This document shows, one piece after another, positions 1-64,000 of a stretch of 64,000 nucleotides of DNA. The notes under the pieces were generated by a model, which was not told the DNA's origin, did not search any database, and saw nothing but the letters and a program-made list of their open reading frames with translations. The position numbers and the translations under genes are program-made. Within the stretch, counting starts at the first letter, position 1, and every line of letters begins with the position of its first letter. The stretch is from Heteronotia binoei (taxonomy: Eukaryota). The stretch is from positions 25,482,001 through 25,546,000 of the forward strand of contig NC_083240.1 in assembly GCF_032191835.1 (NCBI RefSeq), given 5' to 3'.

Positions 1-127
1 TGCACAGTGAACACCCAAGTGGGCTATGTAGCTCTTTTTGGCATAATTCTGTGCTAGAATAATCTGTACTTTACCCTCTACGTAGGAAAGAATATCTTTC
101 CTATGTATTCAAAAGGACAATACAGTT
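1..127 (+). ncRNA. SNORA22: H/ACA snoRNA SNORA22 homologue in CCT6A intron 3 (5' end at or just before the window edge)
   Basis: Starts TGCACAGTGAACACCCAAGTG, matching the recalled human SNORA22 5' end. H box AGAATA at 56-61, ACA at 122-124 followed by 3 nt. Lies ~150 nt upstream of CCT6A exon 4. Confidence 0.85.
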
Positions 128-274
128 TACATAGAATCATAGACATGTCATCTTGTAGCCAAGGTGATAAGCTTATCCAGAGACTCATTATTAAATTATC
201 TTCTCCGTTTTGCCAAGTAAGCCACTAAAAGTGAGGAGGAAACAGTCATATACTTTTGTTTGTTCTTGTGTCAG

Positions 275-3200
275 GGCTTGCACCCTCGAATAGTTACAGA
301 AGGGTTTGAGGCTGCAAAGGAGAAAGCCCTTCAGGTACTGGAACAAGTCAAAGTAACAAAAGAAATGGATAGAGAAGCACTGATGGACGTTGCCAGAACC
401 TCGCTTCGCACCAAGGTGCATGCTGAACTCGCTGATGTCTTAACGGAGGTAAGCGTTCGGGTGGCTTCAAATTTTCTCCTTTCTAAGTAATTGTGCAATT
501 TTCGTACTTTAAATGGGGAGGGGAGATGATGACCATCTGGGGAATGGGTAGAAGATGATGTTTTTATAAGACTCCTATTTCTTCCATCATCAGGCTGTAG
601 TGGATTCTATTCTGGCAATCCGAAAACCAGGCGAGCCGATCGACCTCTATATGGTTGAAATTATGGAAATGAAGCACAAATCTGAAACTGACACAACGTA
701 GGTACAAAACCTGTTTTTACAAGGAGCTTTTAGGCTGAACCTGGCTCTGTGCTGTGTTTCTGTCGTATTTACTCTTGTTTTTATTTCTATTTATTTTTGC
801 TTTTTAATATGTTGTTCTGAATTGTCTTTGGGGTGGAAATGGCAAGATACAGCATTTTAGAATGAAACACAAAGTTAATGTGATCATTGTTGAAAGATCA
901 ATGATAGAACTGCATTGCATATTTTAACCAGCCTTCCCCAACTCAGTGGGAAACATCAGTGCACTTAGATAGCTGTTAGTCTGAGCTCTCTTTAGCCAAA
1001 AGACGAGCTTTAGGCAGAACTCTTTGCTTTATCAGCTCAGCCAAGACTGCATTTTACTCAAAGCAGTTCCACAAGGCATTCAAAACAGGAAAGAGAATGG
1101 AAATCAAACTAGAAATATTTGTTTGAGAGCATGGGTGAATTCTGCATTGGCTTTTATAGTAGCTAATGGAGTCAGACACCATGCAAGAACAAAGTTCCTG
1201 TCTTGGGCATTCCTAATGGCATGCTGTGTCTCGGGCAGCATGCCTGCATCAAAAACAGGTACACAGCTGAATTCTCCACTGGGCAGCAGGAGCCAGCATG
1301 GTGGGAGGTGCCTGTGGCTGTGTATAAGAGAACTTCAATTCCTAAGAAAAGCAAACCATTTTTTACCAGGTTGATCAGAGGGCTTGTCTTGGATCATGGT
1401 GCTCGCCATCCTGACATGAAGAAGAGAGTTGAAGATGCTTTCATTCTTACGTGCAATGTATCGTTGGAGTATGAAAAAACGTAAGTTTTGGATGGGTTTG
1501 CAGACCTGGATGAGGTGCTCTTAAGGGGGTGGGTAGGATGGGTGTCTTGTGCAGTGGTTCTTTAACAGTACTTCTCTGGTCTCAAGAAATTCTGCAGTAG
1601 TCTAGCTCTACAAGCCTCCAATTCCTCTTATGCTGCATTAAGCCTTGATCCATTTCTTGCCTGTTCAAGCACTGGTTACGTAGTTTTAACATATCGGCGT
1701 CCAGATAATGTGGTTGGTTGCTGGTTTTCAGAGAAGTAAACTCCGGATTCTTCTATAAGAGCGCAGAAGAAAGGGAGAAGCTAGTGAAAGCGGAAAGGAA
1801 GTTCATTGAAGAGCGAGTGAACAAAATTATCGAATTAAAAAGAAGCGTCTGCAAAGATACTAATAAAGGCTTCGTTGTTATCAACCAAAAGGTAAGATTA
1901 GAGGCTTGTAGTTTGACCTAACTGGCTGCAAATGGAGCTTTTTCTGGTGTGGCAAGCTTAGTGATGTGCAGATGTCCATGAATCCTGTGAAATGCTTTGA
2001 GAAGGTCACCTCTGTTTTGACTGATAATTCAGCATTTCTTTTTCAGGGGATTGACCCTTTCTCCTTGGATGCCCTTGCAAAAGAAGGGATTATAGCTTTG
2101 CGCAGAGCAAAACGCAGGAACATGGAGAGGTTAGTGCTTAGAATTAAAACTTGTACAGAGTGACCACAGAACGGCATCCATTGATTATTCTGCTTATCTC
2201 TGCTCCCAAAGAGCTGTACCCAAGCTCTGGGGAAATTGTGCAGGGCGGCCCTATGAGCTTCACTTCTGTAAAGAGCTATCAGCTAGAGCAGGGATAGCCG
2301 AACTTGCTTAATATAAGAGCCACATAGAACGGAGTCAGATGTTTGAGAACTTCAAGACAAGGAATGAAGGCAAATAGATGGGGGAGGAAGGGGGAAAGAA
2401 AGCAACGTTAACTATAAATGCATTCTCCAAGCTGACAGATGGGGTGGTGGGGGCTTTGAGAGCCACACAATATGTGTGAAAGAGCCACAAGTGACTCCCG
2501 AGCCACAATTTGACCACCCCTGAGCAAGACAGTTTACAGGCCTGTTGATGTAGTTTTTTGAAGGAAAGTGCTTCCAAGTCCTCTTCCTGTAAATCATCTG
2601 GCAACACCCAGGATGTATGCAGTACTGTTCAGTAGCCCAGCCTGGATTTCCTCCTTGCCTGACACAGAACAGAACATTGGAGGGAATCCATCCTGCGTGG
2701 GATATTTCTGCCATGACTGCAGTGTATACAGCACACTCAGTGATGCGTTTGGTCTTCAGTTTGTCTCCAGTGCTTAGCTTCCCTCCCGCCCCCGCCCCGG
2801 TGCTTTCCCCCCCTCTCATGTGTACCATATTCATCCGCCGTGTTCTTTGAATACTAAAGTTAATGTGACTTTTAATGGGAGAATGGTGTTATAAAACACA
2901 TTGGAACTGGGATGGTTCCTCCCTCCCTCTGTCATTTGGGATTGTTGCAATGCTAAGAAATGTGGGCTCTCTTCTTCCCCTTCCAGGTTGACTCTTGCTT
3001 GTGGTGGTGTTGCTATGAATTCAGTAGACGACATCTCTGTTGACTGCCTGGGACACGCAGGCCTTGTGTATGAATACTCACTGGTAGGTGTAGAAACATT
3101 TCTCTCCTTTTTTGTTTGTTTTGTCACAGCTGGCTTCCAGTGGAAGCACTGTGAATCCAGCTATACTGTTGCTCAACGAATATGCGGGGTGAAACTTGTC

Positions 3201-6078
3201 AGCATTTTGTGGGATCAGCAATGACTATTAGCTCCCTAGATTCTTGGAAAAGAGTTGCAGTGGTTTTAAAATAGCGGCTGAATGGCAGATCAGCAGATGT
3301 TTTGTCAGCCACCCTTTTGGATTTTTTTCTGTTCCTCAATGAATTGGAGGAGGCAGCTCAGCCAGTAGCAGTATGCAATCAGTGGTCTGCCTTTGTATCT
3401 GCATCTGCGATGCTCAGGTGTCCTCTTGCTCCTTATCTTTGTACAGGGTGAGGAGAAGTACACCTTCATTGAAAAATGCGACAACCCTCGTTCTGTGACA
3501 CTGTTGATCCGGGGCCCCAATAAGCACACTCTGACGCAAATCAAGGATGCCATCAGAGATGGGCTTCGTGCTGTCAAAAATGCTATTGAGGATGGTAAGT
3601 GAGAACATAAGATCAGGCCAGTGGCCCATCCAGTCCAACACTCTGTGTCACACAGTGGCCAAAACCCCCCCCGGCACCATCAAGAAGTCCATCAGCAGGG
3701 CCAGGACACTAGAAGGCCTCCCACTGTGCCCCCCCCCCCCCCCAAGCACCAGGAATATAGAGCATCACTGCCCCAGACAGAGAGCTTCAACAATACACTG
3801 GCTAATAGCCACTGATGGACCTCTACTCCATATGTTTATCCATTTCCCTCTTGAAGCTGTCTATGCTTGATTAGAAGTGCCTCCTGAAATGTCAGTAGTG
3901 CTGATACAGCTGGGACACTGTTTTAAAGGGGAAATGAATTTGTCTGTAAAACTGCTTGCTATCCATGATCGTGGTGCTGCACCATTCATGTTGGCAGTTG
4001 CATCGTGGTTACAAGATGTTAAGTATTTGTTTTAAACTGGCCTGCTTTCTGTTCGTGGAATTTCAAAGCAGTATACTATAGGAATCATCCCAGGAGGTCT
4101 CTTATCTCCTGGGTGGTTCCTCTAAATAAATGTATGTCCTCTTAAGTTTTTGTACTTAAAATGATAACTCCCAGCAGGCTGAGCCACTGAAGACTTCCAC
4201 TATGCTCAGGATTGAATTTGTGCATAACAGAAGCCTTGTGTGTTTTCTGGGTCTCATGCAGCCAGTTTGATGATTGTGGTGTCCTTTCATAGGCTGTGTA
4301 GTACCAGGTGCTGGAGCAGTCGAGGTGGCTATTGCTGATGCTCTTGTGAAACACAAGTCCAGTATCAAAGGAAGGGCCCAACTTGGGGTGCAGGCTTTTG
4401 CCGATGCTCTGCTTATCATCCCTAAGGTATGAGACTTTGACAAATACTAATTCTCTTGCTCTGAAATGCAGGGGCTCGGGGGGATACAATACCCTAGAAG
4501 GGCTCAGTCTGAAAAGTGTGATGCAAGTGTGGAGTGGAATGTGAAATGCCTGATAGGCTTGTGCATATATTAGTGCCATCAAGTTGCAGCTAACATTGCA
4601 TGGCATTGTGTGTAGAATAGCCAGGAGATCCTAAGATTGTCTGGCAGCCAGAAGTTCTAGCTCGCTTAGCATTACATACTACTAGGTGTTGAGTTAGACT
4701 TGTTTCTAAGGCAAGAGATGTTCAGAGGTGGTTTGCCATTGCCTGCCTCTGCATTACACCCCAGGTATTCCTTAAAGGTCACCCTGCTAAATACTAGAGG
4801 CTGACCCTGCTTAGCTCCCAAGATCTTACAGGAGCAAGCTAGCCTGGACTACCCAGGTCAGGATAAGTTTCAACTGACATGCAGCAACTCCATAAGATTT
4901 TCAAGGCAAGAGATGTTCAGAGGTGGTTTGCCATTGCCTGCCTCTGTACAGCAACCCCACCTGGTATTTGGTGGTGTTTCTTCTATATACTAACCTGGGC
5001 TGACCCTGCTCAGCTTCTGAGATCAGGCTAGCTTGGGCCATCCAGATCAGGACTGATGTATTTACATGCTTTAAACCTGCTGGTATCATGTGGTTTAGTT
5101 GTTTACAATGGACATGGAAAGTGACAGATTACTTGAGCAGTGGAAACAGTGCCAGTGAAGCTAAAGCATTTTGACTTCTTTTGATTCTGTCAGGTTCTTG
5201 CTCAGAACTCAGGCTATGATCCTCAAGAAACACTTGTGAAAGTTCAAGCGGAATATGCTGAGTCAGGACAACTCGTCGGTGTTGATCTAAACACTGGTAA
5301 GGGTGCAGAAAAGTGTGTGTGTGGTTTCAGGCTGAATAAGACTTTACAGCGGACTGTGATCAAAGCTAAATTGGACAATTGAAATGTTATTCATTTTACT
5401 GAGTAACTGCGGACCCCTTGTGTGTTAACGCCCCCCCTCCCCCCCAAACCTCACGCAAACTTTGAAAACAAGCAACCGGCTTGGATACATACCAGAGAAT
5501 GGGCATATATCCTGGTTGACCTGCTGGTCTGGTTGCCTCCATGGAAATCAGTGGAACCATACTGAAGTGTTTTGGAGTGTGAACAGCTTCTGCAGCAAGT
5601 TTCTTTATTGGATAACTGAACCAAACCAAGCACAACAGTTGTTGAGAACAGCATCTCTTGTGATTGCAGGTGAGCCAATGATGGCAGGAGCCACTGGAGT
5701 CTGGGATAATTACAGTGTTAAAAAGCAGTTACTTCATTCATGGTAAGCTAAACACAAAGGAACTTTTAAATAGCACTAACTTAGAAAGAGGTACCATCTG
5801 TATTGCAGGCCAGCTGTTAGGCTGGTAGACGTGTGTGTGTGTTTCCTTTGGGGTAGTAAGTGTTTCTCTCTGAATTGCAAAAAAAGAAAGTCCCAAACCA
5901 TCTGAGAACTCTGGACTGCTTCTAAAGGATGAAGGAGTGTGTGTAATGGTTGGGTTGAGTCCAACTGTACAACTAATATAAACTTATCTGTTTTTCTTTT
6001 TTTAGCACCGTGATTGCTAGCAACATTCTCTTGGTCGATGAAATAATGCGAGCCGGAATGTCATCTCTCAAAGGCTGA
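275..6078 (+). CDS. CCT6A: T-complex protein 1 subunit zeta (CCT6A), exons 4-14; exons 1-3 lie upstream of the window
   Basis: Exons: 275-448, 594-697, 1370-1480, 1732-1891, 2047-2129, 2987-3083, 3447-3594, 4293-4426, 5194-5296, 5670-5742, 6006-6078 (TGA). Total 1260 nt = 419 aa, [19 protein letters not shown]...[16 protein letters not shown]...VVPGAGAVE...[11 protein letters not shown]. All introns GT-AG with consistent phases. AATAAA at 6288-6293. Confidence 0.98.
1129..1266 (+). ncRNA. SNORA15: H/ACA snoRNA SNORA15 homologue in CCT6A intron 5
   Basis: GCATGG...CAGACACCATGC 5' hairpin as in the recalled human SNORA15. H box AGAACA at 1186-1191. 3' hairpin CCTGT/ACAGG and GGCATGCTG/CAGCATGCC. 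ACA at 1261-1263. Pocket GAATT + TCAGACA is complementary to 18S rRNA UGUCUGG-UU-AAUUC, 14 nt from the H box. Confidence 0.85.
2289..2522. mobile_element. Non-autonomous hAT-like element (CAGGG...CCCCTG termini)
   Basis: Terminal inverted repeats and a degenerate 8-bp TSD (AGCTAGAG/AGCAAGAC). Related copies at ~11631-12062, ~36727-37000, ~39021-39257 and 63360-63664. Confidence 0.7.
3603..3870 (-). mobile_element. CR1 LINE 3' fragment
   Basis: AACATAAG...CCCATCCAGTCCAACACTCTGTGTCACACAGTGGCC...GCCACTGATGGACC. The same sequence occurs in the opposite orientation at ~53610-53830 and 54360-54485. Confidence 0.65.
4700..5052 (-). mobile_element. Two tandem 5S rRNA-derived SINE copies (5S-Sauria-like)
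   Basis: The reverse complement contains a 5S-like head (GATCTCAGAAGCTGAGCAGGGTCAGCCCAGGTTAGTA) plus the tail GAGGCAGGCAATGGCAAACCACCTCTGAACATC. Other copies at ~6788-6945 + 7263-7306, ~18335-18440, 24640-24828, ~50570-50710 and ~62170-62370. Confidence 0.65.
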
Positions 6079-6961
6079 GCTCCAGTGAGCACTTGTACCC
6101 TGCATCTGTAAATCTAGTACAAGGCCATGTCCAACCCCTGCCCAGCATCCAGCTTCAGAGTAACAGGAGGAGTTGTCTCTTTACCTCTTCAGGAGCTTGG
6201 CCACCCATGCTTCTATTCTGAAATTGGTTACTATTTATTTTTTACATGCACTGAACTAGTACATCTGAAGTTACTGTCTTTCTACCCAATAAACAGTTCT
6301 GCTCTTGGCGTAGGCTGCAGCGTCATTTTTATCTGAGCTTTGATTTTAAGAGCGGTGTCTGTTGGTAGGAGGAGGTAGGGAAACCGGAGAGCCAATAGTG
6401 TCAGCTCAGCTTGGTCAATAAGAGCTTATAGAGCCTTAGTTCTCCATAATTTTTGTGTGTAACAGTCATGCCACAGCTGACTTTCTGTAGAAAGGAAGTG
6501 TTTTGTTTTCTGAGCTCTTAGGCCTAGAGAGGGTGGGTGGGTGGTTTAGAAGGGCATTTAAAAGGGTTTTTTTTTCTGCCATCCATTATTATTCTCCATT
6601 TGAGCATGTTCTTTTACCTGGCTCTGCCTGCAGGGAGATAGAAGTCTGGAAATGAAACACGCACTGTATTGGTTCTGCTTTCAGCCCTTAGGGCAGCATA
6701 TGCAGTTATTCCCATGTCTCTGTGATAGGAGAGAGGGAAGGCCTGAGGTCACCCAATGAATGTCAGAGACTTAGATCCAAGACAGTCATTCTGGTGGTGG
6801 AAAGTGCTGTTAAGTCACAGCCGACTTACATTGACCCCTTATGGGGTTTTCAAGGCAGATAAACATAGGTGGTCTGCCATTGCCAGTCTCTGTAGCAACC
6901 CTGGACTTTCTTGGTAGTCTCCCATCCAAGTTCTAACCAGGATGCTAAGTCTGGATCAGTT

Positions 6962-7262
6962 CCGTAGGGCCTGCAAGACTACTCTTTTTAAAATGGCCTT
7001 TGCTTCAATATAGACCCCAAGACAGACAGACCTGCTGTAGACATATCCAGCCACCAAAATCTCACTGAGGAAAATCCGAGATATAGCACCGTAAATGTTA
7101 ATTTTAATTGTTACTGATGGTTTTATTAATGAATTATGTATTTATCAAATTGTGCTGATGTTTTATTATAAATTGAATTTATATGTTGTGAGCCGTCCTG
7201 AGCCTGCTTCGGCGGGGAGGACGGGATATAAATAAAATGTATTATTATTATTGTTATTATTA
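6962..7262 (+). mobile_element. L2 LINE 3' end inserted into a 5S-derived SINE
   Basis: Ends GTGAGCCGTCCTGAGCCTGCTTCGGCGGGGAGGACGGGATATAAATAAAA plus an (ATT)n tail. The two halves of a 5S-type SINE flank it. Similar L2 ends at ~28383-28840, ~48670-48890 and ~51770-52010 (-). Confidence 0.65.
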
Positions 7263-7436
7263 ACTTCCAAGATCTGATGAAATCAGGCTGGGCCATCCAG
7301 GCCAAGGTGCAGTCATTACCCTCCTGGTATGCCTAGGTTAGTATAGCTTTTAACTGGATTTGCTGAGAAAGGATCACTTCTTCATTCTCTCGTCATTCAT
7401 CCAGCATGATGAGGATAGCAACAATCTTTTCTCTAC

Positions 7437-8015
7437 CACTTTAGGACTGACTGATTTGACCTTGCAGTCCAAGGGACTCTCAAGAGTCTTCTCCAGCACC
7501 ACATCTCAAAAGCATTTATTCTTCTGCACTCGACCTTCCTTATGGTCCAGCTCTCACAGCCATACATTACTACTGGGAATACCATCACTTTGACTATACG
7601 GACTTTTGTTGGCAGGGTGATGTCTCTACTTTTTATTATACTGCCCAGGTTCGTCATAGCTGTCCTCCCAAGGAGCAAACGTCTTTTAATTTCATGGCTA
7701 CAGTCACCATCTGCAGTGATCTTGGATCCCAGAAATGTGAAGTCTGTCACTAATAACATGTCTTCCCCTTCTATTTGCCAAGGAGTGATGGGGCCAGATG
7801 CCATGATCTTAAGTTTTTTTGATGTTGAGTTTCAAGCCTACTTTTGTGCTCTCCTCTTTCACCCTCAACAACAGGTACTTTAGGTCCTCCTCACTTTCTG
7901 CCTTAGAGTAGTGTCATCTGCCTATCAGGTTGTTGATGTTTTTCCCAGCAATTTTAATTCCGGCTTGTGCTTCATCCAGGCCAGCATTCCGCATGATGTA
8001 CTCTGCATATAAATG
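7437..8015 (-). mobile_element. BovB (RTE) LINE reverse-transcriptase C-terminal fragment, frameshifted
   Basis: Translations YAEYIMRNAGLDEAQAGIKIAGKNINNL and MASGPITPWQIEGE...DFTFLGSKITADGDCSHEIKRRLLLGR...VFPVVMYGCESWTI...FEMWCWRRLLRVPWTARSNQSVL are diagnostic of BovB ORF2. Confidence 0.92.
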
Positions 8016-8997
8016 AACTTTAGGGTTAGTAATGCAGTTTAACAAATATGCAAACCATGCATCCTTCAGCCATGTTTGCTCTCCAGTTGGTTCCGTGGAG
8101 AAATTGTACAGAATGTCCATAGTACTGGGTTTTGTATGGAATTGGTCAGTAGCTTTAATTTCCTATGAAAGGCAGATGTTTCTACAATTCAGGCCAGCGT
8201 GTATCAGGTGCTACACTGGTGCATTTGATGGCAGGCTATCTCAGCAGAAAAGGTAAGCATGTCCTACCTCTAGGTTTATTAGGGCATTTCTAAGTAACAG
8301 GCTGGCTCTGGGATGAGAACCTCTTTAAGGCAAATCCACAGCTCCAAGCTATGGCTCAAGATTTAATTCCTGCATCTGTCAAAAGCATTGGGGAGCTTCT
8401 CTGTGGGGCTGAAAGAATGTTCCGTATCTCTGATGGGTCAGACCAAAGTAAGTGTAGGCTGCTGCTATCCAGTTGAGCCAAACCAAAGGCCAGGGATATA
8501 AGGCAGACTCCTATCCAGACTTTGTGGGAGACTCCAGAGGGTATTCTTCCCCTACAGATACTTCACTTTCAGAGCTAGAAACTCCACTTAGCTCCAAACA
8601 CTCCCAAGGTACAAAGAGGAAAGAATTGTGGGGGGTGGGGCTCCCATGCACATATTACTGAGCCAGGTTCATTGGGCCCAATGAGATATTTCTGATTTTT
8701 AAAAGGATTGGACCACATACCTGAATTTCTACACAAATAGACTGTTAACAGCAGAAATCAGTTTTTTTAGGGTTGCAAAGCTCCAAGTGCTGCTTGGAGA
8801 TCTCAGTTACAACTGATCTCCAGATGATAGAGCTCAGTTTCCTTGGAAAAAATGGCTGCTTTGCGGGGTGGACTCCTCATATATCGAAGTACCCCCTCCT
8901 CAAATCCTGTCTTCCCCAGCCCCACCCCCAAAATCTCTGTAGTCCCTTACCCAGAGGTATCTGCCCTTGCAATGCTTCAAAGATGAGCAAAATATAA

Positions 8998-9265
8998 AAA
9001 GGTAAAAGTAGTCCCCTGTGCAAGCACCAGTTGTTTTTGACTCAGGTGCCGTTGCTTTCACAACGTTTTCATGGGGTGCTTTGCCATTGCCTTCCCCAGT
9101 CATCTACACTTTCCCCCAAAAAGCTGGGTACTCATTTTACTGACCTCGGAAGGATGGAAGGCTGAGTCAACCTCCAGCCAGCTACCTGAAACAGCTTCCG
9201 CTGGGATCAAACTCAGGCTCCGACTGCAGTACTGCAGCTTTACCACTCTACGCCAGGGGGCTCTG
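8998..9265 (-). mobile_element. Sauria SINE (Squam1-like)
   Basis: AAAGGTAAAAGTAGTCCCCTGTGCAAGCACCAG...GCTGGGTACTCATTTTACTGACCTCGGAAGGATGGAAGGCTGAGTCAACCT. A second copy lies at ~12182-12400, with tail fragments at ~55740-55795 and ~57965-57995. Confidence 0.8.
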
Positions 9266-9379
9266 AGCAAAATATAGATCACTATAAACTTGTGGATCAG
9301 GGCCCGTTTGGATGCAATGGATCCTCATTATTCAGGGTCTTGTCTTGTTTTAAATACAGGAATTATGTTTTTGAAAGGC

Positions 9380-9880
9380 GGGCTTAAGGGCCCGTGAAAT
9401 GCAGACATACAAAATTCAGATTGAATAAAAGCAACGGGATCCGTTCATCAGATATACGCATCTAATGCAAATAAATGCATTTATTTCCGAATAAGAGGGC
9501 GTAAAAAACGGCGTGCTTTTCGGATTTTCATTTACTCCTCCGGCCGTCCCCATTCCATGCACGCTTCGCTGGGAGTAAGCAATACTGACCGCAAGGGGGC
9601 TTTTTGTCGAGTAAGCGCGCCCAGGGGCTGGCTGCCGTCGGGATAGTGGGGCGGAATCTTCCCACGTGTGCAACTTCTCCTGTCTTGGCCCCGGAAGCGA
9701 TTGCCTGGCTGATGTCGCTCAGCTACGCTGGCGTTTGCAACCGCGGGAAGGAGGAGGGGAGCTGTAGCGGCTGCTCTTTTGCCCATGCGATCCTGCGCAG
9801 CTCTGTCCGGGCCGCTGCTGGCCCTCCTGCTTCCTACGTGGGCCCTAGCCGGCGCCAGCTCCAAGCAGAAGGGTGAGTCG
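9380..9880 (+). promoter_or_regulatory. CpG-island promoter / first exon of SUMF2
   Basis: Sharp local rise in CpG and GC content against a CpG-poor background. GC box GGGGCGG at ~9649-9655. Overlaps the SUMF2 ATG. Confidence 0.75.
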
Positions 9881-12800
9881 CGTTACTTAGGGATGCCACT
9901 CTTCAGATGGGGCCCGGAGATCTCCCGTAATTACAACTCATATCCAGGCTATAGAGATCAGTTCCCCTGGAGAAATTGGCGACATTAAGGGCAGACTCTA
10001 TATATGCTGCTGAGGTCTCTTCCATCCTCACGTTGTACCCTCCCCAAGCTGGTTGTTAGTAGGGTTTCCAGCCTCCAGGTGGGGCCTGGAGATCACCCAC
10101 TTTTATAACTGATCTCCAGCTAAAAGAGATCAGTTCCTCTTGGTAAAATGCCTGCTTTGAAGGGCCCCTCCCCAAACCCCGCCCTCTCCTGGATCCACCC
10201 TCAAAGTCTCCAGGTATTTTGCATCACAGATCTGGCTACCCTAGTGGTTAGGATTGCCAGCTTCGGGTTGGGAAATACCTGGAGATTTGGGGGGTGGAGC
10301 CTGAGGAGGGTGAGTCTGTGGAGAGGAGGAACTTAAGTGGATTTAATACCATTGAGTCCACCTTCCAAAGCTGCCATTTTCTCTAGGTGAACTGATCTGT
10401 GTTGCCTGGAGGGTAGCTGTAATAGAAGATCTTCAGCCACCACCTGGAGGTTGGCAACCCCCGAAGTGGTGCTGGTGGAATGTGCAGTCAAGTCACAGCC
10501 AAGTTATGGCGATGCTGTAGGGTTTTCAAGGGAAGAGATGTTCAAAGGTGGTTTGTCATTGCCTGCCCTGGTATAGCAACCCTGGCTACAGCCCTGAATC
10601 TCCAGGAATTTCTGCACCTGGAGTTGGCAACCCCATTTGGTCTCCTTGTTTTGCCTCACCTCCCTCCAAAATTCAATTATTTTCTGTTAGAAGCCAAGAA
10701 ACCAATAAATGGGGGGCGTGACTTGCAAAAGAAATAATATATATTTTTTCTTCCTGTTACATTTTTTGTACAGTTAAATATCTTGACGCCTGGGAATTTA
10801 CATTCCCAGTTAGTGGTAGCTTCTGCTGACTGAATTTCTGGGGTTGGATGTTCCAAAGACTTTGTTGTTGTTGTTTAGGTTGTTCTTGTTATACTTCCAG
10901 GAAACACATGCATTCTTCCCAGTTCCCGCTGCTGTCAGCAGAGCTATTATTTAGGTATATGATTCTCTCTCTCCTCTTCACAACAACTACTCGTGAGGTA
11001 GAACAGGCTGAGAATATACTGGCATATAATAAATGAAAAAGTTTTGTACTGGAATACAGATTTGAACCAGTGTAGCTCTTAACTGCTACACTGTGCCAGC
11101 TCTGAAATTAAACCTTTGCCTTTGATTTAAATCCTTCTCTCACCAGGCAGACAAGATGAAAACCTGGTACAGCTCTCTGGTGGGAAGTTCCAAATGGGGA
11201 CAAGCTTATTCGATAACAAAAGTGAAGACGGGCCCCCCAGGGAGGTGACGGTCAAGCCATTTCTGATGGACAAATATCCAGTCAGCAACAGAGATTTCCG
11301 GTAAGGGCCAGACTCCATATTTGCTTGCTTCGCGGATGAAATGGACTGGGAATTGCAGTTGAAATGCTGCAAATCCTGTGTACTGACAGTTGTTCCATTT
11401 TATGTAGCACTTGAGAGGAGACAAGGTGCTTTGCGTAGGTAAATTCACTCATCCCTACGGTAGGCCTGTAAGGGAGACTGGTATCGTTAGTCCCCAGGGG
11501 GAGTAGAAACTGATGACTATTTGACTAATGATCCATTTGGCATAGTATGTAGAAAGAATGCTGATATTTTTAATGGGAAGGGTGGTTGCATTAATGTCAG
11601 TGACAGTCTGTGATGGAAGATATTGCTGACACCGGGGTGGCCACACTGTGGCTCAGGAGCCATATGTGGCTCTTCCACACATATTGTGCAGTTCTCAAAG
11701 CCCCACTGGCCCAACCGCCAGCTTGGAGAAGGCATTTCTCTTTAAATCGCTTCAAGCCAGCCAGCAACTTGGATAATACATTTAAAGTCAAAATTGCTTT
11801 CTTTCCCNNNNNNNNNNNNNNNNNNNNNNNNNNNNNNNNNNNNNNNNNNNNNNNNNNNNNNNNNNNNNNNNNNNNNNNNNNNNNNNNNNNNNNNNNNNNN
11901 NNNNNNNNNNNNNNNNNNNNNNNNNNNNNNNNNNNNNNNNNNNNNNNNNNNNNNNNNNNNNNNNNNNNNNNNNNNNNTCTGACATTCATGTCTTGTGGCT
12001 CTCAAACATCTAACATTTATTCTATGTGACTCCTATGTTATGCAAGTTTGGCCACCCCTATGCTGACATCTACTTGAAATTCTGGTGAGGATTGAACCTG
12101 GTGTCTCTTTGCATGCATGGCTGGTGATCTTCAGTTCTTATGCTCTTTCCGCTCCTTGCTACCTCAGGAGTTCAGGTCAGGTAAAAGGTAAAGGTAGCCA
12201 CCTGTGCAAGCACTAGTCGTTTCTGACTCTGGGGTGATGTCACATCACGACGTTTGCACGGCAGATTATTTTATGGGGTGGTTTGCTATTGTTTTCCCCA
12301 GTCATCTACACTTTACCCCCAGCAAGCTGGGTACTCATTTTACCAACCTCAGAAGGATGGAAGGCTGAGTCAACCTTGACCAGGATCGAACTCAGATGGC
12401 AAGCAGAGCTTACCTTTTGGACACTGGGCTATTAAGCTGTTTACCAGTCATTAATGTATGACACTTAGATGACTTTGAGTGCAACACATTAGAATGAGAA
12501 TTTGTGGAAGATGAAATCTGTAGAAGCCAGTGGGATGAAACCACTGGGGAAATAAAGAGAGGATGGCTCAAGCCGTTGAGAAGTCAGTCTGCTTTGGTGG
12601 TTGGTGCGAGATATTGCTGCTGGATGAGGAAAAGGGTCGGAAGACTTCTAAATGTTGTACCACCAGATCTTAACATGGGGGAGGCGGGTGTTTGTATTTG
12701 GCAACAGGGAGTTTGTGCAAGATCAGAAGTACAAAACGGAAGCAGAGGAGTTTGGATGGAGTTTCGTTTTTGAGGATTTTGTACCTGAAAATCTTAAGAA

Positions 12801-15800
12801 GAAAGTGACACAAAAACTGGAGGTAAAAAATAGCACTGGAGATGAATGTCATCCTTTAGGATATGATCTGCGCAAAACTGAGGCTAATCTGTGTGGCAGT
12901 TTTTATTACTTTCAATGCAAATAAAATACTGATAGCAAGATGTGTTCTAACTGTGACTCCTCCACTGCCTTCCAGCCATTGGCAGAGCTACTGTGATGTC
13001 ACAGAAGGCTCACAAATTCTAAATCTGTAAGGCACAAACTCATTGACTGAATGCTGAAATTCTCTGTAGATGATGGGGGGGAAATAGAAATATAGGACTG
13101 CAGGGATCACATAATGAGGGAAAGGGTTGGGAGTGATGCCTCTTACCCAAAAGAAAAGCTTAATTATTTCAAATGCTAAACTTCCTTCTGAGACAATAGG
13201 ACAGAAAAAAGGCATCTTCATATAAATGTCTGTTGCTGCTCACTTAAAACAATAAAACAGGAAAGGTGAGCATTGAGCAATGGGATGGAGGATGGAGGCT
13301 TAGATGCAGCAAGGCTAAGTTTGCTTGGGAAAGGGGTTAGGTACACTCTTCTCCTCCCCCCACCCCGGGTTTAAATTCTGCCCCAATGTAAGTCTAATCT
13401 GCATAATCAATTTGAATGAAGACGAGGCTTTTCAGGACCCCCTAGCTACAAGGCAACCACATTTGGCAACACCTCTGGCTTTAGAGACTCACCAGCTGCT
13501 GCTTGTGCCCTCTGAATCGGAGTGTCAAAATGGGGAGGGACGGTGGCTCAGCTTCATATGTTCATATTTGCTATGAGGACCAGATCTTGACCTTGTCAGA
13601 CTGAGCCATGTGTCATAAAATGCAGGGCATTTTTTTTTTAGCAGGAACGCAGTTCCGGCTGGCTTGGCGGCACTGGGTGTGGCATAATATACAAATGAGT
13701 TCCTCCTGGCCTTTCCCCACAAAAAACCCTGTGTGAAACAATGGTGACATCAGGGGGGTGTGGCCTAATATGCAAATGAGTTCCTGCTGGGAATTTTCTA
13801 CAAAAAAAGCCCTGATAAAATGTAATGCAAGGTCATGGAGATATAAACTTTATAAAGGATACAGACAAACAAACACACTCAGCCTAATCCATCTCATTGG
13901 CTTGCTGAGCTTCAGCCAAGAGAGGCTTGGCTCAGTAGCTCTGCTGTGCAATTGAGAGAGCCTGGTAAAGCTACCTCTCCTTCCCCCACTTCCTTCATAA
14001 GGGGGGAGCTTTGCTCCTGTGCAAGCCTGGCAAAGCAAGTTGTGAAGCAGAAGGAAGCAAGAGAGGGAGAAGGAAGCAGATGACAGTGAGTTGCTCATGG
14101 TCCTGATAAGAAGCCCTCTGGGGGCCTGATTTGGCCCCTGGGCTGCATGTTTGACATCCCTGCTCCAAATCAACTTGCTGGTTTGTTTTGTTTTTGTAAA
14201 GGAAAACTAAGTTTTTGTGGTGGTCTGCACACTGGCATCCAATCACAGCAGAGAGATGGGCTTCTGCTTCCCCCTTAAATTTCCCTTTTCAGGCTGTTTT
14301 TTAACAATGCAATTTCTTTAAAAATGTAGACAGAATGTTGTTATTCTTAATGGGAAGGGTGGTTGTATTAATGCCAAGTGACAGTTTTACTTGTCTTAAA
14401 CCCACTTGTACTTCTCCTTTCAGTCTGCACCTTGGTGGCTTCCTATAGAGAAAGCATTTTGGAGACAGGTGAGCGAAACCAAGGGGTAAGGGAAGTCCTG
14501 GAAAACTTTGTGGATACTGAATTCATAGCCCAAACTGTGATTCACAAATGGTCATGCTGAAAGTTCAGTGGTAGGATTGGGATTTGCCATGCAGAAAACC
14601 TGGACTCAGATCCCAGATAGTGCAAAGTTAATTTTGGGAACAGGTTGTGGCCTGATTCCTGATTCAGTCTCCAGTGTCTCCACTCAATGGAGCATGAGAT
14701 GGCAAAACCCTTTTTCTACCTAAGACCTTAGAGAGCTGCAGCCAGATAGAGGAGACAATGGCTAGATCAACCTTTGGAATCCAGACGCAGTGTGATGGGG
14801 ATACCACAAAATGGCTGCCACACACATAGAAGAAGCCTCAGTAAAGGGAAAACAAGAAGTAATTTAGAAATACTCTAGGAAAGAGAAGTGGGAGAAAATA
14901 AAACCAACATGGTGGCAGCTGCTGCTGAAACATTATTTTAATTCGCACAGCCAATTGGTTCTCCAGTGGCCAGTCAGAAGCCCCTGCTGGGTAACAGCCC
15001 CCACTTGTCCTCACCCACTTCCTAAAACACTTGGTGGGCACCATGTTGGGGACCCTTGGGTAGATGAACTGAGGGTCTGATTTAATATAAGGCAGCTGTA
15101 TATCAAAGAGAGGCGATATCTTGTAATGTTTAGAATGTCGGCTTAGGGCTTGGAAGACAAGTTCAAATCCTTACTCAGCTTGGAGGCTCACTGGCTACCT
15201 TAGGACCAGTTTCTCACTCTTGGCTTAACGTATCTCACAGGGTAATGCACACTGGGAGAACTATGAAGAAGAAGATATTGGATTTATATCCCGCCCTCCA
15301 CTCTGAATCTTAGAGTCTCAGAGTGGCTTACAATCTCCTTTATCTTCTTCCCCTACAACAGACACCCTGTGAAGTAGGTGGGACTGAGAAACCTCTCCCA
15401 GGAGCTACCCTTTCAAAGACAGCTCTGTGAGAGTTATAACTGATCCAAGGCCATTCCAACAGGTGCAAGTGGAGGAGTGGGGAATCCAGTTCTCCCAGAT
15501 AAGAGTCCGCACGCTTAACCACTACATCAGACTGGCTCTCAAACTGGCTGTCTTGAACTCTTCAGAGATGAGGCAGGATGGAAATGTGACATAATTTGAG
15601 GAGTGCTATGGATCAGTGACATAATGCCTGCTTTGCATGCAGAAGGTCCCTAGTTCGATCCCTGACATTTCCCACTGAGCAGCAGGGGTTGAGAAAAGTC
15701 CTTTTTCTGCCTGAGCATGTGGAGGGCAGCTACCAAATCTAACAATACTAAGCTAAAGAGATGGATGGGCTGAGCTTGTATAAGGCAGCTTCACCTCTTT

Positions 15801-18800
15801 GCACAGACCAAAAAACATAGCCTCCAACTTGTGCTATACTGATGCTGTGAACAGATGCCCAACCTGCTCAGAGAAATTCCCATCAGCCTGCAGGTCCTGG
15901 ATCTGGCATCAAGGACAAGCTGGACTACCCAGTGTTGCACGTGAGCTGGAATGACGCCAGAGCCTTTTGCGCATGGAAAGGGAAGAGGCTTCCATCAGAA
16001 GCGGAGTGGGAGTTTGCCGCCCGGGGAGGACTGGAGAGTACGTAAGCAAGGGCCCTAGAGGGCCTCTGAGGCTCTGCCAGGGCTGTGCCAATCCCATAGA
16101 AAAACAACCAAGGCTAGATGTGTTGATAAGACATTGGTGGCCCAAACAGACTGATGCCTTGCCCCTTTGAATATGGTTTTTCCAGTTGCAGCTCCTTCCT
16201 TGTGCATTGTTCATTTCTGCAGAACAGTGTTACGGGGAGAGGGCTGCAGTCAGGAACCCTTCCGTTTTTGATTTTTTGTAGCATCTGCTGCTATATAGCC
16301 TTACTTTAACTATGACTTAAAACAAAGGCAGTTAAAACCAGGAGAATTCATTGGAACACTGTAAAAATGAAGCACATGTACAACCATCAAAAGCATGCAG
16401 ATGAGCAGACTAACTTTCATCTTGCTATATCCTTGGAGCCCACTCCACAGCCAACCCTTGAAAAATGATACACATTTTTTTTTGAGGATGCACATTCAGT
16501 ACAGGCTTCAGCTTTGTGTTCCAAAAGACATAAGCCAACTGAGATGCCCAGACCAAAATATGTCTCCTTTATAAATCGTCTGGCATTCTTTTAAGGAGCT
16601 TACTAGCAAGCTGTGGTGCCAGCTCTGGGTTGGGAAATACCTGGAGATTTGGGGGGTGGAGCCTGGGGAGGGTGGAGTTTGGAGAGGGGATGGGCCTCAG
16701 CAGGGTGTAATGCCAGAGAGTCCACCCTCCAAAGCAGCAGTTTTCTCCAGGGGAACTGGTCTTGGTCGTTTGGAGATCCATTGTAATAGCAGAAGATCTC
16801 CAAGTACCATCTGAAGGTTGGGAACCCTAGTAGAAAGAGAAGAATTTCCCTGCTGGTAGATAACCATGTTAAGTAAGAGAGCAGGAATCTTAGCTGCTCA
16901 GAGATGGGCTAATATGTTTTCTCTCTCTTCCCCATTTTTGGTAGACAGGCTGTATCCTTGGGGAAACAAATTCCTGACAAACCGCACAAACCTGTGGCAG
17001 GTAGGAATACAGAACCTGTTGTGACACTGAAAGTGTTGATCTCTTTGTCCTCATTCTTGGAGGTGTCTGGTTTAACCACTATGCAAAAGATGATGCTGGA
17101 CGTGATGGTTATTCATTTGAAACCTATGGGGCTGATTCTTATGACCAAAACATCAGGCCAAGTTTAGTCCTTGGCAGTGAGATCCACATAACATCGCCCC
17201 CCTCCCCATTTTTCTTTTTCCTGCTCCCAGGGGAAGATCAAAAAAACTAGAAGCCTACCTTTATGTCACTTACTTCCCAGTTTCTGGGCTGGGAAGATGG
17301 GGAGAATCTAACCAATGCTCCCTCTAAGCTGTGGAGTCTTATGAGCAAAAATGCTACTTTGTGTGCTACTGGCATTAAAGTTTTGAGTGAGTGATTTGGC
17401 TGCTGTATAAATTAGTTTGCTCTGGGGCCATTTTTCCTGAGATAAGACAAAAATGTGTGAGCCGGAGGCTAAAAATCTGTGAGCTGGCTCATGCTAACTC
17501 AGCTTAGAGGGAATACTGATCCTAACCCTGGTCTGGATTGTTTTTGATTATGGTGCATTCTGACTTTTAAAAGCTTGGGTTCCAGATTAGCTGGTTTGTG
17601 TGCAGTCCACGTTGAGAGCCATCTGGGACATGTGTTTGGAATGTTAACATAAGTCCAAGGAGATTTTGCTTTCTCTTCTCCCATCATGCACACTTGGTCC
17701 TATTTGCCCCCCAGGGTTCATTGGAGATAAAATGGGGGAAACAATGCTATATGCCTCCCTGAGATCTTGGAGGAAAGGTGGGTGGAAAACATGAAAGACG
17801 GCTTCCTTAAACTGTTTTTTGGGACCAGTTTTCCCCTGCATCACAGCATGGGGGAGGAGACCTCAGGATCTTTTGCAACCATCACAGAGCACACCGGTAT
17901 GAATTATGAACCCTCCCTCAGCTCTACTAGGAATATTAATGGCCCAAGTGGCAGTTAGCTACCTTGTGCAATTGAGACAGCCTAAATTGTTTGCGAGAAG
18001 ATAACCCTCCTTCTTGGCCCGCAGGGCAACTTCCCCGACGCGGACACAGCTGAAGATGGCTACCACGGAGTTTCCCCAGTGGCAGCATTCCCTCCGCAAA
18101 ACAGCTATGGTAAGGAAGCCTTTCTTTGACCTCAGGCAGTGACCATGTGCAGGTATATTCTGGGTGGTATCCAATATAAGTTGTTATAGAAAAGGTCGCA
18201 GAGCATTTGTTTTTTTTCTTTTCTTTTTGTGTTTGTGTGCACGCACATGGCTGGAAGTCATGGTGAATTCTAGTGACCCCTACTGGTGCATGGAGGATGT
18301 TCAGAGAAGTGGCCTGATACAGCCTGCCTCTGCCTCCCGGTCCTGGTATTCCAGCTATGTCTCCCAACTTGCCAGGGTTGGCCCTGCTTAGCTTCTGAGA
18401 TCTGATGAGATCAGGCTTGCCTGGGCTGTTCGGGTCAGAACAATGGGGTGAAGTGGAACACTACAGTCCTGCTCTCTGGAACTCCGGCTCTTTCCTCTGA
18501 AGCCCTTCAGCCTTGTCTGACTTCTTGAAGGTGTTCCTGAAGCTCAGATTTAGAGCATCTGTTTTGTGTGCAGAAAGTTCTCCTGGGTTAAAAAGAATCT
18601 CACGTAGCAAGGCTGAGAGAGACTTCCCTGTCAGGGACCCTGGAGAGCTACTGTCAGACAGAGGAGACAAGACTAAGGTAGAGAGGCCAACAGTATCATT
18701 TTGTACTTGGCAGTTTTGAGAAGAAGATATTGGATTTATATCCTGCCCTATACTCTGAACCTCAGAGTGGTCACAATATTCTTCTGCCCTGCACATACAC

Positions 18801-20107
18801 CCTGTGATGTAGGTATGGCTGGGAGAGCTCTTCCAGCAACTGCCTTTTCAAGGACAACTCCTACGAGAGCTATGGCTGACCCAAGGCCATTCCAGCAGGT
18901 GCAAGTGGAGGAGTGGGGAATCAAACCTGGTTCTCCCAGATGGTCCACACAACCACTACACCAAACTGGTTCTCAATGAGGGGTTCGTTCTAGCACTGTC
19001 GTCATCATATTTAGGGCTAGGAACTAGAAACGGTGGTTAGGTATGGCAACCCTCGTGGTCAGCTGCTTTCCTGCTAATAGCAAACTTGATGGCTGTCAGT
19101 AGGGGGAATAAAACAGGACCACCCTCAGCAATGTGGAGGTTTCTGCCCATTTGGAAGACTCCCAGGTATGCAGGAGGCCATTAATGTGTAAATCATAAAA
19201 AGAACTGGAAGTTGTCTCTAGCGAATCACCAGCCGTTTCCGTATCTCAGGGATCTGTGACCTGCTAGGAAATACATGGGAATGGACTGCCTCAGCCTATC
19301 GCCCTCCCGGACGCACATCCCGCCAGCCTGCTCAGGAGATGCGTGTCCTGCGGGGAGCTTCTTGGATCGACACGGTGGACGGGACGGCCAATCACAAAGC
19401 TCGGGTGACCACAAGGTGGGTGTAGTCCATGGAAGCTCTTTGCATTGACTTTTTGCTGACTAATTGGTGCCCCATTTCCACCCTCTAGGCCTGACATCGT
19501 CTGTTAGAAGGGGCATTCCACTCAGTACATGAGAAAAACAGGACTGCATCTTTTAAAATGGCACCTGCTTTTCAGGACTTTTGCACATTTCAGGGATGAT
19601 TTTTCTAAGCAACCACAGAAACGTAAAACACTAGATCAGTAAACCAGGGTTCCCCAACATGGTGCTCATCAGAATTTCCCTTGGTGTCCACTGAGCTTTT
19701 TAGAATGTGGGTGGGGCTGTTGTTAGGCAGAGCGCATTATTGGTTTCCCTCCTTCAAATGGAGGAGTTTTCCACTGGAGAAATTAGGACAACTAATAAGT
19801 ACCTGGTTTTTCCTTAGCCACTGTGTAGTTCCATTTTTGTTCAGACTTTCCTTCTTCCCAGGAGATGTTAGGAGGGAGATAGTACATTTGGCTCCACTTC
19901 CTGCAGTGGCCATTTTGGTTTTGGTCCAGCCTCTTCCAGTGGGACCAAAATTCCAAAGGTGCCCACAAGCTCAAAAATGTTAGGGACCCCAGAGCTAATA
20001 CCATTTTATTTCCTAGGATGGGGAACACACCAGACTCTGCCTCAGACAACCTGAGCTTCCGTTGTGCTGCCAGCCTGGAAAGTGTGAGCAAAAACACAGA
20101 ACTCTGA
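9785..20107 (+). CDS. SUMF2: Inactive C-alpha-formylglycine-generating enzyme 2 (pFGE, SUMF2), 9 exons, 316 aa
   Basis: Exons: 9785-9872, 11147-11300, 12708-12822, 14424-14468, 15887-16037, 16945-17000, 18025-18109, 19250-19415, 20017-20107 (TGA); 951 nt in frame. Signal peptide [23 protein letters not shown]. Motifs [77 protein letters not shown]. Lacks the SUMF1 catalytic Cys motif. C-terminus NTEL. Confidence 0.96.
10059..10462. mobile_element. Short TAGGGTTGCCA / TGGCAACCCTA-terminated repeats (hAT-Blackjack-like MITE family, very abundant)
   Basis: Two adjacent copies with (T)AGGGTTGCCA-type ends and shared cores CAGTTCCCCTGGAGAAAATGGCTGCTTTG and CTGGAGATTTGGGGGTGGAGCC. Further copies at ~16600-16830, ~35071-35570, ~37545-38010, ~39965-40190, ~53870-54358, ~55660-55910, ~59790-60020 and ~61770-61950. 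The superfamily is assigned from the TIR only. Confidence 0.55.
11808..11977. other. Assembly gap (170 N) inside a hAT-like element
   Basis: Run of N from 11808 to 11977. Confidence 0.99.
13623..13814. mobile_element. hAT MITE (CAGGGC...GCCCTG) with a perfect 8-bp TSD
   Basis: TIR CAGGGCATTTTTTT / AAAAAAAGCCCTG. TSD ATAAAATG at 13615-13622 and 13815-13822. Confidence 0.85.
15265..15540 (-). mobile_element. Squam3-like (Ther1/MIR-derived) SINE, long gecko-type subfamily
   Basis: (GAA)n tail + ATATTGGATTTATATCCCGCCCTCCAC...TTAACCACTACA; the head has tRNA A/B boxes on the minus strand. Near-identical copies at ~18718-18972, ~23555-23824, ~25192-25432 and ~47508-47787. Confidence 0.75.
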
Positions 20108-20527
20108 AGGGGATTGTCTTCAAACAAGAGCCTTGGATCTTTTCTCCTGTGGAGAACCGTCATGAGAGCGGTGGATTTTAGGGCTGGATCAAGATTCTGC
20201 TGCTCCTAATTGGGACCAAAGACTAGCATGCAATAATGGAAATGTTTCCATTGGTTGTAACATGGACATCAGCATTCTAGGCAGTAACACTGTGGAAAGA
20301 TACCAGAAACAGATCATGGCCGCCAGGTCTGTTTCTGTGGCTCAGGAGCAGAACGATGTATTAAAGAAATTCCAGCTTCTGTGCTTGGCATCTTCTGCTT
20401 GGGCATGGGTAGAGCCACCATTGGTCAGAAGCAACAAAACTGGGCCAGGTGGAGCAGTGGTTAACGGGCCAAAGCGGTGTCATGTGCTGTATCAAATCTT
20501 AAGTATTCTAGGTTGGTTATTCTAGTA

Positions 20528-20712
20528 GGAGGCTGTGGCTCAGTGGCAGAGCCTCTGCTTGGCATGCAGAAGGTCCCAGGTTCAATCCCCGGCATCTCCA
20601 ATTAAAAGGATCAGGCAGCAGGGGATGTGAAAGTCCTCAGCCTGAGACCTTAGAGAGCCACTGCCTGTCTGAATAGACAATACCAGCACAGGTGGACTGA
20701 TGGTCTGAGCCA
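20528..20712 (+). mobile_element. tRNA-derived SINE (Squam2-like) in the SUMF2 3' UTR
   Basis: A box TGGCTCAGTGG, B box GGTTCAATCCC, then body AAAAGGATCAGG...CCTGAGACC...GAGCCACTGCC. Other copies at ~22884-23086, ~23966-24178, ~26354-26572 and ~56818-57027 (-). Confidence 0.7.
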
Positions 20713-20773
20713 TGTGTGTGAGTTGTTCTTCCAGCAGCAAAACCCTGTTGCTCATCAAGACCAAACCATATCC

Positions 20774-20794
20774 AATAAACAAAGCACATTTATT
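20774..20794. terminator. Back-to-back polyadenylation signals for convergent SUMF2 (+) and PHKG1 (-)
   Basis: AATAAA on + at 20774-20779. AATAAA on - (TTTATT on +) at 20789-20794. Confidence 0.45.
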
Positions 20795-21221
20795 GATGTT
20801 TTTGGTAGAAGTTTAGAAAACGGATACATCCCTTTCCCAAGGCACTGTGGTAATAAATAGTAATAAATATTCCAAACCCATTGGCCTTTTGGAGCCAACT
20901 CTAGCCATAACTTTTCTGCACTAAATACGGCAAGGACTCATGCAAAGCAGGGTGGGTGGCATTTTGGCAATGGGGAGCTATGATGGTAACTATTAATGGG
21001 GGGAGGGACTAGCATGCTCTTTTCCTAAGAGCATCTGTCCCTTTAAGAGCTGCGGATTTGGTGAACAGCTAATTGGTGGTTTACCCTTTGGATGTCTCCA
21101 TCTTACAACATGTGATAGAGAAAGTGGTGCTTGTTGAACTTTTGGAGCTGGGTTTCAGAAATGGGGATTAAACTAATTAGGGCAGAACTACAAATACTAT
21201 TTTAACATTAGATAGAACCAA

Positions 21222-21495
21222 GCGGGCAGCCGTGTTGGTCTGAAGCAGTTGAACAAAGCAGGAGTCAAGTTGCACCTCTAAGACCAACCAATTTTTATTT
21301 AGAACGTAAGCTTTCTTGTGCTCTTAAGCACACTTCATCAGACGAGGAATGCGGCACAGTGAGCAAAGCCATTATGTATGGCTTTGCTCACTGTGCTGGA
21401 TTCCTCGTCTGATGAAGTGTGCTTAAGAGCACACGAAAGCTTACGTTCTAGATAAAAATTGGTTGGTCTTAAAGGTGCAACTTGACTCCTGCTTT
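21222..21495. mobile_element. Palindromic Penelope-like non-autonomous element with hammerhead ribozyme cores
   Basis: Arms 21255-21372 and 21378-21495 are near-perfect inverted repeats. + strand: CGT-CTGATGA-A-GTGTGCT-TAAG-AGCACAC-GAAA-G-CTT-ACG at 21406-21445. Confidence 0.75.
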
Positions 21496-21742
21496 ATTTT
21501 AACATTATTTCATTTGGCTGGGGAATATATACCCATTTGCTGTTTCTTCACCCCAAGATCTTAGAACAAAATGGGATAGAGACTGAAACAAAGTGTTTGA
21601 ACAATAGGAGAAGACTTCTGCAATCTGGCTCATTCTGCTATGTATTGGGGTGCTTAATGGAGAAAGTGTATATCACTGCGGGGGAGGTTTTTGCCTTAGC
21701 TGTTAATACATTCAGAGTCCTGTGTTGTCACCGCATTCAGAC

Positions 21743-24700
21743 TCAGAAGAACTCTTCCTCGGCTGCCAAGCTGAGCAGGATGGCTTTGGGCGTGTTTTCA
21801 AACAGAGCCGCCCTGTTCTGAGCTTCTCCCTTCTTCACCCAGTGGCCGTAGATCCGGAAGGCGCAGGCGTCAATCAGCTTGCGGATGGGTTTCAAGCCGT
21901 AAGGGTCACGCCGTATCACCTCTGTGGTGACTGGCTTGACGTTCCGATAATTGAGGTAGATTCGGACCGATGCTAAGACCGTCAAGCAGATAACCTGGAG
22001 GGAAACCAAATCCTTAGCCTTAAAATTTGTAGCCTCTTGGGAATAGCCACTGATTCATCCATATCAAGTTGTCTCTTAACTAATGGAATAACTGATTCCA
22101 GTTTAGGAGACTTTGAACATACCCAAATGAGAATTTCCTGAATCTGTTCAAATATATGTCCACCATAAAGACCCAGAGTCAAAGTGTGTGGCAGTGCCCT
22201 TGGGCTATTAAATTTGCAGCATATATCACCTGCTATATTGCCCCCCCTTTTTTTGCCACCCTGAGTTTTTGGGAGGGGTGGGATAAAAATGTATACCCTC
22301 CAATGGCTAGTCAAGGCCCACAAGCATATTAATACGAGTCCATACACAGATCACCATCTATACATTTTGTGGTCACTAATTTAGGGTAACTACTGCACCT
22401 TTGCAATTGCTAGCTGCTCATGAAACACACAGCAGGTAGTTTCTGGGTAAGCAGCTTTCTTTGGGCATGTGCTTCCAGACCAAATGAATGAAGCCAAATC
22501 TATGCAAGGCACCATTTAGGTTTGGTGCCATTTTAAAAGCAAACACCTACACTGCACATTGAAACCGGTTCTTGAATTATCAGTACTTGCAACTGAAGGA
22601 TCTCGGATCAATGTTGTTTTGCAACAGGACTTTGGGGATGTATGGAAAAAAATTGTGTGTGCATATATATACGTGCATACACACAGATACACACTCCCAT
22701 TTTCCAAAAGGTTTGCAAAAGGGAGCTAGGAGTCTCATCAATTGTTACCATCCTCAGAAAACTACAATTCCCAAGATTCTTTGGAGGAAGCCATGTGAAT
22801 TAAAACAGCCATAAAACTAGCATATGTTAGTGGCATAGAACTCTTCATAACAGTTCTCAGCACTGTTCCCATCATTGGCTGGGGAATGGCTCAATGACAG
22901 AGCATCTGATTGGCATGCAGAAAATCCCAGGTTCAGTCCTCAACATCTCCAGTTTTAAAAAGGACCAGGCAATTGATCTGAAAGACCTCTGCCTGAGACC
23001 CTGGAGTGCTGCTGCCAGTCTGAGTAGACTCTACTGACCTGATTGGCTGATGGCCCAGTTCAGTATAAAGCAGCTTCATGTGTTCAAAGCTACAATGGCC
23101 AAAACCAGTTTTAAAGCTGATTTAGCTGTATAGCATAGTTGTGCTCCAAAATAATTGCTGAGCTGCCCTGGCTATAAGAAAGCAGGGATAAGCTTGGGTA
23201 CCCGAAATTTCCGGAACGGGCTAAAGTGTCGGACTTCCTCCACTACATATTGCTGGAAGAAAGGGTGAGTGAGAGCATCCTCCACAGTGTATCGACGTTC
23301 TGACTTCACCACCAGGCAATGGGCAATCTAAAAACAAAAGCACAAGACGGGGGGTTGGTTCCAGAGATGGAAACGCTGCACTTTTTGCTCCGAGTTCTCA
23401 CAATGTCTATTATCTGAGCATCACAAGGACTTGCGACCAGGGATGGTTCCAGGTTTGGAGGGGCCCTGGGTGGAGAGTAACCAGGGGCCACCTCATCTCC
23501 CCTGGTCACCACCAGCCCCACCAACAGCTGCCTTCCTGTCCATCATCTGCTTAAAAAGAAGATATTGGATTTATACCCCGCCCTATACTCTGAATCTCAG
23601 TGTGACTTACAATCTCCTTTACCTTCCTCCCCTACAACAGATACCTTGTGAGGTGGGTGGGGCTGAGAGAACTCTCACAGAAGCCGCCTCTTCAAGGACA
23701 GCTCTGTGATAGCTATGGCTGACCCAAGGCCATTCCAGCAGCTGCAAACGGAGGAGTGGGGAATCAAACCCAGTTCTCCCAGATAAAAGCCGGTGCACTT
23801 AACCACTACACCAAACTGGCTCTCAAGTGTCCTTCCTCTGCTGCAAACCCTCCTACAAATCCTTTCTCTGATGGCACCACCGCTCTGCACCCCTTCCCCA
23901 TTGACACAGAGCAGTATATGTGTCATGGAGTATGGGTGCTGGAAGCCTAAGCAGATGTACTACATGGGGAGGGACGGTGGCTCAGTGGCACAGCATCTAC
24001 TTGGTAAGCAGAAGGTCCCAGGTTCAATCCCCGGCATCTCCAACTAAAAAGGGTCCAGGAAAGTAGGCATGAAAAACCTCAGATTGAGACCCTGGAGAGC
24101 TGCTGCCAGCCTGAGTAGGCAATACTGACTTTGATGAACTGAGGGTCTGATTAAGTATAAGGCAGCTTCATATGTTCATGTGGTGGAGAGGAACACTGGC
24201 AAGTGGCAGAGAAGATATATGGAAAACAGGGCAGTGGTAGTGGGCCTTACCTAGCAGCTGCCTCAGCTGCTTGAAACAATCCTGCTGCTTCAATGCCACC
24301 TACCAGGTCTTTGACGGTATCTGACTGGTCATCCCACTCCGGGGAGCCAAACTTGTAATCTCCATTCATGATCATCCGCAGCATCAACATCTGTTTCCGG
24401 TGCCAGAACGGGGGCGATCCGGCCAGCAACGTATACATGATGACTCCTGTGCTCCACCTGGGAACAAACAAACCCACCCTTTTTTACACGGCCTCTAGAA
24501 GAAAAATCACGTCACCTTTTCCATGTTGAGTTTGCTCCTCATTTTGAAAAACAAACACCTTCAGTGAGCTTGCATCTCTGTATGTGTGCGTGTGCATGTG
24601 AGATTTCTGCTTCCTAAATGATAAAACAGTCTGCAAATTGACCAGGATGGCCTGATCTTGTCAGATCTTGGAAGCTAGGTAGGGTTGGCCCTGGTTAGCA

Positions 24701-27700
24701 TTTGGATGGGAGACCACCAGGGAAACCCAAGGTTGCTAAGCAGAGGCAGGCAAAGGCAAACCCCCTCTGAATGTCTCTGCATTGAAAACCCTGCAAGGTT
24801 GCTGTAAGTCGGCTGTGACTCAATGGCATTTTTTTTTTTAAAGACAGTAATGAACACGCCAGAAAATAATTACTCTCCTGCCCGGCAGGAGTGGCTGCAG
24901 GGTTGTTTCCCCTCCCCCTTTGTCTTTAGGTACCCACTGGCTCCTCCGTTGCAGCTTCCCACCCCCACCCCCTACAAACACACACACTGCTGTCATCAGA
25001 CTCCGTGGAAGAGGACAGCACGCATTCTCATGCTCCTTTTGGCCCCATTCGTGCCCACAGGTCTGAAAAAAGAGCACAAAAGGGGTGGCTAAAAAGCAGT
25101 GGTCGATGAGTTCTGGGCTGAAGTAGAGGAGGTGCTGCACTGCTCAGTTCTTTGGTGATTTCTTCCTTCACTATTATCAGGCATGGTTTCCAAAAGAAGA
25201 AGAAGACGACTGCAGATTTATACCCCGCCCTTCTCGCTGAATCAGAGACTCAGAGCGGCTTACAATCTTCTTCCCCCACAACAGACATCCTGTGAGGTGG
25301 GTGGGGCTGAGAGGGCTCTCACGGCAGCTGCCCTTTCAAGGACAACTCTTGCAAGAGCTATGGCTGACCCAAGGCCATTCCAGCAGCTGCAAGTGGAGGA
25401 GTGGGGAATCAAACCCAGTTCTCCCAGATGGGAAATCAACTCAGTGTGTTTGCCAAGGGGTGGTCCCTCAGCCAGGCTTTGGGCCCTTGGCAGGTGCCCT
25501 AACCAGAAAAAGCCCAGCAAGAACTTATTTGCATATTAAGCAACACCCCCTGACGCAACGCCAGCCGGAACTGCGTTCCTGTGCATTCCTGCTCGGGGAA
25601 AAAAGCCCTGGTCCTTAATTATGCTTGCTCCTGGCACTGGCCAGCCCTATCGCCAGTTGATGTTGCCACTGGCAACCGCTTCCCTCCATGCAGCTTATTC
25701 ATGGGAGGACACAGATAAACATGATGATGCTTGTAGGTGGAAGGATGAGAAAAGGAAAAGATTTCATTTTTGTGTTCAGTCCTTCCAACAGCTGCATTTT
25801 TCCCATATCCATATAGAAATAGGGATACACATTGTTTTGCTTACATGTCAACTTCTTTCCCGTAACCTGGGTGGTCTGGATCCATGGAACATTCTAATAT
25901 TTCAGGTGCTAAGTAGCCAGGAGTTCCACAGACCTCTGCAAGAAAATCAATAGGATTTTAAAAAATGTAAAACTTTTCATACCTTTTTATTATTTAGGCG
26001 CTTTTTTTAAAGCTATCCCTCTCCCTACCTAGCTTGTGGGCTCAAGACAGGACTTAATCCAGCAGGGTTCTTCTTAGTCATGAGGACTAGAAATAGAACC
26101 AAATGTTCAAAGACAGTATTCCTTTGAATATCAACTACTGTAGGGTCAGAGCTGAGGGAAGTATGTGGCATTTATGGACTTCTCAGAGGCAGCTGGCTGG
26201 CCATTGCTGGAGAATGCTGGAATAGATGTGATTTTGATGTGATTTAGAAAGACTCCTTGCGGTTTCAGTTCAAATCAATATGCAAAAGTCAGAGGTCCAA
26301 TCAAGGTAATTCTCACATCAAGAATGCACATATTTTCATTGCAGTTTACCTAAGGGAAGGGGCTGTGGCTCAGTGGAAGAGCCTCTGCTTTGTGTGCAGA
26401 AGGTCCCAGGTTCAGTCCCCGAAACCTCCAGTTGAAAGGATCAGGTAATAGGTGATGGCAAAGACATCCACCTGAGACCCTGAAGAGCTGCTGCTAGTTG
26501 GAGGAAAGACCATACTGACTTTGACAGACCAATGGTCTAATTCAGTATAAGGCAGCTTCATGTGTGATCATATATATATGTGGCTGCTACATAACTGGAA
26601 TCTCAAACAAAGCACATGCTATCAAAATACTTAGCTTCTGCCCAGTGCTTGCAAAACCAGAACAAGTAATGTAAATAGGTGGGGAAAGTAGCATAAATTA
26701 CTCCAAATTAGAAAAAAAATATTCAAATTGATTCAAGATGCAGAGAATACAGATGCAGAGAATACAGAATCTTAGATTGCCAAGTGGGTGCTTATGGAGA
26801 GGGTGCTTATGGGCCTCCTTATCCACCTAGATCAGGGGTGTCAGACATGTGACCCGAGGGCCAAATCAGGTCCCCAGAGGGTTCCTATCAGGCCCCCAAG
26901 CAACTGGCTGTCGTCTGCTTCCTTCTCCCTCTCTGCTTCTTTCTGCATCACAGCTTGCTAAGCCAGACTTGCTCAATCTCACAGAAGCTACAAAGCAAAG
27001 TCTCTATTTTCCCCCATTGGCTGAGACTCCTCCCTTGGGGAGGAAGGGGGGAGGAATAGCTTGCTTTGTCAGGCTCTCTCAATCGCACAGCAAAGCTACT
27101 GAGCCAAGCCTCTCTTCTGTTGGCTGAGGCTCCTCCCGCTCCTGGTCCATCTGGGGAAGGAAGGAAAAAGCCAGAACTTCCTTTGCCCAGTTCCCCAGAT
27201 TGCACGGGAAAGATACAAAGAAAGCGCCTTTAAGACCAAGTGCTAATGTTTTAAGCATGTTTTATTTTATTTTTTTTTAATCTTCAAATTGTGTTTGTCT
27301 GTGTCCTTAATAAAGCTTATATCTTTGCTACCTGGTGTTACATTTTATGATGCACATGGCCCGGCCCAACAAGGTCCCATTTATTTCAGATCCAGCCATC
27401 ATAACGAATGAGTTTGACACCCCTGACCTAGACCGTAGCAGGCCCCAGGCAGCCCTGCCCCACCCCAGCATCCAGTCTCTGCAATAAGCTGGTCATATCA
27501 CCTTTGAGTTTTTCGCCTCTCTGCAGCTGACACGAGAAGCCAAAGTCCGTCAGCTTGATGTTCATGTCATCATCCAGGAGGATGTTTTCTGGCTTCAGGT
27601 CTCGATGAACGATGTCCATGGAATGAAGGTACTTGATGACTTCCAGGAGGGCACGCATGATCTTTCTAAAGGGAGGAAAGCACCCACCAGTCAGCGAAAA

Positions 27701-30700
27701 GAAACTGCTCAGGAGAGAAGGGGTACATTCTCATCTCCCATCCTTGCAGCTCAGGACGAATCTATAGTTTAGTGGCCCAGGATGTATGGAAAGTCACCAG
27801 TTGAATCCCAGGTAACTCCATCAGAAGGAACTCAAGTTGCAGGGAGGAGAAAATAGCCTTTCCCTGCCTGAGACCCCAGACTGCCACTGCCAGTAAGAGC
27901 AGACAATAATGAGTTAGAACCAAATATTGTAGGCAGTGCAAATTAAGGCAAGATCCATGTCAGTAGCGGAGCACCTGCTATTCATTCAGAAGATCCCAGG
28001 TTCAATCCAGTTTAAAGATCTCAGGTAACAGATATTAAGAAAGACCTTCCTCTCTTGGAAAGCTGCAGCCAGGCAGAACTGAGAAGGCTGAGCTAGAGGA
28101 ACAGGTGGACTCAGACTACGGCAGCCTCATAGGTTCATCCTCAAGGTAAAGGGTATCAGAAGTACGGCAGCCTCATAAGTTCATCCTCATGTTAAAGGGT
28201 ATCAGGAGTCTTCTTGGAGTAAAAGCCAGTGTGGTGTAGTGGTGAGAGAGAGTGCTTTCACGCATACTAAATAACGCACTTTTAATCCACCCTCAATGCA
28301 CCTTGCAGACTGGATTTTACCGTGTAAAATGGCAAAATCCACTTGCAAATGGCCAATGAAGTGGAGTCAAACTGTTATTTGGCCGAGGACCTGTCAACCT
28401 TAGGAACTGTCTCTTCCCATATGTTCCCCAGAGGGTACTCAGATCAGGGGCACGGAACCCGTTATCGATCCCTGGGCCGAGGGAGGCAAGATTGAAGATC
28501 ACTTGGGAGAGAGCCTTCTCTATAGCGGCCCCCTATTGGTGGAACCAATTGCCGGAAGAAGCAAGAGCCTTGTGGGGTCTTGTTCAGTTTCGCAAGGCTT
28601 GCAAGACAGCTTTATTTCAGCTTGCTTTTAATCGATAGCCACATATGAAGATACTCAAGAAGACTGAAACTGAAATTATTGGAATGTATTATTAGCACCA
28701 AATTGTTTTTAAAATGTTTTAATTGTTATATTGTTTAAGGTTTTTATTAGTTAATGTTTAATATCTGTACATGTTTTTACTGTTGTGAGCCTGCTTCGGC
28801 AGGGAGGGCGGGATATAAATCCAATAAAATAAAAATAAATACATGATTTAGCATGTGTGAAAGTGCATTTTAATTAGACTAGGACCAGGGAGACCCGAGT
28901 ATTTGAACTGGTTAAGAAGCACAGTGGGTGACGGCGGGCCAGTTGCTCTCTGTCAACTTACACTGCCTCGCAGGGCTGTTGTGAAGGCAAAATATAGGAA
29001 CGGAGTATCTTGTATGCCTCCGAGCTCCATGGAGAAAGGGTAGGGAAAAAATATGATACACTGACATACTCCCTTCTCAAGGAAATAAAATATCTCGGAC
29101 GCTTTCATTCATAGCAAATCTGTTTCCAGGACATTCTGTTCCAATTAATGGATTATGTATACATAGAAACTGATTCCCAACACCATGCTCAGGTCATACT
29201 GTAGAATGACCAAAGTGTCAAACCCAAGGAGTGTGTAGATGCTATGCATCAATAAACAGGCTTATTGTGCATGATCTGAGCAACTGCTACAGAAGCCCCT
29301 CAGAATTAGCCAATGTTATAAAACCAACACCTCTTGGCTTACAGAGGGCTGAAACCTCTTACCTGGTTTCTTTCTCACTCAAGGTCACTTTCTCTGTGAG
29401 GTAATCAAAGAGTTCCCCTCTTTTCATTCTGTGTTTAGGGAGGAAAAGATGCTTTAAAAAAACAAGGTGACTGTATCTGAACATTATAATAATAATAATA
29501 TTTAATATTATGAACCACTTAGTAAAAATAAGAGAAAAACGAAAAGGGAGCAGGGAGGTCATCGCTTCAGGGACATCATAACCCCATTTCTCACATAATT
29601 CAATTTGATAATGGAGACAATCCTGTCACCTTCAGCTCTAAAGAGATCTCCTGCTCCCTCAAGCCTCTCAGTCTTTCGCTCTTGCTGCCTTTTATAGTTG
29701 GACCTGCCCCTCAAAAATAGCTGTCACCTCATTCTCTCTTCCTTCAGACCACCCCTCAAAACCCACCTTCTCTATGAAGACTTTGGCACAAGTTCTAGGG
29801 TTGCCTGGAAATTTTACCTCAGTGGGGCATAATGCCATAGCAGACACTTTCTCAAGGGGAACATCACTGTCACCTGGAGACCAATTGTGATACTGGGAGA
29901 TCTCCACCCACCACCCGTTGGTTGGCAACCTGAAATCCTTCTTTCTCCTCTCTTGACGTACAATTGCAACAAATGCAGTCTCTTCTTCATCACCTCTACT
30001 TCCCTCCCTCCCTTTCTTTGTCTCAAACTTTAGACAAAGTTCCCTGGAGCAGGGACCTTTTTTCTTGGCTGTGGTTGCCAACCTTAAGGTGGGCTCTGGT
30101 GATCTCCTAGAATTACAACATCTCCAGGCTAGTGAGATCACTTTTCTTGGTGGAAAAGGCAGCTTTGGAGAGTGGACCCTAGGGTATCACCTTGCTGCTG
30201 AGCTCCCCGTCCCAGATTTGGCAACCCTAGTGATGGCACATCAATAATGAAATATGGGTTTCGAGCCTAATTCCCCCCTTCTATGAACACAAGCTCGGGG
30301 ATAATCTCTACCTCTTCCCACTTCAGACATCAAAATCACACCCCATGATACTCCTGGGGGTCTTTTGGGAAGCACAGGGGACTGGAGGAGGAAGGTGGAA
30401 AAGTCCCATTCCACAAGTGGAACTCTACAAGCAGTTTTTTGGGACCCAACTCAGCATTACCACCATAACAACAATTATCCTTTATCCCAGCAAACACCAC
30501 TCTGGCATTTCAGCTTCTTTTAAAAGCAAGTCGTTAGAAATAAACTCAAAGTACCATTTGTGCCTGGTAAAAGCTCAAAGCCCAAGAAGGGATGGACAAG
30601 AATGCCACTGGTTAATATACTTTTTAAAGGCACTCTGAAGGGGTGCCATTTATAATGGAAAAAGTAAGAAAACAAATTGCTAACACACAGCTCAAGCACT

Positions 30701-33700
30701 ATTTACCCCAGTGAAGTGTCTTCTGTTCCTATCATTTTTGAAAAGTTAAGCACATGCCAACTCTGTTGCGTCAAAATCCCAAAAATAAACTAGCATCAGT
30801 CCTTCTAAATAGCAAACTTAGGTGATTCCTACTTCCTACACTTATTATTATAGCCATGGGCAAATTTTTCAGCCTGAGGACCACATTTAGGAAACAGGAA
30901 GAGCCAGTGCCCACTTGGAGCTCTCAAAAGAGGACAGAGATCCAGACCTGACCTTTTCTCTCCTGTTCTGCTGCTGACACTTGACCCTCAGAAATGTTTC
31001 ACAATGTTTCAAGTGCATCAGTGCACTAGTCAATAGGCTTCAGCCTGGCAGCCACAGTTCCCGACAAACTGTTAAGCAGGTTAAGGGCTGCAGGAAATTC
31101 ACATGTGGCATACTGCACTTGAGAGACACTCTAGGCAGTCCCACCTCCCTTATCTCTATGGTCTAGGAGAGGGAATGCCTAGAGTGTCATTTTTTTGGAG
31201 GCTGTGAACATTCATGGCCACATTTTTTTTTCTGAGCCCCAATCTCTCCCATCTCTCCCTATTTCCTAGAAACCCTCCACCATGGGAAATTGGCAATTCT
31301 AAGCACCCCTCATGTTATAATGTGTCTACCTCTGGCCTATCAGTGAGTTCCCTCATCCAGAGATACTGAGCCCTACAATCAGCCATTGCAGCTGGTCCTC
31401 CTAGATCATTCTTTCCCAAGCTTCCAACAGCTGCAGGATTTCATTTCCCAACATCAAAACTGAAGGTGCATTTCATTCTCAAATCCCTCAAAGATCCTCT
31501 TTTAGAGTAAGGACAGCCCACCCACAGAAGAGCCTGACGTTTCTGTATGAGGCATTCTTCTGGGCACGCCTCCGGAGCCATAGAAAAAGGCAAGCCTGGA
31601 ACAGTGACTAACACAGACCAGCCAGAGGCTGCCTATGCGCTGGCCTGTTACTCTGCTGTGTTTCTATATTGAGAGTGATTAACGATCCAGTCACTCCAGT
31701 AGATCCAGTAGAACTGTTTGCCCGCCCATCCGTGCTGGCTGATTGGAAAAAGGCATGACCAGAATAAGAAAATATACAGAGAGGAATATATACAGGCAGC
31801 CTCATGAGGCTGACAAAATCTGTTAATTGTATTATTAATTTACTTAATGCAGGGGTGTGTGTGTTACTGCCCTCATAGTTACCTTGGAAAGTCTTCCATG
31901 GACTTTTAAATCCTGAGAGATTTTATTCATTTTTTTTTCAAATGAGCTGACTTAAATCTGATTCTTTTCCTTTTGACAAGAGTCCTTGACACCTCAACAG
32001 CAAACCGCCAAACCTCACACAAGGACCTAGACGCCTAAAAATAGAATCGAAGGTTCTTTCTGACTGCAGAGACCTTAGCAAAGGTTACAGGAAATCTGAG
32101 CAATCAGCCCTGGGCCAGGATGCAGAAGCTGGACACCGAACAGCTGCATCGAGCCCTCCTCTCTGGCTCTGGGACTGGCAGGGAATGTTTATGGTCAGTT
32201 CTCAGGAGTGGCACAGCATATCAAGTTACAATGTATGGCTAGAAATGAGAACATATGAAGAGTCTCCATCCAGTCCAGCATCCTGCTTTCCACAGAGGCC
32301 TGTCAGGGCCAAATTATATGTTCCAGTTCTTAAAGAGTTGAGTCCAGGTTCCATGCAGCTGTGATTCAGCCTACAAACAAGCCCCAGGTGCCTCAACATT
32401 TCCCCTCTTGGGTCCCTGTGTTGTGGGTTGTCTCCCTCCTTCCCTTTCCTTGGGTTGAGGCTGGTTTGTGGAGCAGCCGCCTGCAGGCCTCAGAGACAAC
32501 AAACAAAAGTCCAACTAGACGCGAGTCGAGGAGCAGCTTCGAGACCAAAAAGATTTTCAAGGTATAAGCTTTTGAGAGTCAAAGTTCTCACTAACAGATC
32601 TGATGGATCTGAAGCTGGGAACTTTGCCTCTTCAGAGCCTATACCCCCAACATCTTTTTGATCTCAAAGTTGCTACTGGACTCGCATCTAGCTCTTCAAT
32701 ATAGTTTTAGAGATACAATGACCAGAACTGTTCATAGTATTCCAAATGCAGCCACAATCATAGGCCTATATAAAGCCTGTCTGTTTTATTTTCAATTCCT
32801 TGTCCTTGGACTGACATGAAATTCCATTCACAAATCTGTCTTGCTTCTAAATGGGAGGCTTTCCCCTACTTTAAGGTTACTGTCCTTCTTTTTGCATGTT
32901 GAAACCTGATATTCTTCCGTTGCCTTTAACCAATCTCAGAACCTTCCTTAATGGCAATCCATGTAAGCCATCCAAACACCTGACCCTACCTGATGAAAGC
33001 AAACTCAGTTGGCAGGACAACTCTGGATGCCACTTCAAAGAAACTTAACAGAACTCAGCTCAACTGCTGGATCAAACGTGACCTTCATGTACTGTGCAAA
33101 ATAATTCACTGGTTTCCTGGCTGATGCAAGCTGATATTTAGATGAATAACAGTTGCAGGTTACTAGGTTGCGTTATGTACATTAATACCTCAGAAAGAAA
33201 GGACAATAAAAGCTGCTCTAGATGGGGGGCACAGAGACCTATACACATGTCCATTCAAGACAGCAGTATGGGTTTTTTTTCTCTTTTCCCTTCCTGTGCT
33301 CTAGTCCTGGATGCATTTTTTCACCCATCCTGGCTCCCTTCTGGAACAGGAGTCGCTGAAAAACTCTTCCAAGGAACAATAGTGAAGTAGTTCCCAGCTG
33401 TTATGTCTATAATTTTCATAGCCCCTTGCCCTTTGAGGAAACATTTTTGTTCTTCCAGGCTTGTGACAGGGAGGTCTTCTGTTCTGACAAAGGCATTTCT
33501 AGTCTCTCTTTAATCTCAGGGCCACTGCTTGACCACAACTCTGCGTTAAGACCAGTGTTCCCCCTAAGCTGAGTTAGTGGGAGCTAGCTCAGAGTTTTTT
33601 TAGCCTTCGGCTCACACATTTTTGTCTTAGCTCAGGAAAAATGGCCCCAGGGCAAGCTACTTTATGCAGCAGCTCACAACTTTAATGCCAGCAGCTCACA

Positions 33701-36700
33701 AAGTAGAATTTTTGCTCACAAGACTCTACAGCTTACAAGAAGTATTTTAAGACCCTTCCTCCACATCCTGCCACATCTAGGTTGGTCCTCAGTCATCGCC
33801 TAGACAGTCATCTGAGTCTGTCATTAAACTGGCAAGAAAATAGCTTGATGACATTCTGATTATGCAGAGTTGAATTTTAGAAATTTTTCTTTAAATGTCC
33901 TGCTGGCAGATCCATCTTCTAAATTCACACAGTCACCCACGTATGTGTGCAAAGCATACTATCTCCATAAATGCTTTCCTGTGTGCATAACTGAGTGGCA
34001 CAAGTTAGTCCCCAAACACTTGGTACTTACAAGTCAAACACCAAGAAGAAGAAGGTGTGAGATTCAAAGCTGTCCTTCAGCTGGACTGGAAATAAAACAC
34101 AGTGTCTTAATAACAGGGGCTCATGTTGTAACCACCGATCACTCCTGCAAATATGATGTGCATTATGCTGTAAAACCAGTTTGTTATGGCTTCTCTTTGA
34201 AGTTACTTTTAAGACTCCTGCCCACTGCCTGCATCCAGACTATTGCAAACAGTGTCTGCCTCTTTATAAGCCCACCTGAAGTTTGCCAGCTCTGGGCTAG
34301 GAGCTTGTGGAGGACAAGTTTGGAGAAGGGAGAGGCCTCAGTAGGATATTATGGCCATAGAGTCCATCCTCCAAAGCAGCCATTTTCTCCATGTGAACTG
34401 ATCTCTGTTGTCTGGATATCAGTTTTAATTCCAGGATCAGTTGTAATCTCCAGGCCCCACCTAGATGTTAGCAGCCCTAGCAAACTGGGAACTAAGATTT
34501 TCTGATGAGGCTCTGAACGCCGCCTTTTATGCATCCTAGGGCACTTTCACACATGCTAAATAAAGCAATTTCAAATGGATTTTGCCATTTCACACAGCAA
34601 AATTCAGCTGCAAAGTGCATTGAAAGTGTATTATTTAGTGCATGTGAAAGTGTCTCTAGTTTATTATGCAGGACAGGGCTGGCTTGGAATGCCCCCTGCT
34701 TTTCCCTTACCTTTTCGAGGAAACATTCTTGTTCCTCCAGAGTTTTGGCAGAGAAAACTTTTTTTGGCTGCTGCTTGTAGATCTGCTGACTGATTTGATT
34801 GTTTTCATTGTTAGTTTTAGTGGGTTAGGATCTGTATTCTTTAAAGCTTGTATGTCACTTGAACATCAATACTGAAAGGCAGGTCAGTAAAATAAATAAA
34901 GGTCTCCTTGGATCTGTAGCTTAAGATAAACATCAGAAGCCACAGATGCAAGACAAAGGCATTTCTACACTTCTCTCTTTAGTGGTTCCAGATCAGTGGC
35001 TTCCTCTGGGTCTATTGTCAGTAATGAATACATCTTAAAAAAAAAACAAAACCACTTGGTCTATAAGTGTTAGGGTTGCCAATCCCCAGTTTGGGGCAAG
35101 GGATCCCCAGGTTTAGAGGCCCTCCCCTCACTTCAGGGTCATCAGAAAGCGGGGGGGGGGGAATGTCTACTGGGCACTCCATTACTCCCTATGGAGACTG
35201 ATTCCCATAAGATATAATGGAGAATTGATTTGCAGGTATCTAGGGCTCTGGGGGGCCCCTGTTTTTGAGGTAACCAAATTTGCAGCATAGCATCCGATGC
35301 CTCTCTTCAAAACACCCCCCAAGTTTCAAAAAGATTGGACCCAGGGGTCCAATTCTATGAGCCACAAAAGAAAGTCTCCCATCCTTCATTATTTCCAGTG
35401 GAGGGAAGGAATTTAAAAGATGTGCAGTCCCTTTAAATGTGATGGCCAGAATTCCCTCTGGAGTTCAATCATGCTTGTCACAACCTTGCTCCTGGCTCCA
35501 CCCCCAATGTCTCCTGTCTCCACCCCCCAAAGTCCCCAGTTATTTCTTGAATTGGACCTGGCAACGGTAATGTGTGCACTGAAAAAAGCATATCTGTTTT
35601 ACCAAACAGATGTGATTATGTTAGGATAGTTAAAAGACATTTACTATTGACCATAAACAGATCTTGCAGATTCACCTCCAAAACAAGATTTTACATAAAC
35701 TAAATTACCATTCTGGGGTTTCTTGGGGAAGACATGGCAACAGATCTGGTTTTATTTTTATAGCAGATATCAGAATCAACCTAGAACAGCTCCGGACTGG
35801 CCCTGAAGCTGCCTGAAGCAGAAATTCCTAATGACTGTGCCTCTACAAAAATTTGACTAGTAAACAATGGAATAATTATTAGGGTTTGTAGAATCTTTCA
35901 GGCTCAAGTGCCGTGTTCTACTGGAGAAAGTTTTTCCTCCAGACGTTTCGTTCTCGGCTACGGAGAACATCCTCAGTGGCGTTGCAGTCGGAGCAGGCGC
36001 TCTGACCTTCTTGGCTGCTCAATGCACAGCAGCCAAGAAGGTCAGAGCGCCTGCTCCGACTGCAACGCCACTGAGGATGTTCTCCGTAGCCGAGAACGAA
36101 ACGTCTTGAGGAAAAACTTTCTCCAGTAGAACACGGCACTTGAGCCCGAAAGATTCTACAAACCCTAATGATGTTACCAGCCGTGAAAGCCTGAAATCTT
36201 TGATAATGGAATAATTGACAATATCCTCCAAATCTGCCACCTCACTGGCCCATGAGACTCTGGGAATGCACGCTGATTGATAGCACGAAATAAATCAGAA
36301 ATCATCATCCGAGAGTCAGCCTTGGAACAGGACGTTAATTGCATTTGTCCAGCATAGCTTTGCAAACTTTGGCTTCTCGGACTCAAGTCTGCCAACCCCT
36401 CAGTGATGGGAAACACTTCCAGGAATCACAAGACTTCGTGCAAGAATGATAAACAGGCCCCAAACACTTGCTAGCAATGCTTCTGCGTACCAGGAAGTAC
36501 ACAGCAGCAAGCTGCTGGAACAAAAAGAAACAAGCAGATTCCAATTGGACAGAGAAACTGGCAATATTCAAAAGCATTCTCAATCTACTGGGAAACATCA
36601 ACATGAAATTGCTGAATTGGAATGTATCGGCAGGTATTAATTGCATTAACCACGATGGAACATTTCATAGCCACTGCAAGTTTTAAATTGCTTAATATAA

Positions 36701-39700
36701 CTATGCAGACTGTGATATTATAGCACGGGATGGCCAAACTTGCTTAATGTCAGAGCCACATAGAATAAATGTCAGATGTTTGAAAGCCGCAAGACATGAA
36801 TGTAGTGTTTGACAGAAGGAACGAATGAACGAACGAAGGGAGGGAGGGGTGGAAATAAAGCAACTTAACTTTAAATGCATTCTCCAAGCCACTGGCTGTG
36901 TTGGCTTGGAGAAGTGATTTAAAGAGACAAATGCCTTCTCCAAACTGGCTGACAGGTGGTGGAGGCGTCAAGAGCCACACAATATGCGTGAAAGAGCCAC
37001 TCCTGTTATAGCAGTTGTGAATGATCACTATATAGCAGGGCCTGGATTTCTCCCAGAATTACAGCTGATCTCCAGACTCTGGCAGCTTTGGAGGGCAGTC
37101 TCTGTGGCATCACATTTTTGATGCGCTCCCTCCCCAAGGTACCCCTTCTCCAGTCCATCCTCCCAAAATCTCCAGGCATTTCCAAAGTTGGCTTTTCTGG
37201 CCCTGAGAACTGAGCTCCAGGTGCCCAGTTTTAGCAATGGGGAAATGCAACTTACTGACATTGGGATGTCCAGACACCTTCCGGAGGATGTCTATTTCCT
37301 TCAGAGTGGCTTCTCTTAGTTCCTGAACTTCTTCCGGGGACAAATTCCCAGCTGTGATGTCTATAATTTTCACTGCAAATTCTTGCCTGGTAACCTTATG
37401 GATGCACCGACGAACCACACTGCTTACCCCCCTGGAGACAGACAAAAGCGGCATTATGCAAACTCAAAATCCTATAAAGGGTGTACAAATCCCACACATT
37501 TGTCAGTAGGTTTTTTTGTTTAAGTTAAACTAGCTGCTTCAAGGTTGCCAACCCCCAGGTGGGGCCTGAAGATCTTCCAGTATTACCATTGCTCTCCAGA
37601 TTATAGAGATCAGTTCATCTGGTGATAGGGTCCAATTCCAGAACTTTCTAGGGACTTTGGGGGTGGAGCCAGGAGAAAGGTTGTGACAAGCACAACTGAA
37701 CATCCAAGGGAGTTCTGTCCATCACATTTAAAGTGACCGCACTCCTTTTAAATGCCTTTCCTCCACTGGAAATAATGAAGGATGGGGCACCTTCTTTTAG
37801 GGCTCATAGAATTGGACCTCCTGATGCAATCTGTTTGAAACTTGGAGAGTGTTTTGAGGAAAGGCACCAGATGCTATGCTGCAAATTTGGTGCCTCTGTT
37901 TCAAAAACCAGAGCCCCAGATACCTGTGGATCAATTCTCCATTATACCCTGTGGGAATCGATCTTCATAGGGGATAATGGAGTGCCCAGTAGACATTACC
38001 CCCTACCCCTACCTGGGGATTGAGCAACCAATAAAGAGCAACACGGATACTGGAGCAGGGAAACAAGATAACAACGAACCTCCACGAGAACCAGCCTCCA
38101 AATTAATACACTACAAGCAACTCTTAGAAAAAATGCAAATTATTCCTCAGAATAAGCCACAAATTATAACAAACCCAAAAGGAACATACGCCCACACCCA
38201 AAGTCACCGAAAGGTCTTCCATGGACAATCCAGCTCCACAAACTTTGTCTTCTGTACAGCAAGGCACAAGAAGTACAGAAGACAAAGTCTGTGAAGCTGG
38301 ATTCTCCATGGAAGACTCTCTTAACTCAAATTGGAATTCTTAGGAGCAGCGCTCCATTTGAAAGACTTTGTGACTGGAATTTTCACCTGCACCCTACCAT
38401 TGAAAAATACTGGACAATAGAATATCGGACATTACTGCCTTTCGGTGACTTTGGGTGTGGGCGTATGTTCCTTCTGGGTTTGTTATAATTTGTGGCTTAT
38501 TCTGAAAAATAATTTGCATTTTTTCTAAGAGTTGCTTGTAGTGTATTAACTTGGAGGCTGGTTCTCGTGGAGGTTCGTTGTTACCTTGTTTCCCCACCTG
38601 GGGATTGGCAACCCTACCTGGTGAAAATGGCTGCTTTGGCGAATGAACTCTCATGGCATTATATCCCGCATACCCCACATCCTCCCCAGACTCCATACCT
38701 CATCTCTCCAGGAATTTCCGAACCCAGCAGTGAGAACTATAGGTATCTTTTAAACAGAACCAAGTATTTTCAGTCATCTCCTCTAACTAATTCATCAACA
38801 AAAAAACTCATCAGCGGAATTTTAACATCTTATTACAGTTGTTTATTAAAGCAAACAGCTTTTAATAGGCTGATCATCAGTTTGATTTTTGCCATGTTAT
38901 AGGCAGAAATCTAGCCTCCTGGGAGCAACTGGAGATGCCCTGCTATTACAATTGAACTCCAGACAATCAAGCCCAGTTCCTCTGGAGGAAATGGCTACTT
39001 TGGAGGATAGATTCTATGGCAGGAGTGGCCAAACTGCAGCTCAGGAGTCACATGTGGCTCTTTCACACATATAGTGTGGCTCTTAAAGCCACCACCAGCC
39101 AGTTGGCCAGCTTGGGGAATGCATTTAAAGTTAAAGTTGCTTTCTTTCCACCTCTCCCTTCCTCCATCTATTTTCCTTCTTGCCTGTCTTGCAGCTCTCA
39201 AACATCTGACTCTTATTCTATGTGGCTCTTATGTTAAGCAAGTTTGACCACCCCTGTTCTATGACGTTATATCCTGCTGAGTTCCCTCCCCACAAAAAAT
39301 CTCCAGGTATTTTCCAGCCCACAGCAGGCAACCCTGTTTTCAAAGGAAAGCTCATCCCCGACTCCTGCCCCATCACACTCTATTGCCTCAGAGCATCTCT
39401 GCAGTTTGCTTTATGGCAGGCTTGCAACAATTTGCAACAGTGACGCTGTAAGAGGTGGAGATTGGCTGTACTCAAGTACTTAGGAAAGAGCAAATCTGAA
39501 AGACAAAGCTGGAGATGGCTTGCTTTAAAACCACACAAGCTAAGTTTTCCTCTGCATCCTGCAAAAGGGGGGTTAGATTGGTGGATTTAGAAGACTGGTT
39601 AAATACAGTTAAGCACAGAAATATCAGTTAACTGTGCTGTTCTTACAAGTGACCTCAAAGGCTGCATACGGCCCTCGGGACGGATGTTCCCCACCCCTGC

Positions 39701-40530
39701 TGTAAAGAATTGAGCGGAGGCTCGGTGTAGAGTCGGGAGAAGGAGACTGACGGAGTGTTGGTAAGCGAAACCATGAGGATTCTTTTATAAGCGATTCCTT
39801 ATTCTGTCTGCACCGTCACGAATTGAACACTGAGAGAGCAAAAAAACTTCACCCACAGCTATGTCTACTTTGGAGAAGCTATCATTTTATTGAGGCTGTT
39901 GAAAGACTACGTGGGGAAATTTCATGGATTTCACACACAGCTTATTTATCACACCGCTTCCAGTTGTTTTGATCATTTTCTCCAGGGGAGCTGATCTCTG
40001 CCAGCTGGAGATCAGTTGTAAAAGTAGGAGATCCCCAGGCCTCACTTGGAGGCTGGCAACCCTATTTGAAAGGTGGACTTTGCCATTATAACCAAGTGAA
40101 GACCCACCTCCTCCCCAAACCTCACCCTCCTCAGGCTCCACCCCTAAAATCCCGATTTATTTCTCAACCCAAAGTTGGTAATCCAAACTACAAGAGCTAA
40201 ATAGACTATCCATATTGTGAGGCGGTGTACCTCTGAATGCCAGTCACAGGAGACTCACAATAGAGAATTGTTGCCCTCATACCCTTGTTTGTGAACTTCT
40301 CAGATGCATCTGGCTGTTCACTGTGGGAATCAGGATGCTTTTTAAAAAAATTATCCTGGCAGAAGCTTTAAAGTGCCACAGTTATTTGATTCTAAGGTTT
40401 GGGGTTGAGTAACCACCATCTCTAGCCACTTGGATCCATACTTTTACCTTCCCAAGATTTCCTTCGGTTCATATTTCTCATAAAATTCCCCAGAAGAATG
40501 GTTCTCAGGAAGTTCCTCGGTTTTGGTCAT
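21743..40530 (-). CDS. PHKG1: Phosphorylase b kinase gamma catalytic chain, muscle isoform (PHKG1), 9 coding exons, 388 aa
   Basis: Coding exons 5'->3' on minus: 40530-40448, 37431-37256, 34085-34031, 29428-29363, 27665-27502, 25935-25845, 24457-24304, 23327-23202, 21994-21743 (TGA); 1167 nt in frame. [64 protein letters not shown], and the C-terminal calmodulin-binding region [13 protein letters not shown]...[10 protein letters not shown]. Confidence 0.97.
26833..27425. mobile_element. Non-autonomous hAT element, full length
   Basis: TIR CAGGGGTGTCAGAC / GTTTGACACCCCTG. TSD ACCTAGAT/ACCTAGAC (7/8). A partial related copy lies at ~13870-14162. Confidence 0.8.
28383..28840 (+). mobile_element. 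L2 LINE 3' fragment nested in a MITE, which is nested in a Squam3-like SINE
   Basis: Frame reads [17 protein letters not shown]...[22 protein letters not shown]...[14 protein letters not shown] (L2 ORF2 C-terminus), then the 3' UTR. Flanked by MITE ends GTGCTTTCACGCATACTAAAT (~28253) and ATTTAGCATGTGTGAAAGTGC (~28866). Confidence 0.75.
34540..34634. mobile_element. Short palindromic MITE
   Basis: GGCACTTTCACACATGCTAAATAA ... TTATTTAGTGCATGTGAAAGTGTC. Same termini as the element at ~28253-28866. Confidence 0.65.
35878..36204. mobile_element. Young palindromic Penelope-like insertion with two oppositely oriented hammerhead cores and a 12-bp TSD
   Basis: ~145-bp inverted arms (35875-36172 overall) around an 8-nt loop. 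Direct repeat AATGGAATAATT at 35866-35877 and 36205-36216. CTGAGGA-T-GTTCTC-CGTAGCC-GAGAAC-GAAA-C-GTC on + at 36071-36105 and on - at 35976-35942. Confidence 0.8.
38023..38595. mobile_element. TSD-flanked insertion with nested inverted repeats (family unknown)
   Basis: 12-bp direct repeat ACCTGGGGATTG at 38011-38022 and 38596-38607. Inverted arms 38058-38214 / 38438-38594. Inner hairpin 38214-38316. Confidence 0.7.
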
Positions 40531-40737
40531 CTTTGTCTGATTGTACTGATCCGAACCTTCTTGAGGTTTATTTCAAGATGACAAAATGCTATGAGGGAAT
40601 AATAAAACAGGAAACAAATAGTATGCATAATGGGAAAGAAGTAAGATCAGCTGTGGTATCTCAAGGCTCTCCTTGGTTCCATGTCTGCCCACAACAAACT
40701 TGCTGGGTAGATCACTTTCCACCCTCATGGAATCATG

Positions 40738-40858
40738 CAAGGGGTTTTTTTTGGTAGAAAAAGCACAGCGGGTACTCATTTGCATATTAGGCCACTCCCT
40801 CTGACTCCAAGCCAGCTGGAACTACATTCCTATGTGTTCCTGCTCAAAAAAAGCCCTG
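40738..40858. mobile_element. hAT MITE
   Basis: CAAGGGG.../...AAAAAAGCCCTG ends. TSD GAATCATG/GAATCATT. Confidence 0.75.
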
Positions 40859-40879
40859 GAATCATTAATCTCCTGAAAG

Positions 40880-41061
40880 CAGGGCACTTTTTTGTAGCAG
40901 GAACTTCTTTGCATATTAGGTCACACACTCTGATGTAGCCAATCCTCCAAGAGCTTACAGGGCTCTTTGTACAGGGCCTACTGTAAGCTCTTGGAGGATT
41001 GGCTACATCAGGGGTGTGTGGCCTAATATGCAAAGGAGTTCCTGCTACAAAAAAAGCTCTG
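40880..41061. mobile_element. Fully palindromic hAT MITE with a perfect 8-bp TSD
   Basis: 182-bp fold-back CAGGGCACTTTTTTGTAGCAGGAAC...GTTCCTGCTACAAAAAAAGCTCTG. TSD CCTGAAAG at 40872-40879 and 41062-41069. Confidence 0.88.
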
Positions 41062-41289
41062 CCTGAAAGCATTACCAAAGAACCTTGCAACAGTTCCTAG
41101 CATCTGTTACCAACTTTCCATCTTTATAAAATGATGGATTTGAAGAATCCACCTAAATAAAATCTGTCCTCTAGAAGCAACTGAAGCTGAGAAGGAGGGC
41201 AGCATTTGTGAACACTGGAAGTCAGCTTGAGCCACAAGATAACATGGGGAGGAGCCATAGCTCAGTGGCAGAACATCTACTTGCCTTTC

Positions 41290-41815
41290 AGTTTTTAAAA
41301 AGTTTTATTGATTTCAAGGGATTAGGGATAGGAAATAAGAAAGGATAGGGGATCGGAGTACATATTAGTCTTATTCTGCATAAGAAATGCTTTCAAAGAA
41401 TGTAAGTCTACATCTGCAATACTTTCTTAAAATACATAAATTGTCATATATTATTGTCTCTAAAACTACGCATCATCAACATTTTGAAATTTTACGTTAC
41501 AAATCTTTTTGTTAAAGTGTCTATTGAATTTGACAATTCCAATAAAGGGAATTGTATGTTACAGAGTACAGGAAAAAAAGAGATATAAGTTCACACCTAT
41601 AAAAAATACTTTCAAAAAATATCAGCCTACATCTGCAGTACTTTCTTAAAATGCATAAATTGTCACATATTATTATCTCTAAACTATGCATCATCAACAT
41701 TTTGATATTTGATGTTATAAATCTTTTTGTTAAAGTGTCTATTAAATTTGACAATTCCAATAACGGCAATCTTGTGATACAAAGTACAGGAAAAAAGGAG
41801 ATATGAGTTAACACC
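41290..41815 (-). mobile_element. TPRT-type insertion (L1-like 3' UTR or retrocopy) with an internal 219-bp tandem duplication
   Basis: 13-bp TSD CTACTTGCCTTTC at 41277-41289 and 41816-41828. AATAAA plus an A-rich tail on the minus strand at the left end. Interrupts a Squam2-like head. Confidence 0.7.
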
Positions 41816-43783
41816 CTACTTGCCTTTCGAGTCCCCTGATGAGGACAGAAAGGCAGAGTATATATTGTGTAAAACAGATAAATAAAATAAAACACTATTT
41901 TGATTCTTCTACAGCCAAAGGTTATTAGATACTGAAAAATTTTCTGATTCACTCACTTCTCCTTTCACCGTTTTGTTGAAATGTATTTTACATGCTCCTT
42001 GAGAGAGAAGCCTTTCTTTTGTATGGATGCCCATCAGTACATTTCTATCTCAGTCTTCCCCCAAGAACTCAGGGTCTCTTTTCCGTTTTATCCTCACAAC
42101 AACCCTGAGAGATAAGTCAGGCTGAAAGAATGACTGGCCAAAAGTCACCCAGTGAGCTTTGTGGGGATTTGAATCTGGCTCTTTCAGCTCCAAATCTGAC
42201 ACACACTGACTAACCACTATACCACACTAGCTCACACCACCCTATCCCATTCTTTGCTTGTAAAGAACTGTCGCATGCACTGATTGTGTTGTATTAAAAA
42301 ATGCAAAGTGACTGTTTTGCTATTGTCAGATTTTTTTAAAAAGATGAAGCACTTTACTGAATTCTGAGACGTTTCCTAATAGAACTGCTTCCTATAGCAA
42401 TTAGTTTAATTTTAGTTCAGCCACCGCACTGGAGCTGTATCACAATGGCTCTGGCCCAGGAATAGCTCAGTATGCACTATACATCTATGGTGCAGAATGT
42501 GTTTCTATTGGTAGCCAGTCAGATCATATATTTGCAGGATTTGCATTTAGCGCTTCTAAGCAATAGTTAATCTGGCCTGCTGACATGGACACAGATTTTT
42601 GACCTTGATTCAATATGACGTAGGGGCCAGTTGTGATTTCTTTGTGGCAAAAGGGAAAACACTCTGCATGTACTTAGAGGTGCTGCCATTTTTCATTATC
42701 ATCTCGCTTGCTCTGGACCAAAATTTGGTTGTGGCTCCAAATCATCCCCATTCCTAGTCATTTTTACTATTCTTGGCTTAGAAATTAACAACTGATATCT
42801 ATGGAGATGTGCATTTCTCTCTGTTGTTTACTGAACAAGATGGATTTCTTGACCAAGAAAGCAAGCACTCACCATAACCTTTCCTTTTCAGAATCCTCTC
42901 TCTTCTAACTGATGACCAGAATATCCAGGGAGGGGGGAGAGTGGTGGGTAATCCAGAAGACAAAGAGTCAAAGCCAAATTGGATACATTCAGTGTCTCGG
43001 ACAGACAATAACAAACTGGCCCCTCTGTCTTCTGTTAATTCACTGCCAGTCGGTTTCCCTGTGGGGACTGCGGTGCCAAAAATAAAAATTGCAATGCAAC
43101 TTGGGCTCTCTTCCAAGCCTTCTGATTTGAACGCCTGATGGGCTGAAGTATTTATTGAAGAGTGACCCAGAGCTGAGGTAAACCGTAGAGGTTCACCAGT
43201 AGGCAACAGCGCAGCTCTGAGTCACTGAAGAGGACTGCTAGTTGTCATGGTTGGTGCCTTGAAGAATGCAAGAGCGCTTCAAATGATCAAAACCAAGTGT
43301 TCATAAACAAGAAACAGATGCCCAACAGCAGTAGAGAGATGTGTATTCTGGGGCTCCAGGGATAAGGCATAGCATGCGATATATGCTGCAAAATTCAGCT
43401 GTCCATTAAGTTGCCAGTCCTCATGCTTGTGCAGATGTGCTTTGGAGCCTGTGGACAGCACCAGCTGAAACCACCTCAGAAACTAGGACTCCAAAAAGAT
43501 TTCCAGTGATCAGAGTGCCATTCCTTGCCCCTCCCCAAAACCAGATGATTCAAGAATATATAGAACAAAGTTAGAGTCCAGTGGCACCTTTAAAACCAAC
43601 AAAGTTTTATTCGAGGTATCAGCTTTTGGGGACATGTACACTTCCTCAGATATTGGCCACAAAAGCTCACCCCTTGAATAAAACTTCATTGGTCTTAAAA
43701 GATGCCACTGAACTCTTAACTTTGTTCTATTGCTTCCGACCAACATGGCTGCCCACCCAGATCTATCTTCAAGAATATAAAGT

Positions 43784-44239
43784 TTTTCCCCCTTTCTCTT
43801 TCACCTTCCTTTTCCGGAAAGTTAGTTCACCCTGTGCATTCCATGCATTCTATAAGCTGAGCCTCTTTTTAATGTGTCAGTATGTATCCTCTATGTAGGG
43901 AGTTTATTTTGCAGCTTTTTATGTTGATCATATTATAATCTACTACTTGAATTTTGCCTGTCTGAATCTGCTCCTTGGATAATGGTATAGATGTGTTATT
44001 ATAGGTTTTTGTCCGGGGGGCGGGCGGTAAAGGGTTAAGATTTTGTGAATATTTGACTGCACTTGTTGTATATCGTTGTTGTCTTTTTAAAGTTTAATGT
44101 AAAAAAAGAGAATGGAAAAAAATTAATATACTGAATAATAATCCATTCAGTTTCTTATAGTCCAAACATGGGTTGTTGCCAAGTCTTTTATTAAAAGTGC
44201 CCCACAAGTAATAAATATGCACAGGAGAAAAAAAAAAGA
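43784..44239 (+). mobile_element. Poly(A)-tailed TPRT insertion (L1-like 3' end or retrocopied 3' UTR)
   Basis: 13-bp TSD AAGAATATAAAGT at 43771-43783 and 44240-44252. AATAAA at ~44210 followed by an A-run. Sits between Penelope-like repeat sequence (~43561-43770 and ~44253-44325). Confidence 0.7.
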
Positions 44240-46812
44240 AAGAATATAAAGTACTTGACAAAAGGAGCTTTGACTCTTGAATGCTTATGTCCTGAAACTC
44301 TAGTCTTGAAAGTGCTACAGGACTCAAGTATATGATAGAACGGAACCTTTGATCCAGTATTCCACCTCATTACATGGTAGGCTGTGTAATCTAATTAATA
44401 CATTATTTTGTGGGTAAAGTAGTCCACTGTCTGCATAAGCTAACCAGCAGAATGGAAATTGTTTTGTACCAAACTTTAATTGGTATGGCAGTCAATATAA
44501 TAACTTTTGTGGGGAGGGGCATTTCAAAACTCATAAAGGAGTGTGGCACTATTGTAGAAAGCAGGAGAAGCCTACGAGAGAACTAGTAAAGACCCCCTTT
44601 CAACAGAGACCACAAAAAAATTTGGCAACCATCCCTACAACCCAGGTGCAACACCTTCAGGATAACATTCTTGGAAACTGATGACCGGCACTCCTTGCAT
44701 TCTTACAACCGAGGTGAACAGCTGCCCACCTGGATCTATTTACAACTGAAGCATTCACTTTCTGAGCCAATCAATGCACTTTCCAAGAAACTGGAGGAGT
44801 GTCTATTGAAAGAAGAGACCCTTTGAAGTGATTGAACTCAAGAAGCAGAATTATATATATTGGGCGGAGGGGGCACTCAGTCCACCTGCTCTGCAAGTCT
44901 GGGGTAAAAAAGCATTGTGCGATTGTGGAGATAGAGCAAACTCCCTCGGCATTTTGACAGATGTTTTACCACCAGAGTTATGAGGCAGTTATGCAGAAAT
45001 CTGTTCTGGTATGTTTTTGCTCAAGGAGAAACTGACTAGATTCACCACCCTGAGGCTGTATTTGCATGAACAAATATACAAAGAACAGAAGCGCACTGCT
45101 ATGGGGGCTGTGCAGAACTGCAAGCAGCTTTCCCCCCTTTACTGTTTCTTTTCTAAGTTAACCCTTTTTTCATTCAAGGGAAGAAATAGTACAGCCAGGT
45201 CTTCAGGTGGAAGAGGACTTTTGCTCCGTGTGTAGTCTACTGAGCCAACTGATGAAACCTACACCATCAGAAATGCAAGAGTTATTGTGTAGAGAGAGGT
45301 GTGTTTAAAGGCTGTCGAGTCAGTTCCAACCTATGGCAACCCTATGAATTAATGTCCTCCAAAACATCCTATTTTTGATAAACAGCCTTGCTGAAGGCCA
45401 TGGCTTCCTTTAGAGTCAATCTATTGCATCTTGGTTACTACTTCTTTTCCTTCAACTCTTCCTAGCATGATTGTCTGCCCCTCATGATGTGACCAAAATA
45501 CAGTAGCCTCCGTTTAGTAATTTTAATGTCTGAAGTTCAAACGATTTGATCTAGAACCACTTACTTGTCTTTTTGGCAGTCTATGTTATCTGTAAAAATC
45601 TCCTCCAACACAATGGAAGAGAGGTACAGCCCAAAATCTTAGGATGGGGTAGCTGGCAGTTCTGCATTGGTGCACTTCCCCTCAATTAACCTCCAAGTAA
45701 TCTACTGTTTTGGGATCAGGTGAACAGGATGCCACATTCTCAAAGCTTTCACAAATGGAGAAAAGTGTTGATTGCTTAGAGGTATGCATCCCATCCCCCG
45801 TGCATTTTGCAAATGCTGCTTCTACAGGATTCTGTTAGCTATGGCTGCTTTACCATGCTTATTTGGTTTACATTTATGTTCTGGTGCTATGGTATTCTTC
45901 AAGATTTAAGCTCCTTTGAGAACATCAGTGGGGAAGTACAGGGTTCAGAATGTTGTGCTACATGTAGCCTACATTTTTATTAGTAATGTATTAATGTATG
46001 CTGCTGTTCATTCTACCCCTTTTATAACTGTAAAGCAAATCAAATTCTGTCTAGTTTATCTGAACAAAGCCCAGGCTAAGAAATGTTAATCTTATTTTCA
46101 CTTCACTCTCCTGTGAGGAGGATTCATCTTTGTTAACTTTTCATTCTTCTGTGGCAGATTTAAAACCTTCTGAGGCATTGATTTTACTCCTAGCCTATTT
46201 CTTTTGGCACCTGGCAGGCTGCTTGGATGAACACCAAGGTGTGGTGGGTTTATTCTAGTTCAACAATTTATGCAGGTCCAACTCCAGCTTTTCTGGCCCC
46301 CCATTTTTGTTTCCTGATTGTTCTGTGCATGGAAGAAAAATGTAGGTGCTTGTCACATGAGGGAGCAACTGTAGGAAAAGACTGTTCTCCATGAGGCCAC
46401 CACTTAATAAAAGCGTATGGCAGAAATTCCCTCACTTCTCAAGCATTACTATCAAGAGGCTGAAGAACTTACACACACACACACACCCCCATCAGTGACA
46501 GATAAGGCGCTTGAGGACATGTTTTTCTGAAGAGCTATCAGCTTTTATTCCACAGCTCAAGTCAGCACACTACTAACAGGCAGACGAGCAAGGATGGACA
46601 GCGTTGATACAATCCTGAGGTCTTGTGCTCACCCCTCCACTGTCACCACAATCCTCTCCACAGGGGAAAGCACTCTATGCTCTTGTAGGGGGATGGATAG
46701 ACAGCCGGTCGCAAACAAATGAGAAATGCTAACGTTTTAGACTTTAAAAGAGAATTTTACTAGTGAGGCATCTTTCATTAACGGAGTTTGGACTTCGCTC
46801 TGCACAGCTCTG

Positions 46813-49800
46813 TTAGGCTAGACCTGTGGATTCAGAAGAGCAAAAGAAAGACACTGATGAGCATCAGACACCAACTGCTGGAGATAATTCAAAGTATTCA
46901 GCAAATGACTATGTTACCCTGTGTCAGGCAGTAATCCCCAACATGGTGCCTGTTGGCCCACTGTTGGGTTTCCTGGTGCCCCTCTCCCCCAAAGCAGAAT
47001 CAACCTGGACTTTCCTACAAGCCACTGGTACAGGAGACCAGAGAAACAACGGATATCATAGTAAGAGGATGCTCAGCTTGCAATTGCCTAACTTTTTCTG
47101 TGTGGCCCCAGCCCTCTGTGGAAGCCATTTTGTGGCGACACCCACTCCCCATTCTCACTATTCTAAGAGTGTCCACAGGCAAAGGGACAAGAAAGCAACC
47201 CTTGTCTATTCAACCATTTCCAGTTTTTACAAAGTTATTCGTACAGCTTTCAAAACAGCATTCTTTCAGATCCCAAATGATACTAAAAGCAATGACAGTA
47301 GGGCACATAGTTTTAGAAAATACTCCAAACAGCAGGATAGGTACCTGGTCCACACCAGTTACTGATGTGGCCTTACTTGCAATCTTTGCTAGTGTTTAAA
47401 CATCATACAAAGTTAAATGTAGAGAGAGCCAGAAAGGCACCAGGTTTGATTATGAAAACCTGCCTCCATAATCTTGTCAGTTACTAAGGTCAGAGAGCAT
47501 ATATTCTTCAAGAAGAAGAAGATATTGGATTTATATCCCGCCCTCCACTCAGAAGAGTCTCAGAGCGGCTCACAATCTCCTTTACCTTCCTCCCCCACAA
47601 CAGACACCCTGTGAGGTGGGTGGGGCTGGAGAGGGCTCTCCCAGCAGTTGCCCTTTCAAGGACAACCTCTGCCAGAGCTATGGCTGACCCAAGGCCATGC
47701 TAGCAGGTGCAAGTGGAGGAGTGGAGAATCCAACCCGGTTCTCCCAGATAAGAGTCCGCACACTTAACCACTACACCAAACTGGCTCAGCCTGGTTATAA
47801 GAAAGAGAACCATTCTGTTTTAAAGTGCAAAGACTATTTTGGTGGCTACTAACTAACAAGCGATTACTATCATTATCATCCAAATCAGTGCATCGTTATT
47901 GTTTGTTTCATCTCTAATCTCTATAGCAACTAGTACAGGTCACTTAATATTTCTTTTGAAAAGCTACTGGCAAGAATGAAAACAAACTCAGAAACACCTT
48001 TTGTGTTCAAAGTAATCAGTTTCTGCTGGTTTGGACGCATTGGCAAACCAGCCTGCCCCAAGCCAAGGATGCTCCTTACCATTTGCAAAACGGCACTGCT
48101 TCAAGACCTCGCTGAAGCCCTCACACAGCTTCAGGTCAGACTGGTTCTGGGCACACTCCAGGAACTGTTTCATTTCATACTGGCAAGGGGTATATTGAGA
48201 CTGCTGTGCTGCTGGCTGGGCTGTCTGCGGCTCCTGAGGAGGAAGCGAAACAGAAATAAGATGGCAGAAGATGTGTCTGAAGCCAGTAACTGCTTGTCAG
48301 AAGGAATATGCCAGCAAGCGTTGTAACGTTTTCATTCTAAAAGCAGGAGGACGCTTTCCCAATTCCTGCGGCTTTGCCCTGTTAACATCTTGTCAGCTAG
48401 GCCTCTGGCTAAGCAACTAGAGTAAAAATCAGTCTTACTCTACCTTGCAGGATGCTCATCGTTAGGTCCTAACGTAGCAAGCACAGTTTATGTAGTACTG
48501 CCCCCCTTTATGCCCTGATTAGCCAGTATTACTTTGTTCCATCTCCAATGCAATACCTTTGGGGGGTGGGAATGCATATTTACAGCTCATTGTAGCCATC
48601 TCTCCAGCTGAGGGAACTAGAAACTGCAAAATCAGCCAACAAGGCAGGAGGCCTTTAGTTGAGGCAGTGGCGTTCACTTATACCTGGCCTACCCTCCAGT
48701 GACCTCAGATCTGAGTGACCACTTGGGCCCAACTGGGTGGATCTGTTGAGGCATGGTTTAGTTTTAATGTCGATGTCCTGATTTTTAACTGCATTTTAAT
48801 CACTTAATGGATTTTATTGTGTGGTTTTATGATGGACCTCGCCTGAGACTGCTTGCGTGGAGGGCAGATTATAAATGGAATAAAATAAATACTTAGGGAA
48901 AGATGCCAGCTGTGCAGAAGAACACACCCTTTGAGAGGTTCTCTTAATTTTACAAAAACTTGATGAAGATGGGAAATGCTTCACAAATCTGCAGACACTG
49001 GGGTCAGCTGAGATTCAGTTGAAAGTTTATATGTCGAGAGATTAACCTTATCAAGCAACCCTTCTCTAAATCTTGGGAGGAGATTTTTGAAGAACAGAAT
49101 TGGATTTCTAAATTGTCTCCTGTCTCCTTTTCTGTTATTCTTTGCGGATCCCCAGCTTGTTTAACTCCGTTGTATAACTCCTGGAAACTTTGCTGCCTCC
49201 ATTGTTCTCCTAAAGCACTGTATTGAAAAGCAGACCAAAAAATCTTGGGAACTAACTTACTCTTAACATCATTTAGAATTTTGCTCTCTCTCAACGCAGA
49301 TTTTTTAAAAAAATTATTACAGAATGGCTACTACATTTAATGTGTGCATTCTTTTGACTTTCAGACTTCCAAATACTCTTGATATAAAGACCACTATGAG
49401 GCCTTATTCCAAAGAACATTTATTTCCTCCTGTCTTTGACCTCAAAGGAACTTTTCTAAGTTGAATCCTACCAGCTAAACCTGTTGGTAACCCAAACTAT
49501 AAGCCCAGTTCCTTGGGCAACCTTGGACAAGAAGTGAGTGCTGGCCCAGCAACTTCCCATCATTTCTTTTTGGGGTCTGTGCGGTAGTCGTGGCAGCAGA
49601 TGAATGTTAAGCAAGACAAAGTTTTATTCACAGCAGGTGAGAACCAGCTAGCCAGACAGTGGCCTCCCTGCACTTACCTGATAAGTGATGTCTGGCCTTG
49701 CAGCTTCAGAGCTGCCCCCAAATCCTCCAGTCATTGCATGTCCTAGTGTGTGCCCCACAGCAGAGCCCACGGCCACGCCAGCAGCTGTGGTGGCCATCTG

Positions 49801-52800
49801 GGCCATCAGGCCAGGCTGCCGGGGAGCAGGAGAAGCCACTGCTGATGCAGGGGCAGGTGCTGGGACGGGAGCATGTGCAGCTGGTGGTGGAGCTGCTCGC
49901 ATTGGTGGTGCACGGCTGTGAAGGCAAGGGGAAAAAATGAATTTTCAAAACTCACTGGGATTAAACAAATTTCCCTGTTAAACAGGCCCAGGACTTGGAC
50001 ATCTAGGTATATGTTCCTATAAACAGTTCACTTCAAACACCTTTTGTTCTATTGCCAATAGAGGTGGAACAGAAGTAAAGAGGAAGCAGGAATGTTGCTT
50101 CCAATTTAAAAAACAACATGTTATTTTTATTCTGCCCTCTCTCCAAGGTCAGGGCAGCATACAAGGTTTTCCCCTCAGTTTTATCATCACAAAAACCTTG
50201 AGATAGAGGTTAGGTAGACAGCGTGTGACTCATGGGGGACAGGATTTGAACCAAGATCTGTCCCCACTTCTTAATCTAACAATTTAAATTCTAAACCACA
50301 CATATCCCAGCTTCTAACCTTTGCTCCCATGAATGTTTCCACAGCAAAACCTTACTGCAGGTGAAGCCAGAAAGTTACCGACCTTGACAGGAAGAAATTT
50401 AATGCTGTTTGTATTTGAAAGAAGATGCCCTTAGTTAAGTGTTGCCTTTTGATGGTTGTACATAGTTTTATATTGTTATGTTATATTTTAGCTTGGTGTT
50501 GTGTTGTACTGTTATTGATGAGTTGTGTTGTTGTTGTTGATTGGCCTAGAGCCGCAATAAACTGACTGACTGACTGACATTGCCAGGTTGCCTGCCTCTG
50601 TGTAGCAATTCTGGACTTCTCCCATCTGAGTACTAACCAGATCCCAAATACTAAACAGGGTTTAGTTTCTGAGATCTGATGAGACAGGGAAAGCCTGAGC
50701 CACCCAGGTAAAGGCTTACTGTGTCTACCCATTTTTAATAAAAAGCTGAGGAGAATCTTAGGGTAGCATCACATGACTATAAGTAATCCCTCATGTGTAA
50801 ATAAGGAGGGGGTGCACACCTGTGTGAACCATATAGAATGCTTGCTTATGTTCATGTGAACCTAGGCCATTAAAGACTTGCAGATTGTCTCTGATTTTGG
50901 AACACATTTGTTTTTGAAATTTGCACATCAGAGCCACTATTTGGGCCATAAATGGAAAGGCTTACATTTTTGACTGCATGTTGATCAGTAACAATTGTGC
51001 TTCTAATTACAAATGACTCAGATACCCCTTGCAAGAACCCAAAATTTCAGCTTTTTGAATTTTTCTTTCTACAGAAGACAGATATCCATAACATTTTACC
51101 AGGAATATGCCTTTAAGATCACTGGTCAAAGCTCTTTCAAAGCAGCCAACAGAAGACGTTACAAAACAGATTGTCTCTTTAAACTGGTTAAATATTCACA
51201 GCCTGTTACTCAACTCATCAGGACGGAGAAAACATTAAACAAATGCAAGAATCTTGATGCTCTTTAAACAGGAGGCCACATTCCTGCTTTTTTGTCACTT
51301 CAGTCTTGACAGTGGGCTGAAGGTTAATGTGAGATCAATAGTGTCCTCATACAAGATAAAGTAGGTATGACCCTATATACTTCCTAGAAAGGAGACTGCC
51401 AAGGAACCACGGGCTGTTGGAGGAACAGTGATGCAGGCATGTAAGGCAGATAAATAAGAACCAATGCAAAAACCTGGATTAGGAAGTTCATTGTTCATTA
51501 ACAGAGAAAGATTCCAAAGACACAAGACACCCCATGAACACCTAGCCACTAGTGCCACTGACGCTAGGCTCTGGAGGGCCAAAACCATAACCTCTGTTTA
51601 CGGCAGAGTACAAGGTTTGCTGCGTTTGAAACCCTCCTGGACAATATATATATTCCAGAAGGAAAGGAGCTAAAGATCAAGATGCTCATCTCTGTCTTCC
51701 TCCCTGTTCACCTCTTGATTTCCCTTTCCCTTCTGACTTCTGAAGAGAACTGCCTCTCCCATAGTAAGTAAGTAAGTAAATTTTTATTTATACCCCACCC
51801 TCCCCGCCGAGGCAGGCTCAGGGCGGCTTACAGAGCGTGATACAATATCATGGCATGACAGTAACAGATAAAATCAATCAACAATATAAATACAAAATAT
51901 AAATTAGTTTTAAAAATAAGCTAAAACAATACAGTGGTGCTACAGTCTCTATTTATCCAGGCAGTGTCATATTCATTCTGGTTACGTCTTAAAGGCTTCT
52001 TGGAAGAGGGCGGAAATAAGTTCAGAAAAAGAGACAATCAAATCAGCTCCTGCCTACAATAAGCCTATCCAAGGCAAAGGTTTGGATGGTATGGAGAATA
52101 GCCCTGCAGCCTACAAGGGTCCAAAGCACTTCCATGTTCTTTTTCTGGAAGTGTCCATACAATCCCAGCACCACTTCTAGCCCATTATGAGCCCTCACCA
52201 TCTGCCCAACAAAAAGGGTACCCAACGTTTAAAAATGCAGACATGAATGATCAAGCTGCAGAAGCTTCATTTAAACCACTTTGTGAAGGGAAAAAAAAGT
52301 AGTAGAATACAGGTGTGCTTCATTGACAGGACTGGGTTTTCTCCCCCATTCAACTAGTTTATAAGGCTATGTATGAACAAGTTAGCACCAAGTCACCCCC
52401 TCTTTTCATTCTCCATTAATTATTTATTTAAGAGCTTTTTAATCTCACCCTTCCTCCAAGGAGCATTAGGCCATACATGTTTCATCACCTTCTCAACAAT
52501 ACTGTTAAGTTGGTCAAGTTGTGTAAGAAAGACTGGCCCACAGTCACCCAGTAAGACTGATGGCACCCAAGGATTTGTACCTGGGCCTCCCCTGTTCTAA
52601 TCAAACATTAATTACGACAGCATAATGCCTGTCAATAAACACCTTTCTCCATACACTGCTGCCAGTTCTCTATTCTCTTTTTGATTGCCCCCCCAATTTC
52701 TTCTTCAAGCCCATTTCTGTTCCCTTCACCCCTTACTTCTCTCCCAACTAGTCATCATTTAACAGTCAGTCACCAGATTTTGCTGTTATGTACGTAGAAA

Positions 52801-53196
52801 GGGAGTAGAAGATACCACACTATCAATTCTATGCTTCCTTACGCTCTGGTCAACAGGGCTACCCTCCAAAAATAAATATATATAGGGGTGGATCCTATCA
52901 GTTAATTGTTTTCTAAAACAATTAACCCCCACTTTTATTTTTAGCTCCAATTTGAGCCTTTCTTTACTATACAGAGCCCCCCCCCCCTAATTAAATGACT
53001 CTTCCCTTGGAAGAAGAACCACTTAAGCTAAAGAAAGAGTGCGTGGAGAGTGCTGAGGCCTACATCCATGCTGGGCCTATTCCTTCAACAAATGTGCAGC
53101 GCTTTCGCCGCTTCACTCTGGCCCTCTGGCGCCCCCAGCCCTTTACCTGGCCGGCGGGGCCATGCGGGAAGTTCGGCTTCTGCTTCCCCGAGGCAT
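46813..53196 (-). CDS. CHCHD2: Coiled-coil-helix-coiled-coil-helix domain-containing protein 2 (CHCHD2), 4 exons, 150 aa
   Basis: Exons on minus: 53196-53147, 49915-49678, 48233-48080, 46823-46813 (TAA); 453 nt. [26 protein letters not shown]...[30 protein letters not shown]..., twin CX9C ([11 protein letters not shown] / [11 protein letters not shown]), ends ANGLA*. The N-terminal MPRGSRSR favours CHCHD2 over CHCHD10, as does synteny. AATAAA on - at 46549-46544. Confidence 0.96.
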
Positions 53197-53490
53197 AATG
53201 ACGACGACAGAGGCCTTAATTCGCGAGTTGCTTCTTCTCTCCGGCTTTCTCGCCTCCGCTCAGACGTGCGCTTTTTTTTCCTACTTCCGGTCCGCCTACT
53301 ACCCCTTCCCCCGCTTTCTCCTCAAGGTCACCGGCAAATAATTCCGCCTGCCTTCAACTGCGCCTGCGTACGTTTTAACGCCATAAAGACTGCGGCGCGA
53401 GCTATAGAGGGAGTGACGTCCTTAACTCCGCCCCTCTTGCTAGAAACAGCGGGATGAGGGTAATAAGGGGACGGAAGGCGTGGCCTGACT
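53197..53490 (-). promoter_or_regulatory. CHCHD2 CpG-island promoter / 5' UTR
   Basis: CpG-rich. ETS/GABPA ACTTCCGG at 53283-53290, NRF1-like TGCGCCTGCGTA at 53359-53370, YY1-like CGCCAT at ~53379, CRE-like TGACGTC at 53414-53420, GC box CCGCCC at ~53428. Confidence 0.75.
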
Positions 53491-53609
53491 TTACCTTCCG
53501 TATTGGAAATAGGAGGAAGTACATCTAATATTAGCGTGAGAGGGCTGGAAGAACGAGGTTTTGAATCCAGCGGCATCTTTAAGACCAACAACATTTTATT
53601 CAAAGTATA

Positions 53610-54485
53610 AACGTGCAGCCACACTTCTTATGGATAAAAGGAACTACTTCATGCAAAGGGTGATTAACACATGGAAATCACTGCCACAGGAGGTGGCAGC
53701 AGCTACATGCATTAGATGGCTTCAAGGGGGGGTGGGGTTAGATAAACATATGGAGCAGAGGTCCATCAGTGGCTATTAGCCACAGGGTATAGATGGAACT
53801 CTTTGTCTGGGGCAGCGATGCTCTGTATTCTTGGTGCTTGGAGGAGCAACAGTGGGAGTAGGCTTCCCAATCCCCAAGTCCCAGCGGGGGATCCCGTGGT
53901 TTTACAGGCTTCCCCTCTCCCCCAGCCAGCTGGCCTGCGGGGGAAGCTCCACCCCCACAGCTATTATGCACCTCCAGGAACGATTCCCATAGGGAATGAT
54001 GGGGAATTGATCCGCGGGTGTCAGGGGCTCTAGGAAGGCTGTTTTTTGAGGTAGAGGTGCCAAATTTTCCGTATAGCATCTAGTGCCTCTCCCCAAAATA
54101 CCTCCCAAGTTTCAAAAGGATTGGACTAGGGGGTCCAATTCTATGAGCCCCAAAAGAAGGTGCCCCTATCTTTCATTATTTTCTATGGAAGGAAGGCATT
54201 CTAAAAGGTGTGCTGTCCCTTTAAATGTGATGGCCAGAACTCCCTTGGAGTTCAATTATGCTTGTCACACCCTTGCTCCTGGCTCCGCCCCCCCCAATGT
54301 CTCCTGGCTCCACCCCCAAAGTCCCCAGATATTTCTTGAATTGGACTTGGCAACCCTAAGTGGGAGGGCATCTAGTGTCCGGGCCCCACTGGTGGACCTC
54401 CTGATGACACCTGGTTTTTTTGGCCACTGTGTGACAGAATGCTGGACTGGATGGGCCATTGGCCTGATCCAACATGGCTTCTCTT
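53610..54485 (+). mobile_element. CR1 LINE 3' end split by a Blackjack-like MITE
   Basis: Frame ...DKRNYFMQRVINTWKSLPQEVAAAT...(CR1 ORF2 end) and 3' UTR; interrupted at ~53870-54358 by a TGGCAACCCTA-ended element. Confidence 0.7.
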
Positions 54486-54961
54486 CAGATACAGATGCTT
54501 GCACATTAAAGTTTAAACCTTGAATAAAACTTTGTTGGTCCTAAAGGTACCACTGGACTTGAACTTTGCTCTGCTGCTTCAGACCAACAGGATTACCCAT
54601 CAGAATCTATGAACATCAAGGAGTAGGAAGGTTAAGGCACAGAAATTTTAGGGTGAATGGACTCGGGAGGGAAAAAGGAAGGAGGGGAACCCAGCTTGAG
54701 AGCCAGCTTTGTTTTCTAACCTTGTTTTTCTCTTATTGTGGGCGCTGTCAGGCAGAAACTAGGCCGGCAAAACTTTCCCTGTCAAAACCAAATACAGCCT
54801 TAACGGGAAATGTCCCCAAGGGGAGATCTGAACAAATTGTAAATAGATTCTCTGATCCTAAGGGAAAGAAGCCCAGAGGTAGCACTGAAACATTTAATTT
54901 TGTTTCAAAGTGTATATACCCTCTCAACATTCATATCTCAGTTCTGTACCTCTCTATAGAG

Positions 54962-55252
54962 CAGGGGTCCTCAACCCCCGGGCCATGGACCAGTACCGGT
55001 CTGTGGCCTGTTAGCAACTGGGCCGCACAGGAGGTGAGTGATGGGCAACCAAGCACCTAATCGCAGGAAAACAAGCACAGAGCTCCCACTGATTCTGCAT
55101 TATGCTGAGTTGTATAATTATTTCATTATATACAATGTAATAATAGAAATAAAATGCACAATTGTATCATCCCGAAATGATCGCCCCTCTCCCCGGTTCG
55201 TGGAAAAACTGTCTTCCATTAAACCAGTCCCTGGTGCCAAAAAGGCTGGGGA
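54962..55252. mobile_element. MER1/OposCharlie1-like hAT-Charlie non-autonomous element
   Basis: CAGGGGTCCTCAACCCCCGGGCCATGGACCAGTACCGGTCTGTGGCCTGTTAG...CTGATTCTGCATTATGCTGAGTTGTATAATTATTTCATTATA...GGAAAAACTGTCTTCCATTAAACCAGTCCCTGGTGCCAAAAAGGCTGGGGA resembles the recalled MER1 consensus. Confidence 0.7.
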
Positions 55253-58051
55253 ATTAGAGGACTTAATGGACTGTCAAATACTGTAGACATTGCATTCAAA
55301 TCAATGTGCATAAGATCAGCCTGAAATACTGGGACTGAGACGTAATTTACACCTACTCCTAGACACAGTATGGGGATGCCTGCTGCAGGCAAAATCAAGA
55401 TGACATGCAGCTTGATTCTAAGAATATTTACTCAGAAGGAAGACTGCCTTCCTTATCAGAAAGCGGGAGAAATGAAAAACCCTCCGTCTGAATGGGGCAG
55501 TACAGGTAGCACTAGGAAGATGGATTTCAATCCTGTTATCTTGGTTGGTATTATTGTTCTTGTAGGTATTGCCTTTGCACACGTGACCAAACCAATAGTG
55601 GATAGTACTGTCACTGTGGGGCTGCACTGAGTGCTGCCACTGTAAGTTGGCTGATCTGCAGGGTTGCCAGCTCTATGTTGGAAAATACCTGGAAAGTTTG
55701 GGGGCAGAGCCTGAAGAGCAGGGTACGAGGAGGGGAGGAAAGGAAAGGTCCCCTGTGCGAGCACCAGTCATTTCCGACACTGGGGTGACGAGGGAAGGGT
55801 ATAATACTGTAGAATCCACCTTCCAAAGCAGTCATTTCCTCCTCTCTGTCACCTGGATATCAGTTGTAATAGTGGGGGATCCAGCCACCACCTGGAGGTT
55901 GGCAACCCTGATTAGTCCCAACTTCAGCACTTGTAAATGCCAGTTGCTGGGGGAGAAGGTGGAGATAAACAGATGAGAGCTATTGCTTCCATGCCCTGCT
56001 TGTGGGTTTTCTTGAACTGAGTTGGCAACAGATTGCTGGATGAACCCACACTGATTAGCTACATCAAGCATTCTTATGAACTTAAAAGTATCCACAGTAA
56101 AAGCAATTCTGCCTATGAAAAGATTTGATTGAAGCAGATTCACCTGCCCTGGGGGTAGTAGGTAGAAGGCTTATAGGCTCTTAAGAGAAATTTTTTCATG
56201 CAAAGATGAAAGGGATTTCCAATACTTATTCAGAAATAACCCTTCAGAAGACTAGAGCACATGTGCTTTAGTGATGTCAGAGTGTTGCATTTCAACACAT
56301 ATTTTGATTTTTGTCATCTTGGCAATGCTTCCCTTTGGAAAGCTGGCTGGCAAATATCTAAACAACATGAATTTAAAGAAATATAAATGGATGCAGAAAC
56401 ACAAGAAGATGCTGGCCAGGTGCACTGTGTTTTGGTGTTATTGGGCAGACAGGCTTCTTTGTCCAAGAGAACTTGGGCATTTGTCTAAAGGACAAGGAGG
56501 ATTCAGAAGTGGAAATCCTGCAGTACAGCAGATCCAGATGGTGGTTTCTTCAGCTACAGAGCAACATTTTCAGCCATCGGTTGTTTCTGCAGCCTGCAAT
56601 AAACCAAAAAATACCTGGCATGATGGCAGGCCCACAGAGGATCTAGGCTGGCATTATGAATTCTCACTAATATCAACCCTCTGGGATTTAGGTGGACCCC
56701 CAGATTCAAAGCTCTTCTGCCTTGCAGGAGTCATGGCACATGCTGCTAAAGAGGAAGTTCTGTTTTCCCAATACTGAGCTAGATATAGACCGCCCACTGC
56801 GTTGTCCTACCTAGAGACATATGAACATATATGAAGCTGCCTTCTACTGGATCAGACCCTGGGTCCATCAAAGTCAGTATTGTCTTCTCAGACTGGCAGA
56901 GGCTCTCCAGGGTCTCAAGCTGAGGTTTTTCACACCTATTTGCCTGGACCCTTTTTTGGAGATGCCGGGATTGAACCTGGGACCTTCTGCTTACCAAGCA
57001 GATGCTCTACCGCTGAGCCACCATCCCTCCCATTACATTACTATATGCGCAGCCTGAGCGGCAGAGTTGACTGGGGTGTGATGGGTTCTACAATCATAGG
57101 GATGGACTTTGCCCATAGAGGTCCACTACTGCATGAGGGATACCTAATTGCTCTGGCAGTGGTACTAGATGTTTTTGACTAGAGCGGGGATGGGGTTATA
57201 CAGGAGTGGGTGAATGGAGAGGCAAACTGGGGCAGATAGAGACTGTAGCAACAGATTACTAAGAAATGTGTTATTGTGTATGAAGTGGAAGGGGGAGATA
57301 AGAGTGTAATCTTCAGCAGAGTTACACCCCCCTCTAAAGCCACAGAAGCCAATGGGTTTAGAAGGGCAGCACTCTTCATAGGCTGACACTTATAGCCATC
57401 CTGAATAGAGCATGGTGATGAGGGGGGTGGAAATATGTTTGTACTAACTTCATTTGCTGACAGGGAAAGCACTTTAATACATGAAATATGATCTGGGCAG
57501 TTATTTCCATGGATCTAATTAATGTGTGTGCGGGGACAGGGGGGGGGGAACAACTGAGGCAGGTGCATTTCGAGGGAAATGGTGGAACATCACTTGTGTG
57601 AGGGGGTATACGTCTATGCTGTTGCTGTGTGTTCCCTGGCAGTATGGGGAAGAGTCAATGGAAATTTAGTGGGGGGGGGTTGGGGGGGGGGAGGACCTGC
57701 ATCAGTACATAATGGTAGTAGTGGGCCCCTCTTTTCTTTTGAAAGAATAATTTTAAAAAACTTTAAAACACATAATGGTAATAGTGGGGTTATGAGATCG
57801 GTAGTGGAATGAGTGTGCTATGTGACCATTAAGCGATTGCATTCTTGGAGAGGGGGTGCACTGATCCAAAGTGCTTTGCATAACGGGACGGATGATCTGT
57901 TTCCTGGAAAACGGAAGGAAGGGAAAGAACAACTATTGCACCGCTATGCGCTTTGTAAATAAATAAAAGGTCAAGGTAGTCCTCTGTGCAAGCAGCAGAA
58001 ATAAATAACTGCCCGCAAAAGAGGACCCATCCTTGGAGCTCCTGATGAGCT

Positions 58052-58492
58052 TTATGACATGGAAGGGAGGTTATGCACCCTAAGAGGGCGCATGCCAACA
58101 AGAACCGGGGATGGGCAGGTGTCGTGCTGTAGGAATGCGCAAGGCAAGTGCACCTTCGCCTTGGCCGGCCCCCTGGCGCGGGTCCCGCCAGTCCTCTGCT
58201 GCCTTCGGCGACGCTTAGCCAGGGTGGCGCGGATTTTGCTGGAGATCTTGCGCTCGTGGCCGGCGGGGACGGGCCAGTTGGTGTTCTGCTCCCTCTCGCG
58301 GCGGCTGCGGCCCTTTCCGCCCGAGCCGAGGCCCCGGGGCCCGCCGCGAGACACCGCCTCTCGCAGCTCATCCACCTGCTCCGCTTCCGCCTCCACGTCG
58401 GAAACCAAGGAGGAAGCCGACTCCTCCGGGGCGACAGGCGGGGCCTTGGCAACTTTGGCCGCCCTCCTCGTCTGGCTCCGCCCGCGCCCCAT
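58052..58492 (-). CDS. NUPR2: Nuclear protein 2 / NUPR1-like (p8 family), single ORF of 146 aa
   Basis: GKGRSRREREQNTNWPVPAGHERKISSKIRATLAKRRRRQ matches the p8 core KGRT.RE....TN.P.P.GHERK; TNWP is NUPR2-type. Good Kozak context (AGCATGG), CpG-rich, and syntenic position after CHCHD2. The C-terminal ~40 aa are uncertain. Confidence 0.82.
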   Translation of the reverse strand: MGRGRSQTRRAAKVAKAPPVAPEESASSLVSDVEAEAEQVDELREAVSRGGPRGLGSGGKGRSRREREQNTNWPVPAGHERKISSKIRATLAKRRRRQQRTGGTRARGPAKAKVHLPCAFLQHDTCPSPVLVGMRPLRVHNLPSMS

Positions 58493-58654
58493 GCTAGCTC
58501 CTGGTCTCTGCCCGCCGCCGCGATCGGAGGCGCAGGGTCTCGCCTGGTGGTGGCGTCACAGAGCAGCACGTGGCCATTCCCCCAGGGTTGCCCTAGTAAC
58601 GGAGGCCTAGCGGTCGGGTTCGCAGAGTTACTCCTGCCTAGACCCTGGTGGGCA

Positions 58655-58895
58655 GCCAGCCGTGTTGATCTGAAGCAGCAGCAGAAAGTTAGAGCTCAGT
58701 GGCACCTTTAAGACCAACAGTTTTATTCAAGATAGGTCCGGGTGAATTGCTTTTCAACCCTGTCTATAAATTTGAATGGTTTTCTTCCGTTGCATTTTTT
58801 TCTGAGGAAGTGTGCTTGCGCAGGAAAGCACCTACCTTGAATAAAACTTTGTAGATCTTAAAGTTGCCAACGAACTCTAACGTTATTCTACAGGT
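58655..58895. mobile_element. Degenerate Penelope-like fold-back element
   Basis: Arms AGAGCTCAGTGGCACCTTTAAGACCAACA-GTTTTATTCAAG / CTTGAATAAAACTTTGTAGATCTTAAAGTTGCCA. Decayed hammerhead CTGAGGA...GAAAG at 58802-58828. Relatives at ~32490-32695, ~43561-43770, ~54500-54610 and ~63040-63225. Confidence 0.65.
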
Positions 58896-58977
58896 TTGTT
58901 AACGGTATGGGCGTTTATGTGCATGCACAGTTTCTCAGTGAAACAAGCTCCTAAAGAGAGGAATGTGTGTGTTTTAT

Positions 58978-59116
58978 CAGGGGTGGCCAACAGTAGCTCT
59001 CCAGATGTTTTTTTTTGCCTACAACTCCCATCAGCCCCAGCCATAGGCCATGCTGGCTGGGGCTAATGGGAGTTGTAGGCAAAAAACATCTGGAGAGCTA
59101 CCATTGGCCACCCCTG
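58978..59116. mobile_element. Palindromic hAT-like MITE
   Basis: CAGGGGTGGCCAACAGTAGCTCTCCAGATGTTTTT...AAAAACATCTGGAGAGCTACCATTGGCCACCCCTG fold-back. No clear TSD. Confidence 0.75.
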
Positions 59117-59179
59117 GTTGACTCTAATTGGCCCGTCCTGCCAACTTAACAACCTGCCACCCACTCTCTTCCTATATAG

Positions 59180-59490
59180 CATCATAGAGTTGGAAGGGGC
59201 CTCCAGGGTCATCTAGTCCAACCCCCTGCACAATGCAGGAAAGTCACAAATACCACCCCCTACATTCACAGGATCAGCATTGCTGTCAGATGGCCATCTA
59301 GCCTCTATTTAAAAACCTCCAAGGAAGGAGAGCCCACCACCTCCCAAGGAAGCCTGTTACACTGAGGAACTGCTCTGTCAGGAAGTTCTTCCTAATGTTG
59401 AGCCAGAAACTCTTCTGATTTAATTTCAACCTGTTCATTCTGGTCCTACCTTCTGGGGCAACAGAAAACAATTCTGCACTATCCTCCATT
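59180..59490 (-). mobile_element. CR1 LINE 3' fragment
   Basis: CATAGAGTTGGAAGGGGCCTCCAGGGTCATCTAGTCCAACCCCCTGC...GAAGTTCTTCCTAATGTT, a typical CR1 3' end in reverse orientation. Confidence 0.7.
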
Positions 59491-62400
59491 CAGGGGTGTC
59501 AAACTCATTTATTATGAGGACCGGATCTGACATAAATGAGACTTATTGGGCCCGTCATGTGTGTGCCTATTTAAGATGAGGTAGCAGAGATATAAACTTT
59601 ATAAAGGACACAGACAAACACAATTAATTAAAAAAAACCCTTAAAACATGTTTAAAACATTAGCACTCATTGGTCTTAAAGGGGCTTTCTTTGTTAAAGG
59701 GCCTAGGGTCTATACCTACACACACCTCAAGGATCGCATCTCCTAATACAGACCTGGTTGCGAACTGAACCCAACAGCTCTTTCTAGCTGTACCCTCTGC
59801 CCACTAGGGTGGCCAGCATCCAGGGGGCACCTGGATATCTCGTTATTACAACTGGTTGCCAGACAAGATCAGTTCTCTTGGAGAAAATGGCTGCTTCAGA
59901 GGAGAGTGGGCCCTATGGCATTACACCCAGCTGAGGTCCTTCCCCTCCCCAAACTCTACCTCCCCTGAGCTCTATCCCTAAAATCTCCAAGTATTTCCCA
60001 ATCCAGAGCTGGCAACCCTAATGCCTACCCAGTAAACTGATACCAACCAGAGCCCGTGCCTTCTGCACCAGCTTGTCTTCTAGACTAGAGAATGGAGGCC
60101 TGTCAGGCATTTTCCATACTAGTATTCAATAAAGCCTGTAAAACTTACTGGATCCAGAAGGCTTTCTGTGGACTATTATTGGCTGTGGCCATCTCAATAA
60201 ACCTGTAAACTATTTTTTTCTTCTCGTGTGTTGATAATCCTTGGATAAGGATTGTTGCTTTTAATAGTTTCATATTCTGTCCGTATTATTTTAATGTTTG
60301 ATTTTCATTTTGATGAACGTTTGCCTCCTAGAATGGAGAAAATGCAGAATGCAAATTCATAAATTAAACAAACAACAAACATGTTGCCGTGTGCCCCTGC
60401 TATTGCGTTGGGCCATGGGAAAAAGACAAACCCCATGAAGATCTCCAAGCGCTGCACAAAGCTCTATTGAAATGAGTGACAGCTGAACATGCACATGTGC
60501 AGCTCTTATTAAATTTCAAATAGGAGTACAGAGGAGATCTTCCTAGCTGATTATGCCCATAAACTCCAAACCCAGAGTGTACAAAAAAAATTTTTTCATG
60601 AATAATCCTCCATTGTACGATCCAGTGCTAGTAACACTACAAACCCTGAATCATTAAAATAGACTGTCAGGTTCTCTTCTCTGCTGGTCAACCCTTTCTG
60701 TACACCATCAGAGACCATTAGCAGATGGTGCAGTGAGTCCATAGAATATTCACCTCCATCCTTTCCCAAAAGCCTATGGAACAGCCAAGTTGTACAAGGA
60801 GGACATTCATAAGGCAAAGGATGCTGTCAGAGCCCTCTTTGTTCCAAGGAACAAAAGGCACACAGGAAGAACTGTTGATGTGAAAGAGCTCCAGCAAAGC
60901 CCAGATGGGGAGACAGGAACTAGAGACTCACTGTGAGGATCCAATTAGTTAGAAATTGATGTATTTGCTCTATCACTTGGGTTAAGTTCATAGAAAGGTC
61001 TGCTCATGTGCTGCAGCTTCAGACTTTCCTCAGCACAGGGCAAAGTTCTGACTGCCTTGCAGAGAGAAATATGGGGGTCTCACGGTTCTGTCTTTTCCAT
61101 TGTTGCCATGACCTTTTGCTTTTCCATGTAGCTGACATTATTTTCTACCTCTGCTATGACAAACTCAGGTTTCTAGCCAGTCCTTGTCAGGGGCTTGTTC
61201 TGGAGAATATTTATAAGAAAAAAGGAGAAAAGGCAGGAATGGGCTTGGTTTATGTGATCTAATTTTAGCCAGGAAGAAACAATGGCCAATGGACATGATG
61301 CAGAACAGATAAGGAAAAGAGAGAGCTTGGCTCAAGGGACAACTCAGGGAGAAATCGCCCAGGAACATCCAGCTCTGAAACTGTTGTTCTGAATAAAGTC
61401 CATCGGTTTATCAACTCTATACTGTCTACTCAACCTAGCAAGGTCTCAAGTGGAGAGCTCTTTCATATCACCTTCCATCTGATCCTTTTATCTGGAGATG
61501 CCAGAAATTATTCTATTATTTGATGATTTGTTTAAGCATTTCAATACACTCTGTTGCCTTGCTGTACAAAAAGACCACAAGCCATAGTGGGTTTAGGGGG
61601 AGAACAACTGAGATCCACAAACCCATGGTTTCTAGACTCATTGGGTTATTCAAAGTATGGATAAGCAGCATCAAACACTCTGTCTCTTTCTTGTACTTCC
61701 CTTGGCTTCTGAAACCAAATACTGCCACCTACAAGAATCCACAGATAGATGGGTGGGGCCCCAAAATTAATTGATCTCCAAATTGCAAAGATCAGTTCCC
61801 CTGGAGAAAATGGAAGCTTCAGAGAGTTAACTCTATGATGTACCATGGATAGATGAAATCAGTCTCTGAATGTCACCCCCCCCCCCCACACACACACAGA
61901 CACAGCCTCTGAATCTCCAGAAACTTCCTTGCCCAGAGTTGGCAACCCTAGAATTCCCAGTCGGCCATGGGTGAAACTCACTGTGTGGTCTTGATACAGT
62001 TCCACTCTCAGTATGCTTTATTTCATGGGAACGTTGAGAATAAAAATGGGAGAGAACCATAGCCAGGAACTCTTCGGAAGAAGCATGGGATCAATGTGAT
62101 ATAAACCCTAAGAGTACAGCATTCATATGAACCTTGAAGATGTAGTTGAAGTTACATGACAAAAACGTTTTTTTTGCCGTTAATACACAGCTGACTCCAT
62201 AGGGTTTTCAAAGCAAGAGGCATTCAGAGGTGGTTTGCCTTTGCCTGCCTCTGTGTAGCGACCCTGGCATTTTTGGTCATCTCCTACTCAAATATTGACC
62301 AGGGCCAACCCTCTTTAGTTTACAAGATCTAATGAGACTGGGCTAGCCTGGGCTATCCAGGTCAGGGCAAACTATCTCATACATATTTAAAATATATCAC

Positions 62401-63359
62401 ATTCCATTTTATAATTATACTATAAGCTACATTTCAGCGTGGTATGGTGAAGCAGTCAGAGAGTTGAATCTGGGAGATCTGGATTTAGCCCCCCAGTTCT
62501 GAACTTCACTGGATGCCCTTGGGCCAGTCACTTTCTTTCAGTCTACCTCACAGGGTTGTTGAACAAAGTTTGAGGCCAGTGGCACCTTTGAGACCAACCA
62601 AAGCTTTTGTATGCACACACATTTTTTCAGATGGAAGTTACCAGTCCATATATATATAGGAAGAGGGGTGAGCAGCAAATTAGCATAATAAAAGGTGTTT
62701 AACAGATGCAAGAACCAAACAGGAATAACAAGCTTCGTGTATACGGTTACCATTTGCTTGGATTTAATTCTGAGAGGAAATACAGTGAAGGAAATAAATA
62801 TGTCTAAATTGGAGACTGATGTATCCTTAATAGTGGAATGCTGAGAACAACTGAAAGCCTGCTATTATATTCCATCTGTCTCCTCTCAAGCATAGAGACA
62901 GCCTTATAGCATCATCATCATCTTTGAAAGGGGGACAACTGGTTATGTATCACCCTTGTCCCCAGGCCAGAGAAATACATTCCACCAAATTGCATAGTAG
63001 AAAAGTAGAATACATTGCATTCTACAATTCATTACAAACTTTGGGTCCAGTGTCACCTTGAAGACCAACAAAGTTTTTTTCAAGCTATAATCTTTCATGC
63101 GCATGCACACTTCTTCAGATACAGAAGAAATTTTATACCTTCAATAAAACTTTGTTAGTCTTAAAGGTGCCACTGGTCTAGAACTATTCTGCTGCTTCAA
63201 ACCAACACAGCTACCAACCTGAATCACAAGGTAGCTGTGAGGGTAAAATGAGGAATTACATACAGTCCCATGAGCCATAAAGAAAAAGAGTCATTCGAAT
63301 GATCCTCATGGAGTCTTTTTGTATTGTTGAAAATTATAGCGCCCTCTGACGTTCTAGGC

Positions 63360-63518
63360 CAGGGGAAGCCAAACTGTGGCTGGGGAGCCACATGTGGCTC
63401 TTTCACACATATTGTGCGGCTCTCGAAGCCTCCACCACCAAGTCAGCTGGCTTGGAGAAGGTGTTTATCTCTTTACATCACTTCCCGAAGCCAGGCCAGC
63501 CAGCAGCTTTCTTTCCAC

Positions 63519-63553
<35 letters not shown>

Positions 63554-63664
63554 CTTCCTTCCCTCCTTCTTATTTCAAACGTCTGACGCTCATGTCCTCC
63601 GGCTCTCAAACATCTGACGTTTATTCTATGTGGCTCTTGCATTAAGCAAGTTTGGCCACTCCTG
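63360..63664. mobile_element. hAT non-autonomous element
   Basis: CAGGGGAAGCCAAAC / GTTTGGCCACTCCTG ends. TSD TTCTAGGC/TTCTAGCC. Internal (CT)n(CA)n. Confidence 0.75.
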
Positions 63665-63669
63665 TTCTA

Positions 63670-64000
63670 GCCTGTGACGGCAGCAAGGATTCGAACCCGC
63701 GGCTTCCTCGAGTCACTGAATGACACAAAGGGGCACAAAAAGCCGCGCCCCTTTCTGACGCTATCCAATCCAAATACAGCCGCGCATTCCCTCCCGTTTC
63801 GTCAGTGCGGGTGGGCGGTGTTTCCACGTAAAACCCGCTTGTGCGCGCTCTGTGATTGGTCGCTCGCCCGGTTCTGTTCGCGGCCTGTAGCAGGGGAGCG
63901 CCACGTTCCCGGGCGAAGGCGAAAGAGGTGGTGGGCGTGGCTTCCCAAGCACCAGCCAATGGTCGCGGGGCGTGCGTGGCGCAGCGTTCCCACCTCGCGA
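63670..64000. promoter_or_regulatory. CpG-island promoter of the next gene (probably VKORC1L1, by synteny only)
   Basis: Dense CpG. CCAAT/ATTGG boxes at ~63765, ~63855 and ~63956. GC boxes GGGCGG at ~63813 and GGGCGTGGC at ~63933. No coding sequence falls inside the window. Confidence 0.7.

What the first reader, a model, noticed from the sequence alone, without database searches (positions are those of the whole stretch)
21222..21495. Second hammerhead-bearing palindrome, of a different family, between the SUMF2 and PHKG1 stop codons
Seen: ~118-bp inverted arms with a 5-nt loop. + strand CGU-CUGAUGA-A-GUGUGCU(UAAG)AGCACAC-GAAA-G-CUU-ACG (21406-21445) has an intact core, a 7-bp stem II, loopless palindromic stem III (AGCU) and a 3-bp stem I. 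The minus-strand copy has one stem II mismatch. The architecture matches the intron-3 element but the sequence is unrelated. It lies 250-520 nt downstream of the PHKG1 stop. Inference: if PHKG1 uses the distal poly(A) signal at 20789-20794, the mature mRNA carries a long hairpin and a latent ribozyme in its 3' UTR. A proximal signal at 21493-21498 would exclude it, so alternative polyadenylation could switch it in or out.
Basis: partly seen in the sequence, partly recalled or inferred. Interest (0 to 1): 0.7.

Follow-up and report, generated by a model that had tools for sequence, protein, structure and literature searches.

The report
Fold-back Penelope-like retrotransposon insertion
The mirror-image sequence between the SUMF2 and PHKG1 genes of this lizard genome is an ordinary, fairly young insertion of two head-to-head copies of the tail end of a very abundant Penelope-like jumping gene; its small hammerhead-ribozyme motif comes with the family and is unlikely to cut the PHKG1 message.

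Summary
A near-perfect palindrome (117-nt arms, 5-nt loop) carries a complete minimal hammerhead motif on the + strand (21406-21445). The mirror copy on the - strand has lost the G10.1-C11.1 pair. A 13-bp target-site duplication brackets a 284-bp insert (21211-21494). The left arm is 44 nt longer, an extra 'tail' at one end only. The sequence also belongs to a very high-copy dispersed family. These match the published signature of Penelope-like element (PLE) insertions: an inverted 5'-truncated copy, an optional one-sided tail, and an AT-rich target. The motif meets every sequence criterion of PLE minimal, dimer-dependent hammerheads. Three older relatives in the window have the same head-to-head, one-tailed layout; one keeps a 12-bp duplication, and their cores have decayed. 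The unrelated Poseidon-type palindrome in PHKG1 intron 3 is built the same way. RNA-seq shows RNA on both sides of the insert and across its left junction, but the strand is unknown. In any transcript the hammerhead lies downstream of its perfect complement (hairpin about -220 kcal/mol against about -10). The copy in PHKG1 sense is the mutated one, and no dimer partner exists. The scan has found this kind before, on other DNA of this genome. No link to a reverse-transcriptase ORF was obtained for this family.

The parts
21198..21210 (.). Left copy of the 13-bp target-site duplication TATTTTAACATTA
   Evidence: Exact direct repeat with 21495-21507. The longest shared word in 2000 shuffled flank pairs was 12. 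It is AT-rich with ATT motifs, as reported for Poseidon_Ac cleavage sites (PMC11167929).
21211..21494 (.). The whole 284-bp insert: two head-to-head 5'-truncated copies of the 3' end of a PLE-type repeat
   Evidence: Bounded by the TSD. k-mer depth inside it is 548-13191, against about 5 in the flanks.
21211..21254 (-). 'Tail': a 44-nt 3' extension present on the left arm only
   Evidence: Arm comparison. A homologous tail ending in ...TCTATC is seen on exactly one arm of each of three older pairs and on a single copy. The literature describes an optional 30-40-bp tail, often at one end only (PMC8557442, PMC11167929).
21211..21372 (-). Left arm: the copy whose sense strand is the - strand (162 nt, with tail)
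21305..21344 (-). Hammerhead motif of the - strand copy, damaged (C11.1 to A at 21316). The predicted cut is between 21308 and 21307
   Evidence: Other copies in the reads carry G at 21316, which is C11.1 (table 3). It fails the descriptor.
21373..21377 (.). 5-nt junction between the two arms; it is a 5'-truncation or fold-back point, not the family's natural end
   Evidence: Other copies continue 5' past this point (loose ends at 21373/21375, table 7).
21378..21494 (+). Right arm: the copy whose sense strand is the + strand (117 nt, no tail)
21406..21445 (+). Intact minimal type-I hammerhead motif. Parts: helix I 3 bp; CUGAUGA at 21409-21415; unpaired A at 21416; helix II 7 bp (21417-21423 with 21428-21434) and loop UAAG; GAAA at 21435-21438; palindromic AGCU at 21438-21441; U17 at 21442. 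The predicted cut is after 21442
   Evidence: descriptor hit; 0 in 300 shuffles. Folding gives helices I and II.
21495..21507 (.). Right copy of the target-site duplication
21493..21498 (-). AATAAA on the - strand, created by the insert/TSD junction (2 nt of insert plus 4 nt of TSD); it is absent at the left TSD copy
21294..21299 (-). AATAAA on the - strand inside the left arm. It is a family feature about 10 nt 3' of the cut site; the + copy has lost it through a private A-to-G change at 21451
   Evidence: nearly invariant A run; 21451 G>A in other copies.
20789..20794 (-).
21743..21995 (-). PHKG1 last coding exon; stop codon at 21745-21743
   Evidence: Translation. Match to PDB 8jfk_C residues 305-386, E=1.4e-37. 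An RNA contig ends its match at 21995 with 93 nt spliced on (table 8).
19883..20107 (+). SUMF2 last coding exon; stop at about 20105-20107
   Evidence: Open frame. Upstream exons hit FGE-sulfatase and PDB 1y4j SUMF2.

Best explanation
This is a dead, fairly young retrotransposition product of a very abundant Penelope-like element (PLE) family, or of a non-autonomous family moved by PLE enzymes. It consists of two heavily 5'-truncated copies of the element's 3' end, joined head to head with their 3' ends pointing outward, and inserted into an AT-rich site with a 13-bp target-site duplication. The hammerhead motif on each arm is the family's own minimal, dimer-dependent hammerhead. It was copied in passively, not acquired by the host genes. 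The following steps are inferred, not shown. The PLE endonuclease cut the TATT...ATTA target and reverse transcription started at the RNA's outer start site, which gives the tail-bearing left arm. After about 160 nt the polymerase switched to its own nascent cDNA and copied it back; this would explain why both arms stop at the same element position, 5 nt apart. The intermediate was then resolved at the tail boundary and joined to the other, staggered target end, which leaves the right arm tail-less and produces the TSD. Twin priming from both cleaved target strands is the alternative route. Since insertion the arms have drifted apart (5 of 117 positions differ). One of those changes inactivated the minus-strand core. 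In any transcript that covers both arms, the RNA folds as a roughly 120-bp hairpin and the ribozyme fold cannot form.
For: Structure of the insert: a 13-bp TSD, unequal arms and a 44-nt one-sided tail.

High-copy family: k-mer depth in X1 is 548-13191 inside the insert against about 5 outside; 72-86% of raw reads run on into unlike sequence; depth is lowest at the centre, as expected from 5' truncation; other copies continue 5' past the junction; other fold-back joints occur at different positions.

Relatives in the window: three older head-to-head pairs (43562-43768, 58649-58895, 63040-63226), each with the homologous tail on exactly one arm, and one with a 12-bp TSD.

The Poseidon-type palindrome at 35878-36204 has the same plan and a 12-bp TSD. 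By eye it matches the hammerhead/ORF-start region of the Repbase Poseidon_Ac consensus.

[quoted passage not shown] That paper also reports pairs on opposite strands 100-700 bp apart.

PLE literature: an inverted 5'-truncated adjacent copy and a 30-40-bp tail, often at one end only (PMC8557442); Poseidon_Ac cleaves and extends both target strands, prefers ATT, and has two RT start sites that define the tail (PMC11167929).

Neutral decay: the differences between the arms are private mutations away from the family consensus (table 3), and the older relatives have lost their cores.

Hairpin dominance: -220 to -230 kcal/mol for the hairpin against -7 to -12 for the hammerhead fold.
Against: No reverse-transcriptase or GIY-YIG ORF was linked to this particular family. 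The window has none and the lizard genome could not be searched. PLE membership therefore rests on architecture, on the motif type, and on the parallel with the Poseidon-type copy.

The tail is 44 nt, slightly beyond the published 30-40 bp.

Helix I is only 3 bp, against 4-5 in the fluke families (2 in D. virilis).

No Rfam hammerhead model scores it.

The fold-back mechanism is inferred from the end product only.

The + strand core is fully intact and RNA is present around the element, so some cleavage in a transcript that contains only the right arm cannot be excluded.
Confidence: 0.85

Rival explanations
1. The palindrome is a functional part of the PHKG1 3' UTR: a long hairpin plus a latent self-cleaving ribozyme, switched in or out by choice between the proximal (21493) and distal (20789) poly(A) signals.
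For: The hexamers exist, and the proximal one was actually created by the insertion junction. RNA covers both flanks at a depth similar to the PHKG1 last exon, and one contig crosses the left junction by 28 nt. The nearby intron bin is silent in X1, which argues against DNA contamination.
Against: The PHKG1-sense copy has lost G10.1-C11.1. Its complement is transcribed first, and the hairpin is about 200 kcal/mol more stable than the ribozyme fold. The motif class needs a same-sense partner, and none is nearby. Activity of this class is low even as dimers (PMC4209133; PMC6765202). No read-end pile-up occurs at the cut site. Older copies of the family decay freely. The libraries are unstranded, and in run X7 the left flank has reads while PHKG1 has none.
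Confidence: 0.05
2. It is a miniature inverted-repeat DNA transposon (MITE or foldback element) that merely happens to contain hammerhead-like boxes.
For: A near-perfect palindrome with a direct repeat on each side is also what a MITE looks like. A genuine TIR element of that kind seems to sit at 38058-38594.
Against: The termini are not symmetric: 162 against 117 nt, with a 44-nt extension at one end only. Other copies continue through the centre and have fold-back joints at other positions. Relatives occur as single arms and as pairs with unequal inner ends. TSD lengths vary (13 and 12 bp). Coverage falls towards the centre, as with 5' truncation.
Confidence: 0.03
3. The transcribed palindrome is used as a hairpin-RNA gene or substrate: a precursor of small RNAs, or a double-stranded RNA target for ADAR editing, Staufen or innate sensors, which affects SUMF2 or PHKG1 expression.
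For: It forms a roughly 120-bp almost perfect duplex. RNA is present at the locus. Generic long-hairpin microRNA models score it, but all score below their thresholds.
Against: All microRNA hits are far below gathering scores and simply reflect any long hairpin. No A>G or T>C differences were listed inside the element (table 3), although reads there are dominated by other copies. Nothing suggests selection: the arm mutations look neutral.
Confidence: 0.07

Closest known systems
Minimal hammerhead ribozymes of Penelope-like elements (Cervera and de la Pena 2014, PMC4209133; Lunse, Weinberg and Breaker, RNA Biol 14:1499, cited in PMC6765202)
   Same: Type-I layout. CUGANGA and GAAA boxes. [quoted passage not shown] A G10.1-C11.1 pair. 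A long helix II (7 bp). A short helix I. No loop 3, with a palindromic 15.2-16.2 so that helix III can form only between two copies. Massive dispersed copy number. Pairs on opposite strands 100-700 bp apart. Presence in reptiles.
   Different: Helix I is 3 bp here, against 4-5 in the fluke families. The specific stem II sequence and the 3' region were not matched to any published family. Location in a pseudo-LTR next to an RT/EN ORF could not be shown.
PLE insertion architecture (Craig et al. 2021, PMC8557442; Poseidon_Ac biochemistry, PMC11167929)
   Same: Strong 5' truncation. An inverted truncated copy directly adjacent, which forms an inverted repeat. An optional tail at only one end. An AT-rich target with ATT. 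Target duplication. An enzyme that cleaves and extends both target strands.
   Different: Here there is no full-length unit between or beside the inverted copies, only two roughly 120-160-nt 3' ends. The tail is 44 nt rather than 30-40.
Poseidon-type fold-back in PHKG1 intron 3 of this same window (35878-36204)
   Same: Same plan: a 12-bp TSD, head-to-head arms, an 8-nt centre, an extension on one arm only, and a min-HHR with an unpaired nucleotide after A9 and a palindromic helix III.
   Different: No alignable sequence similarity outside the core boxes. Its helix III is ACGU rather than AGCU, so the two could not form a mixed dimer. Its hammerhead overlaps the ORF start, as in Poseidon_Ac, whereas here the AUG within the core is followed by a stop after four codons.
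Discontinuous hammerhead in rodent Clec2 3' UTRs (Martick et al. 2008, cited in PMC4209133; functional details from my own knowledge)
   Different: The Clec2 ribozyme is a complete, highly active motif with tertiary contacts, conserved at orthologous loci. The motif here is a transposon-borne minimal form, masked by its complement, and the copy in PHKG1 sense is damaged.
Animal non-LTR retrozymes (PMC7229834; bioRxiv 10.64898/2026.07.22.740005)
   Same: Short ORF-less repeats with type-I hammerheads, proposed to be non-autonomous derivatives of PLE pseudo-LTRs. They are present in most of the sampled reptiles.
   Different: Retrozymes are direct tandem repeats that give circular RNAs. This is a single inverted pair with one hammerhead per strand.

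Membership tests
PLE-associated minimal hammerhead (min-HHR) | Conserved core boxes CUGANGA and GAAA, with H (not G) at the cleavage site | tested here: met
   Both copies have CUGAUGA, GAAA and U17.
PLE-associated minimal hammerhead (min-HHR) | [quoted passage not shown] | tested here: met
   A at 21416 on the + copy and its mirror on the - copy.
PLE-associated minimal hammerhead (min-HHR) | G10.1-C11.1 pair closing a long helix II (6-8 bp) | tested here: met
   The + copy has G-C and 7 bp. The - copy has a private C-to-A change at 21316, while other copies of the family keep C.
PLE-associated minimal hammerhead (min-HHR) | No loop 3; palindromic 15.2-16.2, so that helix III forms only between two copies | tested here: met
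   AGCU at 21438-21441. The self-duplex of AGCU is -2.5 kcal/mol.
PLE-associated minimal hammerhead (min-HHR) | Lies in the pseudo-LTR of an element encoding an RT and a GIY-YIG endonuclease | not testable with these tools
   No such ORF in the window. The host genome is not in any searchable collection. A metagenome scan found nothing.
PLE-associated minimal hammerhead (min-HHR) | Self-cleavage, as a dimer | not testable with these tools
   Needs a bench assay. No read-end pile-up at 21442/21443 in three raw-read runs (table 6), which is only weak evidence.
PLE insertion architecture | 5'-truncated copy with an adjacent inverted 5'-truncated copy | tested here: met
   Other copies extend 5' beyond the junction. 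Three more pairs in the window.
PLE insertion architecture | Optional 30-40-bp tail, often at one end only | tested here: met
   A 44-nt extension on the left arm only. A homologous tail sits on exactly one arm in 4 of 4 pairs of this superfamily in the window. It is slightly longer than the published range.
PLE insertion architecture | Target-site duplication at an AT-rich site | tested here: met
   A 13-bp TATTTTAACATTA. A 12-bp TTCAAGAATATA at the 43.6-kb relative.
Rfam hammerhead families (type I, II, III, HH9, HH10) | Score at or above the family's gathering threshold | tested here: not met
   No hammerhead hit at the gathering threshold on the window, nor at E<=10 on 21100-21620. This is expected, because these models require a closed helix III.
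MITE / foldback DNA transposon | Symmetric terminal inverted repeats reaching both ends; fixed TSD length; unit-length copies | tested here: not met
   Asymmetric ends. Variable fold-back joints, and copies that run through the centre. Single-arm relatives.
Non-LTR retrozyme | Direct tandem repeats, each with a same-sense hammerhead | tested here: not met
   The two copies are inverted, and there is only one descriptor hit per strand in this region.
microRNA precursor families (MIR821, MIR814, MIR1509, mir-4861) | Score at or above the gathering threshold | tested here: not met
   125 bits against 249, 56 against 90, 53 against 87, and 38 against 100. These are generic long-hairpin matches on both strands.

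The most novel reading that the evidence does not exclude
The insertion has been co-opted at the RNA level. It created a new AATAAA 245-250 nt after the PHKG1 stop and brought another inside its left arm. It also places a roughly 120-bp perfect double-stranded hairpin in RNA made from the convergent SUMF2/PHKG1 3' region. So it could shift 3'-end choice, or mark the transcripts for editing, decay or small-RNA production, in this lizard lineage.
Probability: 0.08. Interest if true: 0.4.

Novelty: new member of a known kind. Interest (0 to 1): 0.15.

Why it matters
It matters mainly as a clean-up. Palindromes with 'hammerhead ribozymes on both strands' recur throughout this genome, and they should be read as routine Penelope-like fold-back insertions, not as host regulatory ribozymes. 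The copy is a tidy textbook example of PLE insertion signatures: TSD, one-sided tail, fold-back at a shared truncation point, and an AT-rich target. Together with its older relatives in the same window, it could feed a genome-wide study of how PLE reverse transcription produces inverted copies and tails. A small practical point is that the insertion created one poly(A) hexamer and imported another downstream of PHKG1, which is worth remembering when annotating that gene's 3' end.

Tried and rejected
- Rfam at gathering thresholds on the whole window, and at E<=10 on the locus: no hammerhead family, only sub-threshold generic hairpin microRNA models.
- A metagenome-contig scan with the hammerhead pattern, hoping for host-derived contigs with a full-length element: no match. 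I did not use the second scan because lizard DNA is unlikely there.
- Pfam on the ten longest ORFs from 33-59 kb of the window, to find a PLE RT/endonuclease: nothing.
- The search of earlier findings by sequence: blank.
- Lunse et al. (PMC5785218) is not held, so it is cited only through PMC6765202.
- Cofolding two copies of the motif gave an extended stem II intermolecular duplex rather than the helix III dimer. The true hammerhead dimer crosses in nested notation and could not be scored directly; only the 4-bp AGCU duplex was scored.
- A computed alignment of the 36-kb element to the Poseidon_Ac consensus was not run, because that consensus exists only as paper text and has no reference. 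The comparison was made by eye.
- The read data could not settle strand, bridging or poly(A) site use. The libraries are unstranded, reads are 100 nt against a 284-nt repeat, and only about 6% of each raw-read run was sampled.

Full report
**1. What is in the sequence.**

The palindrome is real. The repeat finder reports arms 21252-21372 and 21378-21498 (121 nt, 95% complementary, 5 nt between them). Reading both arms outward from the centre shows 112 of 117 matches up to 21494, after which similarity stops.

- a 3-bp helix I (CGU/ACG);
- the CUGAUGA box;
- one unpaired A;
- a 7-bp helix II closed by UAAG;
- GAAA;
- a loop-less palindromic AGCU;
- U at the cleavage position.

The mirror copy on the - strand (21344-21305) differs at 21316. 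That change turns C11.1 into A and breaks the G10.1-C11.1 pair.

I wrote a descriptor modelled on the published 'min-HHR'. It found two hits in the 64-kb window: this one and one in the intron-3 palindrome at 35979-35939. It found none in 300 dinucleotide-preserving shuffles. The motif is therefore not a chance match. No Rfam hammerhead model matches, even at E<=10. Only generic long-hairpin microRNA models match, and all score below their thresholds.

**2.

A 13-bp direct repeat, TATTTTAACATTA, lies at 21198-21210 and 21495-21507. In 2000 shuffles of the flanks the longest shared word was 12. It brackets a 284-bp insert, 21211-21494.

The arms are unequal. The left arm, whose sense strand is the - strand, is 162 nt. 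The right arm is 117 nt. The difference is a 44-nt extension (21211-21254) at the outer, 3' end of the left copy only.

**3. It is a copy of a high-copy family.**

I laid four RNA runs on 19900-22100.
- Inside the insert, k-mer depth in run X1 is 548-13191, against about 5 in the unique flanks.
- In the raw-read runs, 72-86% of what was laid runs on into unlike sequence.
- Depth is lowest in the central bin, as expected when most copies are 5'-truncated.
- Other copies continue 5' past 21373/21375, so the centre here is a truncation point.
- Other fold-back joints occur at other positions (21241/21304 on opposite strands; 21301-21383 with a 6-nt filler).
- At 21217, 21278, 21316 and 21451 the other copies carry the alternative base. 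The differences between the arms are therefore private, post-insertion mutations, and the family consensus keeps C11.1.

**4. Relatives inside the window.**

A blastn search with the long arm found diverged relatives (70-82% identity) at about 43.6, 53.6, 54.5, 58.7, 62.6 and 63.1 kb. Three of them are again head-to-head pairs with their 3' ends pointing outward.

In the alignment, the region 3' of the hammerhead is the best conserved part. A homologous tail ending in ...TCTATC is present on exactly one arm of every pair (4 of 4, counting this one) and on the single copy at 54.5 kb. The 43.6-kb pair keeps a 12-bp TSD, TTCAAGAATATA.

The hammerhead cores of the older copies are decayed, so inserted copies are not maintained by selection. 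Compared with the older relatives, the young family carries a 4-nt insertion that lengthens helix II from about 5 to 7 bp.

**5. Comparison with the literature.**

Cervera and de la Pena (PMC4209133) define PLE minimal hammerheads by these features:
- the core boxes;
- the G10.1-C11.1 pair;
- a long helix II of 7-8 bp;
- a short helix I;
- palindromic 15.2-16.2 with little or no helix III, so that only dimers are active.

They note thousands of dispersed copies, pairs on opposite strands 100-700 bp apart, presence in reptiles, and very low activity in vitro, even for dimers.

Craig et al. (PMC8557442) describe PLE insertions as strongly 5'-truncated. These insertions often have an inverted 5'-truncated copy directly adjacent, and a 30-40-bp tail that is often present at one end only.

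The Poseidon_Ac study (PMC11167929) reports that:
- the enzyme cleaves and extends both target strands;
- it prefers ATT in AT-rich DNA;
- it starts reverse transcription at two internal sites whose spacing defines the tail;
- no RNA-seq reads end at the hammerhead cut site.

Every one of these features that can be read from sequence is met here. The tail is slightly longer (44 nt) and helix I slightly shorter (3 bp).

The intron-3 palindrome (35878-36204) has a 12-bp TSD, AATGGAATAATT, and an extension on one arm only. By eye it matches the hammerhead/ORF-start region of the Poseidon_Ac consensus. It shares no alignable sequence with the present element.

**6. What was not shown.**

I could not link this family to a reverse-transcriptase/GIY-YIG ORF. 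The window holds none, a metagenome scan found nothing, and the host genome is not searchable with these tools. The family could be the 3' end of an autonomous PLE, or a short non-autonomous element that borrows PLE enzymes, as proposed for animal retrozymes (bioRxiv 10.64898/2026.07.22.740005).

The route to the palindrome is also inferred. Both arms stop at the same element position, 5 nt apart. For that reason I favour a switch of the polymerase onto its own nascent cDNA, followed by resolution at the tail boundary. Twin priming from both cleaved strands is the alternative, and it fits the 43.6-kb pair better, because the inner ends of that pair are unequal.

**7. Gene context and the 3' UTR idea.**

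- PHKG1's last exon is confirmed: PDB 8jfk_C residues 305-386, E=1.4e-37. Its stop is at 21745-21743.
- SUMF2 is confirmed by FGE-sulfatase hits and PDB 1y4j. Its stop is near 20105-20107.
- Minus-strand AATAAA hexamers lie at + coordinates 21493, 21294 and 20789. The first is formed by the insert/TSD junction and is absent from the left TSD copy, so the insertion created it. The second is a family feature inside the left arm.

RNA contigs in X1 cover these stretches:

| Stretch | Depth |
|---|---|
| 20015-20560 | 28 |
| 20581-20935 | 7.7 |
| 20923-21238 | 5.3 |
| 21536-21700 | 4.3 |
| 21733-21995 (with 93 nt spliced on) | 4.4 |

The intron bin 22046-22100 is empty. In X6 the raw reads give 3-7x on 20862-21083 and on 21528-21823, falling to about 1.8x in 21084-21157.

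So RNA exists on both sides of the insert, and it crosses the left junction by 28 nt. That is just short of the tool's 31-nt rule for bridging. The libraries are unstranded, nothing bridges the repeat, and no poly(A) or cut-site pile-ups were listed. In run X7 (sample S5) the left flank has about 1.5-2x of reads while PHKG1 has none; the other run of that sample, X5, has none there. This points to some read-through from the SUMF2 side. The question of which gene's transcript contains the element stays open.

**8. Would the ribozyme work there?**

Probably not, for five reasons.
- The whole insert folds into a roughly 120-bp hairpin of -220 to -230 kcal/mol in either orientation. The helix I plus helix II hammerhead fold is worth -10.6 kcal/mol (+ copy) or -7.4 kcal/mol (- copy).
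- Because the 3' ends point outward, the antisense arm is always transcribed before the sense hammerhead.
- The copy in PHKG1 sense is the one that lost G10.1-C11.1.
- Helix III can form only with a second same-sense copy. AGCU self-pairing is worth only -2.5 kcal/mol. The only other descriptor hit in the window is 14 kb away, on the other strand, and has ACGU.
- This motif class is barely active in vitro (PMC4209133; PMC6765202).

**9. Verdict.**

The interpretation as a regulatory latent ribozyme is not supported. The feature is an ordinary fold-back insertion of a Penelope-like retroelement family. Earlier notes of this scan describe the same kind elsewhere in this genome, which one follow-up called a gecko. 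I treated those notes as leads and tested the architecture independently here. Interest is low. The remaining novel possibility is an effect of the insertion on 3'-end choice, or on double-stranded RNA pathways, at this convergent gene pair.

Noticed in passing
window 35878-36204: The Poseidon_Ac-like fold-back insertion in a PHKG1 intron has its own 12-bp target-site duplication, AATGGAATAATT (35866 and 36205), and an extension on the right arm only. A min-HHR descriptor hit lies on the - strand at 35979-35939.
   Followed up: partly
window 43562-43768; 58649-58895; 63040-63226; 54523-54640; 62558-62601: Older relatives (70-82% identity) of the 21.2-kb family. Three are head-to-head pairs with the tail on one arm only. 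The 43.6-kb pair keeps a 12-bp TSD, TTCAAGAATATA. Their hammerhead cores are decayed.
   Followed up: partly
window 21294-21299 and alignment A1: The family consensus carries a conserved AATAAA about 10 nt 3' of the hammerhead cut site. The young family also has a 4-nt insertion that lengthens helix II from about 5 to 7 bp.
   Followed up: no
window 20529-20600, 23971-24042, 26359-26430, 56957-57027: Four tRNA-derived SINE heads (Rfam tRNA, 36-50 bits), which resemble squamate tRNA-derived SINEs from memory. The one at 20529-20600 sits in the SUMF2 3' region and draws k-mer depth above 100,000 in an RNA run.
   Followed up: no
window 1129-1266: SNORA15 (77.9 bits, full length) next to a TCP-1 chaperonin exon at 3369-3599. 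This suggests CCT6A-SUMF2-PHKG1 synteny, as in mammals (the human gene order is recalled from memory).
   Followed up: no
window 38058-38594: An element with 157-nt terminal inverted repeats (97%) around a 223-nt centre that contains a further 44-nt inverted repeat. It looks like a DNA-transposon or MITE copy.
   Followed up: no
window 20774-20885 (+) and 20765-20794 (-): If PHKG1 uses its distal AATAAA (20789) and SUMF2 uses any of its AATAAA sites (20774, 20852, 20862), the two convergent mRNAs would overlap tail to tail by tens of nucleotides.
   Followed up: no
window 11808-11977: An assembly gap (170 N) inside the SUMF2 gene region; it was left untouched.
   Followed up: no
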